Shown here piece after piece: positions 1-60,546 of a DNA stretch of 60,546 nucleotides. This stretch comes from a virus (Duplodnaviria > Caudoviricetes). The notes under the pieces are model-generated. The model did not search any database. It saw only the letters and a program-made list of their open reading frames with translations, and was not told the DNA's origin. Numbering within the stretch: the first letter of the stretch is position 1; each line of letters starts with the position of its first letter. Location: IMG/VR virus record IMGVR_UViG_3300030101_000172, positions 1-60,546 of that record. The stretch is one strand, 5' to 3'. Both the position numbers and the translations under genes were made by a program.

Positions 1-32
1 GTCTATCTGTGCCTTCACGTCTGATACCTTCA

Positions 33-212
33 CTAATCAGCTTCCTCTATCTTATTGCCTTCAGCTACCCATTCTTGAATTGCTCGGTAGTGTCTGTTGT
101 CAGTCGTTATTGGAACAAACATTGTTATACCATCTATTACTGCTCTTATATTAGAATTTTCATCACTAACTGAAACAGGATTTTTACAATATTTTGCTGA
201 AGTAATCTTCAT
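33..212 (-). CDS. Small tail-fibre-associated hypothetical protein (59 aa)
   Basis: Translated by hand: MKITSAKYCKNPVS...DNRHYRAIQEWVAEGNKIEEAD. An AGGAG RBS lies upstream. It is below the ORF-track cutoff. Confidence 0.75.
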   Translation of the reverse strand: MKITSAKYCKNPVSVSDENSNIRAVIDGITMFVPITTDNRHYRAIQEWVAEGNKIEEAD

Positions 213-221
213 TTAATTCTC

Positions 222-1349
222 CTATAAGTCACAGTCTGCGGAAAGAAAAAATCTTTGCCCTGTTGTATCACTAGCACAAGTAAAATAACCATGTAGTCCA
301 TTTGTACTTTCATTATAATAGGCTGAAACTGTTTCTTGTGTAGCACTATTATAAACAGCAGACCTTGCAGATGTTCCATCAACAGGTCCATACATAACAA
401 TAGCTGGATTACTTCTCATTTTTACTGGAAAAGAATAAGAAGTTGCGTGTCTATTAGAACCCCCTAATGTCCAACTAAATATTTGACCTTCATAATCAAC
501 TAAACTTCCATCAGATTGATCTTGCCCTGGAATAATTTTTGGAAACCCACTAAAATGATAGTATCTCTGACACAAAGCTAGTTCTTCCCCAAATGACCTA
601 TGCTCAAATGGTGTGGCTTGTGAGCCTACTTCCATTTGCCAACCAGTAATAAAAAATGTTCTATCTGTGCTATCAAAAAAAGATGTTTGGTTATCTCCAA
701 CTCTTTGATTTGTCGTTCCATGCCAAGTGTTTGATGTATGTGTTCCACCAGTATAAGTAGAACCACCATGTAACCAAATATTACATTTCAAACTTAAAGC
801 ATTATCATTGTCTAAAGCACCACTTGTATCACCATCAAAAGTCATACTTACTCTGTTCCAAGATGTCGTAACAGAAAACTCTTGAGAGTTAGACCTACTA
901 TTATCATTGTCTCTTAGCTCTAAAGTGTATGTTGCATTTGCATTACCTTTTACATAAAACGAAACAGTTACTTTTTCTGCGTCAGATGTACCTTTTTTTA
1001 ATTGTTGTAAGTCTTGTCCTTCAAATCTTTGCCCTAACATTAAAAATTCATCTGCTGCTATGGAAGTGTCAGCAGTTGAACAATCTAATTTTATAGCTTT
1101 AGTAAATCCACTTAAATCTGATATGGTTTCTTGAGTCATTGTTAAACGACCTGCTGTATTTCCTGCTTCAAATATAAATCTATCTACAGTTGGATAAACA
1201 CCATTACTTGCACCAACACCACCTGTTCCTGATGATGTTCCCCTCTGTGCCACTTGCATTGCACCATTGATAACAATATTTCTTCGCCCACCAAGCTGAC
1301 TATTGGTTAGGACTTCACCCATCTTTGCTAATTCTGCTGCTTTGGTCAT
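222..1349 (-). CDS. Tail fibre / receptor-binding-like protein with a carbohydrate-binding-type domain
   Basis: Has RRNIVINGAMQVAQRG near the N-terminus and QMEVGSQATPFEHRSFGEELALCQRYY, motifs typical of phage fibre proteins. Lies in the tail region. Confidence 0.7.
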   Translation of the reverse strand: MTKAAELAKMGEVLTNSQLGGRRNIVINGAMQVAQRGTSSGTGGVGASNGVYPTVDRFIFEAGNTAGRLTMTQETISDLSGFTKAIKLDCSTADTSIAADEFLMLGQRFEGQDLQQLKKGTSDAEKVTVSFYVKGNANATYTLELRDNDNSRSNSQEFSVTTSWNRVSMTFDGDTSGALDNDNALSLKCNIWLHGGSTYTGGTHTSNTWHGTTNQRVGDNQTSFFDSTDRTFFITGWQMEVGSQATPFEHRSFGEELALCQRYYHFSGFPKIIPGQDQSDGSLVDYEGQIFSWTLGGSNRHATSYSFPVKMRSNPAIVMYGPVDGTSARSAVYNSATQETVSAYYNESTNGLHGYFTCASDTTGQRFFLSADCDL

Positions 1350-1352
1350 TTG

Positions 1353-1646
1353 TTACTCCGTTGGTTTCTCAGGAAACTTAAAATCTTTATCATTCATGCT
1401 TTTAAAAGACTTAGTAATATCTCTCAAATCTTGTCTATAATTTTTCCAAGCATCAGACATAGTTACATCTGATAAAGCTAAATAATCTGTTTCAGCAAGT
1501 AATTGATTTCTTGCAGTTCTTAATTCTGACAAATGTCTTTCTGCTGTGCCATCTAACCATGCTTTTTCTTCAGCGTCTTTTATTTTTTCTTCTTCTGATG
1601 TGAATTTTTGTTTTCCACCACCTGCTAATTGATGATATCTAGCCAT
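1353..1646 (-). CDS. Tail fibre assembly chaperone-like protein
   Basis: LRTARNQLLAETDY...WKNYRQDLRDIT motif. Follows a fibre gene. Confidence 0.75.
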   Translation of the reverse strand: MARYHQLAGGGKQKFTSEEEKIKDAEEKAWLDGTAERHLSELRTARNQLLAETDYLALSDVTMSDAWKNYRQDLRDITKSFKSMNDKDFKFPEKPTE

Positions 1647-1655
1647 GTTGTATCC

Positions 1656-2693
1656 TTAATTAAATCCATATAATCTAAATTTACCAGTATGTTGCCCACC
1701 ACTAAGTTGAAACAATATACCCCTACAATAGTAAGCACCATAAGTTCCTGGAGTTGCCATACCAGCATGAAAGGTAAAGCCATTATGTGCTCCATTACTA
1801 TTCCTAAGAAGACTTCCAACACCATTAAATGTAACAAGATTATCTGTACTATTTACATTTTGTAAAATTCCATTAAATGTTATGCCTTGTCCAGCACCAC
1901 TTTTAATTTCTGTAGTTCCTATAACTGCATAAGAAGATGTATTATTTTGACTAACCTCAGATGCACTACCAATCATTGAATTTCCATAAGAATGATGATT
2001 ACCTGATATTATACTTCCAGCATCTCCACTTGCATTTGTAGTCATATAAAATTTAAGTTGCATTTGTCTATCATCTTCAGTTGAAGTATGAATTTCATAA
2101 AATATAAAATATCTGTCATAAGTGCTATTTATGTATGTGTTATTGACAACAAATGTTCCATCAGATGTGCTTATATCTTGTTCTAATAATTTTACTAAAG
2201 GGCCACCTGTAGGCGATTGAGTAAAATTTACAACCCCACCACTTGATATAGACATTGCATCTGCATCACCTACAGAACCTATCTGTCCATCGTTAGCAAC
2301 TGTTATGCCACCATTGTGTACACTTCTTCCTGTAAATGTAGGTACACCTGTTACACCAAGAGTGCCACCCATCGTAACATTACCACTAAATGTACCACCA
2401 CTACTTGCACTCACAGAATCATTAACTGAGAATACATCATACACTACCATTTCAACTATATCATCTACACTAGCTGCCTGAACTAATACAACAGTTGTGC
2501 CTGTAGTTGCAGTATAGTCATCCCCAGGGACAAGTAATATTCCGTTTTGATATACATCCATATACAAGCTATCTGTGTAGGTTAATGTCAAACCATTGGC
2601 ATCAGCATTACTAAAAGTCTGTTGACCTGCAGTTGCTTGGTATTGAAATCTGTTTCGTACTCCATTAGAAGGACTGACTCCTATATATGCCAT
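1656..2693 (-). CDS. Tail fibre-like protein
   Basis: MAYIG start, DVYQNGILLVPGDDYTAT motif, Gly/Thr/Ser-rich beta-type sequence. Confidence 0.65.
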   Translation of the reverse strand: MAYIGVSPSNGVRNRFQYQATAGQQTFSNADANGLTLTYTDSLYMDVYQNGILLVPGDDYTATTGTTVVLVQAASVDDIVEMVVYDVFSVNDSVSASSGGTFSGNVTMGGTLGVTGVPTFTGRSVHNGGITVANDGQIGSVGDADAMSISSGGVVNFTQSPTGGPLVKLLEQDISTSDGTFVVNNTYINSTYDRYFIFYEIHTSTEDDRQMQLKFYMTTNASGDAGSIISGNHHSYGNSMIGSASEVSQNNTSSYAVIGTTEIKSGAGQGITFNGILQNVNSTDNLVTFNGVGSLLRNSNGAHNGFTFHAGMATPGTYGAYYCRGILFQLSGGQHTGKFRLYGFN

Positions 2694-2696
2694 TGT

Positions 2697-2987
2697 TTAC
2701 TCCGTTGGTTTTTCAGGAAATTTAAAATCTTTATCTTCCATTGATTGAAATATTTTAGTTATATCTCGTAAATCTTGACGATACTTTTTCTGTGCATCTG
2801 TCATTGTTAAATCTGATGATGCCCACCAATCTGTTTCAGATAATAAAAAATTTCTTTCAGACCTTAAAATTTCTAATTTTTTTTCAGCACTAGGTTTTTG
2901 TGCATCAAGTTCTTTTTGCTCTTCACTTGTCAAATCTCTAGTAACTGTTTTATTTGTTGAAAAATCATATATAATTTTTTTTGCCAT
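2697..2987 (-). CDS. Tail fibre assembly chaperone-like protein, paralog of 1353..1646
   Basis: LRSERNFLLSETDW...KYRQDLRDIT motif and the identical C-terminus KDFKFPEKPTE. Confidence 0.75.
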   Translation of the reverse strand: MAKKIIYDFSTNKTVTRDLTSEEQKELDAQKPSAEKKLEILRSERNFLLSETDWWASSDLTMTDAQKKYRQDLRDITKIFQSMEDKDFKFPEKPTE

Positions 2988-2999
2988 ATTAATTAACCC

Positions 3000-3554
3000 C
3001 TAAGTTTCATAAAAAATATTTATGAAACCATTATCAAAATTACCACCTGAATTTAGCATTACTCTCACTCTATCTAAAGTGCCACCTAAAGTAACGATTC
3101 CACCACCAAAAACACCATTTGATGTATTATAATACATAGAATGTGATGCAACAAATCTATTAGAACCAATGTGATTAATTGTCATAACACCACCAAGAGT
3201 ACTTGAACCATTAGTTCCATAAGCAACAAAACCACTTGTGTCTGTAGCACCCATACCTGACCTATATTCAGAAGTAGAAACATAGCCTGAATCGGTTAAT
3301 CCACTGCTTGTTCCAAGTCGCACCAAAATAGATGTGTCTGTTGAAGAAGTAGCAACTGAACTCACAGTGTAACAATTAATTTGTATTCGTTTTATTCCTG
3401 ATGGCAAATTTAAAAAATCGGCTTCAGCACTGCCACTTACAGAAACACCACCAGAATTTTCAGTAGTAATACTACCAACACCACTAACAGTACCTGTAAA
3501 AGCAAACGTATCTGCTAAATTTATTCCGTCAGCTTGTACTTTAGTTAAAGCCAT
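3000..3554 (-). CDS. Short tail-fibre-like virion protein
   Basis: MALTKV start, Gly/Ser/Thr-rich, located in the fibre array. Confidence 0.55.
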   Translation of the reverse strand: MALTKVQADGINLADTFAFTGTVSGVGSITTENSGGVSVSGSAEADFLNLPSGIKRIQINCYTVSSVATSSTDTSILVRLGTSSGLTDSGYVSTSEYRSGMGATDTSGFVAYGTNGSSTLGGVMTINHIGSNRFVASHSMYYNTSNGVFGGGIVTLGGTLDRVRVMLNSGGNFDNGFINIFYET

Positions 3555-3563
3555 TACTTACTC

Positions 3564-3935
3564 CTATGCGTATGGACTGTCACCTAATGTGCTTGTATCC
3601 CAAGCAGCCTTGAGCTTTGCAATAGTGTCTGCATCTGTTATTGCTTTTGCAGCAGGTGCATCTCTCAACGCTTTCTTCTTTGCTACACTTGCAGATTGTG
3701 CAGAATTATCTCCTGCTTCTAGTGCTTTCATATACATTACATCTTCTTCATCAAGTAAAGGCTTTCTTACTTCCCTTATCTTATCTTTGAATATATTTTT
3801 AGCTGTTGCTAAATCTTCAGTAATAGTCTTGCCTGATATTACCCAAGCATTTCTAAAGTGTCTATCTGATGGTTTAACTGCATCTGATGCTGCGATTCTA
3901 TTACCATCTTTATCTATAATAGTTGTTGTTGCCAT
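3564..3935 (-). CDS. Hypothetical tail-assembly-associated protein
   Basis: AGGAG RBS. PSDRHFRNAW and KKKALRDAPA motifs. Confidence 0.6.
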   Translation of the reverse strand: MATTTIIDKDGNRIAASDAVKPSDRHFRNAWVISGKTITEDLATAKNIFKDKIREVRKPLLDEEDVMYMKALEAGDNSAQSASVAKKKALRDAPAAKAITDADTIAKLKAAWDTSTLGDSPYA

Positions 3936-4424
3936 TTAAGCCACCTCATCTTTCTGTATGGTTAGTTCTTGATTAATCCTCCAAGCATTTCGCCATACTC
4001 TGGTGCTAGGAAGTTGATTCTTTCTGCATATAACCATTCTTGGTTTATTTGCTTTATCATAATCTCTCCACACTCTTTGTGGAATATCTTTCATAATTAA
4101 ATACTCTATAGCTCTTTCTTCTGTCATTGCCTCAACAGGCTTTGTATTGTGAAGCAAATACCCTCTTGTATGTTTTTTAAAATCTGGTTTTGCTTCATCC
4201 TTTGCTAACTCCCAGTATGCCTCAACTGGTGGTAATATACCACCCTGCAATGCACAAGCCATCCAATTAGGATCAGGATGCGTAATCTTTGCAGGTGAAT
4301 TAGGCTCTTTAGGGTCTTCCCATACAACACAATATTCTGTTCTGTAAGGTTCTAGCTTTTCTTTTGCCCAACACAATCTATCCCAAAGATGTGTGCCTTG
4401 AAATTCAGGTGTTTCTATTGTCAT
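3936..4424 (-). CDS. Hypothetical phage protein
   Basis: ATGA overlap with the upstream gene. Ends with LPSTRVWRNAW, a motif shared with the next gene. Confidence 0.65.
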   Translation of the reverse strand: MTIETPEFQGTHLWDRLCWAKEKLEPYRTEYCVVWEDPKEPNSPAKITHPDPNWMACALQGGILPPVEAYWELAKDEAKPDFKKHTRGYLLHNTKPVEAMTEERAIEYLIMKDIPQRVWRDYDKANKPRMVICRKNQLPSTRVWRNAWRINQELTIQKDEVA

Positions 4425-4816
4425 GCAAGGTCTCCATTTATATTACAGGCTTGATAAGCAGCATTTTGATTACTTATGGAAAGAAACTTAGCACTTCCAG
4501 TATTCGGTGAGTATACAGATAAATGTGAACTACTGTTTAAGTCAAGTCCACCAGAATTATGATTAGAAGCATAACTTATCGCCATATGTCCTGCTGTGTT
4601 AAATCCATTAGTATATGTAACTAAATTTTCTGTAGTGCTAGTGTCAGTTAATGAAGTTACATTAAGTGAATTATATGCAACTGCACCAACACCTGTCCAC
4701 GAACACCAAACTTTTGTACTACCATTTACAACATAATCTGTGTCCACAGACTTAGCTGTGCCTGTTATCTGTCCACTTGTTGATAATGTATCAAATGCTA
4801 TTGTTCCGTTTGCCAT
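4421..4816 (-). CDS. Small fibre-like protein, paralog 3 of the GDLA family
   Basis: KVWCSW...NSLN motif and C-terminal GDLA. Confidence 0.65.
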   Translation of the reverse strand: MANGTIAFDTLSTSGQITGTAKSVDTDYVVNGSTKVWCSWTGVGAVAYNSLNVTSLTDTSTTENLVTYTNGFNTAGHMAISYASNHNSGGLDLNSSSHLSVYSPNTGSAKFLSISNQNAAYQACNINGDLA

Positions 4817-5271
4817 TATGCTAAGTCTCCAAATAAAGCTGTATTAATAGATGACCAATCATTTAAATTTCCATTTCCATAAACTGTTTGATATCTTGTT
4901 ACTGTTGTTGTGACAGCAGTTACATCTTGAGGTTGTTGTATTGTTGCTAGATTTGTATTACCACCTCCTGCCATACCTGCATGAACATAAGTTGCATTAG
5001 CCATGGCTGATGATATCGTAATTGTTTGGTCTCCAGGGCCATTATCTACTATGCCTGAATGATTAAAACTATCTATAACACTAGCAGTTCCACTAGATGA
5101 TTGCCATCTACACCAAGATTTTGCCAACCCTTGCTGAATACTTGTTTGATTACTACCCTCACCTCTAATAGTCAAAGAGTTTGCACTTGCACTTACTACA
5201 GGTGTTGAACCGATGGTTAAGTTTGTTGAGGTTGACTTGCCTGTGATTGTATCTACTGATAATGTACTCAT
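4816..5271 (-). CDS. Small fibre-like protein, paralog 2 of the GDLA family
   Basis: QQGLAKSWCRW...DSFN motif and C-terminal GDLA. Confidence 0.65.
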   Translation of the reverse strand: MSTLSVDTITGKSTSTNLTIGSTPVVSASANSLTIRGEGSNQTSIQQGLAKSWCRWQSSSGTASVIDSFNHSGIVDNGPGDQTITISSAMANATYVHAGMAGGGNTNLATIQQPQDVTAVTTTVTRYQTVYGNGNLNDWSSINTALFGDLA

Positions 5272-5702
5272 GCTAAATCTCCATGTATATTATTTGATAC
5301 ATAGTCATAATCTCCAGAGTTTGCAGCACTTGCTCCTGCATAGTTTACAGTTATCCTTAAAGAGCTTGTTGTAACAGAGCCATCTTGTAATGGTTGAGGA
5401 CTGTAAACAAAAGTTGTTGTATCACCTGCAGGAGCAGCTTTACCACTTACAGTATATCCTTCTGCTGTAGCCATGTTACTTGTAATAGCATAAGTTGTAT
5501 CTCCTGCAGCATGGTCTGTTTGCACAGTAAAATTAAAAGAGTCAGCAACTACTGGACTTGTTGAATCTAGTGCATAAGCAATCCATCCTTTACATAATCC
5601 TTGTTGTAAGTCAGTTGTAGTATTGCCACCTTCGCTTTTAACAGAACCTGTAAAACCTGCACTACCACGACCTGTTATGTTGTCTACTTTTAAGCTACTC
5701 AT
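5268..5702 (-). CDS. Small fibre-like protein, paralog 1 of the GDLA family
   Basis: QQGLCKGWIAY...DSFN motif and C-terminal GDLA. Confidence 0.65.
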   Translation of the reverse strand: MSSLKVDNITGRGSAGFTGSVKSEGGNTTTDLQQGLCKGWIAYALDSTSPVVADSFNFTVQTDHAAGDTTYAITSNMATAEGYTVSGKAAPAGDTTTFVYSPQPLQDGSVTTSSLRITVNYAGASAANSGDYDYVSNNIHGDLA

Positions 5703-6154
5703 AATACTGCCAACCTTCCACCACTATTTATGGTCAATGTAACACCACTGTTAACTGTAAGGTCTCCTGTAACATTTGCATTTTCTGTAGCAAGTATCGT
5801 TATGTTTGTGGATAAACTTTGTGCGTTAAGTCTAAACATACCACCATTCTTGAAGTTACCTTTATTCTCTGCTGCAGGTGTTACATTTCCTGCTGCTAGT
5901 CCAAGAAAATATACAAAGACATTACCTGTTCCTGCAGGAGGGATTTCACCTGAAGCAAAAGTAAGAGTTGTGCCATCAGGTACAGTGTACTTAGAACTGT
6001 CTTGCACAACACCATCTACTGATACAATTATTGATTGCACATTAGATATTGTTCTTCCTAAATTAAATTCATCTTCTGAACCTGTACCATTGAATCTTAC
6101 AACAGATGGTAGAGATTGAAAGTTAGCAGGTACGTCATTTCCTATATATGCCAT
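5699..6154 (-). CDS. Virion/tail structural protein
   Basis: MAYIG start, VSVDGVVQ...GTTLTF motif, GVTLTI near the C-terminus. Confidence 0.6.
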   Translation of the reverse strand: MAYIGNDVPANFQSLPSVVRFNGTGSEDEFNLGRTISNVQSIIVSVDGVVQDSSKYTVPDGTTLTFASGEIPPAGTGNVFVYFLGLAAGNVTPAAENKGNFKNGGMFRLNAQSLSTNITILATENANVTGDLTVNSGVTLTINSGGRLAVL

Positions 6155-6162
6155 TCTATCTC

Positions 6163-6522
6163 CTACTCGCTAATTGAATCTACGAAACTAACCCAACAAT
6201 TTAAAGAAGCATCAGTGTTAGACTGAACTTTAAGTTCGTCTCCATTCTGTAATATTATTTTACTTCCAGAATCTATAAGCTCTAAAGCACTACCTACAGG
6301 TATAGGTGCTCCCTTTATTAAATAACAATTTAAATCACTACCCCCTGCTGCTGTTGTTTCTATAAAAACATCAACAGTTATTTGTGCTGTATGTATATTT
6401 GCTAGTCTTATACTAACAATAGCATCGTCAGAGTTTGAGGTAACTACTGTTCTTGCAGTAGTTCCTATGTTTATATCACTCGTGCTATCTGATGCTACTG
6501 CTCTTTCAAAATCTTGTGCCAT
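6163..6522 (-). CDS. Putative virion structural protein (small beta-sandwich type)
   Basis: AGGAG RBS. Resembles 57214..57543 (AIVSIRLAN vs AIVKSILVS; ILQNGDELKV vs VVQTGEILKV). Confidence 0.6.
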   Translation of the reverse strand: MAQDFERAVASDSTSDINIGTTARTVVTSNSDDAIVSIRLANIHTAQITVDVFIETTAAGGSDLNCYLIKGAPIPVGSALELIDSGSKIILQNGDELKVQSNTDASLNCWVSFVDSISE

Positions 6523-6531
6523 GTTTTACTC

Positions 6532-8865
6532 CTATAAAGCTATCGCCATTGCTGTGGCAAAACCTTTTGTTGCAGAACTTCCTGCTGCATATGTTTTTAT
6601 ATCTGAGGCAGGTATCTGTTTAGTGGTTGTTCCATCAATTACTATGAACCCATCTGCATCAGCTATTGTAATAGATGATGTTGATTTTGCTGAACCATCT
6701 AATAAATTTAATTCTGCTGTTGTAGATGTTACACCATCTAATATGTTAAGTTCTGCCGTTGTAGATGTTACACCATCCAATATATTAAGTTCTGCGGCTG
6801 TGGATGTGACACCGTCAAGTATGTTTAACTCTGCTGCAGTTGATGTAATCGTTGTACCATTAATAGACAGTGCATCTGTTTCTAAAGTTCCGTCTACATC
6901 TACGTTTCCTGATATATCTAAAGATGCTGCTATTAGTTGGTCAACTTGTAAATCTTCATGGTTTGAACCTAATTTTAATTCAAACTTAGGGCCTGTTGTA
7001 TTATAGCTAAATGTAGCGTCATCACCTGAACCACCCTCTATTGTAATACCTGCACCGTTTACCACTGCACTTGTGCTATTGCCACTATCTAATACGATGT
7101 TGTGGTCATTTAAATTCACTGTTGTTGAATTTACTGTGGTGGTTGTGCCTGATACAGTTAAGTTACCTTCTAGTGTTACGTTAGCACCACTAAATGTCAT
7201 AGCAGTTGTAGTGCCTGACTTTATGAGAAGCTCACCACTGTTGTTACTAAGTCCACCATAAGTTGTGCCATCATCTTTTAACAGTATATCTGCACCATCT
7301 GCATCAAGAGTAATATCTCCTGCGGAGTCTAATGTTATTGTAGAGCCTGTTATATTTGTTATTACAGGATCTGTTAATGTTTTGTTTGTTAATGTAGCAG
7401 TTGACGATGTTGAAACTAATCTTGCATTACCACCTGTACTAGGTAGTGTTAAAGTGTTAGATGCACTTTCTGAATGTGGTGCAGCTATTATAATTTGTCC
7501 GTGTGAGTTTGCTTCACAATTTAATTGTATAGCTCCCTGATTAGTATTACCTTTTACAACTACTTTTCCTGTTCCGTTTGGTGCAAGTTCAAGATTAGCA
7601 TTTGAAGTGGTAACAATGTCTTGACCATTCATGTCTAAGTTGCCACCAAGTTGAGGAGTCGTGTCCTCTACTACGTTAGATATGGCAACACCACCAACAG
7701 CTAATCCTGATACGATTGTACTTCTTGTTACTTTTTTTAAACCACCACCTGAAGTGTCTACTGCTAAGAATACATCATCGTTAGCCACACTGGATATTTC
7801 AGATAAGTCACCGACTGCTATAGAGTTAAAATTTGCTCCGTCTGCAACAAGTAAGTTACCTGCAGTGTTTGTGCCCATAGTTATGTCATCACCTGCAACT
7901 GTTAAGTCACCTGTGATACTTAGATTTCTAAAACCACTTATGTCTTTGTTCGAGTCAACTATTACAGCTTTTGACGCTGACACTGTTCCATTTGTGACAC
8001 CATCAATTAAATTAATATCAGCAGCACTAGCTGTCACACCATCAAGAATATTTAGTTCTGCAACTGTAGAAGTTATACCGTCTAGTGCATTAAGTTCTGC
8101 AGCCGTAGCAGTGACCCCATCTAATATATTAAGTTCTGCTGTTGTGGATGTAACACCATCAAGTATATTTAATTCTGCGGCTGTAGATGTAATTGCTGTG
8201 CCATTAAGATTAATAGCATCCAAATATGCGATACCATCAATGTATATATCTTTCCATTTCTTACTGGACGATCCTAAATCATGTGTATCATCATCGTCAG
8301 GTATAATGTTAGAGTCTACCTCACCACCAAATACAATGTTATCTGTGTTAGCATCGCCAAGAGTTAATGTACCACCATTGAACGTAGTTGTGCCTGTTAC
8401 AGTGAGATTACCACCTATAGAAGCATTACCACCAACTACTAAGTTACCAGCTACGTTTGTTAATGCTTCTAGCACATTTGTGCCATCACAATACACAAAC
8501 CCAGTTGTGCCATCTGGTATAGCAATACCACTACCTGAAGCTGTTTTAACTGTAATTGTTTGTCCAGTAGCGTTCTTAACTATATAAACTTTACTTGCTG
8601 CAGGACATATTACAGTGCCTGCACCACTTAAATCAGAGGTTGTGTCTGTTAAATTTAAAATAGCCGCTCGTGATTCAGAGGTTGTACCGTCTGCTGTGGA
8701 TAGTGTAGCAGAGTTTGTACTCCAAGTGTTTATAGTCTTTAAACCAGCAACGGCTTCTTCTATCATAGAAGTTACTTGTTGATTAACAGTGTCACCCCAA
8801 GTACCTGTCAATTCTCCTTGTGTGGGTAACGCTAATTTTAAAGATGTAGTATACGCTGTAGCCAT
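6532..8865 (-). CDS. Long tail fibre protein with 13-aa repeats
   Basis: N-terminal GELTGTWGDTVN, two blocks of TSTAAELNILDGV repeats, DTTPQLGGNLD motif, C-terminal ATKGFATAMAIAL. Confidence 0.75.
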   Translation of the reverse strand: MATAYTTSLKLALPTQGELTGTWGDTVNQQVTSMIEEAVAGLKTINTWSTNSATLSTADGTTSESRAAILNLTDTTSDLSGAGTVICPAASKVYIVKNATGQTITVKTASGSGIAIPDGTTGFVYCDGTNVLEALTNVAGNLVVGGNASIGGNLTVTGTTTFNGGTLTLGDANTDNIVFGGEVDSNIIPDDDDTHDLGSSSKKWKDIYIDGIAYLDAINLNGTAITSTAAELNILDGVTSTTAELNILDGVTATAAELNALDGITSTVAELNILDGVTASAADINLIDGVTNGTVSASKAVIVDSNKDISGFRNLSITGDLTVAGDDITMGTNTAGNLLVADGANFNSIAVGDLSEISSVANDDVFLAVDTSGGGLKKVTRSTIVSGLAVGGVAISNVVEDTTPQLGGNLDMNGQDIVTTSNANLELAPNGTGKVVVKGNTNQGAIQLNCEANSHGQIIIAAPHSESASNTLTLPSTGGNARLVSTSSTATLTNKTLTDPVITNITGSTITLDSAGDITLDADGADILLKDDGTTYGGLSNNSGELLIKSGTTTAMTFSGANVTLEGNLTVSGTTTTVNSTTVNLNDHNIVLDSGNSTSAVVNGAGITIEGGSGDDATFSYNTTGPKFELKLGSNHEDLQVDQLIAASLDISGNVDVDGTLETDALSINGTTITSTAAELNILDGVTSTAAELNILDGVTSTTAELNILDGVTSTTAELNLLDGSAKSTSSITIADADGFIVIDGTTTKQIPASDIKTYAAGSSATKGFATAMAIAL
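6694..6849 (-). repeat. Four 39-bp coding tandem repeats (TSTAAELNILDGV)
   Basis: Visible in both the protein and the DNA. Confidence 0.9.
7999..8193 (-). repeat. Five 39-bp coding tandem repeats (TSTAAELNILDGV-like)
   Basis: Visible in both the protein and the DNA. Confidence 0.9.
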
Positions 8866-8921
8866 TTATAAAACCTCTATACTTATTAATACATCAATAA
8901 ACAGAAAACAGCAACAAAACA

Positions 8922-9353
8922 TTATACTATACGTATTATAGCATTTTCTGAGTTTGCAATAGGAAAACTTATTTGAAAGTTCCCCGAGCTGGATTGTTTA
9001 TCCTCTCCAAAATCAATTACTGCAACGGCAGGGTTACCTGTTGCACTCTTATATATTAAAGCTCCTCTAGCTGTAATTGAAGAAGAACTCCAAGTTACAT
9101 CAGAAAAATCTAATAACGCTGTAGTGCCTGATGACGTAGGGTTTGTTGCTATGGTAAGAGCTTTACCTCCTGCATCGTAACCTGTACCTGACACTTCATT
9201 TGTTGTGCTATATGCTGTAGTATCAGCGTTTAGAGTAGCACTAGATGTAAACAAAGCTATTTTAAAAGATTGAGATGTATCACTACTAAAATCCATCTCA
9301 CCATTTAGTAGAGCTACTTTAAAGGATGTGCATGTAGCTTGTGTTATAGCCAT
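8922..9353 (-). CDS. Putative virion structural protein
   Basis: FKIALFTSSA...NEVSGTGYDAGG...ITARGALIY, a recurrent phage structural family. Confidence 0.65.
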   Translation of the reverse strand: MAITQATCTSFKVALLNGEMDFSSDTSQSFKIALFTSSATLNADTTAYSTTNEVSGTGYDAGGKALTIATNPTSSGTTALLDFSDVTWSSSSITARGALIYKSATGNPAVAVIDFGEDKQSSSGNFQISFPIANSENAIIRIV

Positions 9354-9358
9354 TTACA

Positions 9359-10003
9359 TTACCCCACATTAACTCTTTGTTGACCAGAACGATAGTAATC
9401 TTGTCTTAGTTTACCATCACCAAATTGTTTTAATAAAGTTATAGCTTGTAAATAATACTTTTCATATAGAGCAACCAAGTCAGGCTCTCCTTTCATAAAC
9501 CGTATAGCTTCTACCAAAGCCCCATTTAGTAATGCTGAATCAAAATTATCCCCTAAATATGTGCCTCCTGCAGTCACAATAGACGTAGGATACTTTGCAT
9601 ATATGTGTTCTAATGTATAATTAGCATCTGGAATTGGAGAAAACATAAATTTTATTTTATTGCCTGAAGTGCTATGATAAGCATAAAACTTTGGTAACCC
9701 ACGTTTAGCAGTTGTAGTTACAGGGTACGCCTCTCTTAAAAAATTAGAATCTTTATTTAATAAAAAAGTCTGAGTATCATTATTTACTATTGCTAAACTA
9801 TAAGTATACAAATACCCATCAGGTGTAGTATACAGCTCGTTACCAGCGGTTAAACTACTACTATCAACATTACGCATTGCTGCTAACTCTACAGTATTAA
9901 ATATTTTTTGTTCTGCCTGTTGGGTAAACATAGCGAGTTGGTCATCTGTAAATGTTGTTTCACATATATCTAATATGTTTGCTTTTAAAGATGTATAATT
10001 CAT
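9359..10003 (-). CDS. Head-tail adaptor / tail tubular-like protein
   Basis: MNYTSLK...GLPKFYA...PIPDANYTLEH...ALLNGALVEA pattern and position among the virion genes. Confidence 0.6.
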   Translation of the reverse strand: MNYTSLKANILDICETTFTDDQLAMFTQQAEQKIFNTVELAAMRNVDSSSLTAGNELYTTPDGYLYTYSLAIVNNDTQTFLLNKDSNFLREAYPVTTTAKRGLPKFYAYHSTSGNKIKFMFSPIPDANYTLEHIYAKYPTSIVTAGGTYLGDNFDSALLNGALVEAIRFMKGEPDLVALYEKYYLQAITLLKQFGDGKLRQDYYRSGQQRVNVG

Positions 10004-10011
10004 AATTACCT

Positions 10012-10338
10012 CTAACTTGTACTAACTGTTACTTGCCCCACAACCACAGACGTGGCAAAACTTAATTTATTAAACTCAGAACCAGAGTATATTAACGCCC
10101 TACTTTTAGGGTATCCAGTAAAATCTGGTCTAGGGTTACGTATAGCTTGTGGATCGTGTACAGGGTATCTACCTAATTCGTTTTGTGGATGGTCAGGATT
10201 CCAACACTGTGGACACGCTTTTATATTTGTATCACTACCTCTTCTTATTAAACTTCTTAACTCTCTTAAATAAAATCTAAATCCGCATATATCGCACTCT
10301 GCTAAAGCGTTTCTACCTGATGCAAATTTACTTGCCAT
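10012..10338 (-). CDS. Zinc-ribbon hypothetical protein
   Basis: CDICG and CPQC pairs, plus DHPQ...DPQAIRNPRPD. Confidence 0.7.
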   Translation of the reverse strand: MASKFASGRNALAECDICGFRFYLRELRSLIRRGSDTNIKACPQCWNPDHPQNELGRYPVHDPQAIRNPRPDFTGYPKSRALIYSGSEFNKLSFATSVVVGQVTVSTS

Positions 10339-10340
10339 AT

Positions 10341-11021
10341 CTAAATCCTACTTATTCTTGGTACGAAATTTTCTGATGTTTTTTCTCTATCCTCACCAGC
10401 AGCTAACGCATACTGCTCATCATATGCGGCTTTTAACATTTCTATTCTTGGTGCTAACTCTGGAACTTTCATAGCTATATGATAAGCTAATCCAGCAACC
10501 AAACATGGTAAAAAACGAAATACTATATCTGGTGTTTCCACACCATTACCAGCGTCTTGTATTCTTCTCATTCTAAAATATACAAATGTGTAACTGGTAT
10601 CAGGGACAGGATATAAATTTATTCTTGGTGTTATCAATCTCTCTATAAATACTTGTATTGGTCTACCCCTTGTTAACTTGTTAGGGATAGATGAGTAAGT
10701 ACTTACACCTATACGACTTATAGTAAGATCAGATTGTGTAGTGGCATTACCTGCATTTGTACGTATAACTTGATCGAGAAGATCTATTGTATCTGCAGGT
10801 AAATCATATTGTGCCGTTCCTGCTGTCACAGATATAGTTCCTTCATCTATTGTCCACATATTAATACCACGGTTTTGCCATTCTATGGTCATTAGATTCA
10901 TAGACCTGCGAGCAGTTCTTAAATCATAACCCGAACGCATTTCTCTACCTGCACGTTCCCAAGCCTCTTCAGCTATCTCCGTGAAGTCCATCTCAAATGC
11001 GGTTGTTCCCGATGTCGCCAT
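10341..11021 (-). CDS. Head-tail connector/adaptor-like protein
   Basis: EEAWERAG...ARRSMNLM...EWQNRGINMWT...IPNK..GRP pattern and position in the virion operon. Confidence 0.6.
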   Translation of the reverse strand: MATSGTTAFEMDFTEIAEEAWERAGREMRSGYDLRTARRSMNLMTIEWQNRGINMWTIDEGTISVTAGTAQYDLPADTIDLLDQVIRTNAGNATTQSDLTISRIGVSTYSSIPNKLTRGRPIQVFIERLITPRINLYPVPDTSYTFVYFRMRRIQDAGNGVETPDIVFRFLPCLVAGLAYHIAMKVPELAPRIEMLKAAYDEQYALAAGEDREKTSENFVPRISRI

Positions 11022-11041
11022 ATCCTAAACTTTCTTTTACC

Positions 11042-11302
11042 TTACGTAAACTTTCTGTATGTTCTCGTTTTTTTAGCAATCTTTTTGGGCTGTTTAGCCA
11101 CTTGTTTACCTTTTCTAGTTGCCTTGCGTTTAGCAGCCGTAGAACGGGCGTATTCAGCGGGCGAAAGAGCCTTAATTGCTTTTTCAGGTAAGTAACGCTC
11201 GCCTGTTGCCTTTGGCCCTTGTGTACTAGGTTTACCACTTTTGGTTCGCCATTTCTGTTTACCCCATGCTTTTAAGCTCCTTTGTGACTTCTTTAAGGCC
11301 AT
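11042..11302 (-). CDS. Small basic protein (DUF5872-like C-terminal half, tentative)
   Basis: Lys/Arg-rich, SLKAWGKQKWRTKSG...ERYLP. TAATG coupling to the upstream gene. Confidence 0.7.
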   Translation of the reverse strand: MALKKSQRSLKAWGKQKWRTKSGKPSTQGPKATGERYLPEKAIKALSPAEYARSTAAKRKATRKGKQVAKQPKKIAKKTRTYRKFT

Positions 11303-11520
11303 TAGCTAGTATAACCTCCACCAGCTTTCTTATAGGCTTTAGCCATCATCTGGGCTTTACGAGCACTCCACTGACCAGGTCTACCACCCTTACCGCCAGC
11401 TTTTATTCTATTGAAAATACGCTTACGTAAAGATGGTTTTGTGTAGTTACCAGCTTCGTTGACTCTGCTTTTACTTTTCTTCTTTTTTACAGAACCACCT
11501 TTTTTATAATATACTCTCAT
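11302..11520 (-). CDS. Small basic protein (DUF5872-like N-terminal half, tentative)
   Basis: NYTKPSLRKRI...GGKGGRPGQWSARKAQMMAKAYKKAGGGY. Confidence 0.7.
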   Translation of the reverse strand: MRVYYKKGGSVKKKKSKSRVNEAGNYTKPSLRKRIFNRIKAGGKGGRPGQWSARKAQMMAKAYKKAGGGYTS

Positions 11521-11528
11521 TTAAGCAC

Positions 11529-11879
11529 CTATACATACTTGGTTGGACGTGACCTAGAAACAATACCACCACCTCTGTACTTTATCATACCACCACTTTT
11601 CATAAATTTTGGCACTGTTTTTTCTGCTTTTTTTCTCTTTTTTTTGTCTTCATCTTGTAATTGCAAAGTCTCTAGTAAAGATCTTTTTTTACCAAAAACT
11701 TTTTCTTTTGCTTTCTTATCGCTTAAACCAAGATCCATACCTCCCTCACCTAAACGATCCTCTTCAGAACCATATTTACCTTTTATTCGTAATGGGTTAT
11801 CAGGCTTTTTTCCCTCTTCCTCACTTTTTTTAAGTTTAGATCTAAACTTTTCTTTCTCTCTAGTTTCAACTCTACCCAT
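11529..11879 (-). CDS. Small highly charged Lys-rich protein
   Basis: Co-oriented and coupled to neighbours. C-terminal MKSGGMIKYRGGGIV. Confidence 0.65.
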   Translation of the reverse strand: MGRVETREKEKFRSKLKKSEEEGKKPDNPLRIKGKYGSEEDRLGEGGMDLGLSDKKAKEKVFGKKRSLLETLQLQDEDKKKRKKAEKTVPKFMKSGGMIKYRGGGIVSRSRPTKYV

Positions 11880-12172
11880 TATCCAGAGCCTTTCATCATC
11901 ACCATTTTAGCGGATCTAACACCTTTTTTAGCTATACCACAGCCACGGACTTTTCCTCCGCCTCCGTATTTTTTGACTTTGCCACCACCCATCATTTTTT
12001 TAGGTTTGACCATGCCACCACCCATCATTTTACCTTTGCCATCTGCTGCAAAAAAAGGAACTTTCTGGCCTTGATCGTTGGTAACCATTTTTAGACTACC
12101 ACCGTCAGAGTACATGTTTTTCTTCTTCATTTTGTCTTTCATTTGTTTTGGCATACTTGCTCTATTTATCAT
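11879..12172 (-). CDS. Small basic Met/Lys/Gly-rich protein
   Basis: Repeated MMGGGMV, MMGGGKV and YGGGGKV. GGAG RBS. Confidence 0.7.
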   Translation of the reverse strand: MINRASMPKQMKDKMKKKNMYSDGGSLKMVTNDQGQKVPFFAADGKGKMMGGGMVKPKKMMGGGKVKKYGGGGKVRGCGIAKKGVRSAKMVMMKGSG

Positions 12173-12181
12173 TTTAATCTC

Positions 12182-12469
12182 CTAACATTTCCATCGTCTA
12201 CGTGCCTGACGTAAACGACTATTTGGGTTCTTCGCAGCTTTAGGGAATTTTTTCATTTGCCCAGCACTACGTGCACAAAAGGATTTGCGTCTTTTTGCAG
12301 CTTTACTACCAGGCTTAACTTTCCCAGTAACAGCGGTTTTTAGTTTAGATCCAGGGTTGTCTCTACGATACTTGGCTACACCTTTTTTAGTCATACCAGC
12401 ACCAGCTTTGGTGGGACGCTTATGCCCCCCTTTTATAGTGTGACCCTTCATTGTGCCTTTTTCTGCCAT
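12182..12469 (-). CDS. Small basic protein (DUF6321-like, tentative)
   Basis: NPGSKLKTAV...KRRKSFCARS...NSRLRQARRRWKC. Confidence 0.7.
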   Translation of the reverse strand: MAEKGTMKGHTIKGGHKRPTKAGAGMTKKGVAKYRRDNPGSKLKTAVTGKVKPGSKAAKRRKSFCARSAGQMKKFPKAAKNPNSRLRQARRRWKC

Positions 12470-12477
12470 ATCTACCT

Positions 12478-13083
12478 CTATGCGTAGAATACAGTTATAT
12501 TATCTGCCGTATCTAAAGTATACTTTACACAAGCTCCACTATCAAACAGAACACCCTCTGAAGGTATGGTTCTATCTACAGTGGTGTTAGCTGTTCCAAG
12601 AGTCCTTGATTTAAATAATGTAGTACCACTTTCGGGTGTGCCATTTATAAAGTCTACATCACCTGCTGTGCCACCTGACACTACGGATAATCCTTTTAAT
12701 CTTACTCTATTAGAACTTTCTACTGCTTGAGCACATAATGTTCCTGACCCAACTTTTATGTTAGCTGCATATTGTGCTGAACATTCGACCGCAGTAACAG
12801 TTAAAAATAATTTTGTGCCTGCCACTGCTTCTGCTGATCCAGTTGATGTTATAACTTCAGTCAAGACACTACCAAAAACATCTGTACCAGTAATAGTACA
12901 AGTCTTTGCATTATCACCTGTGCCTGTAGTTGTAACTGTAACATTTCTAGCTGCACCACCAGCAAACGTAGTGTTTGCCATCGTTGCGGAGGTGTTTGGT
13001 CTTGCTGCAGTTACTAATCTATCATCGTCTGCAGCATTCTCATCACTGATGGTCAGAGCTCGTACATCTGATAAACCTGCCAT
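12478..13083 (-). CDS. Putative virion structural protein
   Basis: GGAGG RBS, Thr/Ala/Gly-rich, downstream of the capsid genes. Confidence 0.6.
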   Translation of the reverse strand: MAGLSDVRALTISDENAADDDRLVTAARPNTSATMANTTFAGGAARNVTVTTTGTGDNAKTCTITGTDVFGSVLTEVITSTGSAEAVAGTKLFLTVTAVECSAQYAANIKVGSGTLCAQAVESSNRVRLKGLSVVSGGTAGDVDFINGTPESGTTLFKSRTLGTANTTVDRTIPSEGVLFDSGACVKYTLDTADNITVFYA

Positions 13084-13098
13084 AATCTAGCCTCCAAA

Positions 13099-13833
13099 TT
13101 AATCGTTGTTGAAATCGAAAGCCGCACCATGAATCTTGATAACAAGTTTACCTGCTGTATAAGCAGCCTCAGTTGCATCACCACAAGTTAGATACAGAAA
13201 TTTCTTACTCAAAGCCGCAAGAGTTGCTCCTGCGTCAGCTTCATTATGTAGTCCTAAAGTTAGATCACCATTGTTAAATAATATAGTTCCACTAGTTACC
13301 GCAGCATTTTCTGCTGTTGTGCCTGTTGCAGAACAAACAAGGTTGATGTCAGGATCTCCACCTGTAGGAACTTCAAGACAAATGAACTCTAATTTGTATG
13401 GTATACCATTAACTTCTTTAGTTAACTCAGCTATATAAGCATTAGCAGCACCACCATCAGTACCAATAACATCGTTAGCCGCTCCACCAGAAGCTAAACC
13501 TCCATGCAAGTCTACTAATATAGTTGTGACAATATCACCACCAATTTTGTTTATAAAGGTGTTTATCGCTGCATCAGCAATACCAGACCCATGTGCATTT
13601 GGAGTTACATTAAATATAGTAGCCGCAGTTCCTAAACTAGCGTTATTAGCACCAACTGTTGTTCCTGCTGCAACTATGTTATCTCTACCAGAAGTAGCAA
13701 CCTTTTGTACTTCTAATACACCACCACTTGAAGCGACTATCTGTTCTGTTAATACACCAGTGGTTACATTTTTGGATATTGTTTTAAAACCGTTTTCGGA
13801 TCGGACGGGGCCGTTAAAAGTTGTATTTGCCAT
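13099..13833 (-). CDS. Putative virion structural (capsid-associated) protein
   Basis: MANTTFNGPVRSENGF N-terminus. First gene after the major capsid gene. Confidence 0.6.
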   Translation of the reverse strand: MANTTFNGPVRSENGFKTISKNVTTGVLTEQIVASSGGVLEVQKVATSGRDNIVAAGTTVGANNASLGTAATIFNVTPNAHGSGIADAAINTFINKIGGDIVTTILVDLHGGLASGGAANDVIGTDGGAANAYIAELTKEVNGIPYKLEFICLEVPTGGDPDINLVCSATGTTAENAAVTSGTILFNNGDLTLGLHNEADAGATLAALSKKFLYLTCGDATEAAYTAGKLVIKIHGAAFDFNND

Positions 13834-13896
13834 TTAAATCTCCTTGTCTTGGCATGTTGAACATTATTGTTCATCAAGGTTTAGTTTATTATACAT

Positions 13897-13925
13897 AAAA
13901 ATAAAGGGGTGACAAGCACCCCCTT
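13897..13925 (-). terminator. Intrinsic terminator after the major capsid gene
   Basis: On the minus strand reads AAGGGGGTG-cttgt-CACCCCTT followed by TATTTTT. Confidence 0.75.
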
Positions 13926-13935
13926 AAATAAAAAT

Positions 13936-14844
13936 TTACGCCCCTGGGGTTCCGAAAATTCCTAAAGGATCGGATACACCAAAAGAGTATCTTTCTCTAG
14001 CTTTATAACGACTATTACCTGTGTCAAAGTCAGCATCCATAGATGTTGCCATTGGACTACGTGTAAAGTGTTTTAAGCCGTTTGGTACGTCAGTTAATAA
14101 GAAGAAAGCATCTGTATCAGTCAAGTAATGATTGATAGTGTAGCCCTCTGGGATAGAACCATTATTCTTTATTGCGTTTAGGTCATTATCCGCTGATCCT
14201 ACTCTTCCTTCAGTTTCTAACAATCTTGTTGCCACAAACTGTAGATTCGGTGGGATTATTAACTTTCTAGGTTTTGCTGCGATGAGTAGTCCTCTCTCAT
14301 CTGTCCACGCTGCGATCTGAATAACAGCGGCTTCCAAAGAAGTTTCGTTAAGATCGGCTGGAGTAGCAAACTCGTTTGAGTTAGTTCCACCACTTACCAA
14401 TGGGTGTGCAGTAGAACAAAGCTCCACTCCATCTCCATAAGTAGTACCTGAGTCAAAAGCATTATTTAAAATGTTTGCTGCTTTTACCTGTTTGGTATAC
14501 GCCATAGCACGAGCAAGTGCTTTTGTATAACGTGCTGACAAGGAGTCATACAAGTTATCTTCGATAGCCTCTTCTGTTATTGAAAAGCCCATCGCCACTG
14601 TTTCGTGTGTATAGCGAGCGGTGAATGCTTCCTGTGCAGTGTCATATTCGATGGCAGAACCTTCGTCTTTGACTGGTGCGGCAGAGAAGCCTGATAGTTT
14701 AGTTTCTTCTTCAAAAGATCTATCAGAAGTCTCGGATTCAAAGATTTCTGAATGTTCTTCAGTATATTTAGCGTATTCTAAACCGAATAACGCATTAAGA
14801 CCAGGAAGAAGCTCTTTAAGAAGTTGTGCTCTTGAAATTGCCAT
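13936..14844 (-). CDS. Major capsid protein
   Basis: 302 aa, MAISRAQLLKELLPGLNALFGLEY...YKARERYSFG. Follows the scaffold region and is followed by a terminator. Confidence 0.9.
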   Translation of the reverse strand: MAISRAQLLKELLPGLNALFGLEYAKYTEEHSEIFESETSDRSFEEETKLSGFSAAPVKDEGSAIEYDTAQEAFTARYTHETVAMGFSITEEAIEDNLYDSLSARYTKALARAMAYTKQVKAANILNNAFDSGTTYGDGVELCSTAHPLVSGGTNSNEFATPADLNETSLEAAVIQIAAWTDERGLLIAAKPRKLIIPPNLQFVATRLLETEGRVGSADNDLNAIKNNGSIPEGYTINHYLTDTDAFFLLTDVPNGLKHFTRSPMATSMDADFDTGNSRYKARERYSFGVSDPLGIFGTPGA

Positions 14845-14856
14845 TGTCTATTCCTC

Positions 14857-15492
14857 CTACAGTCCAACAGGGTTACGATAAGCGTGTCCACCAATGAACA
14901 CATTACTGCCATTGTCAGTATGTGTGCTGTAGATAACAAGCACTTCTTGGAATGTATCTGATCCCGTTGCTGTGCTGTCAACCACATCAATAATCTGAAA
15001 TGGTAGTGTCGAAGTAGTAGCAACAGAGCTGTTAATAGCTAATTTGGATCTTCCGTTAGTAGTATTTAATGTATTACTAATGATTGAAGCCTTATTACCA
15101 ATAACAGTTCTTCCCAATGTTGCCATTGTTGTACCTGAAGAGCAGATAGCTACTTTCAATATAATGTCAGGGTCATCAACAACAAAAGCACTGATATCGC
15201 TAGCAACAATGCTGCCAGGATATTGATTTCTGAATGTTAATTGTCCTGTATTTGGGTCTGTAAAACTGCAACCCATGAAAACACCTAGTGTTCCAGTAGC
15301 TGGAAAAGCAGTTGTACTTCCGTCTCGCTCGATTGTTCCGTCATTTACACGTTTTACTAAATCGCCTTTTCCGATAGCTGTGCCATAATTGCTAGCTATC
15401 TTCATTTGTCTAGTAGCACCTGCATAGTGACGACCACCAATCAAACCAACGGGGACTAGCCCGTAAGGGGCATCAAGATTTGGGTAAGCCAT
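14857..15492 (-). CDS. Putative capsid-associated (decoration/minor capsid) protein
   Basis: DAPYGLVPV...LGVFMGCSFTDP. Lies immediately upstream of the major capsid gene. Confidence 0.55.
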   Translation of the reverse strand: MAYPNLDAPYGLVPVGLIGGRHYAGATRQMKIASNYGTAIGKGDLVKRVNDGTIERDGSTTAFPATGTLGVFMGCSFTDPNTGQLTFRNQYPGSIVASDISAFVVDDPDIILKVAICSSGTTMATLGRTVIGNKASIISNTLNTTNGRSKLAINSSVATTSTLPFQIIDVVDSTATGSDTFQEVLVIYSTHTDNGSNVFIGGHAYRNPVGL

Positions 15493-15514
15493 AGCTTTGG
15501 TCTCCTGTTAAAAT

Positions 15515-15964
15515 TTAATTACCTTTTCCAAAAGTGATCTTCGTTTTTCTATCATTAAAGAGAGGCATACGAGGATCGTTTTCTCGCATGAGGTTGTTGT
15601 CTACTGATCTCATCTGATTATCGGTCTGTTGTTTAAAAAACGCAGTCCTTTCTTCTTTAAGTTCAATCGGAGCCTTACACAGCATTAACCCTCCTATTAC
15701 AATGTTATCTTTGAATTTATCGTTTTCAATAGTTACCAAAGTAATTTCTGGATGGTCAGATGCTTTCACAGGTTCCCAACCCTCACGTAATTTTGAGGAA
15801 ACATTGGTGGCATCAACTTGACCTTGTGTGGTTGTTCGTATCCAACGGTATGTGTATCCTGCCTCTTCTTTTGGAGCGGGCAATGTTTCTGGCCTCCTCC
15901 AAGCCTGTTTTCGAGTAGTAGTTTCACGTACAGTTTGTTCACGATTTATTCTATTCTCAGCCAT
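15515..15964 (-). CDS. Conserved head-region hypothetical protein
   Basis: YRWIR...KLREGWEPV...IGGLMLCK motif. Confidence 0.7.
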   Translation of the reverse strand: MAENRINREQTVRETTTRKQAWRRPETLPAPKEEAGYTYRWIRTTTQGQVDATNVSSKLREGWEPVKASDHPEITLVTIENDKFKDNIVIGGLMLCKAPIELKEERTAFFKQQTDNQMRSVDNNLMRENDPRMPLFNDRKTKITFGKGN

Positions 15965-17028
15965 TATTTTTTCCTCATTTCTTCTGCAACCTTCTTGGCG
16001 TATAACTCAAGTGGGACTCCAAGTCGATTAGCGAGATTTACTTGTGTTTGCGTTAGTCTGACCTTTTTAGGTGCTGTGCTCCGTGTAGCGGGTGCAACCA
16101 CATTGTTTAGCTTCGGCTTTTCGGTCTCAGTCTCTTCTTCTATTTCATTGTCCTCAAAATTCTCTGGGAACAATTTTCGCATACGAGCATCTATGGTCGA
16201 ATAGTACTCATCGGTTTTGGCGTAGTCGTTGCCATGTTGTTTAACAAGTTTGCTGTGCAACCCCAAAGCGTAACTTGTCATCTCGTCATCAACGCCATAC
16301 CATTGGTTTTTATCATGCCAACTCGATGCCTTTTGGTCAACGACTGGGGGTGGGGTGTTCCCTCCTTTATTTTGTACCTCACTATTTTCTTCTTGTAAAG
16401 CGGGTATTTTAAAATTATCTAACTTATCAGATTTAATTTTAGCAGCAGTTATACTTTCTTGAGCTGTGACTACAGCTTCTGAATCACCAGCATCATAAGC
16501 TACTTTATATGCTCTTTTAGCTTCATCTAGGTCTTTCTCTGCTGCTTTCTTAGCAGCTTCTAGCATAGCTGTCTGATTTTTATTTTGAGTTTCTTTTAGT
16601 TTATTATTTTCATCTACAAGCCTTTTTGCTAAACTTTCAAGCTCTTGTTTCTCACGAAACGCTGCTTCTTTAGCTCTACGCTCATCATGATAACCCTTAC
16701 TAAAATGTTTTATTCTGTTACGAACTTTATCAGAGTATTCTCCTAACTCTTCTTCTGTAACATCAGCAGGAGGCTCAGATGGCTTGCGGCCTCTATCTGC
16801 TTTAGGGACATCATTAACAACTTCTATTTCGTAGTTGTCTTCTTTTGTTTCTTTTTTATTTTCGGTCTGCCCTTTTTCTTCTTTGGAGTCTCCGTCAGTG
16901 GCAGAGGCTTTTCCAGAAATGTCAATTTCGACAGCACTAGATTTTTCAACTTCGATAGTATTGTTTTCATTTTTGTTATCATTTGTGTCCTCGTCAGGAA
17001 ATTTATATTCTACTTTTTGGAATGGCAT
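15964..17028 (-). CDS. Putative capsid scaffolding protein
   Basis: Acidic N-terminus, coiled-coil core and basic C-terminal VRLTQTQVNLANRLGVPLELYAK. Lies between portal and capsid genes. Confidence 0.7.
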   Translation of the reverse strand: MPFQKVEYKFPDEDTNDNKNENNTIEVEKSSAVEIDISGKASATDGDSKEEKGQTENKKETKEDNYEIEVVNDVPKADRGRKPSEPPADVTEEELGEYSDKVRNRIKHFSKGYHDERRAKEAAFREKQELESLAKRLVDENNKLKETQNKNQTAMLEAAKKAAEKDLDEAKRAYKVAYDAGDSEAVVTAQESITAAKIKSDKLDNFKIPALQEENSEVQNKGGNTPPPVVDQKASSWHDKNQWYGVDDEMTSYALGLHSKLVKQHGNDYAKTDEYYSTIDARMRKLFPENFEDNEIEEETETEKPKLNNVVAPATRSTAPKKVRLTQTQVNLANRLGVPLELYAKKVAEEMRKK

Positions 17029-17038
17029 TGTTTACTCC

Positions 17039-17431
17039 CTACATTGCTCTTTTAATACCAGTCGGATCAGCTATAACAGCTTCTATAGAATCGTCATTCA
17101 TTAGACGATACTCTAATCCATTGACTGTAAATCTTGTACCTGTATTAGCACGGAACATCACATAGTCTCCTTGCTTACACCAAGCCCCTGTCGGAAATCT
17201 TTCTTTATCCGCATATGCTTGATCGCCCATATCCATAACTAATCCCATTATGGACATTATGTGATCGTGCCTTTTAGTAGTATCTGTTTTTAATATATTA
17301 CTACCCTCATATGTATCTTTTTGTTGAGGTAATGCCACTAAAACACGATACCCTACAGGTTTAGGGAGTTGTGCATCTATTTCTTTATCAGTTAGCACTG
17401 TCTGATCTATTGCTGGTTCACTCATCTTCAC
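17039..17431 (-). CDS. groES: Co-chaperonin GroES (Cpn10)-like protein
   Basis: PKPVGYRVLV...GLVMDMG...KQGDYVMF...GTRFTVNGLEYRLMNDDSIEAVI matches the Cpn10 pattern. Confidence 0.85.
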   Translation of the reverse strand: MKMSEPAIDQTVLTDKEIDAQLPKPVGYRVLVALPQQKDTYEGSNILKTDTTKRHDHIMSIMGLVMDMGDQAYADKERFPTGAWCKQGDYVMFRANTGTRFTVNGLEYRLMNDDSIEAVIADPTGIKRAM

Positions 17432-17615
17432 CGTTCTCCTGTTGACGCACGAGGTCTTCTATTATACCGATACTGACTCCTAGACCTCGGATTAAGCCAG
17501 TAACTTCCTTATATTGTGCGTAGTCCTTTGGGCCACCACTTGTAAGAAACTGTATTGAAGTTAGTTTTTGCTCTTCTATATTTTTCTTTAAAACATCTAA
17601 GACTGTTAACCCCAT
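17418..17615 (-). CDS. Hypothetical protein
   Basis: Fills the gap between portal and groES. DYAQYKEVTGLIRGL motif. Confidence 0.7.
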   Translation of the reverse strand: MGLTVLDVLKKNIEEQKLTSIQFLTSGGPKDYAQYKEVTGLIRGLGVSIGIIEDLVRQQENGEDE

Positions 17616-20066
17616 TTATTTACCTTTCATCGTTTTCATTATATCTAACTCTAATTTACCTTTATTAAATCGAGTATCTTCTTTTATTTTAGCCCCTGCT
17701 TTTTGAGCGTCTAAGGCTATTTCAGCTTTATTTACCTTTATTTCTTCTGTTTTTAATCTAGCATCAACAGCATCTTTCTTCTCTTTTCTTATCTGTTCTT
17801 TTTGTTTTATCTGTGTATCTGCTGCATCTTTTTGTGCTTTTCTTTGTATGTCAGCTTGTCTAATCTGTAATTCCTGCTGTTTCATTTGATTTACAGGGTC
17901 TTGAGCTGCCTGTTGAGCTTGTCTTTGGGCTGCCTGTTGTTTATGTGCTTGTGTTAATTGCTGTCCAGCATCAGCTACAAGTCTAGCAAGATTAACTTCT
18001 ATATCCTCTGGTAACTCTTCATTAGGATTAGGTAGAGGTGCTCCGAGTCGCTCTTCTATTTGTTTTCTGTAGTTAAACGCTAAATGTTCTGCTATGTGAG
18101 CCTGCAATGAAGCCATTATTTGTTGTGCCTGTGGGTTTTGTCCTATCATTTGTGCAATAGCAGGATCTTGCATGAAAGCTGTATGTGTTTTTATATGTGC
18201 ATCATGATCTTGATATATAAATGCTCTCATAGGTTTACCAGTCAATGCGTTCATATTCTCACTAACAGGGTCAGCAGGTTTTAAATCTTCTTGCATAGGT
18301 ATTAGTTTATCTGCGTTTTTAACACCTAAAACCTCTATCATCTGACGATGTAGTTGTTTTAAATCATATATCTGTGGTGCAGATGTAGCCATTTGTAATA
18401 CAGCTTGATATTGCACAACCCTCTGAGCCATGGTTGTACTATTAGGATCACTAACAGGTATAACATCAACTAAACCATAATCAGCTTGTCTAGCACTCAT
18501 CTCGCCTCTGGCAGGCTGATAAGAATATTGTGCTGGTGCGTATTCTGCTATTATAGTTTTTAGTAATTTAAACTCTTGTTTCATGGCATAATGTACACGA
18601 GCCTGTACTGCTGCCATAGGTTTTAAAGTTCTTTCTAATAAGGCAAGTGTTGTTCCAACTGGGGCATTTGCTGACATATCAGATATATTTGTATCACTGA
18701 TAGCTCCTAATCTTCTACCTTCTGCTGTTATGCTGTTTAATAAAGCCAACAAAGTTTGGCTAGGCTCTTTGTACGGAAGTGGCATGATATTGTCACGAAT
18801 ACTACCTGATGGCACATCCACATCTTTAAACTCCCCAGGCTCTATCGGTGTATCGTCACCTTTGATTCTTAGACCTCTGGACTTCAAACCCCCTGGGAGA
18901 TTAGATAATGTACCTGCGTCAACAAGTTGTCTTATAATAGATGTACCTGCACGAGCGTATCCACCTATGATATGTATCAAGCCAAGCCCATAGAATCCAA
19001 ACCCAGGGACGTAAGCATAATGTACGAAATGCTGACGTTTAAGTGTAAGGGGATCTTCAGGGTTCCAATTTCTACGTATTGATAGTACCTCACCAGTTCC
19101 TCGTTCAATACTAACAACATACGGCTTGGCTATCTCTTCTTCTGAGTCATCTATACCTTCAATAACTAAATCGGCATGGACTTCGTATATTGTGTATCTA
19201 TCATCATCCGTTAAAGAATATCCCCCTTCTTCAGCTTTTCTTTCTTCTATATCTGTGTGGTATGGTTGTGGTTCTCCTAGATCATCTATTTCTCTATAAA
19301 AACCAGCAACTTGTAGCTTCTTTAATTCATTTTTTGTTTTTCTCATTACGTGAGTGACACGTTCTGCTGTCTCTATGTGTGACGCACCATAAGGAACTAT
19401 TACATCTTCTGCAGGTATATACAATGACATCTGTCTACCCATGTTAGGATCATAATATACTTTTTTAAATGCTGAACCTGCTAATCCTAAATTATACAAT
19501 AATCTTTCATGCTCAGAGCGATATTCTACCATACGTTCTGTAAGCTCATAGTTCATATCAGCCCTTACACGATTAGCTGCTTCTTCTTTTTCTTTTGTTT
19601 CGTCACCTAATATCTTTGTTTTCACAGGCCCTGCTGCTGGGAAAGTTTCACTCATTGTTTCAGCCTGGAACCGTATAGCAGCTTCTGCTAACACGTTAGA
19701 GTATACTCCACAAGCCCCTTCCCAGGGCTCTGTGCGTTCCTCATACTTAAATCCTAACACGTCAAGCCCTTTTACAAACGTATCTGCCCACTCTTTTCTA
19801 CTTTGAGTATCTGCATCTATAAGACCCACTATGTCAGAAGATAGTGTATTTAATATATCTTCTTCTAATTCTTCAGCAATATTAGCACTAAAACCACCTT
19901 TTTTAGTATCATCCCCAGGGACTATGGTAACCTCTACACTACCATCATCTAGTGTGACCATATCAGGATTTACTATTTCAATCTCTAAATCAGGCTCTGG
20001 TAATTTACCATTTGTCTGTATTCCTTCACCCATGATATTAGGAGTTAATGCTTTTTCTATTGCCAT
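17616..20066 (-). CDS. Portal protein
   Basis: 816 aa directly after terL, with LAGSAFKKVYYD, GFYGLGLIH and a Gln-rich C-terminal helical extension like the P22 portal barrel. Confidence 0.88.
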   Translation of the reverse strand: MAIEKALTPNIMGEGIQTNGKLPEPDLEIEIVNPDMVTLDDGSVEVTIVPGDDTKKGGFSANIAEELEEDILNTLSSDIVGLIDADTQSRKEWADTFVKGLDVLGFKYEERTEPWEGACGVYSNVLAEAAIRFQAETMSETFPAAGPVKTKILGDETKEKEEAANRVRADMNYELTERMVEYRSEHERLLYNLGLAGSAFKKVYYDPNMGRQMSLYIPAEDVIVPYGASHIETAERVTHVMRKTKNELKKLQVAGFYREIDDLGEPQPYHTDIEERKAEEGGYSLTDDDRYTIYEVHADLVIEGIDDSEEEIAKPYVVSIERGTGEVLSIRRNWNPEDPLTLKRQHFVHYAYVPGFGFYGLGLIHIIGGYARAGTSIIRQLVDAGTLSNLPGGLKSRGLRIKGDDTPIEPGEFKDVDVPSGSIRDNIMPLPYKEPSQTLLALLNSITAEGRRLGAISDTNISDMSANAPVGTTLALLERTLKPMAAVQARVHYAMKQEFKLLKTIIAEYAPAQYSYQPARGEMSARQADYGLVDVIPVSDPNSTTMAQRVVQYQAVLQMATSAPQIYDLKQLHRQMIEVLGVKNADKLIPMQEDLKPADPVSENMNALTGKPMRAFIYQDHDAHIKTHTAFMQDPAIAQMIGQNPQAQQIMASLQAHIAEHLAFNYRKQIEERLGAPLPNPNEELPEDIEVNLARLVADAGQQLTQAHKQQAAQRQAQQAAQDPVNQMKQQELQIRQADIQRKAQKDAADTQIKQKEQIRKEKKDAVDARLKTEEIKVNKAEIALDAQKAGAKIKEDTRFNKGKLELDIMKTMKGK

Positions 20067-21616
20067 TAGTAATATCCACTTCCTCTACGTTTAAAGTATT
20101 GAACTTCTTCTGGTTCATCACTTGGTAGTCTTATAAACCCACCCTGCCTGAATCGCATTAATGCCATAACAGTTGAGTCAACTAAGTCATCATGACTCAT
20201 AAACGGAAATCCTGCAACTTCTTCTATGACTTCTTCTGCCCATCTAGTCTCTGGAACCCAACATAATCCAGATGATACTATATCAGATACAGAGTTTAGT
20301 CTAGCTAGTTTATCTCCTGATCCTCTATGTGGGGTATACTCCTGTATCGGCAACCCCATCCTACGCATTTCCTGATACAGAGCAACACCAGAGTTTTTCT
20401 TCTCCACAATAAAAGAATCAGGCTCCCACTCTGTATATTCTTCCATAGCCATATTTTTTAACTCTGGGAACTCCATACGCTTTTTTATACTATTTAACAA
20501 TATAATATTATAATTATCTACCTCCTCATTAAAAAATACACCCCACGTTGTAAGTGCTGTATAGTCAGCACGATTATGTGTTTCTGCTGCTGCATCTAAA
20601 GACATGATGACATACTCACACTCTGGTGGGTATTCTTTCTTCCATAACTGCCACCACTCTCTTTTTACAAGTGCGGCTTCCTCTGCTGTGGGTTCTTGTT
20701 GGTATTGTGCGTTCCACTGGAATGTAGGCATAGATGCTTTTGTTCTTAACAAAGCCTCCATGTCAAAGAACTCAGGCCACAAAGGTTTCTGTTCTGATTT
20801 TTTTGTTTTCTTATTTACTATGTCCAATATAGCAGGAAACTCCACAACCTCATACTGGTCAGCTCTATCATTCTGTGTCATATCTCTAGTCACACGCCCC
20901 GTCAAATCATCCATGTGCCAACGTGTTTGTATGATAGCCACACGTCCCCCAGGCATTAAACGAGTCCGTGCACCAAATGTAAACCACTCATACGCTTTCT
21001 CAAATGTACTAAAATTACCATTTATAACATCTTGCTCTGAGTGTGGGTCATCCACTAATAACAAGTCCGCTCCTCTACCAGCCAAGGCTGAACCTATGCC
21101 ACAAGCATAATATTCGCCACCAAAATTAGTGTTCCATCTACCTGCAGATTTAGAATCCACAGCCAAACTCACGTTAGGAAATATAGCTTGATACTCGTTT
21201 GTAGAGATCAGATTACGTACTTTTCTACCAAAATCTACGGCTAAATCTGTGGTGTGTGATACCATCATGACTTTCTTATTAGGATTTCTACCTAAAAACC
21301 ATGCAGGAAAGAATATAGATACCAACTGTGATTTACCATGGCGTGGTGGTATGTTTACACATATTCTATCTTTGTTACCCTGTTCTATATCCATAAGAAG
21401 ATCGGCTAACATCCTGTGATGTTTACCTACAATGTAATCAGGCTGCATATGCTTACAAAACTCTATAAGATCATCATACACTGACTTTGTGTATTTTCTT
21501 TTCCCCAACTCATCCACGAGTTTATCTATTTCTTGGACTTCTTCGGGCGAGAAACTATCCAGATTATCTAACATCTGTTGTACTTCAACCTCTGTAAAGT
21601 CTAAATTTTCAATCAT
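20066..21616 (-). CDS. terL: Terminase large subunit
   Basis: Walker A NIPPRHGKS, Walker B LLLVDDPH, IQTRWH, and nuclease motifs SLDAA and HDDLVDS. Confidence 0.95.
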   Translation of the reverse strand: MIENLDFTEVEVQQMLDNLDSFSPEEVQEIDKLVDELGKRKYTKSVYDDLIEFCKHMQPDYIVGKHHRMLADLLMDIEQGNKDRICVNIPPRHGKSQLVSIFFPAWFLGRNPNKKVMMVSHTTDLAVDFGRKVRNLISTNEYQAIFPNVSLAVDSKSAGRWNTNFGGEYYACGIGSALAGRGADLLLVDDPHSEQDVINGNFSTFEKAYEWFTFGARTRLMPGGRVAIIQTRWHMDDLTGRVTRDMTQNDRADQYEVVEFPAILDIVNKKTKKSEQKPLWPEFFDMEALLRTKASMPTFQWNAQYQQEPTAEEAALVKREWWQLWKKEYPPECEYVIMSLDAAAETHNRADYTALTTWGVFFNEEVDNYNIILLNSIKKRMEFPELKNMAMEEYTEWEPDSFIVEKKNSGVALYQEMRRMGLPIQEYTPHRGSGDKLARLNSVSDIVSSGLCWVPETRWAEEVIEEVAGFPFMSHDDLVDSTVMALMRFRQGGFIRLPSDEPEEVQYFKRRGSGYY

Positions 21617-22250
21617 TTTTTAGCTTCCAAAAGTACTCATCTGTGTCCCCAAGACGATATTCGTTACCATTTTCTACCTGATATTCTATTGTACTGACCT
21701 TAAAATCAGGCTTCAGTGGTTCTGTAGGTGTCAACGAGTTATCATATAACCTCATTCTATTGTTAGGATATAGACAATATTGTCCGTTATTTAATTGTAA
21801 CAAGTTAAAAGATTTATGTTCTTCAGGGGTTTCACTAGTGCTATAGTCAATAACATTCTCATCACCGTGATAATTATCCAATGTGCATACATATTTGCCT
21901 TTTTGTATGCCAAAATCTCTTGTAAGTACCTCAAAATCCATAGAACCTATGAATTGTTTACATATCGCAGTCACATTATAGTCCATGCAGTTCCAAAACT
22001 GCAGATTTGGTAGATCCATATCCTCTTCAGGGATTCTTTCTTTAGATAAAAACGCAGAAATAGGTAATTTATCGAACAAAGCTCCATATTTTGGTAAAAA
22101 AGTTTCAAAATAAAAGGCCCTGCCTGGGATTGACTTGGCAGAAATCCAAACTCCCTCTACAAATTCACCAAAACCACTCTGATGGTTCATTAAATACTCT
22201 TTTCGTACCCAAACTTTATGTGCTGGGAGGTTACAAATCAATTTACTCAT
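21609..22250 (-). CDS. Conserved hypothetical phage protein between terS and terL
   Basis: Overlaps both neighbours. KSIPGRAFYFE...DKLPISAF...LQFWNC...YPNNRMR. Confidence 0.75.
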   Translation of the reverse strand: MSKLICNLPAHKVWVRKEYLMNHQSGFGEFVEGVWISAKSIPGRAFYFETFLPKYGALFDKLPISAFLSKERIPEEDMDLPNLQFWNCMDYNVTAICKQFIGSMDFEVLTRDFGIQKGKYVCTLDNYHGDENVIDYSTSETPEEHKSFNLLQLNNGQYCLYPNNRMRLYDNSLTPTEPLKPDFKVSTIEYQVENGNEYRLGDTDEYFWKLKND

Positions 22251-22836
22251 CTTTTAATCCAAGTTCCTCTTCTACATTTAAAGATTCACCATCTATAAGC
22301 ACTGCTTCTTCGACTGAATCTTCTACTTTTACTAATTTATTTAACTTATCACGTAATTTTTCTCGTAAATCGTCAGTTGATTGGTGTGTTATAGTCACTT
22401 CTGACTTTTCTGCAAACAAACCAACGTCAGATATCTTACCCAAAAGCTCCAAAGCACGTATTCGTACCTTGGGATCAGGGTTTTCAGTCTCTAACAATAA
22501 CTTGTTAGTCACTAAATGCCGTACATGGACAGCACTTTTTACAACAGACTGTCCAAATTCTTTTAATATACTATCAGTTAATACCAAAGATGCAGGTGTA
22601 AGTGCAGCCATTTTATTATTTGTGGCTTTCTTTGAGGTTTTATCAGGATTCTCTGCATACGCCAACGTAAGTTTAGCTGCAATATCCTTGTCTTCTGCAT
22701 TTGGATTTAAGTCAAGACCGTGCTTTGACAGCTCTTCTGCTGTATTTTTTGAGGCTTCTGCACGAGCTTTTAAATCCATCTCTGGTAAACTCGGTTTCAA
22801 TTCCACGCCCATCTCAGGTTCTGCGGTTATGGTCAT
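22243..22836 (-). CDS. Putative terminase small subunit
   Basis: First gene of the late arm, with RIRALELLGKISDVGLF. Start placed at ATG 22836; the ORF is open to 22890. Confidence 0.55.
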   Translation of the reverse strand: MTITAEPEMGVELKPSLPEMDLKARAEASKNTAEELSKHGLDLNPNAEDKDIAAKLTLAYAENPDKTSKKATNNKMAALTPASLVLTDSILKEFGQSVVKSAVHVRHLVTNKLLLETENPDPKVRIRALELLGKISDVGLFAEKSEVTITHQSTDDLREKLRDKLNKLVKVEDSVEEAVLIDGESLNVEEELGLKDE

Positions 22837-22977
22837 GTTGATTAGTATATACACAAAAAATTTTTTTACGCAAGTAGTTTGGGACTCCAAAGGGGGGGTC
22901 TCCTATTTTGAGCAAAACTGAAAATGTTTGTGGAAATTAGACATACATACGTGCGTACACGACAATATATACAAGTC

Positions 22978-22998
22978 GGGTATGGGGGTAGGGTGGGG
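22978..22998 (+). other. G-quadruplex-forming motif in the divergent intergenic region
   Basis: GGG-tat-GGGGG-ta-GGG-t-GGGG. Confidence 0.55.
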
Positions 22999-23041
22999 TA
23001 ATTATATAGTAATTTCAAGTAGCATTAAGTATTATAATAAA

Positions 23042-23060
23042 TGTTAGTGTATCACTAACA
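23042..23060. promoter_or_regulatory. 19-bp palindrome, copy 1
   Basis: TGTTAGTG-TAT-CACTAACA. Confidence 0.8.
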
Positions 23061-23191
23061 AAAAAACATAATAAAAAGTTATTATTTACAAAGTTACTAT
23101 ATCAAACTTAATAAAAATGTGTATTACTATAATCATCAGCAAGACAATACTGTCTTTTAAAATTCGCTGGTACAATAAAAGGAGTTTAGCA

Positions 23192-23722
23192 ATGGCTAAA
23201 TCTATTAAATTTACTGCTGAGGTCGGTAATAAAATAACCTCTACTGTTAAATCTGCTCAAGCTGGTGTTAATGCGATCAACTCGCTTATACCTGTCTTAA
23301 TCAAGCACGGTTTCTTATCTACAACGTTTCTTAGTCCACATACTAAGAATACGAAAAGCACGGCAACAGTCGAGCAGTTCGATAAGATTAACTATTGTAT
23401 CGTTGCAGGTTTTTCTGCTCCAGTTCAAAAGTTGTTGGAAACACCAACTAAAGGACTGACAGATGCTAAAAAGATCTCTAAGAGATATTGGCAGCAACAG
23501 ATAGGGGCTAGACGTAACGACTTATCCAAAGCTCTTGCCAAGCGAGAGAGCGGAGGTAATGGGGCTGGTGGTAAGCCTCGCACACCTGAACAACGTGTCA
23601 GGGATAACCTTAACGATGTGCTTAAAGTAATCGAGGCTGTCGAGGACGAAAAGCAATTAGTTAAGGGCGAGGCTATCAAGCACCTTGTTAAACAAGCCGT
23701 TGCTTTACTACCTAGCAATTAA
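23192..23722 (+). CDS. Early hypothetical protein (176 aa)
   Basis: AAAGGAG RBS upstream of ATG 23192; the ORF is open from 23117. Confidence 0.75.
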   Translation: MAKSIKFTAEVGNKITSTVKSAQAGVNAINSLIPVLIKHGFLSTTFLSPHTKNTKSTATVEQFDKINYCIVAGFSAPVQKLLETPTKGLTDAKKISKRYWQQQIGARRNDLSKALAKRESGGNGAGGKPRTPEQRVRDNLNDVLKVIEAVEDEKQLVKGEAIKHLVKQAVALLPSN

Positions 23723-23733
23723 ATTTAACTAGC

Positions 23734-23771
23734 GGAGCGGAGGGAGTTACACCTCCCTCCCTCCCTTTATT
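23734..23771 (+). terminator. GC-rich hairpin, possible weak terminator or processing site
   Basis: GGAG(C)GGAGGGAG-ttacac-CTCCCTCCCTCC followed by CTTTATT. Confidence 0.5.
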
Positions 23772-23785
23772 GAAAGGACTATATC

Positions 23786-23992
23786 ATGAGAAAAGACAAT
23801 AAAACTCTTGAGGCAATCAAGAGGCGAGAGGCTAGAAAGTTTGCACAAAATAAGTTTGCTTTCATGCTCCAAGATCAACGACTAGATAACATTCAACGTC
23901 AAGAGAATGATAAGAATGTTAAAAAAATCATGACAAGTAATGACATTGATTTTAAAAAGTTAATGATTAAGAACGGAGTAAAACCAAAATGA
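23786..23992 (+). CDS. Early hypothetical basic protein
   Basis: GAAAGGA RBS, 68 aa. Confidence 0.7.
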   Translation: MRKDNKTLEAIKRREARKFAQNKFAFMLQDQRLDNIQRQENDKNVKKIMTSNDIDFKKLMIKNGVKPK

Positions 23993-24096
23993 AAGCATGC
24001 TTAATTTTCATGGCTGAACTTTTTGCCATATTTGGATTGATGGTTATGATTTACGTCATAGCATCTTTACTAGGTGTCTACTTTGATATGATCTAA
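23989..24096 (+). CDS. 35-aa single-pass membrane peptide
   Basis: ATGA overlap with the previous stop. MKACLIFMAELFAIFGLMVMIYVIASLLGVYFDMI. Followed by a terminator. Confidence 0.6.
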   Translation: MKACLIFMAELFAIFGLMVMIYVIASLLGVYFDMI

Positions 24097-24102
24097 GAAA
24101 TT

Positions 24103-24131
24103 AGCCCTCACTTCGGTGGGGGCTTTTTTTT
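24103..24131 (+). terminator. Intrinsic terminator with a UUCG tetraloop
   Basis: AGCCCTCAC-TTCG-GTGGGGGCT-TTTTTTT. Confidence 0.9.
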
Positions 24132-24220
24132 GTGCCAAAATTATTTGACACCAGTTACACGGGTAGCGTTGAGCATTAGCGATTAGTGTACAGAGTTGTT
24201 GCCATGTGTTTGTGCTATCT

Positions 24221-24239
24221 TGTTAGTGTCCCCCTAACA
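24221..24239. promoter_or_regulatory. 19-bp palindrome, copy 2 (1 mismatch)
   Basis: TGTTAGTG-TCC-CCCTAACA. Confidence 0.7.
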
Positions 24240-24315
24240 AAAAGATGCCAGTTACACGGGTAGCGTTGAGCCATTTAGACACGTGATAACTTGTTATAGT
24301 GTGTGTAGCATAGCG

Positions 24316-24334
24316 TGTTAGTGTATCCCTAACA
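24316..24334. promoter_or_regulatory. 19-bp palindrome, copy 3 (1 mismatch)
   Basis: TGTTAGTG-TAT-CCCTAACA. Confidence 0.7.
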
Positions 24335-24381
24335 AGATAACGAGTCAGTATGAAACCAGTTATGGTAGTAGCGTTGAGCCT

Positions 24382-24745
24382 AATGTTCGGTAATTTTTAT
24401 AATGTTCTGCGAATGTTCGGTGAATGTTCGGTTTTTTTACACAACATCCGTACATTATGTTTTGGTAGCATATAGTGGTGAGTTGTATCGAGCATTAGAG
24501 TTTCTTGCCTATCAGCTTTTGCAGTTTAATGTAGTTTCTTAACAGTTATATATAATGTTCGTTTTTTAAAATATTACTTCGATATGTTAGTGACACACTA
24601 ACACGTTTTGAGAATGTTCTGTAATCGAGAAGGGGTCGTCAGCAGGTTAATAAAATCCCGATCTTGCCGAACATTAGAACATTTCAGAAAAATCAAATAC
24701 TTATTCGTATACTATAAAGAACATTATAGTACATTGCAGAACATT
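24382..24745. repeat. Inverted array of AATGTTC/GAACATT heptamers (iteron-like)
   Basis: AATGTTC at 24382, 24401, 24412, 24423, 24554 and 24613. GAACATT at 24669, 24677, 24719 and 24739, plus GTACATT at 24729. Confidence 0.8.
24585..24603. promoter_or_regulatory. 19-bp palindrome, copy 4
   Basis: TGTTAGTG-ACA-CACTAACA. Confidence 0.8.
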
Positions 24746-24822
24746 ACGTTATATGGTACAATATACTACGACAGCCCACGGGTGGAGGTAATAAACCATA
24801 GAATAACACGTTTACACATTAC

Positions 24823-24851
24823 TTGACATAGGACACTATTTGTGCTATACT
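24823..24851 (+). promoter_or_regulatory. Sigma70-type early promoter
   Basis: TTGACA-17 bp-TATACT, with TG at the extended -10 position. Confidence 0.8.
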
Positions 24852-24860
24852 ATATAGATA

Positions 24861-25058
24861 ATGGAAATAGAACTGGAGGATTACATGGATACCAAAAAAG
24901 TCAAGCGAGAATACAAGAGATTACCTAAGAACACCCAATCACATTGGGAGTGGCGAGGTACTGGGTTTGTACAAGTATTCACTATCAAAGGCAATCGATA
25001 CGTGAAACATTACACACCCGATAATGTTAGTGCAACACTAACAAATAACAACAACTAA
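24861..25058 (+). CDS. Early hypothetical protein
   Basis: First ORF after the promoter. An alternative start at ATG 24885 has a GGAGG RBS. Confidence 0.65.
   Translation: MEIELEDYMDTKKVKREYKRLPKNTQSHWEWRGTGFVQVFTIKGNRYVKHYTPDNVSATLTNNNN
25025..25043. promoter_or_regulatory. 19-bp palindrome, copy 5
   Basis: TGTTAGTG-CAA-CACTAACA. Confidence 0.8.
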
Positions 25059-25078
25059 ACAAATAGAAAGGAACTACT

Positions 25079-26005
25079 ATGACTACAAATATACACAAGC
25101 TACCAAGCACCGATAATGTTAGTGATACACTAACAGAATCAGCACCGTCAATATCTTCATCGGCAATGCTAGTCGAGTTATCGATCTCTACGTGGACTGG
25201 TCGTAAGCTAGACAAGCAGGCATCACAAGTTGTTACCACAACTAACAACGCATCAAGTGGTGTCGCCAATGTACACAAGAAGTTACTCGGTGACTGTGCA
25301 GAGTTGGACATAATACAGAAGTTTGTCGGCAATGTTCGCAACGAACATTATGCCATGACAATGCCATGGTCAGACACTGGCATCCGACTGTTACCAACTG
25401 CACAGTACTTCAAGTACCACAGGGTAATGACGGACTTTGCCAACTCGCACAAAGAACTTATCACAAAGTTTCTCAATGCTTATGCCAATCGTGTCGCAGA
25501 TGCACAAGACAAACTAGGTGACTTGTTCAGACGTATGGACTACCCAAGTCCCGATCAGATAGCGAGTAAGTTCAACTTCAATATCTCATACATACCACTG
25601 CCCGAAGTCGGTGACTTTCGTATCGATATCGGCAACGAGCAGAAAGAGGTATTGCAGAAAAGCTACACCGATTACTATTCGTCTCAACTTAGTAATGCAA
25701 TGAATGACGTATGGACACGTTTGCACAAGGTACTTATCAATATGTCCGAACGCCTTGACTATGCAGACAAGGAGACGAAGAAAATATTTCGTGACACACT
25801 TGTTACGAATGTTGTTGATATTGTCGAACTGCTATCGGTTTGCAATGTCACCAAAGATAGTAGAATGGAGTCTATGCGAGTTAGCCTAGACAATGCCTTA
25901 CGTGGTGTCACACCCGATGCCTTACGTGAAGACGAGTTTCTACGTGCTGAGACCAAGCAAGCGATCGATGATGCCATCAAAGCATTACCATCACTTGATA
26001 TATAA
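25079..26005 (+). CDS. DUF3150-like helical protein
   Basis: LVELSISTWTGRKLD...MPWSDTGIRLLP...DYPS...KFNF. AGAAAGGA RBS. Adjacent to the AAA/VWA pair. Confidence 0.6.
   Translation: MTTNIHKLPSTDNVSDTLTESAPSISSSAMLVELSISTWTGRKLDKQASQVVTTTNNASSGVANVHKKLLGDCAELDIIQKFVGNVRNEHYAMTMPWSDTGIRLLPTAQYFKYHRVMTDFANSHKELITKFLNAYANRVADAQDKLGDLFRRMDYPSPDQIASKFNFNISYIPLPEVGDFRIDIGNEQKEVLQKSYTDYYSSQLSNAMNDVWTRLHKVLINMSERLDYADKETKKIFRDTLVTNVVDIVELLSVCNVTKDSRMESMRVSLDNALRGVTPDALREDEFLRAETKQAIDDAIKALPSLDI
25117..25135. promoter_or_regulatory. 19-bp palindrome, copy 6 (inside a CDS)
   Basis: TGTTAGTG-ATA-CACTAACA. Confidence 0.8.
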
Positions 26006-26017
26006 TTTAACAATAAC

Positions 26018-26036
26018 AGTTAGTGTCACACTAACA
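26018..26036. promoter_or_regulatory. 19-bp palindrome, copy 7, abutting the RBS
   Basis: AGTTAGTG-TCA-CACTAACA followed by GAAAGGA. Confidence 0.8.
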
Positions 26037-26049
26037 GAAAGGAACTATC

Positions 26050-27147
26050 ATGACTAACAATTCAGCAGTGCAGATGTATGCACAATCAATCGATCAAGTA
26101 ACCAATGCTATTAAGCAAGGTGGTCACTTACGAACTGTCCTAGTGCAAGGTCACATGGGTACGGGTAAATCTTCTATCTTGTCTAACTTGGCAAAAGAAC
26201 TTACCACACATACACCATGCTACTTTGATTGCACGACCAAAGACTTGGGTGACATTACGATACCAAAGCTAAACATGTTAGACGGCTCGGACTACGTTGC
26301 CTTTGCTACTAACGAAGAACTTGGTGTCCATCTCAACAAGCCTATCATTCTAATGATTGATGAGTATGGCAAGTCCAATCCATCGGTCAAGAATGCAATG
26401 CTACGATTGATGCTCGAACGTAAGATTGGTGGCTACACTTTGCACAAAGACAGTATCGTGTTTGCTACGACCAACTTGGGTGCAGAGGGTGTAGGTGACT
26501 TGTTACCACCACATTCACGTAATCGTATCACTATCGTTACCATGAAGAAACCTACCAACACAGAGTGGATAGAGTGGGGCATCAACAATGGTATCGACCC
26601 TACGTTGCTTGGTTGGTGTAAGGATAATCCACAGTTGTTTCATTCTTTCGAGGATGTCAAGAACCCCGAAGACAACGTGTATATCTACCACCCCAAGGCA
26701 CAGAGATCATCGTTCTTTACACCACGTTCTGCCGAGGCTTGCAGTGACTGGCTCAAATCCAGGGAACACCTCGATGACCACACACTAACGAGTTTACTCA
26801 TGGGTACTATTGGTGAGCGTGGAGCTATGGACTTGATGGCATTTGTCAAACTGGCAGACCAACTGCCTACACTTGAGAGTATCAAGAAAGAGCCTAAGAC
26901 TGCCAAGATACCTACGAGTGCAAGTGCTGTGTGCATGGTGGTTTACCGAACACTGGCATCAATAGAACGAGACTGGGTCAACGCTTGGATGGACTACCTT
27001 GTCAGACTAGACAAAGAGGCACAAGGCATGTTCGCCAATGGTGTACGTGTTCCCAAGTATGCCAAGCAGACACTTGTTATGACAAACAAGAAGTTCACAG
27101 ACTGGGCAGTGCAGAACAACTACATGTTCGCATCAGATAAGAAGTAA
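26050..27147 (+). CDS. MoxR-like AAA+ ATPase
   Basis: Walker A GHMGTGKS, Walker B LMIDE, sensor ATTN and putative arginine finger RNR. Confidence 0.85.
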   Translation: MTNNSAVQMYAQSIDQVTNAIKQGGHLRTVLVQGHMGTGKSSILSNLAKELTTHTPCYFDCTTKDLGDITIPKLNMLDGSDYVAFATNEELGVHLNKPIILMIDEYGKSNPSVKNAMLRLMLERKIGGYTLHKDSIVFATTNLGAEGVGDLLPPHSRNRITIVTMKKPTNTEWIEWGINNGIDPTLLGWCKDNPQLFHSFEDVKNPEDNVYIYHPKAQRSSFFTPRSAEACSDWLKSREHLDDHTLTSLLMGTIGERGAMDLMAFVKLADQLPTLESIKKEPKTAKIPTSASAVCMVVYRTLASIERDWVNAWMDYLVRLDKEAQGMFANGVRVPKYAKQTLVMTNKKFTDWAVQNNYMFASDKK

Positions 27148-27154
27148 CCAAAAA

Positions 27155-27173
27155 CGTTAGTGTAACACTAACA
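27155..27173. promoter_or_regulatory. 19-bp palindrome, copy 8, abutting the RBS
   Basis: CGTTAGTG-TAA-CACTAACA followed by GAAAGGAG. Confidence 0.8.
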
Positions 27174-27186
27174 GAAAGGAGTAACT

Positions 27187-28431
27187 ATGTTAAGCATAGG
27201 AAAAGAACTTACCACTGAGCAACGATTGTCCAAGGCAGTCGTTGACATCATGGGTAATCCAAAGTATGTCGCACTTGCAGGCATACTCATGATTGGCGAG
27301 AGGACAGTCAGCGATGGCGTACCAACTGCCTGCACCGATGGTGTCAATGAGATATATGGTAGGGCATTTACAGATAGTATCCCCGATGCACAACTACGTG
27401 GTGTGGTGTTGCACGAGAACTATCACAAGTTGTACAGACACCTTATCACATGGCGACACTTGTACGAGGAAGATGCAGAACTTGCCAATCGTGCATGTGA
27501 CTATGTTATCAATCTCAAGATTTACGATGACAACAAGCATGACAACTTTGCAGTTCTACCACCAATGGTTTGTCTTGACGAGCAGTTCCGAGATATGGAC
27601 ACGGCACAAGTGTTCAATATTCTCAAGAAGAAATATCGTGGTAAGCAACCACAACCCGATGGTCAACAACCGAACGGTGGATCTGGTAATGGTCAACCAA
27701 CACAAGGCGACTCGTTACCACAAGGTTTCGATCAACATGACTGGGAAGGTGCTGAGTCAATGAGTGAGCAAGACAAACGAGAACTTGCCAAGGACATTGA
27801 CGAGGCTATTCGACAAGGTGCATTGATTGCAGGCAAGATGGGTAGTGGTGGCGATCGTGACCTTGACGAACTGCTCAAACCACAGATCGATTGGCGAGAG
27901 GTGTTACGAGAGTTCATCACGTCCACATGTGCAGGCAGTGACTACTCTACGTGGCAACGACCTAACAGACGATTCGTATCTATCGGTGCATATATGCCGA
28001 GTGGTATATCGGAGAAAGTGGGGGAACTCGTTATCGCTATCGACACAAGTGGTTCGATCGGTCAACTAGAACTCACTGCTTTTTTATCCGAGGTACAATC
28101 GATCTGCGATACTGTGTCACCCGATAAGGTACGACTACTCTATTGGGACACACAAATCTGTCAAGACGAGAAGTACGAGATGCACGAGATCGATACCTTG
28201 GTCGAGTCCACCAAGCCACAAGGTGGTGGTGGCACTATGGTCGAGTGTGTACCCGATCACATAACGAGTGAGGGTATCAAACCTCAAGCATGTATCGTGC
28301 TGACCGATGGCTATCTAGGTGGCAGTTGGGGTTCGTGGTCTTGTCCAGTGCTATGGTGTATCATGGACAACGAGCAAGCCAATCCGACTGTCGGTAAAAC
28401 TGTTCACATAAAAGGAAGGAGTATATTATGA
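27187..28431 (+). CDS. Metallopeptidase-like + VWA domain protein (DUF2201-like)
   Basis: TACTDG, HExxH (LHENYH), a Gln/Gly linker, MIDAS motif IDTSGSI, GGGGT and LTDGY. Confidence 0.85.
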   Translation: MLSIGKELTTEQRLSKAVVDIMGNPKYVALAGILMIGERTVSDGVPTACTDGVNEIYGRAFTDSIPDAQLRGVVLHENYHKLYRHLITWRHLYEEDAELANRACDYVINLKIYDDNKHDNFAVLPPMVCLDEQFRDMDTAQVFNILKKKYRGKQPQPDGQQPNGGSGNGQPTQGDSLPQGFDQHDWEGAESMSEQDKRELAKDIDEAIRQGALIAGKMGSGGDRDLDELLKPQIDWREVLREFITSTCAGSDYSTWQRPNRRFVSIGAYMPSGISEKVGELVIAIDTSGSIGQLELTAFLSEVQSICDTVSPDKVRLLYWDTQICQDEKYEMHEIDTLVESTKPQGGGGTMVECVPDHITSEGIKPQACIVLTDGYLGGSWGSWSCPVLWCIMDNEQANPTVGKTVHIKGRSIL

Positions 28432-28622
28432 CACGTTATCAGAACAGCCAAATGATAGAGGTAGAGGAAGAGTTCTACGGCTATCTAAACAACGATGGTA
28501 TGACCAACGAGCAAGCCATCGTTAAGATCAAAGAGAATCATGGAGAACATTGGGAAGAATATATCCGTGATGTAATAGCAAGAGAAGTAACAACAATTAA
28601 CAACATAAAGGAGAAGTTCTAA
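28428..28622 (+). CDS. Hypothetical protein
   Basis: AAGGAG RBS, coupled to neighbours on both sides. Confidence 0.65.
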   Translation: MTRYQNSQMIEVEEEFYGYLNNDGMTNEQAIVKIKENHGEHWEEYIRDVIAREVTTINNIKEKF

Positions 28623-29779
28623 TGTACGGAGTATCACAGTATGGCATGTCTAGGTTTGGTCTAAACTGCTTTGAGCAGGTGGAGGCTTGTTACAACAATA
28701 CCAAACCAATCATCAGTAAAAATCAAACGTTGCAACACGATATACGACCTATCGGTGACAGAGGTAGAAAGCATGAGCGTATCGCTAAAGTTTCCGATAC
28801 TTGTTACATGTTACTCAATGGCGAGTTAGGTGACAATATGACATGGTATTACAAGTATGAGGATAACCACCAACTCCATACTATCCAAGATGTTAGTGCA
28901 ACACTAACATTTGCACCAGTAGTGTGGACTAGGCATGATGGCTACGACACGATACGTATTCGTAATGGGTCGGGTCACTATGCTCACAACTCTAGGTACT
29001 CGTTCTTATCAAGATGTTTACCTAGTGATATGCACGCTATCATTGGCGATGGTAAGCAGTACGTAGTCTATGAGGGTGTGAGGTATCTCTTACCCAAGAG
29101 TATGTGGTTTCCAAACAACTACTACAATACTCAAAATGGTTTGAAGAAAGATGACGAGCATTACCTAGTGTTTAGGAGAGATCATGCAGATAATCTCAGT
29201 GATACCAAGTTCAAACTTACTGGTAACAAGTTTACGTGGCATGCCAAACGTTATGGTGTGGATGTGGCAACTAAGAACAAGTACAAGTCACAGATCAACG
29301 AACTGTGGGACTACATGTGTACAGTTGCACCTATGTTCAACAATATCTTTGGTGGCAGGGACAGAGGTAGCAGTGGTAACTATTACCAAGAACAATGGCA
29401 AACACGACAACTCAAGTACAAAGCTAAACGTGAGGCACTCAACGAGGGTCGTGAGGAAGTGCAGAACTATGTGGAGAATGTTCTTAACATACCACAAGAG
29501 AGAGTTCACTACATGCGTGATAGTCAGATATACCAAGACTCGCCATGGAAACATGCTCATTTCCCAGTGCCTTTGATAGAGCAGATACTGGCTGATGACC
29601 AACACCCCATGCGTCTTAACTTGGTAAGAGATATTATCAATGACATGGAAGACATAGTGGACTGTCAAGACAAGCAAGAGGCATCGAAGATACGTTCGCA
29701 GTACAATCGATGGTTTAACAAGCACATGGGTTTCACAAAACTTGTGGCTGATGAACACATAACAAAGGAGGAAGTGTAA
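28622..29779 (+). CDS. Early hypothetical protein (385 aa)
   Basis: AAAGGAG RBS and TAATG coupling. Confidence 0.8.
   Translation: MYGVSQYGMSRFGLNCFEQVEACYNNTKPIISKNQTLQHDIRPIGDRGRKHERIAKVSDTCYMLLNGELGDNMTWYYKYEDNHQLHTIQDVSATLTFAPVVWTRHDGYDTIRIRNGSGHYAHNSRYSFLSRCLPSDMHAIIGDGKQYVVYEGVRYLLPKSMWFPNNYYNTQNGLKKDDEHYLVFRRDHADNLSDTKFKLTGNKFTWHAKRYGVDVATKNKYKSQINELWDYMCTVAPMFNNIFGGRDRGSSGNYYQEQWQTRQLKYKAKREALNEGREEVQNYVENVLNIPQERVHYMRDSQIYQDSPWKHAHFPVPLIEQILADDQHPMRLNLVRDIINDMEDIVDCQDKQEASKIRSQYNRWFNKHMGFTKLVADEHITKEEV
28891..28909. promoter_or_regulatory. 19-bp palindrome, copy 9 (inside a CDS)
   Basis: TGTTAGTG-CAA-CACTAACA. Confidence 0.8.
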
Positions 29780-30804
29780 TGACTAATAAGATATCGTATT
29801 GGAAAAGATACAAGGACAACTATGCACGAGTGTCTCTTATCAAACCATGGGTCGAGGGAGACCTATCGACAAAACCTGCTGTGTGGAAAACAAACCAAGA
29901 AACTTTAGAACAGTTTGTGCAGCAGTTGAGTAAAGAACTACGTGGTGTTAAGTTTACACGTAGGAGAGATGACTCTTACTGGATATACAGAGATGATAAC
30001 CCATACGTGATGGGTTGGGTAGGGAGAGGTCTTAACTTCCTATCCACCACCACGAGTGATGATTATCTGTTTTGTGTATGTGCTAGGACTATCAACAACT
30101 GGAAGTACAACGATGGTAGTTGGCAACACTATGCCAAGATGTCAACGAAATGGGACAAAGCAATGAAGAATGCTAAAACTTATTTACGTGTGATGTCACC
30201 TCACGACATGGCATACATAAATCAAGATCGCATCGTGCAATCATTGGGTAATATCACTCGACAAGAGGAGAACAAGTTGGGTAATCTTTACAAGTCTTTG
30301 TTCAACTCTGTGCAAGAAAGCTATGACTACATTAGAAAGTTCAAGGCTAATCGTGCCAAGGAACATACTGTGTTACAGTTCATGCACAAGATATACACAG
30401 AGAAACGTGAGTTGTTGGAAGACGATCCCGACTTTCTCAAAACATACGAGGACTTCCTTGCACAAGAGCAACAACTGAGTGAAGCCCTGAAGAAACAACA
30501 CAAGGTGTACCACATACGTGTTTACGAAGATGCTTTCAAAGTTAGGAAGTTTGATGTAACATTTATTGGTAATGCAGAGGGAGGCACACTTGGCACAAGT
30601 CAACCGATAGAGGATATGAGTCTGTCACCCAAGGTGGTGCTTGATGATAGCACGTTACCCGAAGACTTGTTGGGTAAGGTATCTGTGTTAACAATGTTAG
30701 ACGAGGGAGGGTTTGTCGATGAAGTTGGCTACAAAATTGATTCCACGATGTTTTATGTCATCACGGAAAGAGACTTCCACATCTCATCAGATACCACACG
30801 ATAA
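29779..30804 (+). CDS. Early hypothetical protein (341 aa)
   Basis: AAGGAGG RBS. C-terminal LPEDLLGKVSVLTML...VDEVGYK. Confidence 0.8.
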   Translation: MTNKISYWKRYKDNYARVSLIKPWVEGDLSTKPAVWKTNQETLEQFVQQLSKELRGVKFTRRRDDSYWIYRDDNPYVMGWVGRGLNFLSTTTSDDYLFCVCARTINNWKYNDGSWQHYAKMSTKWDKAMKNAKTYLRVMSPHDMAYINQDRIVQSLGNITRQEENKLGNLYKSLFNSVQESYDYIRKFKANRAKEHTVLQFMHKIYTEKRELLEDDPDFLKTYEDFLAQEQQLSEALKKQHKVYHIRVYEDAFKVRKFDVTFIGNAEGGTLGTSQPIEDMSLSPKVVLDDSTLPEDLLGKVSVLTMLDEGGFVDEVGYKIDSTMFYVITERDFHISSDTTR

Positions 30805-31042
30805 CAAGATATATCGTGTTTCAATAGACAATGGTAGCAAATGTGTTAAAATAACACCGATTGGTATCAATGGTATTGACAACCAAGCAGAGGGTTGGTA
30901 TGATTCTGTTGATGTACTACCTAGATGGGTGCAAGAGAAGATGGCATTACTTATGATGTCTGATGCTCAACCACCTATCTACGAAGTGGATGACGTAGGC
31001 AAAAGGATTAACAACGATATCTTTTGGATATATCATCCGTAA
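30755..31042 (+). CDS. Hypothetical protein related to the C-terminus of the upstream gene
   Basis: LPRWVQEKMALLMM...VDDVGKR. The start is uncertain; the ORF is open from 30713. Confidence 0.65.
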   Translation: MSSRKETSTSHQIPHDNKIYRVSIDNGSKCVKITPIGINGIDNQAEGWYDSVDVLPRWVQEKMALLMMSDAQPPIYEVDDVGKRINNDIFWIYHP

Positions 31043-31051
31043 CAATTAAAA

Positions 31052-31070
31052 TGTTAGTGTGGCACTAACA
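31052..31070. promoter_or_regulatory. 19-bp palindrome, copy 10
   Basis: TGTTAGTG-TGG-CACTAACA. Confidence 0.8.
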
Positions 31071-31089
31071 GTTTTGGGAAACCTTAATT

Positions 31090-31108
31090 TGTTAGTGTCG
31101 CACTAACA
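31090..31108. promoter_or_regulatory. 19-bp palindrome, copy 11
   Basis: TGTTAGTG-TCG-CACTAACA. Confidence 0.8.
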
Positions 31109-31278
31109 TTGAAACCAGTTTTTTTGGGAGGTTAAAATGAGACAAACAATAACCAAGAGAATATGCAATTTGATTTTAAAGTATTGTTATAATGATATTT
31201 CTAAAGTGCAACACATAAAATGTTTCTGCGATAAAATTTTAAAAGATAAAGAGACACAATCAGATTGGGAAACAAGTA

Positions 31279-31509
31279 ATGGATAAGCACAGTAGACGAA
31301 GAGCAAGTATAAGAGATTTGCAAAGACGATTAGAAATTAGAAACTCGAAGAGGACACCTAAAGAGTTAGATATGCACGAGAGGTTTGAAGATGACCCAAG
31401 AGCATTGAAAGAAATAGAATATGGTAGAGTGGTGCGAAAGCCTACAACACCTATGAGTGGTGGGTCTACATTAGGCACAGTAGAGTTTGAAAATAAAAAA
31501 TGGTCATGA
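31279..31509 (+). CDS. Hypothetical protein
   Basis: Co-oriented and overlapping the next gene. Confidence 0.55.
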   Translation: MDKHSRRRASIRDLQRRLEIRNSKRTPKELDMHERFEDDPRALKEIEYGRVVRKPTTPMSGGSTLGTVEFENKKWS

Positions 31510-31814
31510 CACCCGAACAGAAAGTAAAGAAGAAAGTTGTGGCACAACTAAAAGAAATGGGTGCATATTACTTTACACCCATGACTGGTGGTTATGGTTA
31601 CAGTGGTGTACCCGACATAGTGGGGTGTTACAAAGGATATTTCTTTGGTATAGAGTGTAAGGCAAAGGGGAGCAACGAGCCTACACCATTACAGCAAAAG
31701 AACTTAGAACAAATACTGGAGCAAGGAGGCTATGCCGTTGTCATACATGGTGAAAACGTAGACAAGGTCAGTATTAAAGATTTAATAGAAACGTATAGGT
31801 TAGGTAAGCAATGA
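31500..31814 (+). CDS. VRR-NUC domain nuclease
   Basis: TPEQKVK...GVPDIVGC...FFGIECKA...PTPLQ PD-(D/E)XK pattern. Confidence 0.88.
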   Translation: MVMTPEQKVKKKVVAQLKEMGAYYFTPMTGGYGYSGVPDIVGCYKGYFFGIECKAKGSNEPTPLQQKNLEQILEQGGYAVVIHGENVDKVSIKDLIETYRLGKQ

Positions 31815-31949
31815 GAGCCTTTATATCCATTGCAGTAGAGGCGATGCTTTTTTTTGATAAGCTCCTTTCTGTCGTGACTCTACCATTGAAGAATGTAAAA
31901 CTAGTCCCCCTTTGCGAACCCAACAATTTTGTTGGGAGGGGGCATTATT

Positions 31950-32321
31950 ATGAGTAAATATATAAGGAGCAAAAGATTACAGTTTCATAATCATCATGCA
32001 CATGAAGAGAAGATAGATATATCTCCTTACCACGTTGACAATTACAGACATTCTTGCAGGGAGGTCAGCACACGGTGCATACGGTGTGGCACGTTACCAC
32101 GTACCATAGGAGAGGGGATACATTTTTCTTGTAGTTTATTTGTGAAGTGTGACGATTGTTATGCGATCGAGTCGCACTCATACGAAAACCACGAGGGATT
32201 TAATTGGTTGTTTATGGATAATGATTTGAAACAAAAGACTGGAGAGGCAAGATCATTATCATTATTTAACAGATATAAAAAAGAGAAAAAGGAGGAAGAT
32301 GATGACGATAGTATGTATTAA
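31950..32321 (+). CDS. Hypothetical Cys-rich protein
   Basis: CIRC and CDDC pairs. GGAGG upstream of ATG 31950. Confidence 0.55.
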   Translation: MSKYIRSKRLQFHNHHAHEEKIDISPYHVDNYRHSCREVSTRCIRCGTLPRTIGEGIHFSCSLFVKCDDCYAIESHSYENHEGFNWLFMDNDLKQKTGEARSLSLFNRYKKEKKEEDDDDSMY

Positions 32322-32460
32322 TTGTGGAGGTGTTGTCAGACACACCGAAGGTGTAGCAATGTGCGTTTCATGTGGTCAGTACGAACTGCCTTTCGATCAA
32401 ACTATAATAGATGCAGAGGTACAAGAGCAGATGGAAAAAGACGATGCAGAAACCGAATAG
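32302..32460 (+). CDS. 52-aa zinc-ribbon protein
   Basis: AAGGAGG RBS. MTIVCINCGG...MCVSCGQ with an acidic tail. Translated by hand. Confidence 0.65.
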   Translation: MTIVCINCGGVVRHTEGVAMCVSCGQYELPFDQTIIDAEVQEQMEKDDAETE

Positions 32461-32755
32461 AATAGATTTATTAAAAAGAGCCATAGAATATACAGATGGC
32501 GATAGACGCACGGACTATGGCAGTCCTATTGAAAACCACGAACACATTGCGATGATATTTAATTCTATCACAGGTAAACGACTTTCAGCAAAAGACATTG
32601 CGTTGGTGCAGGTAGCAACCAAGTTAGCTAGAATGACATCATCTCCCAAGAAAGACGATCACTATATAGATGCAATGGCTTACATAGGTATAGCTTACGA
32701 ATGCGAAGAAGATATAAGACGTGATGGTGGTCGTTACTTTTACGAGGACAAGTGA
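32444..32755 (+). CDS. DUF6378-like protein
   Basis: GDRRTDYGSPIENHEHIA...KLAR...DDHYIDAMAY. Start placed at ATG 32444. Confidence 0.7.
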   Translation: MQKPNRIDLLKRAIEYTDGDRRTDYGSPIENHEHIAMIFNSITGKRLSAKDIALVQVATKLARMTSSPKKDDHYIDAMAYIGIAYECEEDIRRDGGRYFYEDK

Positions 32756-34596
32756 TGGATTTAATTACGTTAGACTTTGAAACATATTACAGCAAAGATT
32801 ATTCTTTGGGTAAACTCACAACAGAAGAATACATACGTGACCCAAGGTTTGAGGTCATTGGTGTTGGTATAAAACTAAACGATAAAGAAACGGAGTGGGC
32901 GAGTGGAACACATAAACAACTTAGAGAGTACTTACAAACGAACTTCCCCTGGGCAAACGCTATGGTACTTGCTCATAACACTATGTTTGACGGTGCTATT
33001 CTTAATTGGGTCTTTGATATTAGTCCTAGGGTGTATACCGATACTTTGTGTATCTCCCGTGGTTTTCACGGGGTGGAAGATAGCAGTAGTCTCAAGGCGA
33101 TATCTGAAAGATATAATCTCGGAGTTAAAGGCACAGAGGTATTCGAGGCGATCGGCAAGAAGAGAGAGGACTTTACGGAAAGTGAACTAAGTGCTTACGG
33201 AGATTACTGTGTTAATGATGTTGATCTCACATATAAAGCGTTCTTGCACATGGCAAAAGATTTTCCCAAGAGTGAATTAAAGTTAATAGATTTAACTTTG
33301 AGGATGTTTGTAGAGCCAGTATTAGATTTAGATCTAGGTATGCTCGAACAACACCTTGCAGAAACACGTTATGAGAAAGAGTCATTACTACAACAATGTG
33401 CTGTCATGGGTGTGTCAAAAGATGATTTGATGAGCAACCCTAAGTTTGCAGAAGCACTGAGGCGTTTGGGTGTAGAGCCACCTATGAAGATAAGTCCTAC
33501 AACTGGACAAGAAACATTAGCATTGGCTAAGTCTGATGAAGACTTCAAGTCTTTGGCAGAACACGAGAACCCACAAGTAAAAATTTTAGTCAATGCTAGA
33601 CTTGGTAACAAATCAACCTTGGAAGAAACAAGGACACAGAGATTTATTGACATATCAAAGAGAGGATTACTGCCAGTGCCAGTAAGATACTATGCCGCTC
33701 ATACTGGTAGATGGGGTGGTGACGATAAGATAAATTTACAAAACTTACCGAGTCGTGGCAAGAATGGTAAGAAACTAAAACGTAGTATCATTGCACCAAA
33801 GGGTTACACTATCATAGATGCTGACTCATCACAGATAGAGGCTAGAGTCTTGGCTTGGCTTGCAGGGCAAGATGATTTGACCGAGGCATTTGCCAATGGT
33901 GAAGATGTTTATGTAAACATGGCATCAAAGATATATAACAAACCCGAAGAAGAGATAACAAAGGATGAGAGGTTTGTAGGTAAGACAACAATACTGGGTG
34001 CAGGGTATGGCATGGGTGCTTTGAAGTTTCAGTCACAACTACAGACTTTTGGCTTTGACATGCAGATTGAAGAAGCACGGAGGGTCATAGGTGTTTATCG
34101 TGATACTAACTGGAAGATAAACAAGTTATGGCGTGATGCTCAAGACGTGCTACGGGCCCTGTACAACAAAGAACACCCAACACTCTTGGGATGTGGTGAA
34201 GTCTTGGAGACTGTGCCAAAAGAGAATGGTATACGTTTACCATCGGGATTGATGATGAGATACGGAGACTTGGCTTGTGAACAAAGTGATGGCAGAGTTG
34301 AATACAATTACAGAACTAGGAATGGTAGAACTCGTATCTATGGTGGTAAAGTTATAGAGAATGTATGCCAAGCTATAGCTAGATGTATTATAGGTGAGCA
34401 GATGCTCAAGATAAATAAAAGACACCGTGTCGTGTTAACAGTACATGACTCTATAGCTGCATGCGTAAAAGATGAAGAAATCAAAGAGGCACAGACTTAT
34501 GTAGAGGAGTGTATGAAGTGGACACCTGACTGGGCAAGAGGTTTACCGATCAACTGCGAATCGGGTGTGGGTAAATCATACGGAGATTGTGAATGA
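32752..34596 (+). CDS. polA: Family A DNA polymerase with 3'-5' exonuclease domain
   Basis: Exo I LDFET, Exo II AHNTMFD, motif A DSSQIEARVLA, motif B RFVGKTTILGAGYG, motif C TVHDS. Confidence 0.95.
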   Translation: MMDLITLDFETYYSKDYSLGKLTTEEYIRDPRFEVIGVGIKLNDKETEWASGTHKQLREYLQTNFPWANAMVLAHNTMFDGAILNWVFDISPRVYTDTLCISRGFHGVEDSSSLKAISERYNLGVKGTEVFEAIGKKREDFTESELSAYGDYCVNDVDLTYKAFLHMAKDFPKSELKLIDLTLRMFVEPVLDLDLGMLEQHLAETRYEKESLLQQCAVMGVSKDDLMSNPKFAEALRRLGVEPPMKISPTTGQETLALAKSDEDFKSLAEHENPQVKILVNARLGNKSTLEETRTQRFIDISKRGLLPVPVRYYAAHTGRWGGDDKINLQNLPSRGKNGKKLKRSIIAPKGYTIIDADSSQIEARVLAWLAGQDDLTEAFANGEDVYVNMASKIYNKPEEEITKDERFVGKTTILGAGYGMGALKFQSQLQTFGFDMQIEEARRVIGVYRDTNWKINKLWRDAQDVLRALYNKEHPTLLGCGEVLETVPKENGIRLPSGLMMRYGDLACEQSDGRVEYNYRTRNGRTRIYGGKVIENVCQAIARCIIGEQMLKINKRHRVVLTVHDSIAACVKDEEIKEAQTYVEECMKWTPDWARGLPINCESGVGKSYGDCE

Positions 34597-35261
34597 GTAT
34601 ATCTCCTTGGTCGTTCAGTAGAATTAAGTCTTTTGAACAATGTCCCAAACAGTTCTATCATTTGAAGATAGCAAAAGATTACGAAGAAGAGCAGACAAGT
34701 GCCATGACCTACGGCACAGAACTCCATGCTGTGGCAGAGAATTACGTGCAACATGGCGAGGACATACCTAGAAGATTTGGATTTATGAAACCAGTGCTTG
34801 ATTCTCTTAAAAACAAAAAAGGTAAGAAGTATTGTGAAGTTCGTATGGGACTCACACAGGATCTCAGTCCGTGTAGCTTTACGTCTAAACAAGTTTGGTG
34901 GAGAGGTATAGCAGACTTAATAATCATAGATGATACAAAAGCATGGGTCATAGATTACAAGAGTAGCAAGTCTGCAAAGTATGCAGACAAAGGTCAGCTA
35001 GAACTTATGGCTCTATCTGTATTTAGTTACATGCCAAAGATAGACACAATAAATGCAGGATTGTTATTTGTTGTGTGTAAACAACTTGTCAAGCAAGTAT
35101 ACACACGTTCTGGAAGCAACGAGCTTTGGGATAAGTGGATTTCTAATTACAAAAAAATGGAAACTGCGTATAATAAAGATGTTTGGAACGCAAGACCAAG
35201 CGGATTGTGTCGTAGGCATTGTCCAGTAATAGAGTGTATACACAACGGGAGTAACAACTGA
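34593..35261 (+). CDS. PD-(D/E)XK exonuclease (RecB/Cas4-like)
   Basis: SFSRIKSFEQCP, RGIADL, VIDYKS, QLELMA and a C-terminal Cys cluster. Confidence 0.85.
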   Translation: MSISPWSFSRIKSFEQCPKQFYHLKIAKDYEEEQTSAMTYGTELHAVAENYVQHGEDIPRRFGFMKPVLDSLKNKKGKKYCEVRMGLTQDLSPCSFTSKQVWWRGIADLIIIDDTKAWVIDYKSSKSAKYADKGQLELMALSVFSYMPKIDTINAGLLFVVCKQLVKQVYTRSGSNELWDKWISNYKKMETAYNKDVWNARPSGLCRRHCPVIECIHNGSNN

Positions 35262-35512
35262 TGGCTTATACAAAAACAAAAAGACCTTACAAAAAAGAAT
35301 ACGAACAACAAAAGAAACGAGGAGAACATCCGAATCGCATGGAGCGTCAGAAAGCTAGACGTGCATTGGATAAAAAAGGTGTTAGCAGAAAAGGAAAAGA
35401 TGTCAGTCACAAGAAAATGTTAAGTAAAGGTGGCAGTAATAAAGATGGTTATTTTTTAGAAAGTCCATCGAAAAACAGAAGTAGAAACGGAAAAAAGAAA
35501 AAAAAGGCTTGA
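35261..35512 (+). CDS. Small HNH-like endonuclease
   Basis: KDVSHKKMLSKGGSN...SPSKNRSRN. Confidence 0.65.
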   Translation: MAYTKTKRPYKKEYEQQKKRGEHPNRMERQKARRALDKKGVSRKGKDVSHKKMLSKGGSNKDGYFLESPSKNRSRNGKKKKKA

Positions 35513-35580
35513 TTTAAAGCCCGTACAGTAGGGGTAACGATACCCCCGTGTGTGATTGTACCTAGAAAAAGGAGTGAAAT

Positions 35581-36981
35581 ATGGGTCTTGCAGTATTAAA
35601 AAACACGTCAACAGGTATGCGTTCATACATATACCCAGGGACTTTCAAACCATTTAAACACCAAGAAGAGACAGCATCTTTCTTGGCTACAAGAAAAAGA
35701 GCGTTTTGTTTCAACGAACAAGGCACTGGCAAAACTGCTAGTTCTATATGGGCATCAGACTTTTTGATGGACATTGGAGCAGTCAATCGTGTGCTTGTCA
35801 TATGCCCTTTATCGATAATGGATTCTGTGTGGAGAGATGATTTGATGACCTTTGCACCACACAGAACTGTTGAAGTAGCACATGGCACACCCGACAAGAG
35901 AAAGAAAATAATAGAAGAAGGTTCAGACTTTGTAGTTATAAACTACGATGGCGTTGAGATTGTATCAGATACAATATTAAAAGGTGGTTTTGATTTGATA
36001 ATAATCGATGAAGCCACACATTATAAAAACCCAAGAACAACAAGATGGAAAGTATTAAATAAGTTGTTAACAGATGATACGTGGTTGTGGATGATGACGG
36101 GAACTCCTGCGGCACAGAGTCCTCTTGATGCTTATGGATTGGCAAAGTTGATGAACCCAACTGTTGTGCCAAAGTTTTTTGGCTCTTTTCGTGACATGGT
36201 GATGACACAAATATCTAGGTTCAAATGGATTCCAAAAGATTCTTCTATAAAAACTGTACATAGAATACTGCAACCTGCCATTAGATTTACAAAGAAGAAC
36301 TGTTTAGATTTGCCACCCATGACATATGTCAAGAGAGAGGTAGAACTTACAAGGCAACAAACTAAATACTACAAAGAACTAAAAACAAAACTAAGAATGA
36401 AAATAACAGGAGAAGAGATAACCGCTAACAATGCCGCAATAGGTATGAACAAGTTACTACAAATAGCATCAGGTGCTGTTTATACAGACAAGGGTGATGT
36501 ATTAGAGTTTGATATAAAGAACAGATACAAAGTATTAAAAGAAGTTATAGATGAGGCAAGTCAGAAGGTTCTTGTGTTTGTTCCTTTCAGACACACAATA
36601 GATTTACTACGAGATAAACTAATAGCAGATAAGATACCCACAGATATTATTCGTGGTGATGTGCCTGCACACAAGAGAACAGAAATATTCAAAGCATTTC
36701 AAGAAACAACAATACCTAAAGTTTTATTAATTCAACCACAATCTGCGGCTCATGGTGTAACACTTACGAAAGCCAATGTGGTTGTGTGGTGGAGTCCCAT
36801 AAGTTCGTTAGAAACTTATGCTCAAGCCAATGCTAGAGTACACAGAGCAGGACAGACACACAAATGCACTGTAGTGCAACTGCAAGGTTCTAACACAGAA
36901 AAACACGTTTACAGGTTATTAGATAACAGAATACACCTACACACAAAAATAATAGAACTTTACAAAGAAATACTTGACTAA
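35581..36981 (+). CDS. SNF2-family helicase
   Basis: EQGTGKT, IIDEATHYKN, MTGTP, AHGVTLT and QANARVHRAGQ. Confidence 0.92.
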   Translation: MGLAVLKNTSTGMRSYIYPGTFKPFKHQEETASFLATRKRAFCFNEQGTGKTASSIWASDFLMDIGAVNRVLVICPLSIMDSVWRDDLMTFAPHRTVEVAHGTPDKRKKIIEEGSDFVVINYDGVEIVSDTILKGGFDLIIIDEATHYKNPRTTRWKVLNKLLTDDTWLWMMTGTPAAQSPLDAYGLAKLMNPTVVPKFFGSFRDMVMTQISRFKWIPKDSSIKTVHRILQPAIRFTKKNCLDLPPMTYVKREVELTRQQTKYYKELKTKLRMKITGEEITANNAAIGMNKLLQIASGAVYTDKGDVLEFDIKNRYKVLKEVIDEASQKVLVFVPFRHTIDLLRDKLIADKIPTDIIRGDVPAHKRTEIFKAFQETTIPKVLLIQPQSAAHGVTLTKANVVVWWSPISSLETYAQANARVHRAGQTHKCTVVQLQGSNTEKHVYRLLDNRIHLHTKIIELYKEILD

Positions 36982-37002
36982 GCTATCTCTAGTAACTATA
37001 TA
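36974..37002 (+). promoter_or_regulatory. Possible sigma70-type promoter
   Basis: TTGACT-17 bp-TATATA. The -10 box is imperfect. Confidence 0.4.
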
Positions 37003-37033
37003 TAAAGTATTAATAGATAAACGGAGAATGTAA

Positions 37034-37432
37034 ATGGAAGAATCTTCCCTATCTGCTGAAAAGTTAACTAAAGCGTATATAAGAATAAGAGAGGAACGAG
37101 CATCGCTCAGTACCTCCTACAAAGAAAAAGATACAGCGTTGGTTAATCAGCTAGACATGGTGCGAAAAGGACTTCTCGATTACTGTGAGAAACACGGTGT
37201 TGAGAGTGTGAAAACTTCCGAAGGTCTCTTTTATAGAACGACAAAGACAAAATATTGGACTAGCGACTGGGAATCCATGCACAAGTTTATACTACAGCAT
37301 GAAGTGCCTGAGTTGTTTGATAAGCGTCTTAACCAGTCAAACTTAAAAGAGTTTTTGGAAGATAACCCCGATGTATATCCCGAAGGTCTTAACAAAGACA
37401 CGGAGTACGTCATAACTGTGAGGAAAAAATAA
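37034..37432 (+). CDS. Conserved hypothetical replication-region protein
   Basis: GGAGA RBS, coiled-coil N-terminus, VKTSEGLFYR...SDWE. Confidence 0.75.
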   Translation: MEESSLSAEKLTKAYIRIREERASLSTSYKEKDTALVNQLDMVRKGLLDYCEKHGVESVKTSEGLFYRTTKTKYWTSDWESMHKFILQHEVPELFDKRLNQSNLKEFLEDNPDVYPEGLNKDTEYVITVRKK

Positions 37433-37713
37433 TGGTAGGAAAATATGTACCAATAGAGGATGTGGCTAAACACTTTTCAGTTTCCATATCCACAATCCGA
37501 GCATGGGTGCGTCAAAAAGAAATACCCGATGATACTTACATAAAAGTGGGTAATACTTATCGGTTTAATATTGAGGACGTATCCGATGCTTTAACAAACA
37601 AGTCTAAACCATTGAAAGACAACGACAATATTGTCAGGGAAACTTGGCATCACGAAGATGACGTTGATAAAGAACATGGTATAGAAAAAGTAAACCTCGA
37701 CCAAGATTATTAG
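37432..37713 (+). CDS. Helix-turn-helix DNA-binding protein (excisionase/MerR-like)
   Basis: IEDVAKHFSVSISTIRAWVRQKEIP...IKVGNTYRF. Confidence 0.85.
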   Translation: MVGKYVPIEDVAKHFSVSISTIRAWVRQKEIPDDTYIKVGNTYRFNIEDVSDALTNKSKPLKDNDNIVRETWHHEDDVDKEHGIEKVNLDQDY

Positions 37714-37723
37714 GAGAGTGCAA

Positions 37724-38389
37724 ATGAACGAGTCGATTATGAACTACAATATTAATGATGTAGAGGCTTTATGGCCAAAAATAAATAGAACCTATAAGTT
37801 TGATAGTGCAGAGCAGAGGTCTATACCTTGCAACGCTACAGATGCAGGGGCAGAATATAATATGCAGTTTCGCATGAGTAAAGATCAAGCCAAGGCATTG
37901 TACGAGGCGATGGGTAGAGCCTATGCAGAGAAGAAAGAAGGCAGTTGGCCTGCTAAACTACCATTCCCATTTAAGAAAGATGAGGATGGAACTTACACTC
38001 ATAAGACTAAATTAAAAGGTGCTTATGGTACAGACCCTACAAGAAAGCCAATGCAGGTGGACTCCAAGGGTGTAAAGTTAGCTGATGATTTTCTATTAAC
38101 TACTGGTAGCACCGTGAATATAGCTGTGACTTTTACTCCGTACATGTTGGGTAAAGATGCAGGTGTGTCTTTGAGATTAAGAGCAGTACAAGTTACTAAC
38201 TACAAACCTATGGAAGAAGTATCACCATTTGGTGTTGTGGAAGGTGGTTACACTGCAAACGAAGATAACCCTTTTAATTCCGTTGAAGAACCGATAGCAG
38301 AACCTAAGAAAGTAGAAAGTAAAAAATCTACAAAAGAAAAGGTAGAAGATAACGATCTCTCTGCTATAGTTGATAACTGGGACGACTAG
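37724..38389 (+). CDS. Putative single-stranded DNA-binding protein (T7 gp2.5-like)
   Basis: GSTVNI...GVSLRLRAVQV and an acidic tail ending in WDD. Lies next to the primase. Confidence 0.65.
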   Translation: MNESIMNYNINDVEALWPKINRTYKFDSAEQRSIPCNATDAGAEYNMQFRMSKDQAKALYEAMGRAYAEKKEGSWPAKLPFPFKKDEDGTYTHKTKLKGAYGTDPTRKPMQVDSKGVKLADDFLLTTGSTVNIAVTFTPYMLGKDAGVSLRLRAVQVTNYKPMEEVSPFGVVEGGYTANEDNPFNSVEEPIAEPKKVESKKSTKEKVEDNDLSAIVDNWDD

Positions 38390-38400
38390 TCCCTCAATAA

Positions 38401-38458
38401 TACCACTACTCCTTTTTTAAACCTTTCTCCATGGGTAGTTGTTGGAGGGGTAGTGGTA
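38401..38458 (+). other. Long intergenic stem-loop upstream of the primase gene
   Basis: TACCACTACTCCT pairs with AGGGGTAGTGGTA around a pyrimidine-rich loop. Confidence 0.6.
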
Positions 38459-38478
38459 GCTTAACTTTATGGTTTGTC

Positions 38479-41280
38479 ATGGAAAAAATATTATTTTTAA
38501 GGAGCGTACTAGCCAAGGAGGGATTCTACTGCGTATTTGCAAGTCGTATAAGAGACGACAAGAGAGTACAGAAATTTTACAAAGATATAGGTCAAGTTGC
38601 CGATGTGGCAAATAATTTAGATGAAGAAGGATATGACGTATATTTTGCATTATCAACGTTTGTTGATCCAAGCTCTAGGAAAGTACCTAACGTAAAACAC
38701 GTTAACACATTGTTCCTTGACCTCGATTGTGGGGTTGGGAAAGATTATGAAACACAACAGAAAGCTATATCAGCTTTAAAAGAATTTTGTAAGAAACTAT
38801 CTCTACCTAAGCCGTTGTTGATAAATTCAGGTAGAGGTGTGCATGTATATTGGATTTTGTCAGAACCTGTCGGTGTGGATGATTGGTTACGTACCGCATC
38901 AAAACTAAAGCATCAATGCACACAGCATAACTTGTTAGCAGATCCTGCTGTAACGGCAGATGCCGCAAGAGTGCTACGAATACCAAGCACACATAACAAT
39001 AAGGTAGACCCACCATTAGAAGTTACATTTATAAGTAACTCTATGCCTGATACTGTAGACTTTGACGAGTTCTCTGAATTATTAGGTGGTGACCCTATAC
39101 CCGTACCAAATAGATATGTGCCTACACAAAACAATGCTACATCAGAGGCGTTGATAAGTAATGTAGAAAACGTATTCAAAGATATACTTGTAAAAACTGC
39201 AAGTGGTAATGGTTGTCAACAGATAGGTATCATAGCTAGAGATCAAGAAACAGTCAGCGAACCTTTGTGGAGAGCAGGATTATCTATAGCTAAGTTCTGT
39301 GTAGATGCAGAAAAAGCCGCACATTACATATCAAAGGGTCACGAAGATTACACCAAAACAAGTACAGACAAGAAGATGGACAACATAAAAGGGCCTTACC
39401 TCTGTAATACATTTGATGAATACAACCCCGAAATATGCACGAAATGTAAGTTTTGGGGTAAGATAAAATCTCCTATATCTCTTGGTAAACGTATAAAGGA
39501 GGCTACCGAAGAAGATAATGTAGTAGAAGCTCCTGCTATAAATTTAGTAAATAGCCCTACTAATAAATACACCATACCTGCGTATCCACGACCTTATTTC
39601 AGAGGTGCTAATGGTGGTGTGTATGTCAGAACTATAAAGTCTAGTGGTGATGTAGATGAGAAACTTATATATCACAATGACTTGTATGTAGTAAAAAGAT
39701 TGAGAGATGTAGAGGTTGGTGAGGCAGTCGTGATGCGATTGCATTTGCCAAAAGACGGAGTTAGAGAGTTTACGTTACCCCTCACAGCCGTGACTTCTAG
39801 GGAGGAGTTTCGTAAAGTAATATCAATGCAAGGTGTAGCTATTACAAGGATGGATGAACTTATGCAATATACAACTACATGGGTAAACGAGTTACAAGAA
39901 AAGGGTACAGCCGATGAAGCGTACAGGCAGTTTGGTTGGACTGGTGATGACTGTGAGTCTTTTATATTAGGCAATGAGAAGATATACAAAGATAGGAAAG
40001 AATTTAATCCACCATCTTCACAGACAGCTTCATTGTTTCCTGCCTTTGAACCAAGAGGCACTCTGCAAGAATGGAAGAAAGCTATAAACTTCTACAACAG
40101 AGATGGGTTTGAACTACATCAGTTTGTTGTAGGCACGTCATTTGGTTCACCCTTGATGCAGTTCTCACCTATAAACTGTGCGGCTTTGCACATATACAGT
40201 AAGGACTCAGGTGTGGGTAAAACTACAGCCATGATGGCAGGTGCATCAGTATGGGGTAGACCCGAAGATTTGATAATACACGAGAGAGATACGTACAACA
40301 CAAAGATGAATAGAGGTGAGTTGTACCACAATCTACCTTTGTATATGGATGAGTTGACTAATACACAAGGCAGAGATTTAAGTAACATAGCCTATCAACT
40401 GACTGGTGGTAGACAAAGAGGTCGAATGACTAGTGGCAGTAATATAGAAAGGCATCGTGGCGAATCGTGGAGTTTGTTATCTGTAACCACGGGTAACACT
40501 AGTATTATAGAAAGAATAAGTATAGTCAAAGCTATGCCAAAGGCAGAGGCACAAAGAATATTAGAATGCCACGTCAAACGTATACACTTTGAAACAAAAG
40601 AAGAAACAGATACTTTTAGTAGTGCAATACAAGATAACTACGGGCATGCTGGGAGAGAGTATGTTGGCCAGGTAATGGGTAACATATCAGGTGTAAAGAA
40701 GTTACTAGGTGAGGTACAAGCAAAGGTGGACGAAAAAGCAGGTCTTACAGCAGAGAATAGGTTTTGGTCTGTATTGGTATCTTGTAGCCTGACTGGAATA
40801 ATACTAGCAAAGAGAATGGGTCTAGTAGACTATGACACTAAAAATTTATTTAACTGGACTATAGAACAATTAAATCAAAACAAGCATCACTCGGAGGACA
40901 TGTCTGCGTCTGTAGAAGAAGTGCTTAACGATTACATACACGAGCATTGGAGTAACGTGCTTTGGATAAAAAGCACAGATGACCTACGTAAGCAGGCAGA
41001 GATAGAGCAGGTTGTTGTACCCGAACATTTACCTAGAGGTAAGTTAGTAGCGAGATACGAGACAGATTTAAAGAGAGCTTATCTAATACCAAAGCCACTC
41101 AAGGCGTGGTGTGGCGATCAGCAAATAAACTATAACTCGTTTGTACATGATCTCATAAAGAAGTTAGGGGCACGTAGGAGTAAGATGAGGCTGAGTAAAG
41201 GCACTCACATGAATCTGCCTCCAACTGATGTAATAATAGTAGATTGTGCAGTAGAAGATGTCGGTATTAAAGACTTATGA
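38479..41280 (+). CDS. Primase-helicase (AEP/RepB-like primase, DUF927-like region, ATPase)
   Basis: FLDLD, SGRGVHVYW, DAARVLRIP, a Cys cluster and Walker A SGVGKT. Start placed at ATG 38479. Confidence 0.85.
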   Translation: MEKILFLRSVLAKEGFYCVFASRIRDDKRVQKFYKDIGQVADVANNLDEEGYDVYFALSTFVDPSSRKVPNVKHVNTLFLDLDCGVGKDYETQQKAISALKEFCKKLSLPKPLLINSGRGVHVYWILSEPVGVDDWLRTASKLKHQCTQHNLLADPAVTADAARVLRIPSTHNNKVDPPLEVTFISNSMPDTVDFDEFSELLGGDPIPVPNRYVPTQNNATSEALISNVENVFKDILVKTASGNGCQQIGIIARDQETVSEPLWRAGLSIAKFCVDAEKAAHYISKGHEDYTKTSTDKKMDNIKGPYLCNTFDEYNPEICTKCKFWGKIKSPISLGKRIKEATEEDNVVEAPAINLVNSPTNKYTIPAYPRPYFRGANGGVYVRTIKSSGDVDEKLIYHNDLYVVKRLRDVEVGEAVVMRLHLPKDGVREFTLPLTAVTSREEFRKVISMQGVAITRMDELMQYTTTWVNELQEKGTADEAYRQFGWTGDDCESFILGNEKIYKDRKEFNPPSSQTASLFPAFEPRGTLQEWKKAINFYNRDGFELHQFVVGTSFGSPLMQFSPINCAALHIYSKDSGVGKTTAMMAGASVWGRPEDLIIHERDTYNTKMNRGELYHNLPLYMDELTNTQGRDLSNIAYQLTGGRQRGRMTSGSNIERHRGESWSLLSVTTGNTSIIERISIVKAMPKAEAQRILECHVKRIHFETKEETDTFSSAIQDNYGHAGREYVGQVMGNISGVKKLLGEVQAKVDEKAGLTAENRFWSVLVSCSLTGIILAKRMGLVDYDTKNLFNWTIEQLNQNKHHSEDMSASVEEVLNDYIHEHWSNVLWIKSTDDLRKQAEIEQVVVPEHLPRGKLVARYETDLKRAYLIPKPLKAWCGDQQINYNSFVHDLIKKLGARRSKMRLSKGTHMNLPPTDVIIVDCAVEDVGIKDL

Positions 41281-41479
41281 TTTAAACCCTGATGGGGTTC
41301 ACATAGTTGTAAACTGGGATAGCATGGGAATCAATGCCTCTGTGTTTATATTATGTATAAATACTGTGGAGGCTACCAAGCAAATAAAAAGAATATTTAT
41401 ATCTAAAGGTTGGGAAAGCGAGATACGCACAGTCGTTGAAGATGGCAAATTAGGTGTGCGTGTATGGCGTATGTCTTAG
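41258..41479 (+). CDS. Hypothetical protein
   Basis: Last plus-strand gene, ending GKLGVRVWR. Its stop overlaps the stop of the converging late gene. Confidence 0.65.
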   Translation: MSVLKTYDLNPDGVHIVVNWDSMGINASVFILCINTVEATKQIKRIFISKGWESEIRTVVEDGKLGVRVWRMS

Positions 41480-44400
41480 TCAAAATCATACATATCTTCT
41501 TCATCTCTCATGTATGCCCGCATTTTTGGACTCAGAGATACACCGTTGTGCATTGTTGCTGATTGCCTAACGTGTTGTTTTATTGATCTTCTCATTGCAT
41601 CTGCACTTATGGCAAATCTAGGATGTCTTTTATTAAATTTATTTATGGCATTTAACGCATCTTCTGTATCCATACCATGTCTTATTTCTAAATATAACTG
41701 TCTTAGTAGCTTTGAGCGTCTTACATTAACAGCTTTATCTATACCTTTAGCTACTTGGTTTTGTTCTTGTGCCCTCGTGTATTCTGATGGCGGAAAACCT
41801 AGGAATTGAAAGAACAGTCCATGTCCTGATATGTCATCTACTATTAAATCACCACGTCTAGTATATATACCATCATCAGCTATATATCTACCAGTTTTAA
41901 AAATGTTACGAATAGCCGCAGGCATCATACGTTCTATGCCTCTTTGAGTATCACCAAACTCATCTGTTACCTCTGATATACCAGCTCCAAATTGGCCTAT
42001 AACACTACCTGCGGGGCCTAACAAAGTCTTTCCAACAGTTTCTAGTACACTATCATCCTTGTTATAGGGATTATTTCTAAATATTAAATTAGATAAACCT
42101 ACACGACCTGATATATCTGTAAATTCAGCACTTATTGGCCCTTTGTATAAATGATCCCCTAAAAATCTATTTGTTAAAAACTCTGCTGATTCTTCTTCAT
42201 CATCGAGAAACATATTTGCAATAAACATTACTAAACCTACAAACGGCATACCTTGAATACCTGCAAGTAAAGCAGATGATGCACATATACCTAAAAATTG
42301 TTTTTGTGCTATTTTCTTTTCTTGTGGTGATAAACTTTTATCTGCACCTACAGCTTTTAGACCTGTTTTTATTAAAGTATAATACATTTGTATGCCGTAA
42401 GATTTATACATCATGGCTACACGACCAATAGGTATTTGAGCTATTCTAGGTGCGTTGGCAAGAGATGCCCCACCGTTCATTTCTTGTGATCTGTATAACG
42501 CTTCGTTTGCGGCTAACTCTTGTTTTTCTGCCGTAGATAAATTTCTTTCACTTGCCTTTGTGCTATTCTCTAACCTATTTAATTCTAAGTTATAGGTAGA
42601 AATGAGTGCTACCTGTCTGTTAAATTTTTCTTGTTGATGGAAAAAGAAAGCAGAAAAAGCATTTATTTTATCCCAAAGGTTTCTTGCTCTACCACCTTCT
42701 TCTAGTGTTAATGTATCATAAAATAAGGAACGGTTTAACTGACCTCTATCAGATGCCGATTGAACAAGTGGTAATAATCTGTTTAATTGTCTTAATTTGT
42801 TAGCATCAACATTTAAATCATCTCGCAATTTAAATTTACCATCTTTGTCTGCAACATAATAATTATCTATAGACCAAGCCGCTCCTACGTCTACAACCTC
42901 TCCATTTGGAGTTGTTATTTTTCTTGCTTTTTTTCCTACTCCACTACTGCCTATAAATACCCCTGCTTCTTTAATGGCTTTAAAAGATTCTCTATGTCCA
43001 TACTTACCACCAAGTATGGGTTGAAACATAAGAGGCACTTGTGTCATGTTAACTATAGCAGAGGATATGTTAAGACCTATTGTACCTAAAAATGCTATTC
43101 TGTTAGCTTGTGCAGAAGCTCTCATCAATATATCTCTAGGAGGATTTCTTGCGAATCTAGCTCTTTTTTGTAATTCAAGTACATATTCTTTTGCTTTAGG
43201 GTTTCCTAGTTTTTTATAGTCTTCTGCCAAACCGTCATCTATTTCTTGTAATTTTTTCCCATACTTCATTCTAACGACTTGACGGCCTATATCATAACCT
43301 TTTTCTTTAAATGCACCCAAGGCATCTTCTTTATACCCAGGGCTGTTTTTTCTTTTTACAAAAGATTTAGCAAAAGAGGTTGCAGGTAAAGTCTCTATAA
43401 ACATACGTAGCACTTGTTCTTGAGTTACATCATCTACTTTATTAACTTTCATAACTTGTAATACATCTTTTACAAAAGAGCCTGACGGTGCGGTTTGAAA
43501 ATTCACTTTATCTAAAGTAGAGTAAGTTTCTACGTTAGAAACATCAGGGTCGTTTGCTAATTCTGCCATTGCCCTTTCTCTACCTCTGTTAGACTCGAAT
43601 GCTTCATACGCCATTTCTGTAGAATCACCCTTTTTAATTTGGTATGAAACCCAATAATCACCTTCACGAGTTAACGGGAAGTATGGTTCTATTTTATTTT
43701 TATCAAATAATTTAGCTAATACTTCTTTTTTTAAACTTTGTTTAACTTCTGTGCTTGCATCTGAATTGTCTATTTCACCAAGTATAACATTTTTTAATTT
43801 TTCGTATTGTTTGGCATAAGTTCTTCTCATGTCATTGTAGATAGCTTGACCTTCTTGACCTAGCTTGTTCCACTCTTTTTGTATCTCGTCATACTTTTTT
43901 AATAGATCATTACCACTTTCATCTGTTCTAGCAGTGCCATCTTTGTTTTTATATTCGTCTCTTTTTTTAGTAGGATCTACTCTAAATACTGTGCTTTGAT
44001 ACACAACAAAATCAAATGATTCTTTTCTACCATCGTTTATGGCTTTTTCAAAAAACGGCTCATATTTTCTCATGGCAGCGTCTATAGCCACGTCAACTTG
44101 TCCCGTTTCACCATTCATTAAATCTATTGTTTTTTGTAACTCCCTTACTCTAGGTGATTTAAAATTATATCTTGTAGCTAAATCTCCCAAAGCCTGTATA
44201 GGTAAACTTATAAATACACCTGATTTTAATAGTTTTGGTGCTTTAGACGATAAGAAATCATATACAACACTTGTATACTTGTTTTTATCCATAACATCTG
44301 CTGTGCTGGATACTATTCTTTTTACAGTTTTTAATAGTTCTGGTCTTTGTGCTACTAATGCTAACTGCCCTGCTGATCTAAATTCTGGTGCAGGAGTTAT

Positions 44401-47400
44401 TATATCGTCTATGACCTCGTCTACTCTTGATAGTGCAGAATCTATTTCTTTGGTTGGTTGTCCTGTTATACGCCTTATAAAATTACCTACGATGTTTACC
44501 AATCTTTGGAACGCATTTATAGGCTTACCATTGGGATTTAAACCAGCTAACTTTGCTTGGAATGATGGATTACTCATAGCCTCTGCCACAAACTCATCTA
44601 CATTCGTAGAGCCGTATGCAGTATCTAACATATCTTTTACGTCATTAAATAACGCATTGAGTTGTTTAGTTGTGGGGTGCGATTTGTTAGCTAGATTAGC
44701 AGAAGTGACAGCGTGTGCCATCTCATGTAGTATCACGTGTGGATTGAAACCAGTGTCTGCGTCTAGTTTTATTGTGTTTGTTTTGGGGTCAAACAAACCT
44801 GATACAGGGATCGCACCCTCATCGGTCAAGTTGTTCACTATTTCTACTTTTGTCGTGCCTACCTTCTGTGCCAACTTGCCTGCAACTTGTGCTGTTTCTT
44901 TATTTAAAGAAGTTGCTTGTAGTCCTTCCAACGCAGATTTTAAATCACCTGCCCTCAAAGAATTTTTAATTATAGGATGCAGTGGTAATGATAATCCCTC
45001 TGTAGCATCCGCTTTTAAATATTTATCTACTATTATAACTTCGGAATCAGCTATAGCCGCTATCTCTTCATCAGTTATTTTATAATCAGCATCAGCTTTT
45101 ATTATCTCATCTGCTGTAGCCATATAATCTTCAAAAGTTTGTTTTTTATCTTTTATATTATTTCTAACTTCATCAAACTGCTCTGCCTCTGCTTTTTGAT
45201 TTGCTTTTAATTTTTTGTCTGTATCAATCTCACCCCATTTACCACCAGCGGCATTACGTCTAAGTTCTCTTTGTTTTATGTAATCAGAACGCTCTATAGC
45301 TATTAGTTTTGTAATCGCATCATTTGCTTTTTTAGATAAGTTCTCTCTTGACCAATCTAATATTTCTTTAGCTCTATTCTGACCAGTTTTATCAAAATAT
45401 TTTTTTAACTCAGGTGTTTTTATTTCTCCTGTCTTGTAAAACCCTTTGTTAAATATAGAATCATGTGCGACAAGGACAAATACGTCAGATGTTCTACTTA
45501 CGTTTTCTGCATACCTATTAAATGCTCTACCTGCTTTTATATCTAAAGACTCTCTTGTCTGCTGTTTTCCTTTGCCTTTTTCTATTATTTCTTGCAGTTT
45601 TTGTAAATCAGACTCTTCAAATATGTTTCCATCATTATTTAAATCAATACCAGTACGAGAATCATAATCAGAAAGAGGTTTACGTAAGTTCTTTACATAT
45701 TCTGTAAGAAGCCCCTCCCTCGTCTTAACTTCTTTTTTCTTTAGTACATTCTTACGTTTACCTGTTTTCTCATCTGTTTCTATAATTACATCGTAAGTTT
45801 GCACCCCTTCGTTTATGGCTTTACTGAGCTGTGACTCTATTCTTTGTTTCTTTGGGCTTTTTTGTAATTTTTTAAATGCTTTTTCGCCATAGATTTGTTT
45901 GGTTTTTGTATCTTCTACAACAACTTTTTTAGGTGTTTCTTTTGGTTTTACTAACGGCTCTTTTTTTGGTTTAATCTTTGTTCTAGTTTTTTTACCTAGA
46001 GCTTTACCTATACCCTCTACTGTTGCGTCATCTTTCAGCTTCTGGCGGGCCCCTTTACGTCTAGTATCACCTGTTAACTTCTTTACACCCTTTTCTCTGT
46101 CAGCTACAAACGCCTCCATGCGTTGAAGTGCATTGTCCGCAGTTGTAACATCTTTATTATTTACAGCCGTATCTAGTTCTCTAGTTATTACACTATATTT
46201 ACCTCTATCATTCCCTTGTTGCACCTTGGTTAGTCTGGTGCTTAAATCGTTTCTTTTCTGTCTTATCTCATTAAATTTTTCTTTTGTTAACTCCTTATCA
46301 GGTGTTACTTCAGTTGTAACTTTATCCACAGGCGTTAATGTATCCTGTTGTTCTCCTTCTCTTCTTCCAACTCTAGTAGTATCTCGTTGGCTAACATCCA
46401 ATCCTGCGGGTGTAAGTGTTGCAAATCCTTCGGGGCTTCTAGTAGTATCGTCAGGTCTTGTTTCTGCCACGTCTTGTACAGCACCTTCAGTGCCTCTTCT
46501 AGCTGCGGTTTCGTCAAGTTTTTCAATCTGTAGGTCATCTGTTTCAACCTTTCTAGTTTCAGGTAGCACCGAGCCTTTTCTTTTTTTGTCAACGTCTGGT
46601 ATTTCAGTTCTTTGTAATCTTGTGCCTTTTTCAACATCTATACCTTTATAGATATCATCTGTTTTTATTTGTTGATAATCTTTAGCTTCTGCTGGTATAG
46701 GTCGCCCATCTCTTACAGCATCAGTGGCTAATTTTATTACAGCTTTCTCTTGTGCATTTATAGCTGTGTCAGCTATACCTGCGTCCCCAAGAGCTTTTGA
46801 AAAACGTTTTTCTGTATTTGTTCTACTAGCAGTGTCAAGATTTTCTAATATAGGTCTAAGAATATCACCACGTTTTATCTCTGTAGTTCTTTTTTGTTCT
46901 GCATCTAATGTCTTAGTGATATCTTTTAGTTGTGCTTCTTTGGCTTGTTCTAGTTTCTTTTCTGCTTCTACCCTAGCAGTTTCTTCATCTTTAGCTATTA
47001 AATCTCTTATTTCTTTTGTCTCGTCTACATCTATTAGACCTTTTAACTGTGCGTCTTCAAGCTCATCTATTAGATCTCGTTGTACGGGGGCATCATCTAC
47101 TTTTGGTTTAGCTGTTTCTGTTGTTTCGCCTTCTTCTGGTACTAATATAAAATTAGGTTCTTGTCTTGCTAATCCTAAGTCTAACCCTTCAAACAATTCA
47201 CCTTGATCTTGACCCTCTTCTAGTTTTGGCCCAGGTCTTCTATCTTCTAAAAGTTTTCTTCCTTGTTCTTCTAACTCTGTTTCAGCGTCTAATGCACTTA
47301 TTGTTTGATCGCCTCTTTGATCTGTTAGTTGTAGTATTTCAGTATTACCATCAGCGTTTGTTCTTTTTCTAAACTTTGGTGCTATCATGTCTCCTACAGC

Positions 47401-48246
47401 TTGCACAAAACCACCAACACCAGCACCATAACCACCTTGTTCTAGTGCATCATCCATCAATCCTTTTTCAGGGTTGTATATACCTTTTTCAATAGCATTT
47501 TGAAGAAACGCTGCAGTAAATTCTTGAGTACCTTCTACTCCTGCTTCTTTAGCTATACGTTTTGCTCTACTAAAAAAATCATCTGCTACATCATCACCAA
47601 CAGATTTTTTAAATGCTTTTATTATTCTAAGTGGAGATATAAGTTCTGTTGCACCGACTGCACCACCTAATAAAGAAGCTATACCTCTTTCGCCCTCTGT
47701 AGCATCTCCTGCACGAGCACGTTCACTAGCCTCACCAGCACCTGCTGACACAGCCAATCCAGCAGCAAGAGGCAATCCTAAAACAGGAACTAATGCTGTT
47801 GCACCAATACCAAGAAAAGAACCTAAAGCCTCACCAAATTTACGACCAAATATTTCTTCTTGGCCTTTTTCTGCTGCGAAAAATTCTCTTACAGGATCAG
47901 TTGCACTTAATATACCCTCTCGTGCTGCCGTCTCTGTATCTTCACCAAAAGGAGTTACTGCACCTAATGCTGCTGATTCTCCAAGGCCCACTGCACCACC
48001 AAAGATACCTTTAATAAATTCTTGACCTTGGTCAATTATATCAGCTTCTTCAGGTTCTTCTTCTATAGGTTTATCTAAGAGATCTTGTAGCTCTGCTTCA
48101 CCTTCTTCTCGCAGTCTGTCAGCCTCACTTGATAAAGAACCAGCACGAAGTTCTTTGTAAGCGTTAGCTACAGTTTCAAATTCTGGTGTGCCTTGCTTAT
48201 CTTGGTTAGCAATAATCCACTCACCAATTTGCTCAATGGTAGCCAT
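41476..48246 (-). CDS. Very large internal virion/ejection protein with a zincin-like HExxH motif (polyvalent-type)
   Basis: 2256 aa. GLFDPKTNTIKL...ILHEMAHA...DEFVAEA. Hydrophobic Gly/Ala-rich N-terminal segment. Last gene of the late arm. Confidence 0.7.
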   Translation of the reverse strand: MATIEQIGEWIIANQDKQGTPEFETVANAYKELRAGSLSSEADRLREEGEAELQDLLDKPIEEEPEEADIIDQGQEFIKGIFGGAVGLGESAALGAVTPFGEDTETAAREGILSATDPVREFFAAEKGQEEIFGRKFGEALGSFLGIGATALVPVLGLPLAAGLAVSAGAGEASERARAGDATEGERGIASLLGGAVGATELISPLRIIKAFKKSVGDDVADDFFSRAKRIAKEAGVEGTQEFTAAFLQNAIEKGIYNPEKGLMDDALEQGGYGAGVGGFVQAVGDMIAPKFRKRTNADGNTEILQLTDQRGDQTISALDAETELEEQGRKLLEDRRPGPKLEEGQDQGELFEGLDLGLARQEPNFILVPEEGETTETAKPKVDDAPVQRDLIDELEDAQLKGLIDVDETKEIRDLIAKDEETARVEAEKKLEQAKEAQLKDITKTLDAEQKRTTEIKRGDILRPILENLDTASRTNTEKRFSKALGDAGIADTAINAQEKAVIKLATDAVRDGRPIPAEAKDYQQIKTDDIYKGIDVEKGTRLQRTEIPDVDKKRKGSVLPETRKVETDDLQIEKLDETAARRGTEGAVQDVAETRPDDTTRSPEGFATLTPAGLDVSQRDTTRVGRREGEQQDTLTPVDKVTTEVTPDKELTKEKFNEIRQKRNDLSTRLTKVQQGNDRGKYSVITRELDTAVNNKDVTTADNALQRMEAFVADREKGVKKLTGDTRRKGARQKLKDDATVEGIGKALGKKTRTKIKPKKEPLVKPKETPKKVVVEDTKTKQIYGEKAFKKLQKSPKKQRIESQLSKAINEGVQTYDVIIETDEKTGKRKNVLKKKEVKTREGLLTEYVKNLRKPLSDYDSRTGIDLNNDGNIFEESDLQKLQEIIEKGKGKQQTRESLDIKAGRAFNRYAENVSRTSDVFVLVAHDSIFNKGFYKTGEIKTPELKKYFDKTGQNRAKEILDWSRENLSKKANDAITKLIAIERSDYIKQRELRRNAAGGKWGEIDTDKKLKANQKAEAEQFDEVRNNIKDKKQTFEDYMATADEIIKADADYKITDEEIAAIADSEVIIVDKYLKADATEGLSLPLHPIIKNSLRAGDLKSALEGLQATSLNKETAQVAGKLAQKVGTTKVEIVNNLTDEGAIPVSGLFDPKTNTIKLDADTGFNPHVILHEMAHAVTSANLANKSHPTTKQLNALFNDVKDMLDTAYGSTNVDEFVAEAMSNPSFQAKLAGLNPNGKPINAFQRLVNIVGNFIRRITGQPTKEIDSALSRVDEVIDDIITPAPEFRSAGQLALVAQRPELLKTVKRIVSSTADVMDKNKYTSVVYDFLSSKAPKLLKSGVFISLPIQALGDLATRYNFKSPRVRELQKTIDLMNGETGQVDVAIDAAMRKYEPFFEKAINDGRKESFDFVVYQSTVFRVDPTKKRDEYKNKDGTARTDESGNDLLKKYDEIQKEWNKLGQEGQAIYNDMRRTYAKQYEKLKNVILGEIDNSDASTEVKQSLKKEVLAKLFDKNKIEPYFPLTREGDYWVSYQIKKGDSTEMAYEAFESNRGRERAMAELANDPDVSNVETYSTLDKVNFQTAPSGSFVKDVLQVMKVNKVDDVTQEQVLRMFIETLPATSFAKSFVKRKNSPGYKEDALGAFKEKGYDIGRQVVRMKYGKKLQEIDDGLAEDYKKLGNPKAKEYVLELQKRARFARNPPRDILMRASAQANRIAFLGTIGLNISSAIVNMTQVPLMFQPILGGKYGHRESFKAIKEAGVFIGSSGVGKKARKITTPNGEVVDVGAAWSIDNYYVADKDGKFKLRDDLNVDANKLRQLNRLLPLVQSASDRGQLNRSLFYDTLTLEEGGRARNLWDKINAFSAFFFHQQEKFNRQVALISTYNLELNRLENSTKASERNLSTAEKQELAANEALYRSQEMNGGASLANAPRIAQIPIGRVAMMYKSYGIQMYYTLIKTGLKAVGADKSLSPQEKKIAQKQFLGICASSALLAGIQGMPFVGLVMFIANMFLDDEEESAEFLTNRFLGDHLYKGPISAEFTDISGRVGLSNLIFRNNPYNKDDSVLETVGKTLLGPAGSVIGQFGAGISEVTDEFGDTQRGIERMMPAAIRNIFKTGRYIADDGIYTRRGDLIVDDISGHGLFFQFLGFPPSEYTRAQEQNQVAKGIDKAVNVRRSKLLRQLYLEIRHGMDTEDALNAINKFNKRHPRFAISADAMRRSIKQHVRQSATMHNGVSLSPKMRAYMRDEEDMYDFD

Positions 48247-48247
48247 T

Positions 48248-50209
48248 TTACTTTATACCTAGTATTTTATCTACTTCGTCCATATTAGTAGTGCCGCCTC
48301 CACCACTTATATCTTTTTCTAAATCTTTTATAATACCGTTAGTAACGGCTTGTAGAGATGCTGTATCTGACTTAATAAATGCGTTCATTTGATCTATAAG
48401 TTCTTTAGCTCTTTTTTCGCCTGCGGCTCCACCTGGGTTTAGTTTAGCGTCTTCTGCCGCTTTTAGATATACTTTTTGATATTTAGATTTTAAGTCGGCT
48501 ATGATTTTTTGTGTGCCAGTAAACAATGTTGTTCTAAAATTTCTTAAACTTGTAGCACTCTTTATCTTATTTGCTTCTGCTAACAATGCATTCTTTTGTC
48601 TACCTAAATCTGCTTGTAAGTTAGCTATTTCAACTTTAACTTCTCTATCTGCAGCCTGAGACATTAACTTTGCATGGGCTATATTAGCTCTTTGTTTAAA
48701 GGTTGCATTATCTACATCCTGCTTATAGAACATTTCTGCATCTTTACTAACTGCATTTAACACAGTCGCATCAAGTTTAGCTTTTGCTGTTCTCGTTGCA
48801 GCATTTTCTCTAGCCGCAGTGTCACCACGCTTTTCACCTATATCAAAAGCGGTTTTAGTTATCTCAAAAGTTTTACTTAGGATATCTGCTTTATCTTTGC
48901 CTATTTCTTTAATTAAATCTTTTTTATCGCCAAAAAGATCTTGGAAACCTTTTACTTTAAATCTTTCTTGTGCTTTTTCTTCTGCTAGAGATGCCCTTGT
49001 TACACCTCCTAGTGTGGTTCCAAAAGTAGCTCCACCTGCTCCACCTGCAAGAGCAGCTCTTAACCTACGATCACGTAACACATCAGGATCTTGCATACCT
49101 TCATAAAACTTTTCTTTTCCTGCTAGTAATTTTTCTAAATCGCTTTGTTTTGTTTTTTGTATTGATTCTAACCCAGGGATTATATCTTTAGTAGCATCTG
49201 TAAAATCGTCTCTACCCTTTTTTCTTATTGCATCTACATCTTTTATTTTATATGTATCATCTGTTTCTTTTAGTTTTTTAACTTCTTTTCTTAGAGATTC
49301 TAAAGGAGATTTATATTTTACTGAAGAAGCATCTATAGCCGTTATACCTGACTTAGGTGCGGTTAACTTATCGTCTTTTGGTTCCTCTCCTGTTCCTAAT
49401 GTTCCATAACCATAGTCCATAACAAATTCAGGAAGAGGTTTTTTTGGTATATTACCTACTCCTATAGCCATAGGATCTACACTTGTGTTAACTTCGGGGC
49501 CACCCATCTGACTAGCTATATCCGCTATGTTTCTTTGTGCTAATTTCCCTAAAGGCGTATCTTTTTGAAATCTATTTAATACATTAGACCCAGGAATTAG
49601 TGGTATCGTATCACCTTTTGACGCTCCCATGCCAAGACCCATAACTTGATCGTCATATGCTTGATCTGCTATTAATTTATCACCTAATACTTTTTGCATA
49701 CCTTCGGGTTGAGCTTTTGGTTCTCTTAGTTTTGCTATAGCAGCTCGTTTTTCTTCTGGCCCTAAATTTTTATCCGCCATTATCTCAGCGATTTTTTCTT
49801 GTATTAGTTTATCTAAAACACTACCCCCAGGCTGAAACCCTACAATGCCACCATCTGCCATTGTTTTCATATTAGGTGCAGGTCTACCTGTTATACCTTG
49901 AGCCATAGCTTTTTTAAGATTACCTTGCTCTTTAGCTTTTTTAAGAGCCATTATACCACTAGTCTGGTCAATAAGCTCTTTTTTAGTCATATCTAACACT
50001 TCTTTTTCTCTTTGTGCTTTAATAGTGTTAGGGTTGTTTTGCATTTTCATTTGCATATCACGGGCAGCGGCTTCTTTCTCACTTTTTAATTTTTGTAAAG
50101 CGAGTAAATCTATAAGTTGTTGACCTTTTTGGAATTTTTGCATTAATGCGTTAGGGTTATCTCGAAACGCATTTATTCTAGTTTGTACTTCGTTATCCAT
50201 TATTGCCAT
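48248..50209 (-). CDS. Putative internal virion/ejection protein
   Basis: Helical and Lys/Ala-rich, with MADGGIVGFQPGGSV. Confidence 0.6.
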   Translation of the reverse strand: MAIMDNEVQTRINAFRDNPNALMQKFQKGQQLIDLLALQKLKSEKEAAARDMQMKMQNNPNTIKAQREKEVLDMTKKELIDQTSGIMALKKAKEQGNLKKAMAQGITGRPAPNMKTMADGGIVGFQPGGSVLDKLIQEKIAEIMADKNLGPEEKRAAIAKLREPKAQPEGMQKVLGDKLIADQAYDDQVMGLGMGASKGDTIPLIPGSNVLNRFQKDTPLGKLAQRNIADIASQMGGPEVNTSVDPMAIGVGNIPKKPLPEFVMDYGYGTLGTGEEPKDDKLTAPKSGITAIDASSVKYKSPLESLRKEVKKLKETDDTYKIKDVDAIRKKGRDDFTDATKDIIPGLESIQKTKQSDLEKLLAGKEKFYEGMQDPDVLRDRRLRAALAGGAGGATFGTTLGGVTRASLAEEKAQERFKVKGFQDLFGDKKDLIKEIGKDKADILSKTFEITKTAFDIGEKRGDTAARENAATRTAKAKLDATVLNAVSKDAEMFYKQDVDNATFKQRANIAHAKLMSQAADREVKVEIANLQADLGRQKNALLAEANKIKSATSLRNFRTTLFTGTQKIIADLKSKYQKVYLKAAEDAKLNPGGAAGEKRAKELIDQMNAFIKSDTASLQAVTNGIIKDLEKDISGGGGTTNMDEVDKILGIK

Positions 50210-50213
50210 GTTA

Positions 50214-51221
50214 TTACCCTACTATAAATTCATCTTCTGTAGTATCATCTTTTGTAGTATCATCTGTTTTTAATACTTCATTTACATCTTCTGATATATC
50301 TTCAACATCTGACTCTGGTGTGGTTAAACCAAGTAACGCACCTAAATCAAAGCCACTACCATCTGCACCAGTACCAAATAGACTATTATATAAAGTCATT
50401 ATACCACTTGTACCACCTAATAACTCTGATAATGCACTTGGTTGTGCATATGTATATTGTTGTGCAGCAAGCGGTAGTCCCTGCAATAAAGATTGCATAT
50501 ATTGTATTTGTTTATATGGATAATCTCTTTCTTCTTCAAACTGTGTTTTATCTGCTGCAATACCCTCTGCATCTATAGCTCTTTGTATATCACCAGCTTT
50601 TAGTTGTGCACCCAAGGCTGTTAATCCAAATTCATTTAAAGCATCTTGAGCAGTTTGTTCTCTACCTTGTTCTACGTTAAACTGCCCCATAGCTTTATCA
50701 AAAGCATCTCTATATCCTGCTCCTGTGATACCTGCTAATCTATCTAGTAAACCACGAGCTCCTTCTGCTTCCATGACAGCCTGTCGTGAACCACCAAAAG
50801 CTCCTGCTCTTGTTAATCTACCTGCATCCTCGATACGTTGTATGTTAGCTTGTCTTTTAGCTTCATCTATCTGTGGCTGTAATGCTGCCATTATGTAAGG
50901 ATTCATAAACTTTGCAGCTACACCCTCATCAGTAAAACTCCCAGGGGTGAATCCCCCCATATCATCGGTGGGCACAGTCAAATTAGCAAGTCCTGTAAAC
51001 GCATCAGTTTGTAAATCGGATTCACCTGCTGTTAGAGGGCCTGTGTACGCCTCATAAGGCATGTCTGCCAAAGCCTCACCTTTACCAAGCATATCTGTTA
51101 CGTAAGGGCCTACGTAATTTGATAGGGAGGATTCTGTGCCCGTTTGTTGACCTACTAACTTAGCCCCTGGATCTGGGGTTGTTTGGTTAGCTATTGTGGT
51201 ATCTGGTGTTGTTTCAGTCAT
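50214..51221 (-). CDS. Putative ejection (DNA transfer) protein
   Basis: FMNPYI...AGAFGGSRQAV...YPYKQIQYMQSLLQGLP. Confidence 0.6.
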   Translation of the reverse strand: MTETTPDTTIANQTTPDPGAKLVGQQTGTESSLSNYVGPYVTDMLGKGEALADMPYEAYTGPLTAGESDLQTDAFTGLANLTVPTDDMGGFTPGSFTDEGVAAKFMNPYIMAALQPQIDEAKRQANIQRIEDAGRLTRAGAFGGSRQAVMEAEGARGLLDRLAGITGAGYRDAFDKAMGQFNVEQGREQTAQDALNEFGLTALGAQLKAGDIQRAIDAEGIAADKTQFEEERDYPYKQIQYMQSLLQGLPLAAQQYTYAQPSALSELLGGTSGIMTLYNSLFGTGADGSGFDLGALLGLTTPESDVEDISEDVNEVLKTDDTTKDDTTEDEFIVG

Positions 51222-51222
51222 G

Positions 51223-52155
51223 TTAGCCTCTCATAGTTGGCATCATTCTATTAGGATTTATAGCAGGAGCTTGTCTTGTAGTTCCTGTTCTAGCTTTTCT
51301 AACCCTGTCCATCATTGCATATAAATTTTTTGCTCCTGCATCAGAGTTGCCATTACCTAACCCACTGACGACATCTGCAGGTATTACAAACTCTCCATCA
51401 CTTAAAGCAGCAGGTTGTGTATTTCCTATCATAGCAGGCACTTTATCTGCCATACCATCAGTAGCACCACCTAAATACATACCTCGATTTAAACGTGCTA
51501 TACCACCTCTTGCCAATCCAAAATTTGCTCTTTCTTCTTCTGTTAACAAACTCTCTGCTGTTGGCACAGTAGGTATTGGTTGTGTAGCCGCAGGTGTTGT
51601 CTGTGCAATTTGTTCTGCCTGTGCAAGTTGATCCGCCTGTGCAAGAATTGAGTTAGCTGCATCTGCCTCTCTTTTAGCTCTTAATGCAGCCAGTCCCTCT
51701 CCTTGTCTATTTTGTTGTGCTAAATTAGCTAGATTCATAGCCTGTAATCCAGCAGCTTGGCTACTTGTGTCTTGAGTGCCACGCTCTCCACCGCTAAATG
51801 CAACATCTGTAAAATAACGCTGTCCACCACTCCCAGGCCGTCTTTCAGGGTCATATGTCCCAGGGACTCTTGTTCTTGTAGCAGTATAATCTGGTATTTT
51901 ACCTTGATACCCTAATTTTTCTGTTTGAGGGCCACCAAATAATTTACCTAAATACGTGTCAGCACCTATTACACCTGTGTCTGCAAGTACCTTTCCAAGT
52001 GCCCCTATACCACCAGCAACTTTACCAAAATCTACACTACCATCACTTTTTTTAAAAACATCTCCCACATCAGAAATTAGCCCATCATCAGTGTCGGTTA
52101 GGTAGTTAAACGCATCTGAACCGAAATTCATTATATCATCAAAAATATCAGCCAT
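51223..52155 (-). CDS. Putative internal virion protein
   Basis: DGMADKVPAMI...ALSDGEFVIPADVVSGLGNG. Confidence 0.6.
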   Translation of the reverse strand: MADIFDDIMNFGSDAFNYLTDTDDGLISDVGDVFKKSDGSVDFGKVAGGIGALGKVLADTGVIGADTYLGKLFGGPQTEKLGYQGKIPDYTATRTRVPGTYDPERRPGSGGQRYFTDVAFSGGERGTQDTSSQAAGLQAMNLANLAQQNRQGEGLAALRAKREADAANSILAQADQLAQAEQIAQTTPAATQPIPTVPTAESLLTEEERANFGLARGGIARLNRGMYLGGATDGMADKVPAMIGNTQPAALSDGEFVIPADVVSGLGNGNSDAGAKNLYAMMDRVRKARTGTTRQAPAINPNRMMPTMRG

Positions 52156-55100
52156 TAATCGTCCCCAATAAGTTTTAATAATGTATCATTTAAATTACTA
52201 ACTTGTCCACCTCTATTGTAAGGTGTTTGATAAAAAGCCTCTTGACCTGCATCACGAAATATACTTTCAAACTGGTAAGGTGCTCCTATTTTAGCTAATT
52301 CCACTGGTTTTAAAGGCGTGAGTTGTTGTGGTTGTAGCCCTTGATACAACTGTTTTGCTAAGTCCATTTGCTGTCCTCTTTTTGCTGCTACGGCTCTTCT
52401 TCTAGCTTCATCTTCTACTTCTTGTTCATATTGTTGCATAAAATCAGTTTGTTTATCAGATATAGTAGATAATTGATCTAATAATTGTTGATTAGCATCT
52501 TGTGTTGTAGCAAATAATCCTGTGGCTTGATCTGTATCTGTGGCAGGTTTGCCTAATATATCTGCAACATCAGTTATATTTTGTCCTTGTGTACCAAGAG
52601 CGTCTGATAAAATATCTAGTTGATCTTGTATTTCAGATCCTTTTCTTACATCTTCTATTTCTGCAAAAATACCTGTAGCAGGATCAGTATCCGTAGCAGG
52701 ACTACCAATCATATTTTTTAATACGTTAAATCTAGCTTCTGGTAATGCTTCTTCTACCTTACCACCAAGCAAAGTTTGATCGTATTGACCCATAAGTTTT
52801 CTTGCATCTTCAGGTAAAACGTCTGAAAGACCTGCATTTTTAAATGCCTCAAATGCCTCTGTTTCCGTTACTAATTTAGGGTCTACATACTCACCTACGG
52901 ACACTCTTTGTTTTACTTCTTCTGTTTGACCAACAAAATTATTTATTTCATCATCTGTAGCAGTGTAACCTAAAGCATCAAAATAAGATTTAGCCTCATC
53001 AAATGAGGTCATGCGTGGATCTACATACTCACCAATAGCTTTAGCTTGTTCTGTTTCTGCTATTTGTGCTGTAAATTGTGCAACTTCTTCGTCTGTAGGT
53101 GTGTACCCTAAATCTGTAAGATATTTACGAGATTCTTCTTTTGTTACGGCTGTAGGATCTAAATCTTTCCTAGCCTGTTCTAATAATGTAGACTCATCTT
53201 TTTGCCCTACATATTGATTTATCTGCTCATCTGTAAGGGTAACGCCCTCTGATGCAGCTATATTTTGTATTTCTTGTTTATCAACAAATCTAGGGTCTAT
53301 ATAAGCATCAAAATCAGTGTTAAATTGCTCACTTGATGATTTACCTACAAATCTGTCAACTTCAGATTGTTCAGGTTTATAATCGCCAAATTCTCTATAT
53401 TTATCATATACTTCTTCTGAACCTATATACGCATCGTCATAATACGTATTCATTATGTTTGACGTTATATTACTGTCTATGCCTAAATCTGTTAAATTTT
53501 GCTCTAAAACAGACATATTTTCTGTTGTTTTATCTGTATTTCCTATGACACTACTAACTTCAGGATTAAAATTAGCTATGGCACTAGATACAAAATCTCC
53601 AGTTGTAATAACATTTAACTTATTTTCTACTGCATTATAACCCTCTACAGTGCCGTATATGGTAGCAGACGTACCACCACCAGAAATCATGCCTAATACA
53701 GTATTTGCTGTTACATTACCGATTGTATCTCTTTCAGGGTCTATTTGTACTAATTTGCTTTCTGACCATGCTTTAGGTAATCCCTCTTCAAAACCTTCTT
53801 GTACAGTTTCTTTGCCTATTACTTCAAATGCTTCTGATATATTGCCTTTTTTCTTGCCACCAAATATAGCCTTCTCAAAATCATTACCTTTTAATACTTT
53901 ACCTGTAGCTAAAGTTGTTATAGCAGATATAGTCCCTGCTTCTTTTGCTAAATCAAACGCATATTCTGTTGCTTGTTCTTCATTCATGCCTGATTTTATA
54001 GCTGTTCTGTAGGCTTCATCAAAAGTTTCTACTGCTGTACCACCAAAACCTTCTGCCATACTTGCAGTAACAGATGTGCCAACACCAACTTTCATAGCTA
54101 TGTTTTTAGCGTAAGCCTCGCCACCTTCCATTAAGACCTTTTTAGCAACATTGGCTGTTCCGCCACTTAATAATAACAAAGGCACTTCTTGTATAACTTC
54201 TTTTGCTATGTATTCTGCTGCAAAAGTTAGTGGTGCTTCAGATGCACCTCCATATATAGCTTTTGTGGTCTCCCATGCTCTTTCAAACCAAGGTGCATTA
54301 GGGTCTATATTTTCTCTTAACGCAGTTATTGTATCTTGTATTTTTTCTACATTATTTTTATATTCTTCTGTTTTAACATCATCACCTAGTTTTATTAGAT
54401 TTCTAGCAAATTGACCTACGGCTGTAGTTTCAGGATTTACATTTGCTAATACTAATAAACCATTAAAACTTTGTATAAGTTCTCCACCTGCACTTAATAC
54501 AACACCTGCTGTGTCTTTTAAAAAGTCTGGTGCATCTTCTGTTTTTGCATATTCATATGCTTGTTGTATAAATGCCCATGTAGTGCTACCTAGACCAGCC
54601 TCTAAAAATTTTTTTGAGTCTTCATCTTGTATTTCTGCATATGTTTTTATACCTGCTTCAGTATTTGTTTCTAGTAATGTATCGGCTGTTAATAAAGGTA
54701 GTTGTTCTACTTTCATAAGCACATTACCATCTAAATCTTGCACCTCATACCCGTCTTTTATGGCTACATTCTGTACTATTTTATTTTCTTTAGGATCAAA
54801 ATAAGGACTTGAATTACCTGCAGTTAATATTGCGTAACTAAGACCCCCATCTTCATTTGTAACAACTTTTGCATTGTTACTAACAATATCAGCATCGGTT
54901 ACTCCGCTTTTATCTATGTCATCATTTTCATATTTAGACAAAGCATGATGAACCGAACTAACAAATTTTTGATTACCTATATATTGATCTATTTCAGCGT
55001 CTGTTTTTCCTTGTTGTTTTAACACATCCATAACAAGATCTTGACTTCTTAAATAATCTTGAGCTATTTGTTCTGCATAATTAGTAACATCTGCATTTTT

Positions 55101-56744
55101 AAACGCTGTAAGATTATTTTCATATTGTTCTGTTGCTATTTTCTCGACCTGTGCAACTGCGTTCTTACGTTGTTCTTTAGTTAAGTGAGTTAAATTTAAG
55201 TTTGCAGCATTTAGAGCTTTATTTAAAAAATTTTCTTTTTCTAATGTAAATGCTTTGTTGTATTCTTCTTCGTTTGTAACAAAATACTTATCTTTACCCT
55301 CTGTAAGCCAGTGATAATGTGCATCAAATTCTTCTCCTGCAGCCGCTGCATCATCATCTAACCCATTGTATTTTATATATTCATCAGGCACAAAAGCATC
55401 GTCTGTCAATGCTCTAACAATACCTTTATCTACACTTTGTTGCACAGGTACTAAAGCGTCATCTAGTTGTTCACCACTCGATACTAAAGTATCTTTTAAT
55501 ACGTTATATTCATCACGAAATGTATTTACACTATTTAAAGCTGCTTCAGACTCAGCTTTATATTTATCTAATAAAGGTTTAAAGTTATCTGCATAATCTT
55601 TATCTAACGCTGTGGTATACTCATTATATTCTTTAATAGCAGCATTTAAGTTATCTGCATTGCCTTGAGATGGATCACCCTCAAAAGTTGCTCTTAAAGA
55701 ATCTACCTTACTTTTTAGCTGGTCACGAGTTTCAAACCTAGGAGTCATTTCATCAGCCACAGCGTTATAATTAGCCGCTGCAGTCTCGTAATCGGCCACA
55801 GCATCGTCTATCTGACCTACTTTATTTTCTAACGCTTCGTAGTCACCAGAAACTTTATCTATGGTGTTCCGTACATTTTTATCTATAGATTTATTTAATT
55901 CTTCAGAACCATATTTTAGAATAGATTTCATTAAAGCTGGTGTTACATCTTTACCAGTAAATGCTGCAGTTGTTGTGTTAACTATAGCATTAGTTATAGC
56001 TGCCATCTGCCCGTCAGTATATTTCCTAGAAGCCTTGTCTCCAAACTCATCAAAATAATAACTATCAGGATCAAGCTGTTGATGCACTAAATCTGCTGTA
56101 ACAGTTCCTCTAACTATAGCACTAGTGATTAACTCTGGAGTGACTTCTCCTCCTGAAAGAGTAGCCGTCAAAGTATCAGATATAACATTCTTTGCTGCTT
56201 GTGGTAAATCTTTATACGCTGAGTTTTCTTCTAACTGACCTAAAGATGCACTTATACCTCCAGATATACCACCTTTTGCAAAAGCCTCTACAGGATCTTG
56301 TCCGTATACTATGGCTTGAGTGGCTCTTTGACTACCTGTTCCTATAACTGCTCGTGCTACAGCTTGTTGCCCTGCTGATGCACCTGCTTCTGCTGCTGAT
56401 GCTGCTGCTTCTGATCCAGCATAAGTCCCTACTTTTGCTCCAACCTGTTGTGCTACATATGCTTTTGCTGTAGCTTCTAGTATATCACCTATGTCACCAC
56501 CTTCCATAGCAACATCTGCACCTTCTATAAGAGGTATAGCCCAAGGTGCATAAACTGCGGCTGTTATAGTAGCTATGGTTTTTACAGGATCGTCTAAAGC
56601 TGCATCGACAACATTTTCTACAACATCGACAACAGGGTTAATTATGTCATCAACAAAAAAATCAGCAACGTCAGCTACATATTCTGGAACGTCATCAACA
56701 ACAAAATCTTTAGCGTCATCAAATATTTCTATAACATCGTGCAC
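52155..56744 (-). CDS. Large acidic internal virion protein with ~46-aa repeats
   Basis: 1529 aa with repeated YVDP/LDP units. Located in the ejection-protein cluster. Confidence 0.6.
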   Translation of the reverse strand: MHDVIEIFDDAKDFVVDDVPEYVADVADFFVDDIINPVVDVVENVVDAALDDPVKTIATITAAVYAPWAIPLIEGADVAMEGGDIGDILEATAKAYVAQQVGAKVGTYAGSEAAASAAEAGASAGQQAVARAVIGTGSQRATQAIVYGQDPVEAFAKGGISGGISASLGQLEENSAYKDLPQAAKNVISDTLTATLSGGEVTPELITSAIVRGTVTADLVHQQLDPDSYYFDEFGDKASRKYTDGQMAAITNAIVNTTTAAFTGKDVTPALMKSILKYGSEELNKSIDKNVRNTIDKVSGDYEALENKVGQIDDAVADYETAAANYNAVADEMTPRFETRDQLKSKVDSLRATFEGDPSQGNADNLNAAIKEYNEYTTALDKDYADNFKPLLDKYKAESEAALNSVNTFRDEYNVLKDTLVSSGEQLDDALVPVQQSVDKGIVRALTDDAFVPDEYIKYNGLDDDAAAAGEEFDAHYHWLTEGKDKYFVTNEEEYNKAFTLEKENFLNKALNAANLNLTHLTKEQRKNAVAQVEKIATEQYENNLTAFKNADVTNYAEQIAQDYLRSQDLVMDVLKQQGKTDAEIDQYIGNQKFVSSVHHALSKYENDDIDKSGVTDADIVSNNAKVVTNEDGGLSYAILTAGNSSPYFDPKENKIVQNVAIKDGYEVQDLDGNVLMKVEQLPLLTADTLLETNTEAGIKTYAEIQDEDSKKFLEAGLGSTTWAFIQQAYEYAKTEDAPDFLKDTAGVVLSAGGELIQSFNGLLVLANVNPETTAVGQFARNLIKLGDDVKTEEYKNNVEKIQDTITALRENIDPNAPWFERAWETTKAIYGGASEAPLTFAAEYIAKEVIQEVPLLLLSGGTANVAKKVLMEGGEAYAKNIAMKVGVGTSVTASMAEGFGGTAVETFDEAYRTAIKSGMNEEQATEYAFDLAKEAGTISAITTLATGKVLKGNDFEKAIFGGKKKGNISEAFEVIGKETVQEGFEEGLPKAWSESKLVQIDPERDTIGNVTANTVLGMISGGGTSATIYGTVEGYNAVENKLNVITTGDFVSSAIANFNPEVSSVIGNTDKTTENMSVLEQNLTDLGIDSNITSNIMNTYYDDAYIGSEEVYDKYREFGDYKPEQSEVDRFVGKSSSEQFNTDFDAYIDPRFVDKQEIQNIAASEGVTLTDEQINQYVGQKDESTLLEQARKDLDPTAVTKEESRKYLTDLGYTPTDEEVAQFTAQIAETEQAKAIGEYVDPRMTSFDEAKSYFDALGYTATDDEINNFVGQTEEVKQRVSVGEYVDPKLVTETEAFEAFKNAGLSDVLPEDARKLMGQYDQTLLGGKVEEALPEARFNVLKNMIGSPATDTDPATGIFAEIEDVRKGSEIQDQLDILSDALGTQGQNITDVADILGKPATDTDQATGLFATTQDANQQLLDQLSTISDKQTDFMQQYEQEVEDEARRRAVAAKRGQQMDLAKQLYQGLQPQQLTPLKPVELAKIGAPYQFESIFRDAGQEAFYQTPYNRGGQVSNLNDTLLKLIGDD

Positions 56745-57217
56745 TATGCCATACCCTTTAATGAGTCTTCACCTATCCTAGCAAACAAATAAGTTCTATC
56801 TCTATGAAATTTTGCAAATATTTCGGTATCTGTGTTTATTAATTTTCTTTTTATAATTTCATGCACTGGTCTAGCTGATTTACTAAGACCAGTAGAGTAT
56901 CTATTTATCCCTTTATCTTGTAAATAAGCAAGATATTTTATAGAATTATTTACAAAATTTCTGCCTGTGTCTGAATTATAAACATACCCTGACATAGCTT
57001 TACTGGCTTTACCTTTTCCTCTATGTCCTATAAACACAGTATTACCAATTTGCGTAACATCTGCGTCATCCATACTAGACTCTCTAGCCACAGCTAGTAA
57101 TTGAGCTTGTAAAGGAGTTTTTCTACCTGAAGTTTCTTCCATTGCCATAGCTAATCGGTTAGCAATAACTGTAGAAGTATCTAATAATTGTGTATTACTA
57201 TCAACAACTGGCATCAA
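56744..57217 (-). CDS. Hypothetical protein
   Basis: Coupled to both neighbours. GGAG RBS. Confidence 0.65.
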   Translation of the reverse strand: MMPVVDSNTQLLDTSTVIANRLAMAMEETSGRKTPLQAQLLAVARESSMDDADVTQIGNTVFIGHRGKGKASKAMSGYVYNSDTGRNFVNNSIKYLAYLQDKGINRYSTGLSKSARPVHEIIKRKLINTDTEIFAKFHRDRTYLFARIGEDSLKGMA

Positions 57218-57543
57218 CTAATCTCCAATATACTAGCAACAACATGTAATCTGTTAGCTGTAGCAGCCGTAACTTTTAGTATCTCTCCAGTTTGTACAAC
57301 TAAGGGAGCTGTTAATAATTCTGCTGTAGCATTTGCACTAATAGATTTTGTTTTAAATAAACTAAAAGTAGCAGGAGATGACTCTGCATCAGTTATAGTA
57401 ACAGTTATGGTGTCAGCGTTTCCTGAATCCTCTGATACTAATATAGATTTAACAATAGCTGTAGTTAGTGCAGGTGCAGTGTATAACGTTGTTTCACTTG
57501 TGCCTGTAAGATCTTTCTTTGCATTTACATATTTATTAGGCAT
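57214..57543 (-). CDS. Putative virion structural protein
   Basis: TTLYTAP...AIVKSILV. TAATG coupling suggests a start at 57543. Confidence 0.65.
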   Translation of the reverse strand: MPNKYVNAKKDLTGTSETTLYTAPALTTAIVKSILVSEDSGNADTITVTITDAESSPATFSLFKTKSISANATAELLTAPLVVQTGEILKVTAATANRLHVVASILEIS

Positions 57544-57734
57544 TAGCTTAAAAACCAAGATGTAGCTTCGGCTCTGTCAGATATACTGGCGTTCCTTAAA
57601 GCTGTGTCTACTTGTAAAAAATACAAACGCAATACGTTATTTAATTGTATAAACGCTTGTTGTTCATAATCGTCTGGTGGATAAGGTAATGCAGGTGTTT
57701 TAAACCCTATACCATATCTCGTAATATCTACCAT
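57543..57734 (-). CDS. Hypothetical tail-associated protein
   Basis: PALPYPPDDY...LNNVLRLYF. Coupled to neighbours. Confidence 0.65.
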   Translation of the reverse strand: MVDITRYGIGFKTPALPYPPDDYEQQAFIQLNNVLRLYFLQVDTALRNASISDRAEATSWFLS

Positions 57735-59578
57735 TATCGTCTCCCATCTGGTCGCATATCTAATCTAGGTGAACCTAATTGCCATGTAACCCCTTCGGCA
57801 CTTGATTCTATACGCATAGACATTTGTCTAGCACGTATTCTAATATGTAATTGTTCTGTATATTTTTCTATGTCTGCAGCAGATGTCCTTGTTATTGTTG
57901 CATTATTTGACCCGCCCTCTGATGTAACTGTTTTATGTCCAGAACCAGAACTTGTTAATGGGTTTAAAGTCATGGTGACCACAGGACTATCTGCGGTAGA
58001 ACCATCAAAAGTTATATCAGGTATTATTTTATTAACAAACGAGAATTGATGCCCGTCATTTAAATCAAATTCTGCAGATACTATATGTGCAGCTATAGCT
58101 GCTGTTGTAGCTGTTTCTTTATCATCCACACCTAACTCATGATTTACTAACACGTTATTATATGTCGCTGCTAAAGGATTTTTTCTTAATCCAGAATCTA
58201 ACCACGCTGTTCTACCCAATGAACCATAATACCAAGTTTTTTCCATATAATTATAAATAACATATCTATCTATGTCATTAGAGTTGCTGGTGCAATAATA
58301 CCACCATATTTCGTGAAAAGACTCGTTAGTGCCAGAGTGCACTTGATCGTATTGTAATATATTAAAATCGTTAAATACATACTTTCTTACGTCACATTTT
58401 AATGGTTGCACTCTACCATCATATAAATAAAATTTATCAACGCCCATCCAGTAAGCTATGCCGTTTGCGTAAGACACAGATAATTGAGAAGATATAGATA
58501 TGTTTTCACCAACTAATGTAGCTGTCCACACGGCAGGTGCACCAACGTATTGCAGAGAGTATAAAGAAGAATCTGTCCATACAAGCACCTCTTGTCGGGC
58601 TTGAGAGGCTGCAACTATTTTAGTACCACGAGATAATCTTAAACTACCTGCTTGATTTTCTATAGAAGGTGACCAGTTTGTTGCATCTTCTTGGTCAGAC
58701 CACCTAATGAGAGTAGGATCAAGAATACCACTTCCTATAGGGTTTGTACCCATGCAAAACACAAAACGACTTATATCTGATACTAATATTATGTTTTGTA
58801 GCAAGGGTACATCTGATGCACCAGACAAACTAGATAACTCCACAGCTCTGGTGGTAACGCCATTTGTAGCATCCCAAAAATATATACTACCTCCGTTTGG
58901 CCCAAATATTAAATGTTCACCGAAATGAGAATGACTCCATATACGCACTTCGTTTACGGAGGATTCACCAACACCCCAAGCACCAGCACCCCAACCACCA
59001 GCACCCCAACCTGTAAGAGGTATGGCAAAAGCAGAACCGACATTCACTTGATATGCCGCTGACACAGATCCACCCCCTGTGGCAGAAGATGAAGCAGCAG
59101 AAGACACTGTTATATTGTAAGTTGTGGCAGATACTATATCTATTTGAAACTCGCCAGTTATAGTTAAACCACCAACCGCACTACTACCACTAAATGTTAC
59201 AAAATCCTCGTCAATAAACCCACCATTTGTATCTGTGACTAATACAGTTGTTGATCCAGATGTAGTGGTAAATGGATTAGTTAATGATTGAGTTGCACGT
59301 AAAGGTGTAACATCATTAAAATTACCACCTAACTCTATGTAATATTTTAAATTAGTGCCTACACCTACAAAGTTTTGACCCCCTAGACTTACCCAGTTAT
59401 GTAAAGCTCTACATGTACCCAGAAACGTGTTTTCACCTATTCGTTCCCAACCACCTATTTTTTCAGGTGTACCCTGTCTAAAACGTATTTTATCACCATC
59501 ATACCAACCACCTTCGTTAGTATATCTAGTGCCCTCTCGGTTTATACCACCTTTTAATAATACTTTTTGTAAAGGCAT
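57734..59578 (-). CDS. Tail nozzle / head-closure protein (P22 gp10-like)
   Basis: GWYDGDKIRFRQG.PEKIGGW, IRWSDQED, beta-propeller-like composition and C-terminal RLDMRPDGRR. Confidence 0.65.
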   Translation of the reverse strand: MPLQKVLLKGGINREGTRYTNEGGWYDGDKIRFRQGTPEKIGGWERIGENTFLGTCRALHNWVSLGGQNFVGVGTNLKYYIELGGNFNDVTPLRATQSLTNPFTTTSGSTTVLVTDTNGGFIDEDFVTFSGSSAVGGLTITGEFQIDIVSATTYNITVSSAASSSATGGGSVSAAYQVNVGSAFAIPLTGWGAGGWGAGAWGVGESSVNEVRIWSHSHFGEHLIFGPNGGSIYFWDATNGVTTRAVELSSLSGASDVPLLQNIILVSDISRFVFCMGTNPIGSGILDPTLIRWSDQEDATNWSPSIENQAGSLRLSRGTKIVAASQARQEVLVWTDSSLYSLQYVGAPAVWTATLVGENISISSQLSVSYANGIAYWMGVDKFYLYDGRVQPLKCDVRKYVFNDFNILQYDQVHSGTNESFHEIWWYYCTSNSNDIDRYVIYNYMEKTWYYGSLGRTAWLDSGLRKNPLAATYNNVLVNHELGVDDKETATTAAIAAHIVSAEFDLNDGHQFSFVNKIIPDITFDGSTADSPVVTMTLNPLTSSGSGHKTVTSEGGSNNATITRTSAADIEKYTEQLHIRIRARQMSMRIESSAEGVTWQLGSPRLDMRPDGRR

Positions 59579-60021
59579 TATGTAACAGCCTCCATTCTTT
59601 TTACTAGTCTATCCGCTCTATTTGGCACTTGTCTTGCCCAAAGCGAATCTTTCATTTGTACAGATGCCTCTGTCCAATCTCCATTATCTATAGCTTTTTT
59701 CATTTTGTGAAAACGAGATAAACGAGGTCTACCCATATTAAACAACATGTTAGCTATAATTCTTTGTACTTCTTCTGGTAAATCATCAAAGTTATTATAG
59801 AGAAGTTTACATTCATCTATTGTTGTTTCTAAATCTTCTGCAAATAATATATCAACTCTTTCTACAGATACTGGATCACCTACCTCTAATTTGTTTTCTG
59901 GGTCTGTAGCTCTACACAAGTGACCCACACCACAAGTTTTGTAGCCGAGGTGGTCTAAATACACTTCATAAATGACACCCTCATCATTTTTAATTTCTTC
60001 TTTTAATTTATCTAAGTCCAT
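59578..60021 (-). CDS. Phage lysozyme (GH24, T4-type)
   Basis: Catalytic E-x8-D-x5-T in DEGVIYEVYLDHLGYKTCGVGH, plus NMLFNMG and DSLWARQVPNRA. Confidence 0.92.
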   Translation of the reverse strand: MDLDKLKEEIKNDEGVIYEVYLDHLGYKTCGVGHLCRATDPENKLEVGDPVSVERVDILFAEDLETTIDECKLLYNNFDDLPEEVQRIIANMLFNMGRPRLSRFHKMKKAIDNGDWTEASVQMKDSLWARQVPNRADRLVKRMEAVT

Positions 60022-60118
60022 CTTTTACCTGCTTTTGTCTTAAAGATTGTACGTGTTTATAGTAAAAATAATTACCGATCTTATTAAAAAGTTTAGCTAA
60101 TCGCAACCAAGCCCACAT
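60008..60118 (-). CDS. 36-aa cationic amphipathic peptide
   Basis: TGATG coupling to the upstream gene and overlap with the lysozyme start. MWAWLRLAKLFNKIGNYFYYKHVQSLRQKQVKDGLR. Confidence 0.55.
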   Translation of the reverse strand: MWAWLRLAKLFNKIGNYFYYKHVQSLRQKQVKDGLR

Positions 60119-60405
60119 CATTTTTTTCTAGCCTTTCTTATGGCTTCTTTACCTCTTTTAAATATACTAGCCACTTTATTCTTACCCATCACTTTTGCTC
60201 TCTGTTCACCGACTGTAAGTATCTGTATCTTTCTCGCAAAAGGTTTACTGACTCTTTTAACTTTTGCAACCGTAGCTCTTGCGTCTGCTTCTGTGGCGAA
60301 CTTGATGCCAACGGTGTCTTTTGGGTTCTCATCTGTGTATAATCGTCTCCCAGAACCCTTTGGTTTTTTACCTGTTCCTACTTTAGGGTCTCTTTTTTTT
60401 GCCAT
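60118..60405 (-). CDS. Small basic hypothetical protein
   Basis: GTGKKPKGSGRRLYTDENPKDTV...EQRAKVM. Confidence 0.75.
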   Translation of the reverse strand: MAKKRDPKVGTGKKPKGSGRRLYTDENPKDTVGIKFATEADARATVAKVKRVSKPFARKIQILTVGEQRAKVMGKNKVASIFKRGKEAIRKARKK

Positions 60406-60545
60406 TATATTTTCTTTACTTTTCTTTTTCGCTTTGCCAAAGCAAATTGTTTTTTAGTAGGAGCACCCTTTGTGCCTGGTTTTCGCATCTTTTCTCCACT
60501 ACCAGCTTTTATTCTTTTTCTTTTTGCTTGTATGTTTCTGTATAA
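60405..60545 (-). CDS. Small basic protein, 5'-truncated by the window edge
   Basis: Translated by hand: LYRNIQAKRKRIKAGSGEKMRKPGTKGAPTKKQF... with TAATG coupling. Confidence 0.65.
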   Translation of the reverse strand, partial: LYRNIQAKRKRIKAGSGEKMRKPGTKGAPTKKQFALAKRKRKVKKI

Positions 60546-60546
60546 A

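Follow-up and report, generated by a model that had tools for sequence, protein, structure and literature searches.

Eleven copies of a 19-bp palindrome, TGTTAGTG-N3-CACTAACA, occupy a single block (23042-31108) of the window, the whole 60,546-nt stretch of phage DNA analysed here. The array is non-random, and comparison with related phages shows that it is under selection and that such arrays are family-wide, each with its own version of the palindrome. The palindromes may be multi-site double-stranded DNA operators at which a symmetric dimer encoded by the phage acts on an early operon transcribed by the host, a reading to which we give about an even chance. The window spans the entire virus record, for which CheckV estimates 98% completeness, and corresponds to a near-complete phage genome. 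The source is an uncultured marine phage.

When the window was scanned for the palindrome with at most two mismatches, exactly 11 matches were obtained against 0.02 expected; this number was reached in 0 of 100 shuffles of the window, and the reversed pattern gave 0 matches. The core GTTAG-N7-CTAAC also has 11 matches (0.10 expected). An earlier note on this DNA had described eleven copies with free centres and none outside the interval, and the pattern scan confirmed the positions, the centres and the absence of the palindrome elsewhere in the 60.5-kb record. Seven of the 11 copies are perfect. The bare half-site GTTAGTG occurs 28 times in the window and 20 of these occurrences fall within the palindromes, so that the isolated half-sites (8, with 10.9 expected by chance) are not in excess.

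Copy 1 (23042-23060, perfect, centre TAT) is found in a divergent intergenic region, where 131 nt separate it from the ATG that opens the first early gene (23192-23722, + strand). Copies 2 and 3 (24221-24239 and 24316-24334) lie in a non-coding repeat region and have CCCTAACA as the right arm, and they are followed by copy 4 (24585-24603, perfect, centre ACA). Copy 5 (25025-25043, perfect) forms part of the 3' end of a small ORF (24861-25058), and the DUF3150-like gene begins with an ATG 35 nt further on; copy 6 (25117-25135, perfect) covers codons 13-19 of that gene, with a syntenic intragenic copy in the relative L007. Copies 7 (26018-26036, outer T to A) and 8 (27155-27173, outer T to C) each adjoin a GAAAGGA ribosome-binding site, that of the AAA gene (26050) for copy 7 and that of the DUF2201/VWA gene (27187) for copy 8, as had been noted earlier, and both are syntenic in L007. 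Copy 9 (28891-28909, perfect) is inside the gene for a 385-aa protein, where it encodes a low-confidence loop directly before a conserved APIVW motif. Copies 10 and 11 (31052-31070 and 31090-31108, both perfect) are a tandem pair, 38 nt apart from start to start, that has a consensus promoter on one side and the replication block on the other, copy 11 being 28 nt before the ATG at 31137. The three copies within ORFs (25025, 25117 and 28891) are each translated as V-S-x-T-L-T, in agreement with the earlier observation, and this peptide is forced by the sequence because the two other frames are stopped by the left-arm TAG or the right-arm TAA, leaving a single open frame.

The early operon (25079-31042, + strand), which has sites at its gene junctions, encodes in order the DUF3150-like protein, an AAA protein (N4 gp24-like), a DUF2201 metallopeptidase/VWA protein, a 64-aa ORF, the 385-aa protein, a 341-aa ORF and a 109-aa ORF. 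A sigma-70-type promoter (24823-24851, + strand, TTGACA-17-TATACT with TG) is located ahead of the operon and has a counterpart at the same place in L007 and L036 (12/12 matches). A second such promoter (30876-30904, + strand, TTGACA-17-TATGAT with TG) lies 150-190 nt upstream of the terminal pair and also has conserved counterparts in both relatives. The early block is probably read by host RNA polymerase because consensus sigma-70 promoters are syntenic in the window, L007 and L036.

Palindrome scans of the window, its relatives and prokaryote genomes revealed clustered sites, with no uniform genome-wide spread and no bacterial array. In 60 of the 84 sources examined (the window and 83 loci, two contigs being counted twice), one palindrome dominates and has at least 4 exact copies. 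Each of these sources has 4-20 copies of its own version within one 7-15 kb block, and the variants include GTTAGTC-N3-GACTAAC, TTAGGGAATTCCCTAA and TTCGGGCA-N2-TGCCCGAA. In near-complete relatives with genomes of 61.8, 62.3, 70.3 and 58.2 kb, the 10, 11, 11 and 11 sites fall within 12.8, 13.7, 14.9 and 13.3 kb, respectively, and the reversed-pattern controls on these genomes gave 0 matches. The description of the array as tiling the early region holds for the present genome, but some relatives have one site deeper inside the replication block. L007 retains 10 syntenic sites despite 28-34% protein identity to the window phage. When the window was compared with the 96% identical L005, the arms showed 0 changes in 160 positions and the centres 3 in 30, with 381 in 9236 over the remainder of the aligned region. 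The sites are also coupled to gene starts, as 117 of 351 end 10-24 nt before a start codon, directly ahead of the ribosome-binding site, compared with a null of 24.6 +/- 4.1.

The symmetry of the sites was examined across the family. Several lineages have symmetry that runs perfectly through the palindrome centre, and in L036 all 10 sites are the perfect palindrome TTAGGGAATTCCCTAA. The central base on the coding strand is C in 57, G in 39, A in 27 and T in 26 sites. Mismatches affect 84 of 2177 paired cells, and G·T (14) is no more frequent than A·C (19) among them, which shows no wobble bias. The information content is ~0 beyond 10 nt on each side of the centre, and therefore there is neither a polarity signal nor an attached -35/-10 element. 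Deviations from consensus are more numerous in the left arm (59) than in the right arm (33), which could be a hint of polarity or could result from overlap with upstream stop codons.

The earlier proposal of a binding array for a dimeric, probably phage-encoded protein is partly supported and is the best fit to the comparative data because of the symmetry through the centre, the invariant arms and free centres, the lack of polarity or wobble bias and the lineage-specific variants. The operator reading draws additionally on the lack of flanking -35/-10 elements and on the conservation of consensus sigma-70 promoters nearby. In this reading, a two-fold symmetric dimer would read the 8-bp arms in successive major grooves and would ignore the 3-bp centre. 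Some 10 sites per genome would mark the early operon, which host sigma-70 RNA polymerase would transcribe from the conserved promoters, with one site before the first early gene, others at the stop-codon/ribosome-binding-site junctions downstream and the terminal pair between the second consensus promoter and the replication genes. The action would most likely be negative control, in which the regulator autoregulates at the first site and then, while accumulating, blocks or silences transcription at many points, so that early expression would be shut off or paced. Protein and sites would co-evolve, giving each phage lineage its own specificity. Some points weigh against operators. The half-site distance TTAG...CTAA differs by lineage (N7, N8 or N9), which is easier for a hairpin than for a rigid dimer; a site directly before the ribosome-binding site is also predicted by a promoter or an RNA element; and a block at the terminal pair would also silence the replication genes and so fits poorly with a simple early shut-off.

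Each palindrome could instead be an extruded DNA hairpin promoter of the N4/LUZ7 type, one per early gene, for an unrecognised phage-encoded RNA polymerase, injected or made early, and this could be the conserved 385-aa or 341-aa protein or a portion of the giant virion proteins. Among cultured phages, the AAA and DUF2201/VWA genes find their nearest relatives in N4-like phages (~24-30% identity), which have this gene module in common with the window phage, and a 2256-aa polyvalent protein is encoded by the first leftward gene after the replication block, the position of the virion polymerase in N4. The 385-aa protein has a confident predicted fold (pLDDT 86.9) with no PDB match and may thus have an unrecognised activity. 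The early promoters of N4 are hairpins whose loop is 3 nt long. LUZ7 has nine early transcription start sites, most of them with hairpins of at least 4 bp in the stem and 3 nt in the loop, and two strong ones are in tandem 33 nt apart (38 nt for the terminal pair here). The arrays are alike in having inverted repeats with a 3-nt centre ahead of early genes, up to nine per early region, and a tandem pair, and the enrichment of the sites ahead of ribosome-binding sites and start codons fits a promoter as well. The N4 and LUZ7 hairpins, however, have conserved strand-specific loops read by a T7-family virion polymerase, whereas the loops here are free or palindromic. The through-centre palindromes of L036 would form the same hairpin on either strand, and with unconstrained centres and uninformative flanks the element cannot set direction, unlike the conserved N4 loop. 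No polymerase was detected: PF00940 had no six-frame match, in a search that matched no control genome either, and PHROGs and PDB sequence searches of the 2256-aa, 1529-aa, 385-aa and 341-aa proteins returned none. A sub-threshold RPOL_N match (E = 0.009) was the sole polymerase hint. Moreover, the Shine-Dalgarno sequence starts 0-10 nt past the palindrome in most gene-proximal sites, and many transcripts would begin inside or at it if they started, like those of N4 and LUZ7, 11-14 nt away from the centre. The three intragenic copies and the host-type consensus promoters that already serve the early block also argue against hairpin promoters, which we consider unlikely.

A role in RNA is, in our judgement, more doubtful still. 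The sites would then be hairpins in a polycistronic early mRNA, either signals for processing or stabilisation between cistrons or operators beside each ribosome-binding site to which a translational regulator would bind, and paired copies could form long duplexes for cutting by RNase III. All copies are in a block transcribed from the + strand, at stop-codon/ribosome-binding-site junctions, and each can fold (-6.9 kcal/mol) into a hairpin with a stem of 7 bp and a loop of 3 nt. The tandem pair could form one long stem (-38.2 kcal/mol, z = -7.3), and the copies on either side of the DUF3150-like start could pair with each other at -21.7 kcal/mol (z = -5.3). One contig from a metatranscriptome library, a type of library that may contain DNA, covers 31038-31192. 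The single hairpins, however, are no stabler than shuffled sequence (z about -1), Rfam gave no matching family, G·U is not preferred among mismatches, several lineages keep symmetry at central positions that would be unpaired in the loop, and stems that are invariant per genome with free loops are the reverse of what RNA-protein recognition or structural selection usually produces. It is improbable that the sites are non-transcriptional cis elements, such as parS-like sites for tethering or clamp loading, DNA-entry control sites or recombination boundaries between co-infecting relatives. About 10 palindromes of 16-19 bp in one-fifth of the genome do resemble parS/KorB arrays in number and form, and replication proteins that are 64-76% identical across palindrome classes, next to far more divergent early-block proteins, fit modular exchange at the block boundary. 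However, none of the proteins scanned, which covered the small ORFs in part, has a ParB-like or recombinase domain, and the tight coupling to gene starts is unexpected for a tether or entry signal. The least credible reading, and a very improbable one, is a host transcription factor such as a CtrA-like response regulator, which had been raised because the spacing of GTTAG-N7-CTAAC resembles that of the CtrA box, TTAA-N7-TTAA. Phages with such similar replication proteins have quite different arms and spacings, and the exact palindrome occurs in only 40 stretches of 596 Gb of prokaryote genomes (185,579 species), 39 with a single site and one with three tandem copies. These counts do not support a host regulon.

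If the palindromes are operators, the best candidate for the dimer is the product of the first early gene (23192-23722), a basic 176-aa protein (pI 10.0) and putative binder. It is modelled as all-helical (pLDDT 84.9) and is predicted to form a homodimer with a score of 0.86 (best control 0.44), a mark that, among proteins of solved structure, 20 of 30 homo-pairs and 1 of 23 single chains reach; three runs share at least 87% of contacts, with a partner pLDDT of at least 82. The earlier note had named this gene and had proposed looking for an early gene that co-occurs with the motif. Its homolog is found directly after the first palindrome in about 24 loci, and in L035, a single case, both the gene and the array are absent despite 10 kb of upstream cover, leaving 2 divergent remnant sites. 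The ratio of within-class to between-class identity is 1.69 (0.34/0.20) for this family and 1.03-1.23 in 14 other families. This circumstantial support is tempered by a Mantel test of 13 loci, which does not single the protein out (r = 0.65, with 0.64 for both the DUF3150-like and VWA proteins), and the near-equal values mean that the co-variation may reflect shared ancestry. Pfam and PHROGs searches gave no match and no recognisable DNA-binding domain, and Foldseek found no PDB match to the model at E <= 0.001. The DUF3150-like protein, also suggested earlier, is neither supported nor excluded as the binder. The HTH protein at 37432-37713 was rejected, as differences in the palindrome are not accompanied by differences in its recognition helix.

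Several known systems resemble this array in part. The stoperators of cluster A mycobacteriophages are 13-bp asymmetric sites bound by a monomer of an L5 gp71-type repressor through two domains; they are orientation-dependent and genome-wide, they serve lysogenic immunity, the repressor halts elongation as well as initiation, and the specificities diverge between related phages (PMC6550527). The earlier comparison with stoperators holds only loosely. Both systems have many copies of one short site for a phage regulator (here putative), located in short intergenic spaces of transcribed operons and at a promoter, but the sites here are two-fold symmetric, in a single block, and belong to a phage whose scanned proteins include no recognisable integrase or CI-type repressor. 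Plasmid RK2 likewise has multi-copy short palindromic operators on one replicon, at which Kor dimers silence operons, partly from a distance. The KorA operator (OA oligonucleotide) is TGTTTAGCTAAACA and the core of the KorB operator (OB) is TTTAGCGGCTAAA; TGTTAG..CTAACA and GTTAGC-N6-GCTAAC here are similar to their half-sites, which may be coincidence. KorB is a ParB-family CTP-dependent clamp and KorA an HTH protein, whereas neither domain was detected here and the fold of the candidate binder is unmatched in the PDB. The Streptomyces phage phiC31, which differs in being temperate with a known repressor, has ~17-bp conserved inverted repeats (CIRs) at many places in its early region that are bound by the phage repressor, and the window phage is similar in that its inverted repeats are dispersed through the early region.

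The palindrome TGTTAGTG-N3-CACTAACA was found 11 times in the window by a pattern scan allowing up to two mismatches, where 0.02 matches are expected and none of 100 shuffles reached 11. The copies start at 23042, 24221, 24316, 24585, 25025, 25117, 26018, 27155, 28891, 31052 and 31090, exactly as read by eye in the earlier note, and the core GTTAG-N7-CTAAC also gives 11 matches (0.10 expected). They span 8.1 kb of 60.5 kb and the other 52 kb contain none, in line with the same note, where no copy was noticed outside this interval; the relatives are alike in this. The window is the entire IMG/VR record, with a CheckV completeness of 98%, and as a near-complete genome it indicates that the array is truly confined to 8.1 kb of the genome. 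Seven of the 11 copies are perfect, the right arm reads CCCTAACA in the copies at 24221 and 24316, and the outer T is missing in those at 26018 and 27155. The centres are free (nine different triplets among the 11 sites), and half-sites outside the palindromes are at chance level, with 8 observed vs 10.9 expected for all occurrences. The sites are placed at junctions between stop codons and ribosome-binding sites, in short intergenic spaces within the operon. Three copies lie inside genes, and the V-S-x-T-L-T peptide that they were said to share is real, imposed by the palindrome sequence itself, since reading in either of the other frames runs into a stop codon, TAG in the left arm or TAA in the right.

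The genome is organized in three blocks, leftward from 1 to 22,890 (- strand; includes terminase, portal and capsid genes), rightward from 23,117 to 41,479, and leftward again from 41,476 to 60,021 (- strand; a 2256-aa polyvalent protein, a 1529-aa protein and an ejection protein). The rightward block (+ strand) starts with the gene for a 176-aa basic protein (23192-23722) and a repeat-rich non-coding stretch, followed by genes for a DUF3150-like protein, an AAA ATPase, a DUF2201 metallopeptidase/VWA protein and proteins of 385 and 341 aa. The replication genes come next and encode DNA polymerase A, a PD-(D/E)XK nuclease, a SNF2 helicase, an HTH_17 protein, a T7-like SSB and a DUF927 primase. 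A DUF3150 match at E <= 1 was obtained for 15 of 19 members of the DUF3150-like family (best 1e-6), and the nearest relatives of the AAA and VWA proteins are in N4-like phages (24-31% identity). The terminase is nearest to those of the cultured SAR11 phages HTVC027P and HTVC023P (Pelagibacter phages; 45-47% identity, 47% with HTVC027P), yet HTVC027P and the window have unrelated early regions. The early block gave no megablast match in 50,697 phage records, and the 385-aa and 341-aa proteins likewise gave none by tblastn. Searches for tRNAs and Rfam families found none.

In a relative with ~96% identical aligned DNA, 10 sites are kept, and differences occur at 0 of 160 arm positions and 3 of 30 centre positions, against 381 of 9236 positions elsewhere. 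In the distant relative L007 (28-34% protein identity), 10 syntenic sites are placed ahead of the same genes and within the N-terminal part of the DUF3150-like gene, six as GTTAGTC-N3-GACTAAC, in which the innermost pair is flipped, and four as GTTAGTCAGCCACTAAC. The comparison covered 84 sources, namely the window and 83 loci, with two contigs present twice; 80 loci were fetched for their homologs of the 385-aa protein. In 60 of the 84, one palindrome dominates with four or more exact copies, and upstream cover is missing in most of the others. The variants include GTAGTGA-N-TCACTAC, GTTAGTGA-NN-TCACTAAC, GTTAGGG-N3-CCCTAAC, TTAGGGAATTCCCTAA, TTAGGGAA-N-TTCCCTAA, TTCGGGCA-NN-TGCCCGAA, CTAGGAC-NN-GTCCTAG, GTTATGGG-NN-CCCATAAC, TCCCGTC-N3-GACGGGA and GTTAGC-N6-GCTAAC. 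Five relatives rated 95-100% complete carry 7-11 copies inside a single 7-15 kb block, and reversed-pattern controls gave 0. Additionally, 117 of 351 distinct sites end 10-24 nt 5' of a start codon with a Shine-Dalgarno motif, where random placement in the same spans gave 24.6 +/- 4.1 and never more than 37 in 200 trials. The replication proteins are 64-76% identical regardless of class (a group of relatives using one palindrome variant), and the early-block proteins are more divergent. Related stretches in IMG/VR number 327, and DNA runs from 6 studies (X1-X17) contain most of the window, small shares of it in other runs being no evidence of habitat or expression. The lineage is widespread in marine viromes, and the array amounts to a natural experiment in which dozens of related phages each carry their own near-invariant palindrome in about ten copies at the same junctions.

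The palindromes are predicted from these comparisons to be duplex operators for a symmetric dimer, a reading to which we give an even chance; a DNA hairpin promoter and an RNA hairpin are the two other kinds of mechanism that suit a short palindrome at gene junctions. Within a genome the centres vary freely between fixed arms, which is the signature of a dimer that reads B-form DNA via the major groove. In several lineages the symmetry continues unbroken across the centre, and the 10 sites of locus L036 are all identical. The central base on the coding strand is nearly symmetric in its usage (C 57, G 39, A 27, T 26), and the information content falls to ~0 past 10 nt from the centre, with slight upstream A-richness and the purines at the ribosome-binding site excepted. 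Neither the element nor its surroundings hold a feature by which a polymerase could be oriented, and it has no attached -35/-10. The binding array for a dimeric protein suggested in the earlier note thus agrees with the symmetry, the lack of polarity and the fixed arms with free centres. Less in keeping with it are the half-site spacing, which changes between N7, N8 and N9 by lineage, and the larger number of deviations in the left arm (59) than in the right (33).

The variable spacing is easier to accommodate in a hairpin than in a dimer site, and each copy, with 8-bp arms and a 3-nt centre, folds as RNA into a 7-bp stem with a 3-nt loop. The sites could be DNA hairpin promoters of the N4/LUZ7 type, which likewise are inverted repeats with a short stem and a 3-nt loop in the early region. 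The sites hug ribosome-binding sites, and LUZ7 has nine early hairpin promoters with one tandem pair 33 nt apart. We consider this reading unlikely. In N4, conserved strand-specific bases of the loop and stem set the direction and the polymerase reads the loop, with transcription starting 11-14 nt downstream of the hairpin centre, whereas here the loops are free and the element is palindromic through the centre in some relatives; self-complementary loop bases would bring a hairpin no gain, and a perfect palindrome is directionless. N4 uses a T7-family virion RNA polymerase and/or a heterodimeric RNAPII, and searches by sequence, which could miss a very divergent enzyme, found neither of these, nor any other phage RNA polymerase, in the window. 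It is very improbable, in our estimate, that the palindromes are self-contained promoters of an unrecognised phage transcription machine, for which the candidates would be the conserved 385-aa and 341-aa early proteins, or a module of the 2256-aa or 1529-aa virion proteins that are injected; if true, an abundant marine phage lineage would have an N4-like, host-independent early programme and a new kind of polymerase.

A role of the sites as hairpin elements in RNA is rated as quite improbable. Long RNA duplexes are possible between tandem copies, but structural selection predicts an excess of G·T pairs, and of the 84 mismatched cells among 2177 arm pairs, 14 are G·T and 19 are A·C on the coding strand; RNA-binding proteins also read loops, and here it is the arms that are constrained. 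The copies do not have the form of intrinsic terminators either, as A or purine runs rather than a U-run follow them on the + strand, and a terminator scan made terminator-like calls for some copies on the - strand only. The weights given to the operator, hairpin promoter and RNA readings therefore follow from the comparative data, with the contrary observations weighed. Contigs from four metatranscriptome runs contain only scattered pieces of the window that cannot show transcript ends or strand, and stretches left uncovered by them carry no meaning. A sigma-70 consensus (TTGACA-17-TATACT) is located at 24823, ahead of the operon, with 12 of 12 matches in L007 and L036, and another (TTGACA-17-TATGAT) at 30876, 5' of the terminal pair of sites at 31052 and 31090, with counterparts in both loci. 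Since these promoters are conserved at syntenic places, host polymerase probably transcribes through the sites. Terminators are located after the first gene pair.

Several known systems resemble the array in part. The earlier note had likened it to mycobacteriophage stoperators, and the placement of sites in short intergenic spaces inside operons is common to both systems; the rest of the likeness fails. Stoperators are asymmetric 13-bp sites whose orientation follows transcription, more than 20 of them are spread through the whole genome, and their repressor is a monomer with an HTH and a stoperator domain. Here the sites are two-fold symmetric without strand polarity, 11 lie in 8.1 kb with none elsewhere (the relatives being alike), and no protein with these domains was found. 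ParB-parS and KorB-OB systems, like the array, have multiple copies of a 13-16 bp palindrome per replicon, and no ParB domain was detected in the 37 ORFs scanned with Pfam and/or PHROGs. The resemblance to the CtrA box (TTAA-N7-TTAA), and with it a host factor as reader, is not supported: the half-sites here are GTTAG/CTAAC, the relatives differ in their arms and have spacings of N7, N8 or N9, and no host genome carries an array. In 596 Gb of prokaryote genomes the exact palindrome occurred in 40 stretches, 39 of them with single sites. The sole multi-copy case is a bacterial contig of a Lewinella metagenome-assembled genome (L100, 5743-5850), with three exact copies 44-45 bp apart.

The product of the first early gene (23192-23722) is tentatively put forward as the reader of the sites, though this is more doubtful than probable. 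The earlier note had listed it as a candidate, and several features are in keeping with that proposal. The protein has a pI of 10.0 and its model is all-helical (pLDDT 84.9); the family has a long basic helix in which some residues are class-specific, such as KRYWQQQIGARRND in the TTAGTG phages. It is predicted to be a homodimer, scoring 0.86 against 0.44 for the best control, a mark attained by 20 of 30 known homo-pair structures and by 1 of 23 structures of single chains (approximate counts here, as the alignment used was made for this analysis); contact agreement between runs was at least 87% and the partner pLDDT at least 82. The gene lies directly 3' of the first palindrome in ~24 loci, and the family was detected by profile in 30 of the 84 sources, most of the others being without upstream DNA. 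L035, a 21-kb IMG/VR contig that has the early and replication genes of its relatives and covers 10 kb upstream, contains neither the first early gene nor the array; two divergent palindromes are kept there, 5' of ORFs of 169 and 305 aa. Two lines of evidence do not favour the proposal. The family has the highest ratio of within- to between-class identity (0.34/0.20), but its Mantel r over 13 loci (0.65) is similar to those of the DUF3150-like (0.64) and VWA (0.64) families, and co-variation with the palindrome therefore does not single it out. No HTH match was found, and Foldseek against the PDB returned nothing at E <= 0.001 for its fold, so that DNA binding by this protein is only a prediction.

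Two other proteins were considered as readers. The HTH_17 protein (37432-37713, + strand), which had also been suggested, is excluded because its HTH region (VSISTIRAWVRQ) is essentially the same in 19 homologs from at least eight palindrome classes and so does not follow the palindrome. This protein probably has a conserved target of its own that is unconnected with the palindromes; it has an acidic C-terminal tail with a D/E-rich end, and its gene neighbours that of the SSB in 19 loci. The 83-109-aa protein (30713-31042 in the window) has no class-specific basic segment.

In the mechanism that we propose, host polymerase would start at the consensus promoters of the early block and the first early gene would give rise to a dimer that occupies the site ahead of its own gene as well as those at every junction of the early operon. 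The bound dimer would stop or silence transcription at many points, in the manner of stoperators or of the KorB/KorA operators of RK2, but with symmetric sites and in a lytic-type phage. From the terminal pair, which is located between a promoter and the replication genes, the protein may pace entry into the next block and not simply repress. Should the reader be found, it would represent a new sequence-specific nucleic-acid-binding family with a specificity code, and would provide orthogonal operator-regulator pairs and a handle on early-gene timing in phages that are not yet culturable. Multi-site operator arrays are already known; a symmetric, co-evolving array shared by a whole family at the early junctions of an uncultured marine lineage, with a candidate reader of unmatched fold, is a new form of such arrays. 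No published description of the array was found in searches by motif, phage name or term, which did not extend to supplementary files, and the main text on the uncultivated HTVC023P-type phages does not mention promoters, palindromes, inverted repeats, N4-like phages, VWA or MoxR.

Other proteins of the window were also characterized. The 385-aa protein (28622-29779, +) is one of a large family without a name (329 representatives at E <= 0.001), and its confident model (pLDDT 86.9) is rich in beta structure in the N-terminal half and helical in the C-terminal half; it had no match in Pfam, PHROG, PDB sequences or Foldseek (E <= 0.001). The 341-aa (29779-30804) and 109-aa (30713-31042) ORFs, both on the + strand, overlap by ~90 nt in different frames, and a protein of ~300 aa followed by one of ~83-149 aa occurs in 26 loci, overlapping in some and separate in others. 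The 2256-aa polyvalent protein (41476-48246, -), which is probably injected, has an LPD39 domain at residues 1366-1514 and a DarB-like/'PLxRFG' C-terminal part common to 57-63 kb phages of Vibrio, Klebsiella, Pseudomonas and rhizobia. No matches were obtained for the first ~1350 residues of this protein or for the 1529-aa neighbour (52155-56744, -), and the ESM Atlas hits were confined to viral clusters without names and domains of polyvalent proteins.

Contigs of three metatranscriptome libraries (X18, X19 and X24) match ~30797-31025 at 100% identity with the highest word depth seen (up to 16.4); this region spans the promoter at 30876, and DNA carry-over is possible. A second repeat array lies at 24382-24745, directly upstream of the consensus promoter at 24823, where 10 of the window's 25 GAACATT/AATGTTC heptamers fall within 364 bp as six AATGTTC (24382-24619, some 11 nt apart) and then four GAACATT (24669-24745). 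These could be origin iterons or sites of a second regulator. Three copies of CCAGTTAC(N8)GCGTTGAGC (24151-24174, 24248-24271 and 24356-24379) are interleaved with palindromes 2 and 3, and the related GAAACCAGTT follows the last palindrome at 31111-31120. GA(A/T)ACCAG is found a few bases 3' of some palindromes in eight related loci (L007, L011, L022, L023, L026, L030, L056 and L060). The third CCAGTTAC(N8)GCGTTGAGC copy provides the TTGAGC of a promoter-like site, TTGAGC-18-TATAAT, that is conserved in L007.

Follow-up and report, generated by a model that had tools for sequence, protein, structure and literature searches.

What keeps several short restriction-type words out of some 10 kb of a phage genome that tolerates them elsewhere? 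The window analysed here, 60,546 nt in length, is the whole 60.5 kb genome of a marine podovirus. An initial annotation, made by eye, had noted that CCGC/GCGG, GGCC, CCWGA/TCWGG and GCWGC are absent or rare between about 23.7 and 34.5 kb, and had read this as avoidance of host restriction in the arm that enters the cell first.

Missing words in the early arm

The gaps could be located exactly (Table 1). They are flanked by CCGC/GCGG sites at 23737 and 33695 (83 sites window-wide), by GGCC sites at 22116 and 34155 (34 sites) and by CCWGA/TCWGG sites at 23598 and 34525 (175 sites); the two CCWGA/TCWGG sites described within the interval are the only ones there. CAGGA/TCCTG, a related word, is missing from 22644 to 34857. 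Two details needed correction: the interval holds two GCWGC sites instead of about one, and CCGT, said to be common, occurs only six times in 24-34 kb. All the words had been described as returning after about 34 kb. The first three do so, at the right-hand sites given above, but GCWGC (101 sites window-wide) does not: the site at 23491 is followed by the two in Table 1 and then by one at 44075. In 34501-41300 no GCWGC site was observed against 5.9 expected (0/300 shuffles as low).

The first rightward gene still carries GCGG, CCTGA, TCAGG, GCAGC and GCTGG and shows no depletion, which sets the start of the zone at about 23.74 kb. As in the genome-wide site avoidance of other phages, the whole window lacks CCGG, GCGC and CGCG, and CGNCG and CAGCTG are avoided throughout. 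The window differs in its positional layer: the position-limited depletion is a second layer over genome-wide site avoidance.

Table 1. Word-poor arcs, genes and hairpins of the window
Feature	Position	Strand	Remarks
CCGC/GCGG-free arc	23738..33694	.	9958 bp; gap z 8.4 vs 150 codon shuffles
GGCC-free arc	22120..34154	.	
CCWGA/TCWGG-poor arc	23603..34524	.	two sites, 27682 and 30486
GCWGC-poor arc	23496..44074	.	two sites, 29919 and 34456; longest arc of the window
Large terminase	20066..21616	-	late side, near strand switch
Divergent spacer, leftward late block (terminase side) / rightward early block	22891..23116	.	ORF layout; hairpin
Rightward early/replication block, entire	23117..41280	+	exonuclease, helicase, gp2.5-like SSB, primase-helicase
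First rightward gene	23117..23722	+	201 aa, basic, pI 10.1; conserved in many relatives
11 hairpin palindromes, (T)GTTAGTG-N3-CACTAAC(A)	23042..31108	+	candidate early/middle promoters or operators
AAA ATPase (N4 gp24-like) and DUF2201 metallopeptidase/VWA protein (N4 gp25-like)	26050..28431	+	
Two conserved proteins, 385 and 341 aa	28622..30804	+	confident models
DNA polymerase A (polA)	32752..34596	+	
2256 aa polyvalent virion-type protein	41476..48246	-	LPD39 domain; C-terminal PLxRFG/'DarB-like' region

Word specificity and codon context

We permuted synonymous codons within genes across 23740-34500 (1000 shuffles), preserving the proteins and the codon usage of each gene. The depletion survives this control, which the initial annotation had proposed. 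CCGC/GCGG was observed once against 12.8 ± 3.1 expected, GGCC once against 9.9 ± 2.8 and CCWGA/TCWGG twice against 23.6 ± 3.8, with none of the 1000 shuffles as low for any of the three. The GCWGC count (2 versus 5.2 expected, 53/1000 as low) is weak by itself within these coordinates. Control words are ordinary: GATC occurs 28 times versus 30.6 expected, CATG 58 versus 50.4, and CAG/CTG 217 versus 221. Low counts in the zone are confined to three of ten NCWGN families, CCWGA (O/E 0.09), CCWGG (0.30) and GCWGC (0.38). The repeated use of CCC-GA for Pro-Asp/Glu was also confirmed: in zone genes proline before Asp or Glu is encoded by CCC in 14 of 15 cases and by CCT in the other, compared with CCC in 12 of 96 cases in other genes, while before other residues zone genes use CCA 47, CCT 25, CCG 8 and CCC 11 times (Fisher 1.8e-9). 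The depletion is word-specific, and it is achieved through context-dependent synonymous codon choice.

Position was assessed with unbiased panels of 903-930 words. In half-overlapping 11 kb scanning windows, the first starting at the strand switch, the numbers of avoided 4/5-mers specific to each scanning window are 5, 2, 0, 0, 0, 1, 0, 1, 0, 0 and 0, so that the depletion is not equally strong elsewhere; GGCC is observed 0 times in the first of them against 11 expected. That first stretch has 6 strongly avoided palindromes, and so does another one, because most of these words are avoided genome-wide. Chance or a compositional artefact might be suspected, since the words were picked by eye after the sequence had been seen and the gap statistic is high in phage N4 as well, where a scan found gaps of z at least 8 in late genes; gap z alone therefore proves little. 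Against it, the depletion persists both in the codon-preserving shuffles and in the unbiased panels, the codon-context test agrees, and the pattern recurs in five other genomes and in 23 loci. We find this explanation hardly credible.

Asymmetric words are absent in both orientations, and the depleted words are for the most part palindromes, which we take to be of the classic Type II-like kind. The proposal that they name the recognition sequences of the hosts is plausible for this reason.

Arcs in diverged relatives

We compared the whole genomes of the window and five relatives (G001-G004 and G006), which are diverged to 62-80% nucleotide identity where alignable. In all six, word-poor arcs begin at the common late/early strand switch and run rightwards over word-specific lengths. 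The arcs of the five relatives span 8-45 kb and involve CCGG, GATC, GCGC and GATCC, plus GCWGC in every one. Examples are CCGG in G002 (24509 to 34405, z 16), GATC in G003 (22565 to 31584, z 18.7), GATCC in G004 (23559 to 47233, z 20.7), CCGG and GCGC in G001 (18994 to 64445, z 31, and 22060 to 47038) and GCWGC in G006 (0 to 16498, z 30.7, with 178 sites in the genome). Among arcs with z of at least 6, 25 of 73 start within -1.5 to +2 kb of the switch, against 5.6% expected; for palindromic arcs the figure is 7 of 30 (P 0.001). In five genomes, 24 of the 39 hits of avoided words specific to one scanning window lie in the first 11 kb after the switch (window 5/9, G001 9/14, G002 3/4, G003 6/8, G004 1/4), a word being scored once for each overlapping scanning window in which it passes. 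Over 23 loci, depletion affects 31 palindromic words in the zone and 2 in the late flank, and the number of avoided words falls stepwise with distance in G001 (7, 4, 3, 2, 2, 1) and G003 (7, 5, 3, 2, 2). A contiguous segment free of recognition-type words that are tolerated elsewhere, beyond what composition and coding account for, is thus present in the window and replicated in its relatives. A local depletion that is selective, position-specific and polar is strongly supported; to this extent, given the six-genome arcs and the undepleted late flank, the initial reading is supported in part.

The early arm could instead be an exchangeable cassette whose avoidance profile comes from other or wider restriction systems and is unrelated to DNA entry. 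In low-GC members, zone genes (25079-30804) have a GC3 of 0.45-0.50 and many late genes one of 0.12-0.20, and the zone also has the higher CpG O/E; AT-rich words are missing from the zone too, and late regions have arcs of their own (TCGA from 56626 to 7950 in the window, CGWCG from 60709 to 25443 in G001). However, the even-GC genomes G002-G004 and G006 have the same arcs, different words have arcs that end at different places, some of them outrunning the block, and the stepwise fall in G001 and G003 also speaks against a module. Against the L036 lineage, divergence stays alike across both zone borders (late flank 76%, zone 71-80%, beyond it 73%), and no jump occurs at either border against this lineage or L003. 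Neither a mosaic break nor a composition artefact was found in the zone by codon shuffles and by divergence from these two, and we judge a mosaic origin quite unlikely.

The overlap of the zone with a palindrome array, noted at the outset, is real, and the zone also coincides with the rightward transcription block. This would suit a constraint on a gene class, in which expression, through RNA structure, RNase or regulator sites, or spurious promoters, disfavours the words in early and middle genes. The loss of both orientations and the preponderance of palindromes point instead to recognition of double-stranded DNA. Moreover, the word sets differ among close relatives that have common genes and hairpin types, and arcs end inside genes or run past the rightward gene block (GCWGC to 44075 in the window, GATCC to 47233 in G004, CCGG to 64445 in G001), so that order of entry fits better than gene class. 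We consider such a constraint very improbable.

The GCWGC arc occurs in all six genomes despite GC contents of 38-55%, a range that implies varied hosts. This universality would be expected if an early phage nuclease attacked host DNA at words such as GCWGC, so that the phage DNA then present had to lack them while later DNA was shielded or still outside. A small nuclease-like protein is encoded in the zone at 31500-31814, and an exonuclease gene lies after polA. Yet the other words (GATC, CCGG, GCGC, GATCC, CCGC) vary by genome, as host systems would predict, GCWGC is not depleted in loci L044 and L057, and no sequence-specific endonuclease family was recognised. Staged entry or shielding would still be required, since later DNA carries sites. 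Self-avoidance of this kind appears unlikely.

Predicted genome ends and order of entry

We favour the explanation that selection keeps the early arm free of restriction-type words, with a fixed leading end near 23 kb and polar, staged entry, and hold it to be reasonably probable. One end of the virion DNA would be fixed, inside the 22.9-23.7 kb spacer or immediately to its right. The leading end is predicted to lie around the divergent spacer, where the first hairpin palindrome is also located (23042-23060), and the trailing end close to the large terminase gene. As the first rightward gene is undepleted, either the end lies to its right or the DNA is shielded over its first few hundred bases. 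Entry would proceed rightwards from the spacer end, slowly or in stages: the early genes would come first, then polA, the remaining replication block and the virion-protein genes, and finally the genes for head and terminase. A protector made or active early, perhaps some early protein or the co-injected polyvalent protein, would neutralise the restriction systems of the host, each with its own typical delay. The distance beyond which sites are tolerated would then depend on the word, being roughly 10-11 kb in the case of CCGC, GGCC and CCWGA and roughly 20 kb in that of GCWGC.

The shorter arcs of the window end within the 3' half of polA (33695, 34155, 34455 and 34525) or just after it (34857). 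Arc ends in or just after polA occur in all six genomes, and many arcs of the five relatives end there. The right border thus lies inside a gene, with no intergenic signal, which counts against the leading-end reading, as does the fact that contig ends lie at similar distances on either side, upstream and downstream, of the ATPase gene. Logan contigs from four public runs bridge 22.9-23.1 kb, although contigs cannot show read starts. The one positive hint of a physical end there is that two of seven near-complete contigs (G001 and G006) have both ends in the homologous switch spacer, those of G006 sharing a direct overlap of 111-113 nt. The classification of all seven near-complete records as linear without end repeats counts against a fixed end, and the breaks of four of the seven in the hypervariable region of the genome (57-4 kb) count against a fixed end at the switch.

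Candidate protective functions and hairpins

Searches with PHROGs, Pfam and PADLOC recognised no anti-restriction gene, DNA mimic or DNA methyltransferase, and no DNA methyltransferase family was found in five genomes. The sole acidic, DNA-mimic-like candidate is a 64 aa protein (pI 4.7). The first rightward gene has no match in the same three collections, and the models of the 385 and 341 aa proteins match no solved fold. The 341 aa protein has an RPOL_N match (E 0.0093) that fails the cut-off, and profile comparisons with PDB and fold searches gave nothing; no RNA polymerase family reached the threshold in a search for a phage single-subunit enzyme. The 2256 aa polyvalent protein is a candidate protector in cis, to judge from its domains. 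Its gene is syntenic with the N4 virion RNA polymerase gene, and no RNA polymerase similarity and no methylase or helicase domain were detected in it. A 1529 aa protein checked for virion RNA polymerase gave no informative match. The 2256 aa protein resembles the co-injected P1 DarB-type anti-restriction and polyvalent proteins in its LPD39 domain and in a C-terminal region in common with proteins annotated DarB-like/PLxRFG, and differs from them in lacking a detected methylase or helicase domain.

The hairpins have stems of 7-8 bp and loops of 3 nt and are placed before genes, most of them 4-67 nt upstream of start codons and followed by a GAAAGGA-type ribosome-binding site. Relatives have arrays in the same place with lineage-specific stems. 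The array, which covers the first 8 kb, probably marks transcription units expressed during the first entry stage.

Comparison with known phages

The polar arc pattern of the six genomes matches what the literature describes for the DNA of T5, T7 and Murciavirus that enters first (PMC12455610). In T5 the first-entering 8% is without EcoRI sites, which are tolerated elsewhere, and protection of the rest is put down to early functions, according to two reports (PMC12455610; bioRxiv 10.1101/866236). On that description, the likeness lies in a first-entering segment free of sites that the remaining genome tolerates. T5, however, is a siphovirus that has a long terminal repeat and depends on A1/A2 for second-step transfer; it has no homology to the window phage, whose lineage has many words and nested arcs of up to 45 kb. 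No T5-like long terminal direct repeat was found: the window record is classed as linear without end repeats, and G006 has only the short end overlap given above.

For T7 and Murciavirus (Autographiviridae), the same article describes a motif that decides restriction sensitivity when it lies in the early injected region and is harmless elsewhere, and proposes as the cause an early anti-restriction product made before entry is complete (PMC12455610). That case, as presented there, is an experimental demonstration with a single Type I motif. In ours the evidence comes from sequence only, the words are mostly short and Type II-like, and the 60 kb podovirus lineage is unrelated. Unlike T7, the window phage has no recognisable Ocr or phage RNA polymerase.

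In N4, the left early end with its hairpin promoters enters first and transcription completes entry (PMC4496689). The layout of the window resembles that of N4 (Schitoviridae), with hairpin-type palindromes at the early end, small early genes, the gp24-like ATPase and gp25-like VWA pair of N4-like phages and rightward replication genes, then a giant virion protein gene and late genes running leftwards, with the terminase at the far end. The ATPase/VWA pair are the best-conserved zone genes, with 74-100% identity for the ATPase in the 80 loci kept among 390 matches. By tblastn, however, matches to N4 are limited to the VWA protein (26%) and part of polA; no similarity to vRNAP or RNAPII was found, and no window protein matched the N4 gp15/gp16 region. 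N4 has no restriction-word arcs from its left end.

A further, tentative possibility, which we think rather doubtful, is that the nested arcs record multi-stage, transcription-coupled internalisation, in which hairpin promoters and the injected polyvalent protein would replace an N4-type virion polymerase and the length of each arc would mark the moment at which one host system was neutralised. If true, the leading end, the direction of entry and its stages, the first ending in polA, could be read from sequence alone, as could the restriction recognition words of the hosts of phages that have never been cultured. This reading describes the podovirus lineage itself as globally spread and uncultured.

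Word depletion in the early arm

The window is a complete IMG/VR virus record of 60,546 bp, classed as linear with a completeness estimate of 98%, and its genes lie in three strand blocks (Table). No tRNA genes were found in it. The nearest terminases are those of Pelagibacter phages HTVC027P/HTVC023P (~46%), and HTVC023P-type pelagiphages were rejected as relatives: the terminase is the sole common item and the layout differs. The sections of PMC9599517 on these phages describe circularised assemblies and do not treat the present question. A megablast search of the word-depleted zone against cultured phages returned zero matches. Among the matches listed, the genome or its close kin occurs in 20 public runs, marine and estuarine, that belong to 8 studies. 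A single 2 kb contig in a Flavobacteriales MAG, at 60% identity, was too weak a lead to point to a host.

Table. Gene blocks of the window, and word-free or word-poor arcs in the window and its relatives (start to end, in each record's own coordinates)
Genome	Feature	Coordinates	Strand	Remarks
Window	Leftward late block	1-22,890	-	Portal, large terminase, two more genes
Window	Large terminase	20066-21616	-	Within leftward late block
Window	Rightward block	23,117-41,280	+	In order: small genes, 308 aa protein, AAA ATPase, DUF2201 metallopeptidase/VWA, two uncharacterised proteins, small nuclease, DNA polymerase A, exonuclease, helicase, gp2.5-like SSB, primase-helicase
Window	Second leftward block	41,476-60,405	-	2256 aa polyvalent protein, 1529 aa protein, virion proteins
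Window	2256 aa polyvalent protein	41476-48246	-	LPD39 domain
G001	CCGC arc	24134 to 36931		
G001	GCGC arc	22060 to 47038		
G001	CCGG arc	18994 to 64445		
G002	CCGG arc	24509 to 34405		
G002	GCWGC arc	24512 to 32850		
G003	GATC arc	22565 to 31584		
G003	GGWCC arc	22313 to 38185		
G004	GCWGC arc	22691 to 34867		
G004	GATCC arc	23559 to 47233		
G006	GCWGC-free	first 16,498 bases		178 sites genome-wide
G006	GATCC-free	first 25,275 bases		
Window	Arc ends at/after polA	33695, 34155, 34455, 34525, 34857		
G001	Arc ends at/after polA	34289, 35352		
G002	Arc ends at/after polA	32413, 32850		
G003	Arc ends at/after polA	33610, 34724		
G004	Arc ends at/after polA	33780, 34863, 34867		
G006	Arc ends at/after polA	14186, 14903		

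Several short words, presumably targets of Type II restriction enzymes, are depleted in the early arm. All coordinates in the initial annotation held on recount: CCGC/GCGG has no sites from 23737 to 33695, GGCC none from 22116 to 34155, and CCWGA/TCWGG (W is A or T) occurs between 23598 and 34525 at 27682 and 30486 only. Two accompanying remarks needed correction. CCGT is uncommon within the zone, and not all words return after ~34 kb: GCWGC sites lie at 23491, 29919 and 34456, and the next is at 44075. The first rightward gene (23117-23722) retains GCGG, CCTGA, TCAGG, GCAGC and GCTGG, so that the zone begins at ~23.74 kb.

Synonymous codons were permuted inside each gene, leaving proteins and per-gene codon usage unchanged. 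None of 1000 such shuffles had as few sites in 23740-34500 as observed for CCGC/GCGG (1 against 12.8 expected), GGCC (1 against 9.9) or CCWGA/TCWGG (2 against 23.6); the depletion of these words thus persists after control for amino acids and codon usage. GCWGC is weak by itself in this interval (2 against 5.2 expected, 53 of 1000 shuffles as low), and has no sites in 34501-41300 (5.9 expected, 0 of 300 shuffles as low). The control words GATC, CATG, TCGA and CAG/CTG are close to the shuffle expectation.

The avoidance is also visible in codon context. Ahead of Asp or Glu, proline is encoded by CCC in the zone genes, as had been noticed (CCC 14, CCT 1), against CCA 47, CCT 25, CCG 8 and CCC 11 ahead of other residues in the same genes (Fisher 1.8e-9) and CCT 49, CCA 35 and CCC 12 for Pro-Asp/Glu outside the zone genes (Fisher 6e-10). 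Only CCWGA, CCWGG and GCWGC are low in the zone among the ten NCWGN families, their neighbours being at or above expectation, which indicates that the target is the word and not CAG/CTG or composition.

Every symmetrised 4- and 5-mer was counted in half-overlapping windows of 11 kb, and a word was called window-specific if at least 8 sites were expected, O/E was at most 0.15, 0 of 120 shuffles were as low, and the rest of the genome was not depleted. The first scan window from the strand switch (the spacer 22891-23116 between the leftward late and rightward early blocks) holds five such words (GGCC, CAGGA, CCAGA, GAAGC, GGCCA), and the subsequent ones hold 2, 0, 0, 0, 1, 0, 1, 0, 0 and 0; the depletion is therefore local rather than equally strong elsewhere. 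Beside it lies a layer of genome-wide avoidance. CCGG, GCGC and CGCG have zero occurrences in the entire 60.5 kb, segments with 10-17 expected sites lack CGNCG and CAGCTG, GGWCC has one site in 1-22900 and none in 41476-60546 (9-10 expected per segment), and AAGCTT is absent from 41476-60546. Because of this layer, the number of strongly avoided palindromes in the first scan window, six, is not unique in this genome.

Arcs in related genomes

Using the ATPase gene as query, we found 390 related stretches in IMG/VR and kept 80 loci; five more near-complete genomes were taken whole (G001-G004, 62-68 kb; G006, 65.9 kb; GC 0.39-0.55). All five have the gene order and three strand blocks of the window, and nucleotide identity to it, where alignable, is only 62-80% in G001-G004. 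In every one, arcs of the genome's own words begin at the homologous strand switch and extend rightwards (Table); measured against 150 codon shuffles, their z values lie between 6 and 31. Among the arcs with z of at least 6 in five genomes, nested words included, 25 of 73 start in the interval from -1.5 to +2 kb around the switch, where 5.6% would be expected; for palindromic arcs the count is 7 of 30 (binomial P 0.001). Window-specific words in the first scan window number 9 in G001, 3 in G002, 6 in G003 and 1 in G004, with 0-2 in each of the others.

A comparison of the zone with the late flank was possible in 24 loci with 10 kb upstream, one of which was left out for the shortness of its zone. 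Over the other 23 loci, depleted palindromic words (48 tested, counted per locus) number 31 in the zone and 2 in the late flank, and the loci carrying them 14 and 2, respectively. All six whole genomes show GCWGC depletion, but the two related loci L044 and L057 do not. Gap z values of at least 8 also occur in N4 late genes, so the argument is built on co-location, replication and codon context, not on any single z. Chance is excluded by the codon shuffles, the locality scan, the relatives and the codon context alike. Nor does an expression-level constraint on early genes fit, the avoided words being palindromic and strand-symmetric.

Some avoided words are confined to one genome and others recur. 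G003 alone nearly lacks GATC from 22.6 to ~46 kb, and a GATCC gap of 24-25 kb is common to G004 and G006. Avoidance of CCAGA/TCTGG is seen in the window, G001 and G004, and that of AGCTC in G002, G003 and G004. The overlap of avoided-word sets hints at host restriction specificities shared among relatives.

The left edges of arcs coincide and the right edges vary by word. Numerous arcs stop within or shortly past polA in six of six genomes (Table); longer ones, some reaching beyond the rightward block, include GCWGC in the window (to 44075), GATCC in G004 and CCGG in G001. Strongly avoided palindromes drop stepwise away from the switch (7, 4, 3, 2, 2, 1 in G001; 7, 5, 3, 2, 2 in G003), and the least depleted region is always left of it, in the terminase and head genes. 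Late regions have long CpG-word gaps of their own, for TCGA in the window (56626-60546 and 1-7950) and CGWCG in G001 (60709 to 25443), and these words are abundant in the early arm.

The early arm could alternatively be a mosaic cassette with a different host history, which fits both the existence of some late-region arcs and the odd composition of the zone in the low-GC members. There GC3 reaches 0.45-0.50 in the large genes that come first in the early arm (25079-30804), against 0.12-0.20 or, over most late genes, 0.12-0.22, and AT-rich words are also missing. However, divergence from the lineage of the related locus L036 is similar over both borders (76%, 71-80%, 73%), genomes of even GC carry the same arcs, and the arcs are nested rather than bounded by cassette borders. 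The early genes at 25079-30804 also have a far higher CpG O/E than the late genes, whose values at 1-9 kb are 0.12-0.5. G001 shows the same early GC bump, and higher-GC relatives are without it.

Proposed staged entry from a fixed end

A cut at any position is lethal to the phage. The position of a site therefore matters only if sites differ in the time or fact of their exposure. Arcs that share a sharp origin, run in one direction and differ in length by word would be expected if DNA entry were polar, slow or staged, and from a fixed end; each host restriction system would be disarmed after its own delay, giving each word its own arc length. The initial annotation had proposed that this segment enters first; the local depletion on which that proposal was built is confirmed and extends to the relatives, and the terminus and the protector are still putative steps. 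As judged from sequence, staged entry is the best available interpretation. An early phage-made nuclease could account for the avoidance of GCWGC in six of six genomes, but it leaves the genome-specific words unexplained and would still require staged entry or shielding.

The phenomenon is of a known kind. That restriction falls hardest on first-injected DNA is already established for T5 and T7, and the account in PMC12455610 describes the same mechanism, recently shown, in Murciavirus, where the position of a motif in the first-injected region decides restriction. The principle has so far been seen in these few cultured phages; what is new is an unusually rich, group-wide case in uncultured marine phages, with many words and nested arcs of common origin, in a lineage as broad as its IMG/VR matches and marine runs indicate. 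If the staged-entry reading is true, arc analysis would reveal, from sequence alone, the polarity with which uncultured phages package and inject their DNA, name candidate restriction specificities of their hosts, and show where to seek new anti-restriction genes, here among the small genes and two proteins matching no known fold at the arc start.

Hairpin arrays and candidate protectors

The zone overlaps a palindrome array, as had been pointed out: 11 palindromes of the form (T)GTTAGTG-N3-CACTAAC(A) lie at 23042-31108, most of them 4-67 nt upstream of start codons and directly 5' of a GAAAGGA-type ribosome-binding site. The five relatives have arrays at the homologous place, and in these six genomes the arrays hold 4-11 hairpins with a 7-8 bp stem and a 2-5 nt loop. 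The stems are lineage-specific yet palindromic (GTTAGTG in the window; TGTAGTG, GTTAGGG/TTAGGGA, GTTATAC). Lying before early and middle genes, the arrays are candidate phage-specific promoters or operators. The non-coding stretch 24130-24600 contains two of the hairpin palindromes, a 24 nt direct repeat in three copies (24151, 24248, 24356) and three AATGTTCGGT-like units at 24382-24439, and may be an origin or control region.

The layout is like that of N4: small early genes, an ATPase/VWA pair resembling N4 gp24/gp25, replication genes, a facing giant virion gene, and the terminase at the far end. The early left end of N4 enters first and has hairpin promoters, and transcription completes entry, as described in the N4 account of PMC4496689. 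Sequence similarity, however, is minimal, and in N4, taken as a positive control, no arcs begin at the left end; the likeness lies in design and does not make this an N4-like phage. PHROGs, Pfam, the PDB (by sequence and by profile), Foldseek and the ESM Atlas were searched for an RNA polymerase of the virion or a second one, and none was found. The 2256 aa protein gene occupies the position of the N4 virion RNA polymerase gene, and its product has a C-terminal region common to 'DarB-like/PLxRFG' giant proteins, carried by podoviruses of ~60 kb such as Klebsiella LASTA/SopranoGao, those of Pseudomonas (Skulduggery) and Sinorhizobium (PBC5) included.

Searches with PHROGs, Pfam and PADLOC brought up neither an anti-restriction gene nor a DNA mimic, and five genomes gave no DNA methyltransferase family; PADLOC gave zero matches for ten early proteins. 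Candidates for a protector are found among the small early genes, in the first gene with its basic product, in the co-injected polyvalent protein and in two conserved proteins whose models match no solved structure. The last two adjoin each other (28622-29779, 385 aa; 29779-30804, 341 aa) and are conserved in the lineage at just 20-36% identity. Their AlphaFold models are confident (pLDDT 79 and 85), and comparison with the PDB by Foldseek and with the ESM Atlas revealed neither an RNA polymerase nor any named fold. The 341 aa model, the sole one compared with BFVD, matched only uncharacterised proteins of uncultured phages.

Genome ends

Logan contigs of four runs, placed on 14000-33500, span 22.9-23.1 kb, as they also would with a terminal repeat or concatemers, contigs being without read starts. 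A depth of 16.8 against ~9 for 20173-24888 in one run was not used because the other three runs did not repeat it. Contig-end distances from the ATPase gene look equal upstream and downstream.

In G001 and G006 both contig ends fall within the switch spacer, at distances of 58 and ~100 nt upstream of the first hairpin. In G006 (loci L101-L104) the first and last 111-113 nt are identical in direct orientation, and the contig breaks off halfway through the first hairpin; this overlap may be either a short repeat at the termini or a circular overlap left by the assembler. The seven near-complete records are without exception classed as linear; one breaks inside the zone and four in the region from 57 to 4 kb. 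These four breaks in or near 1-8000 suggest that this part of the window is probably hypervariable and fragments assemblies. Its low-GC late genes, probably encoding tail or receptor-binding functions, are without nucleotide similarity to G002-G004.
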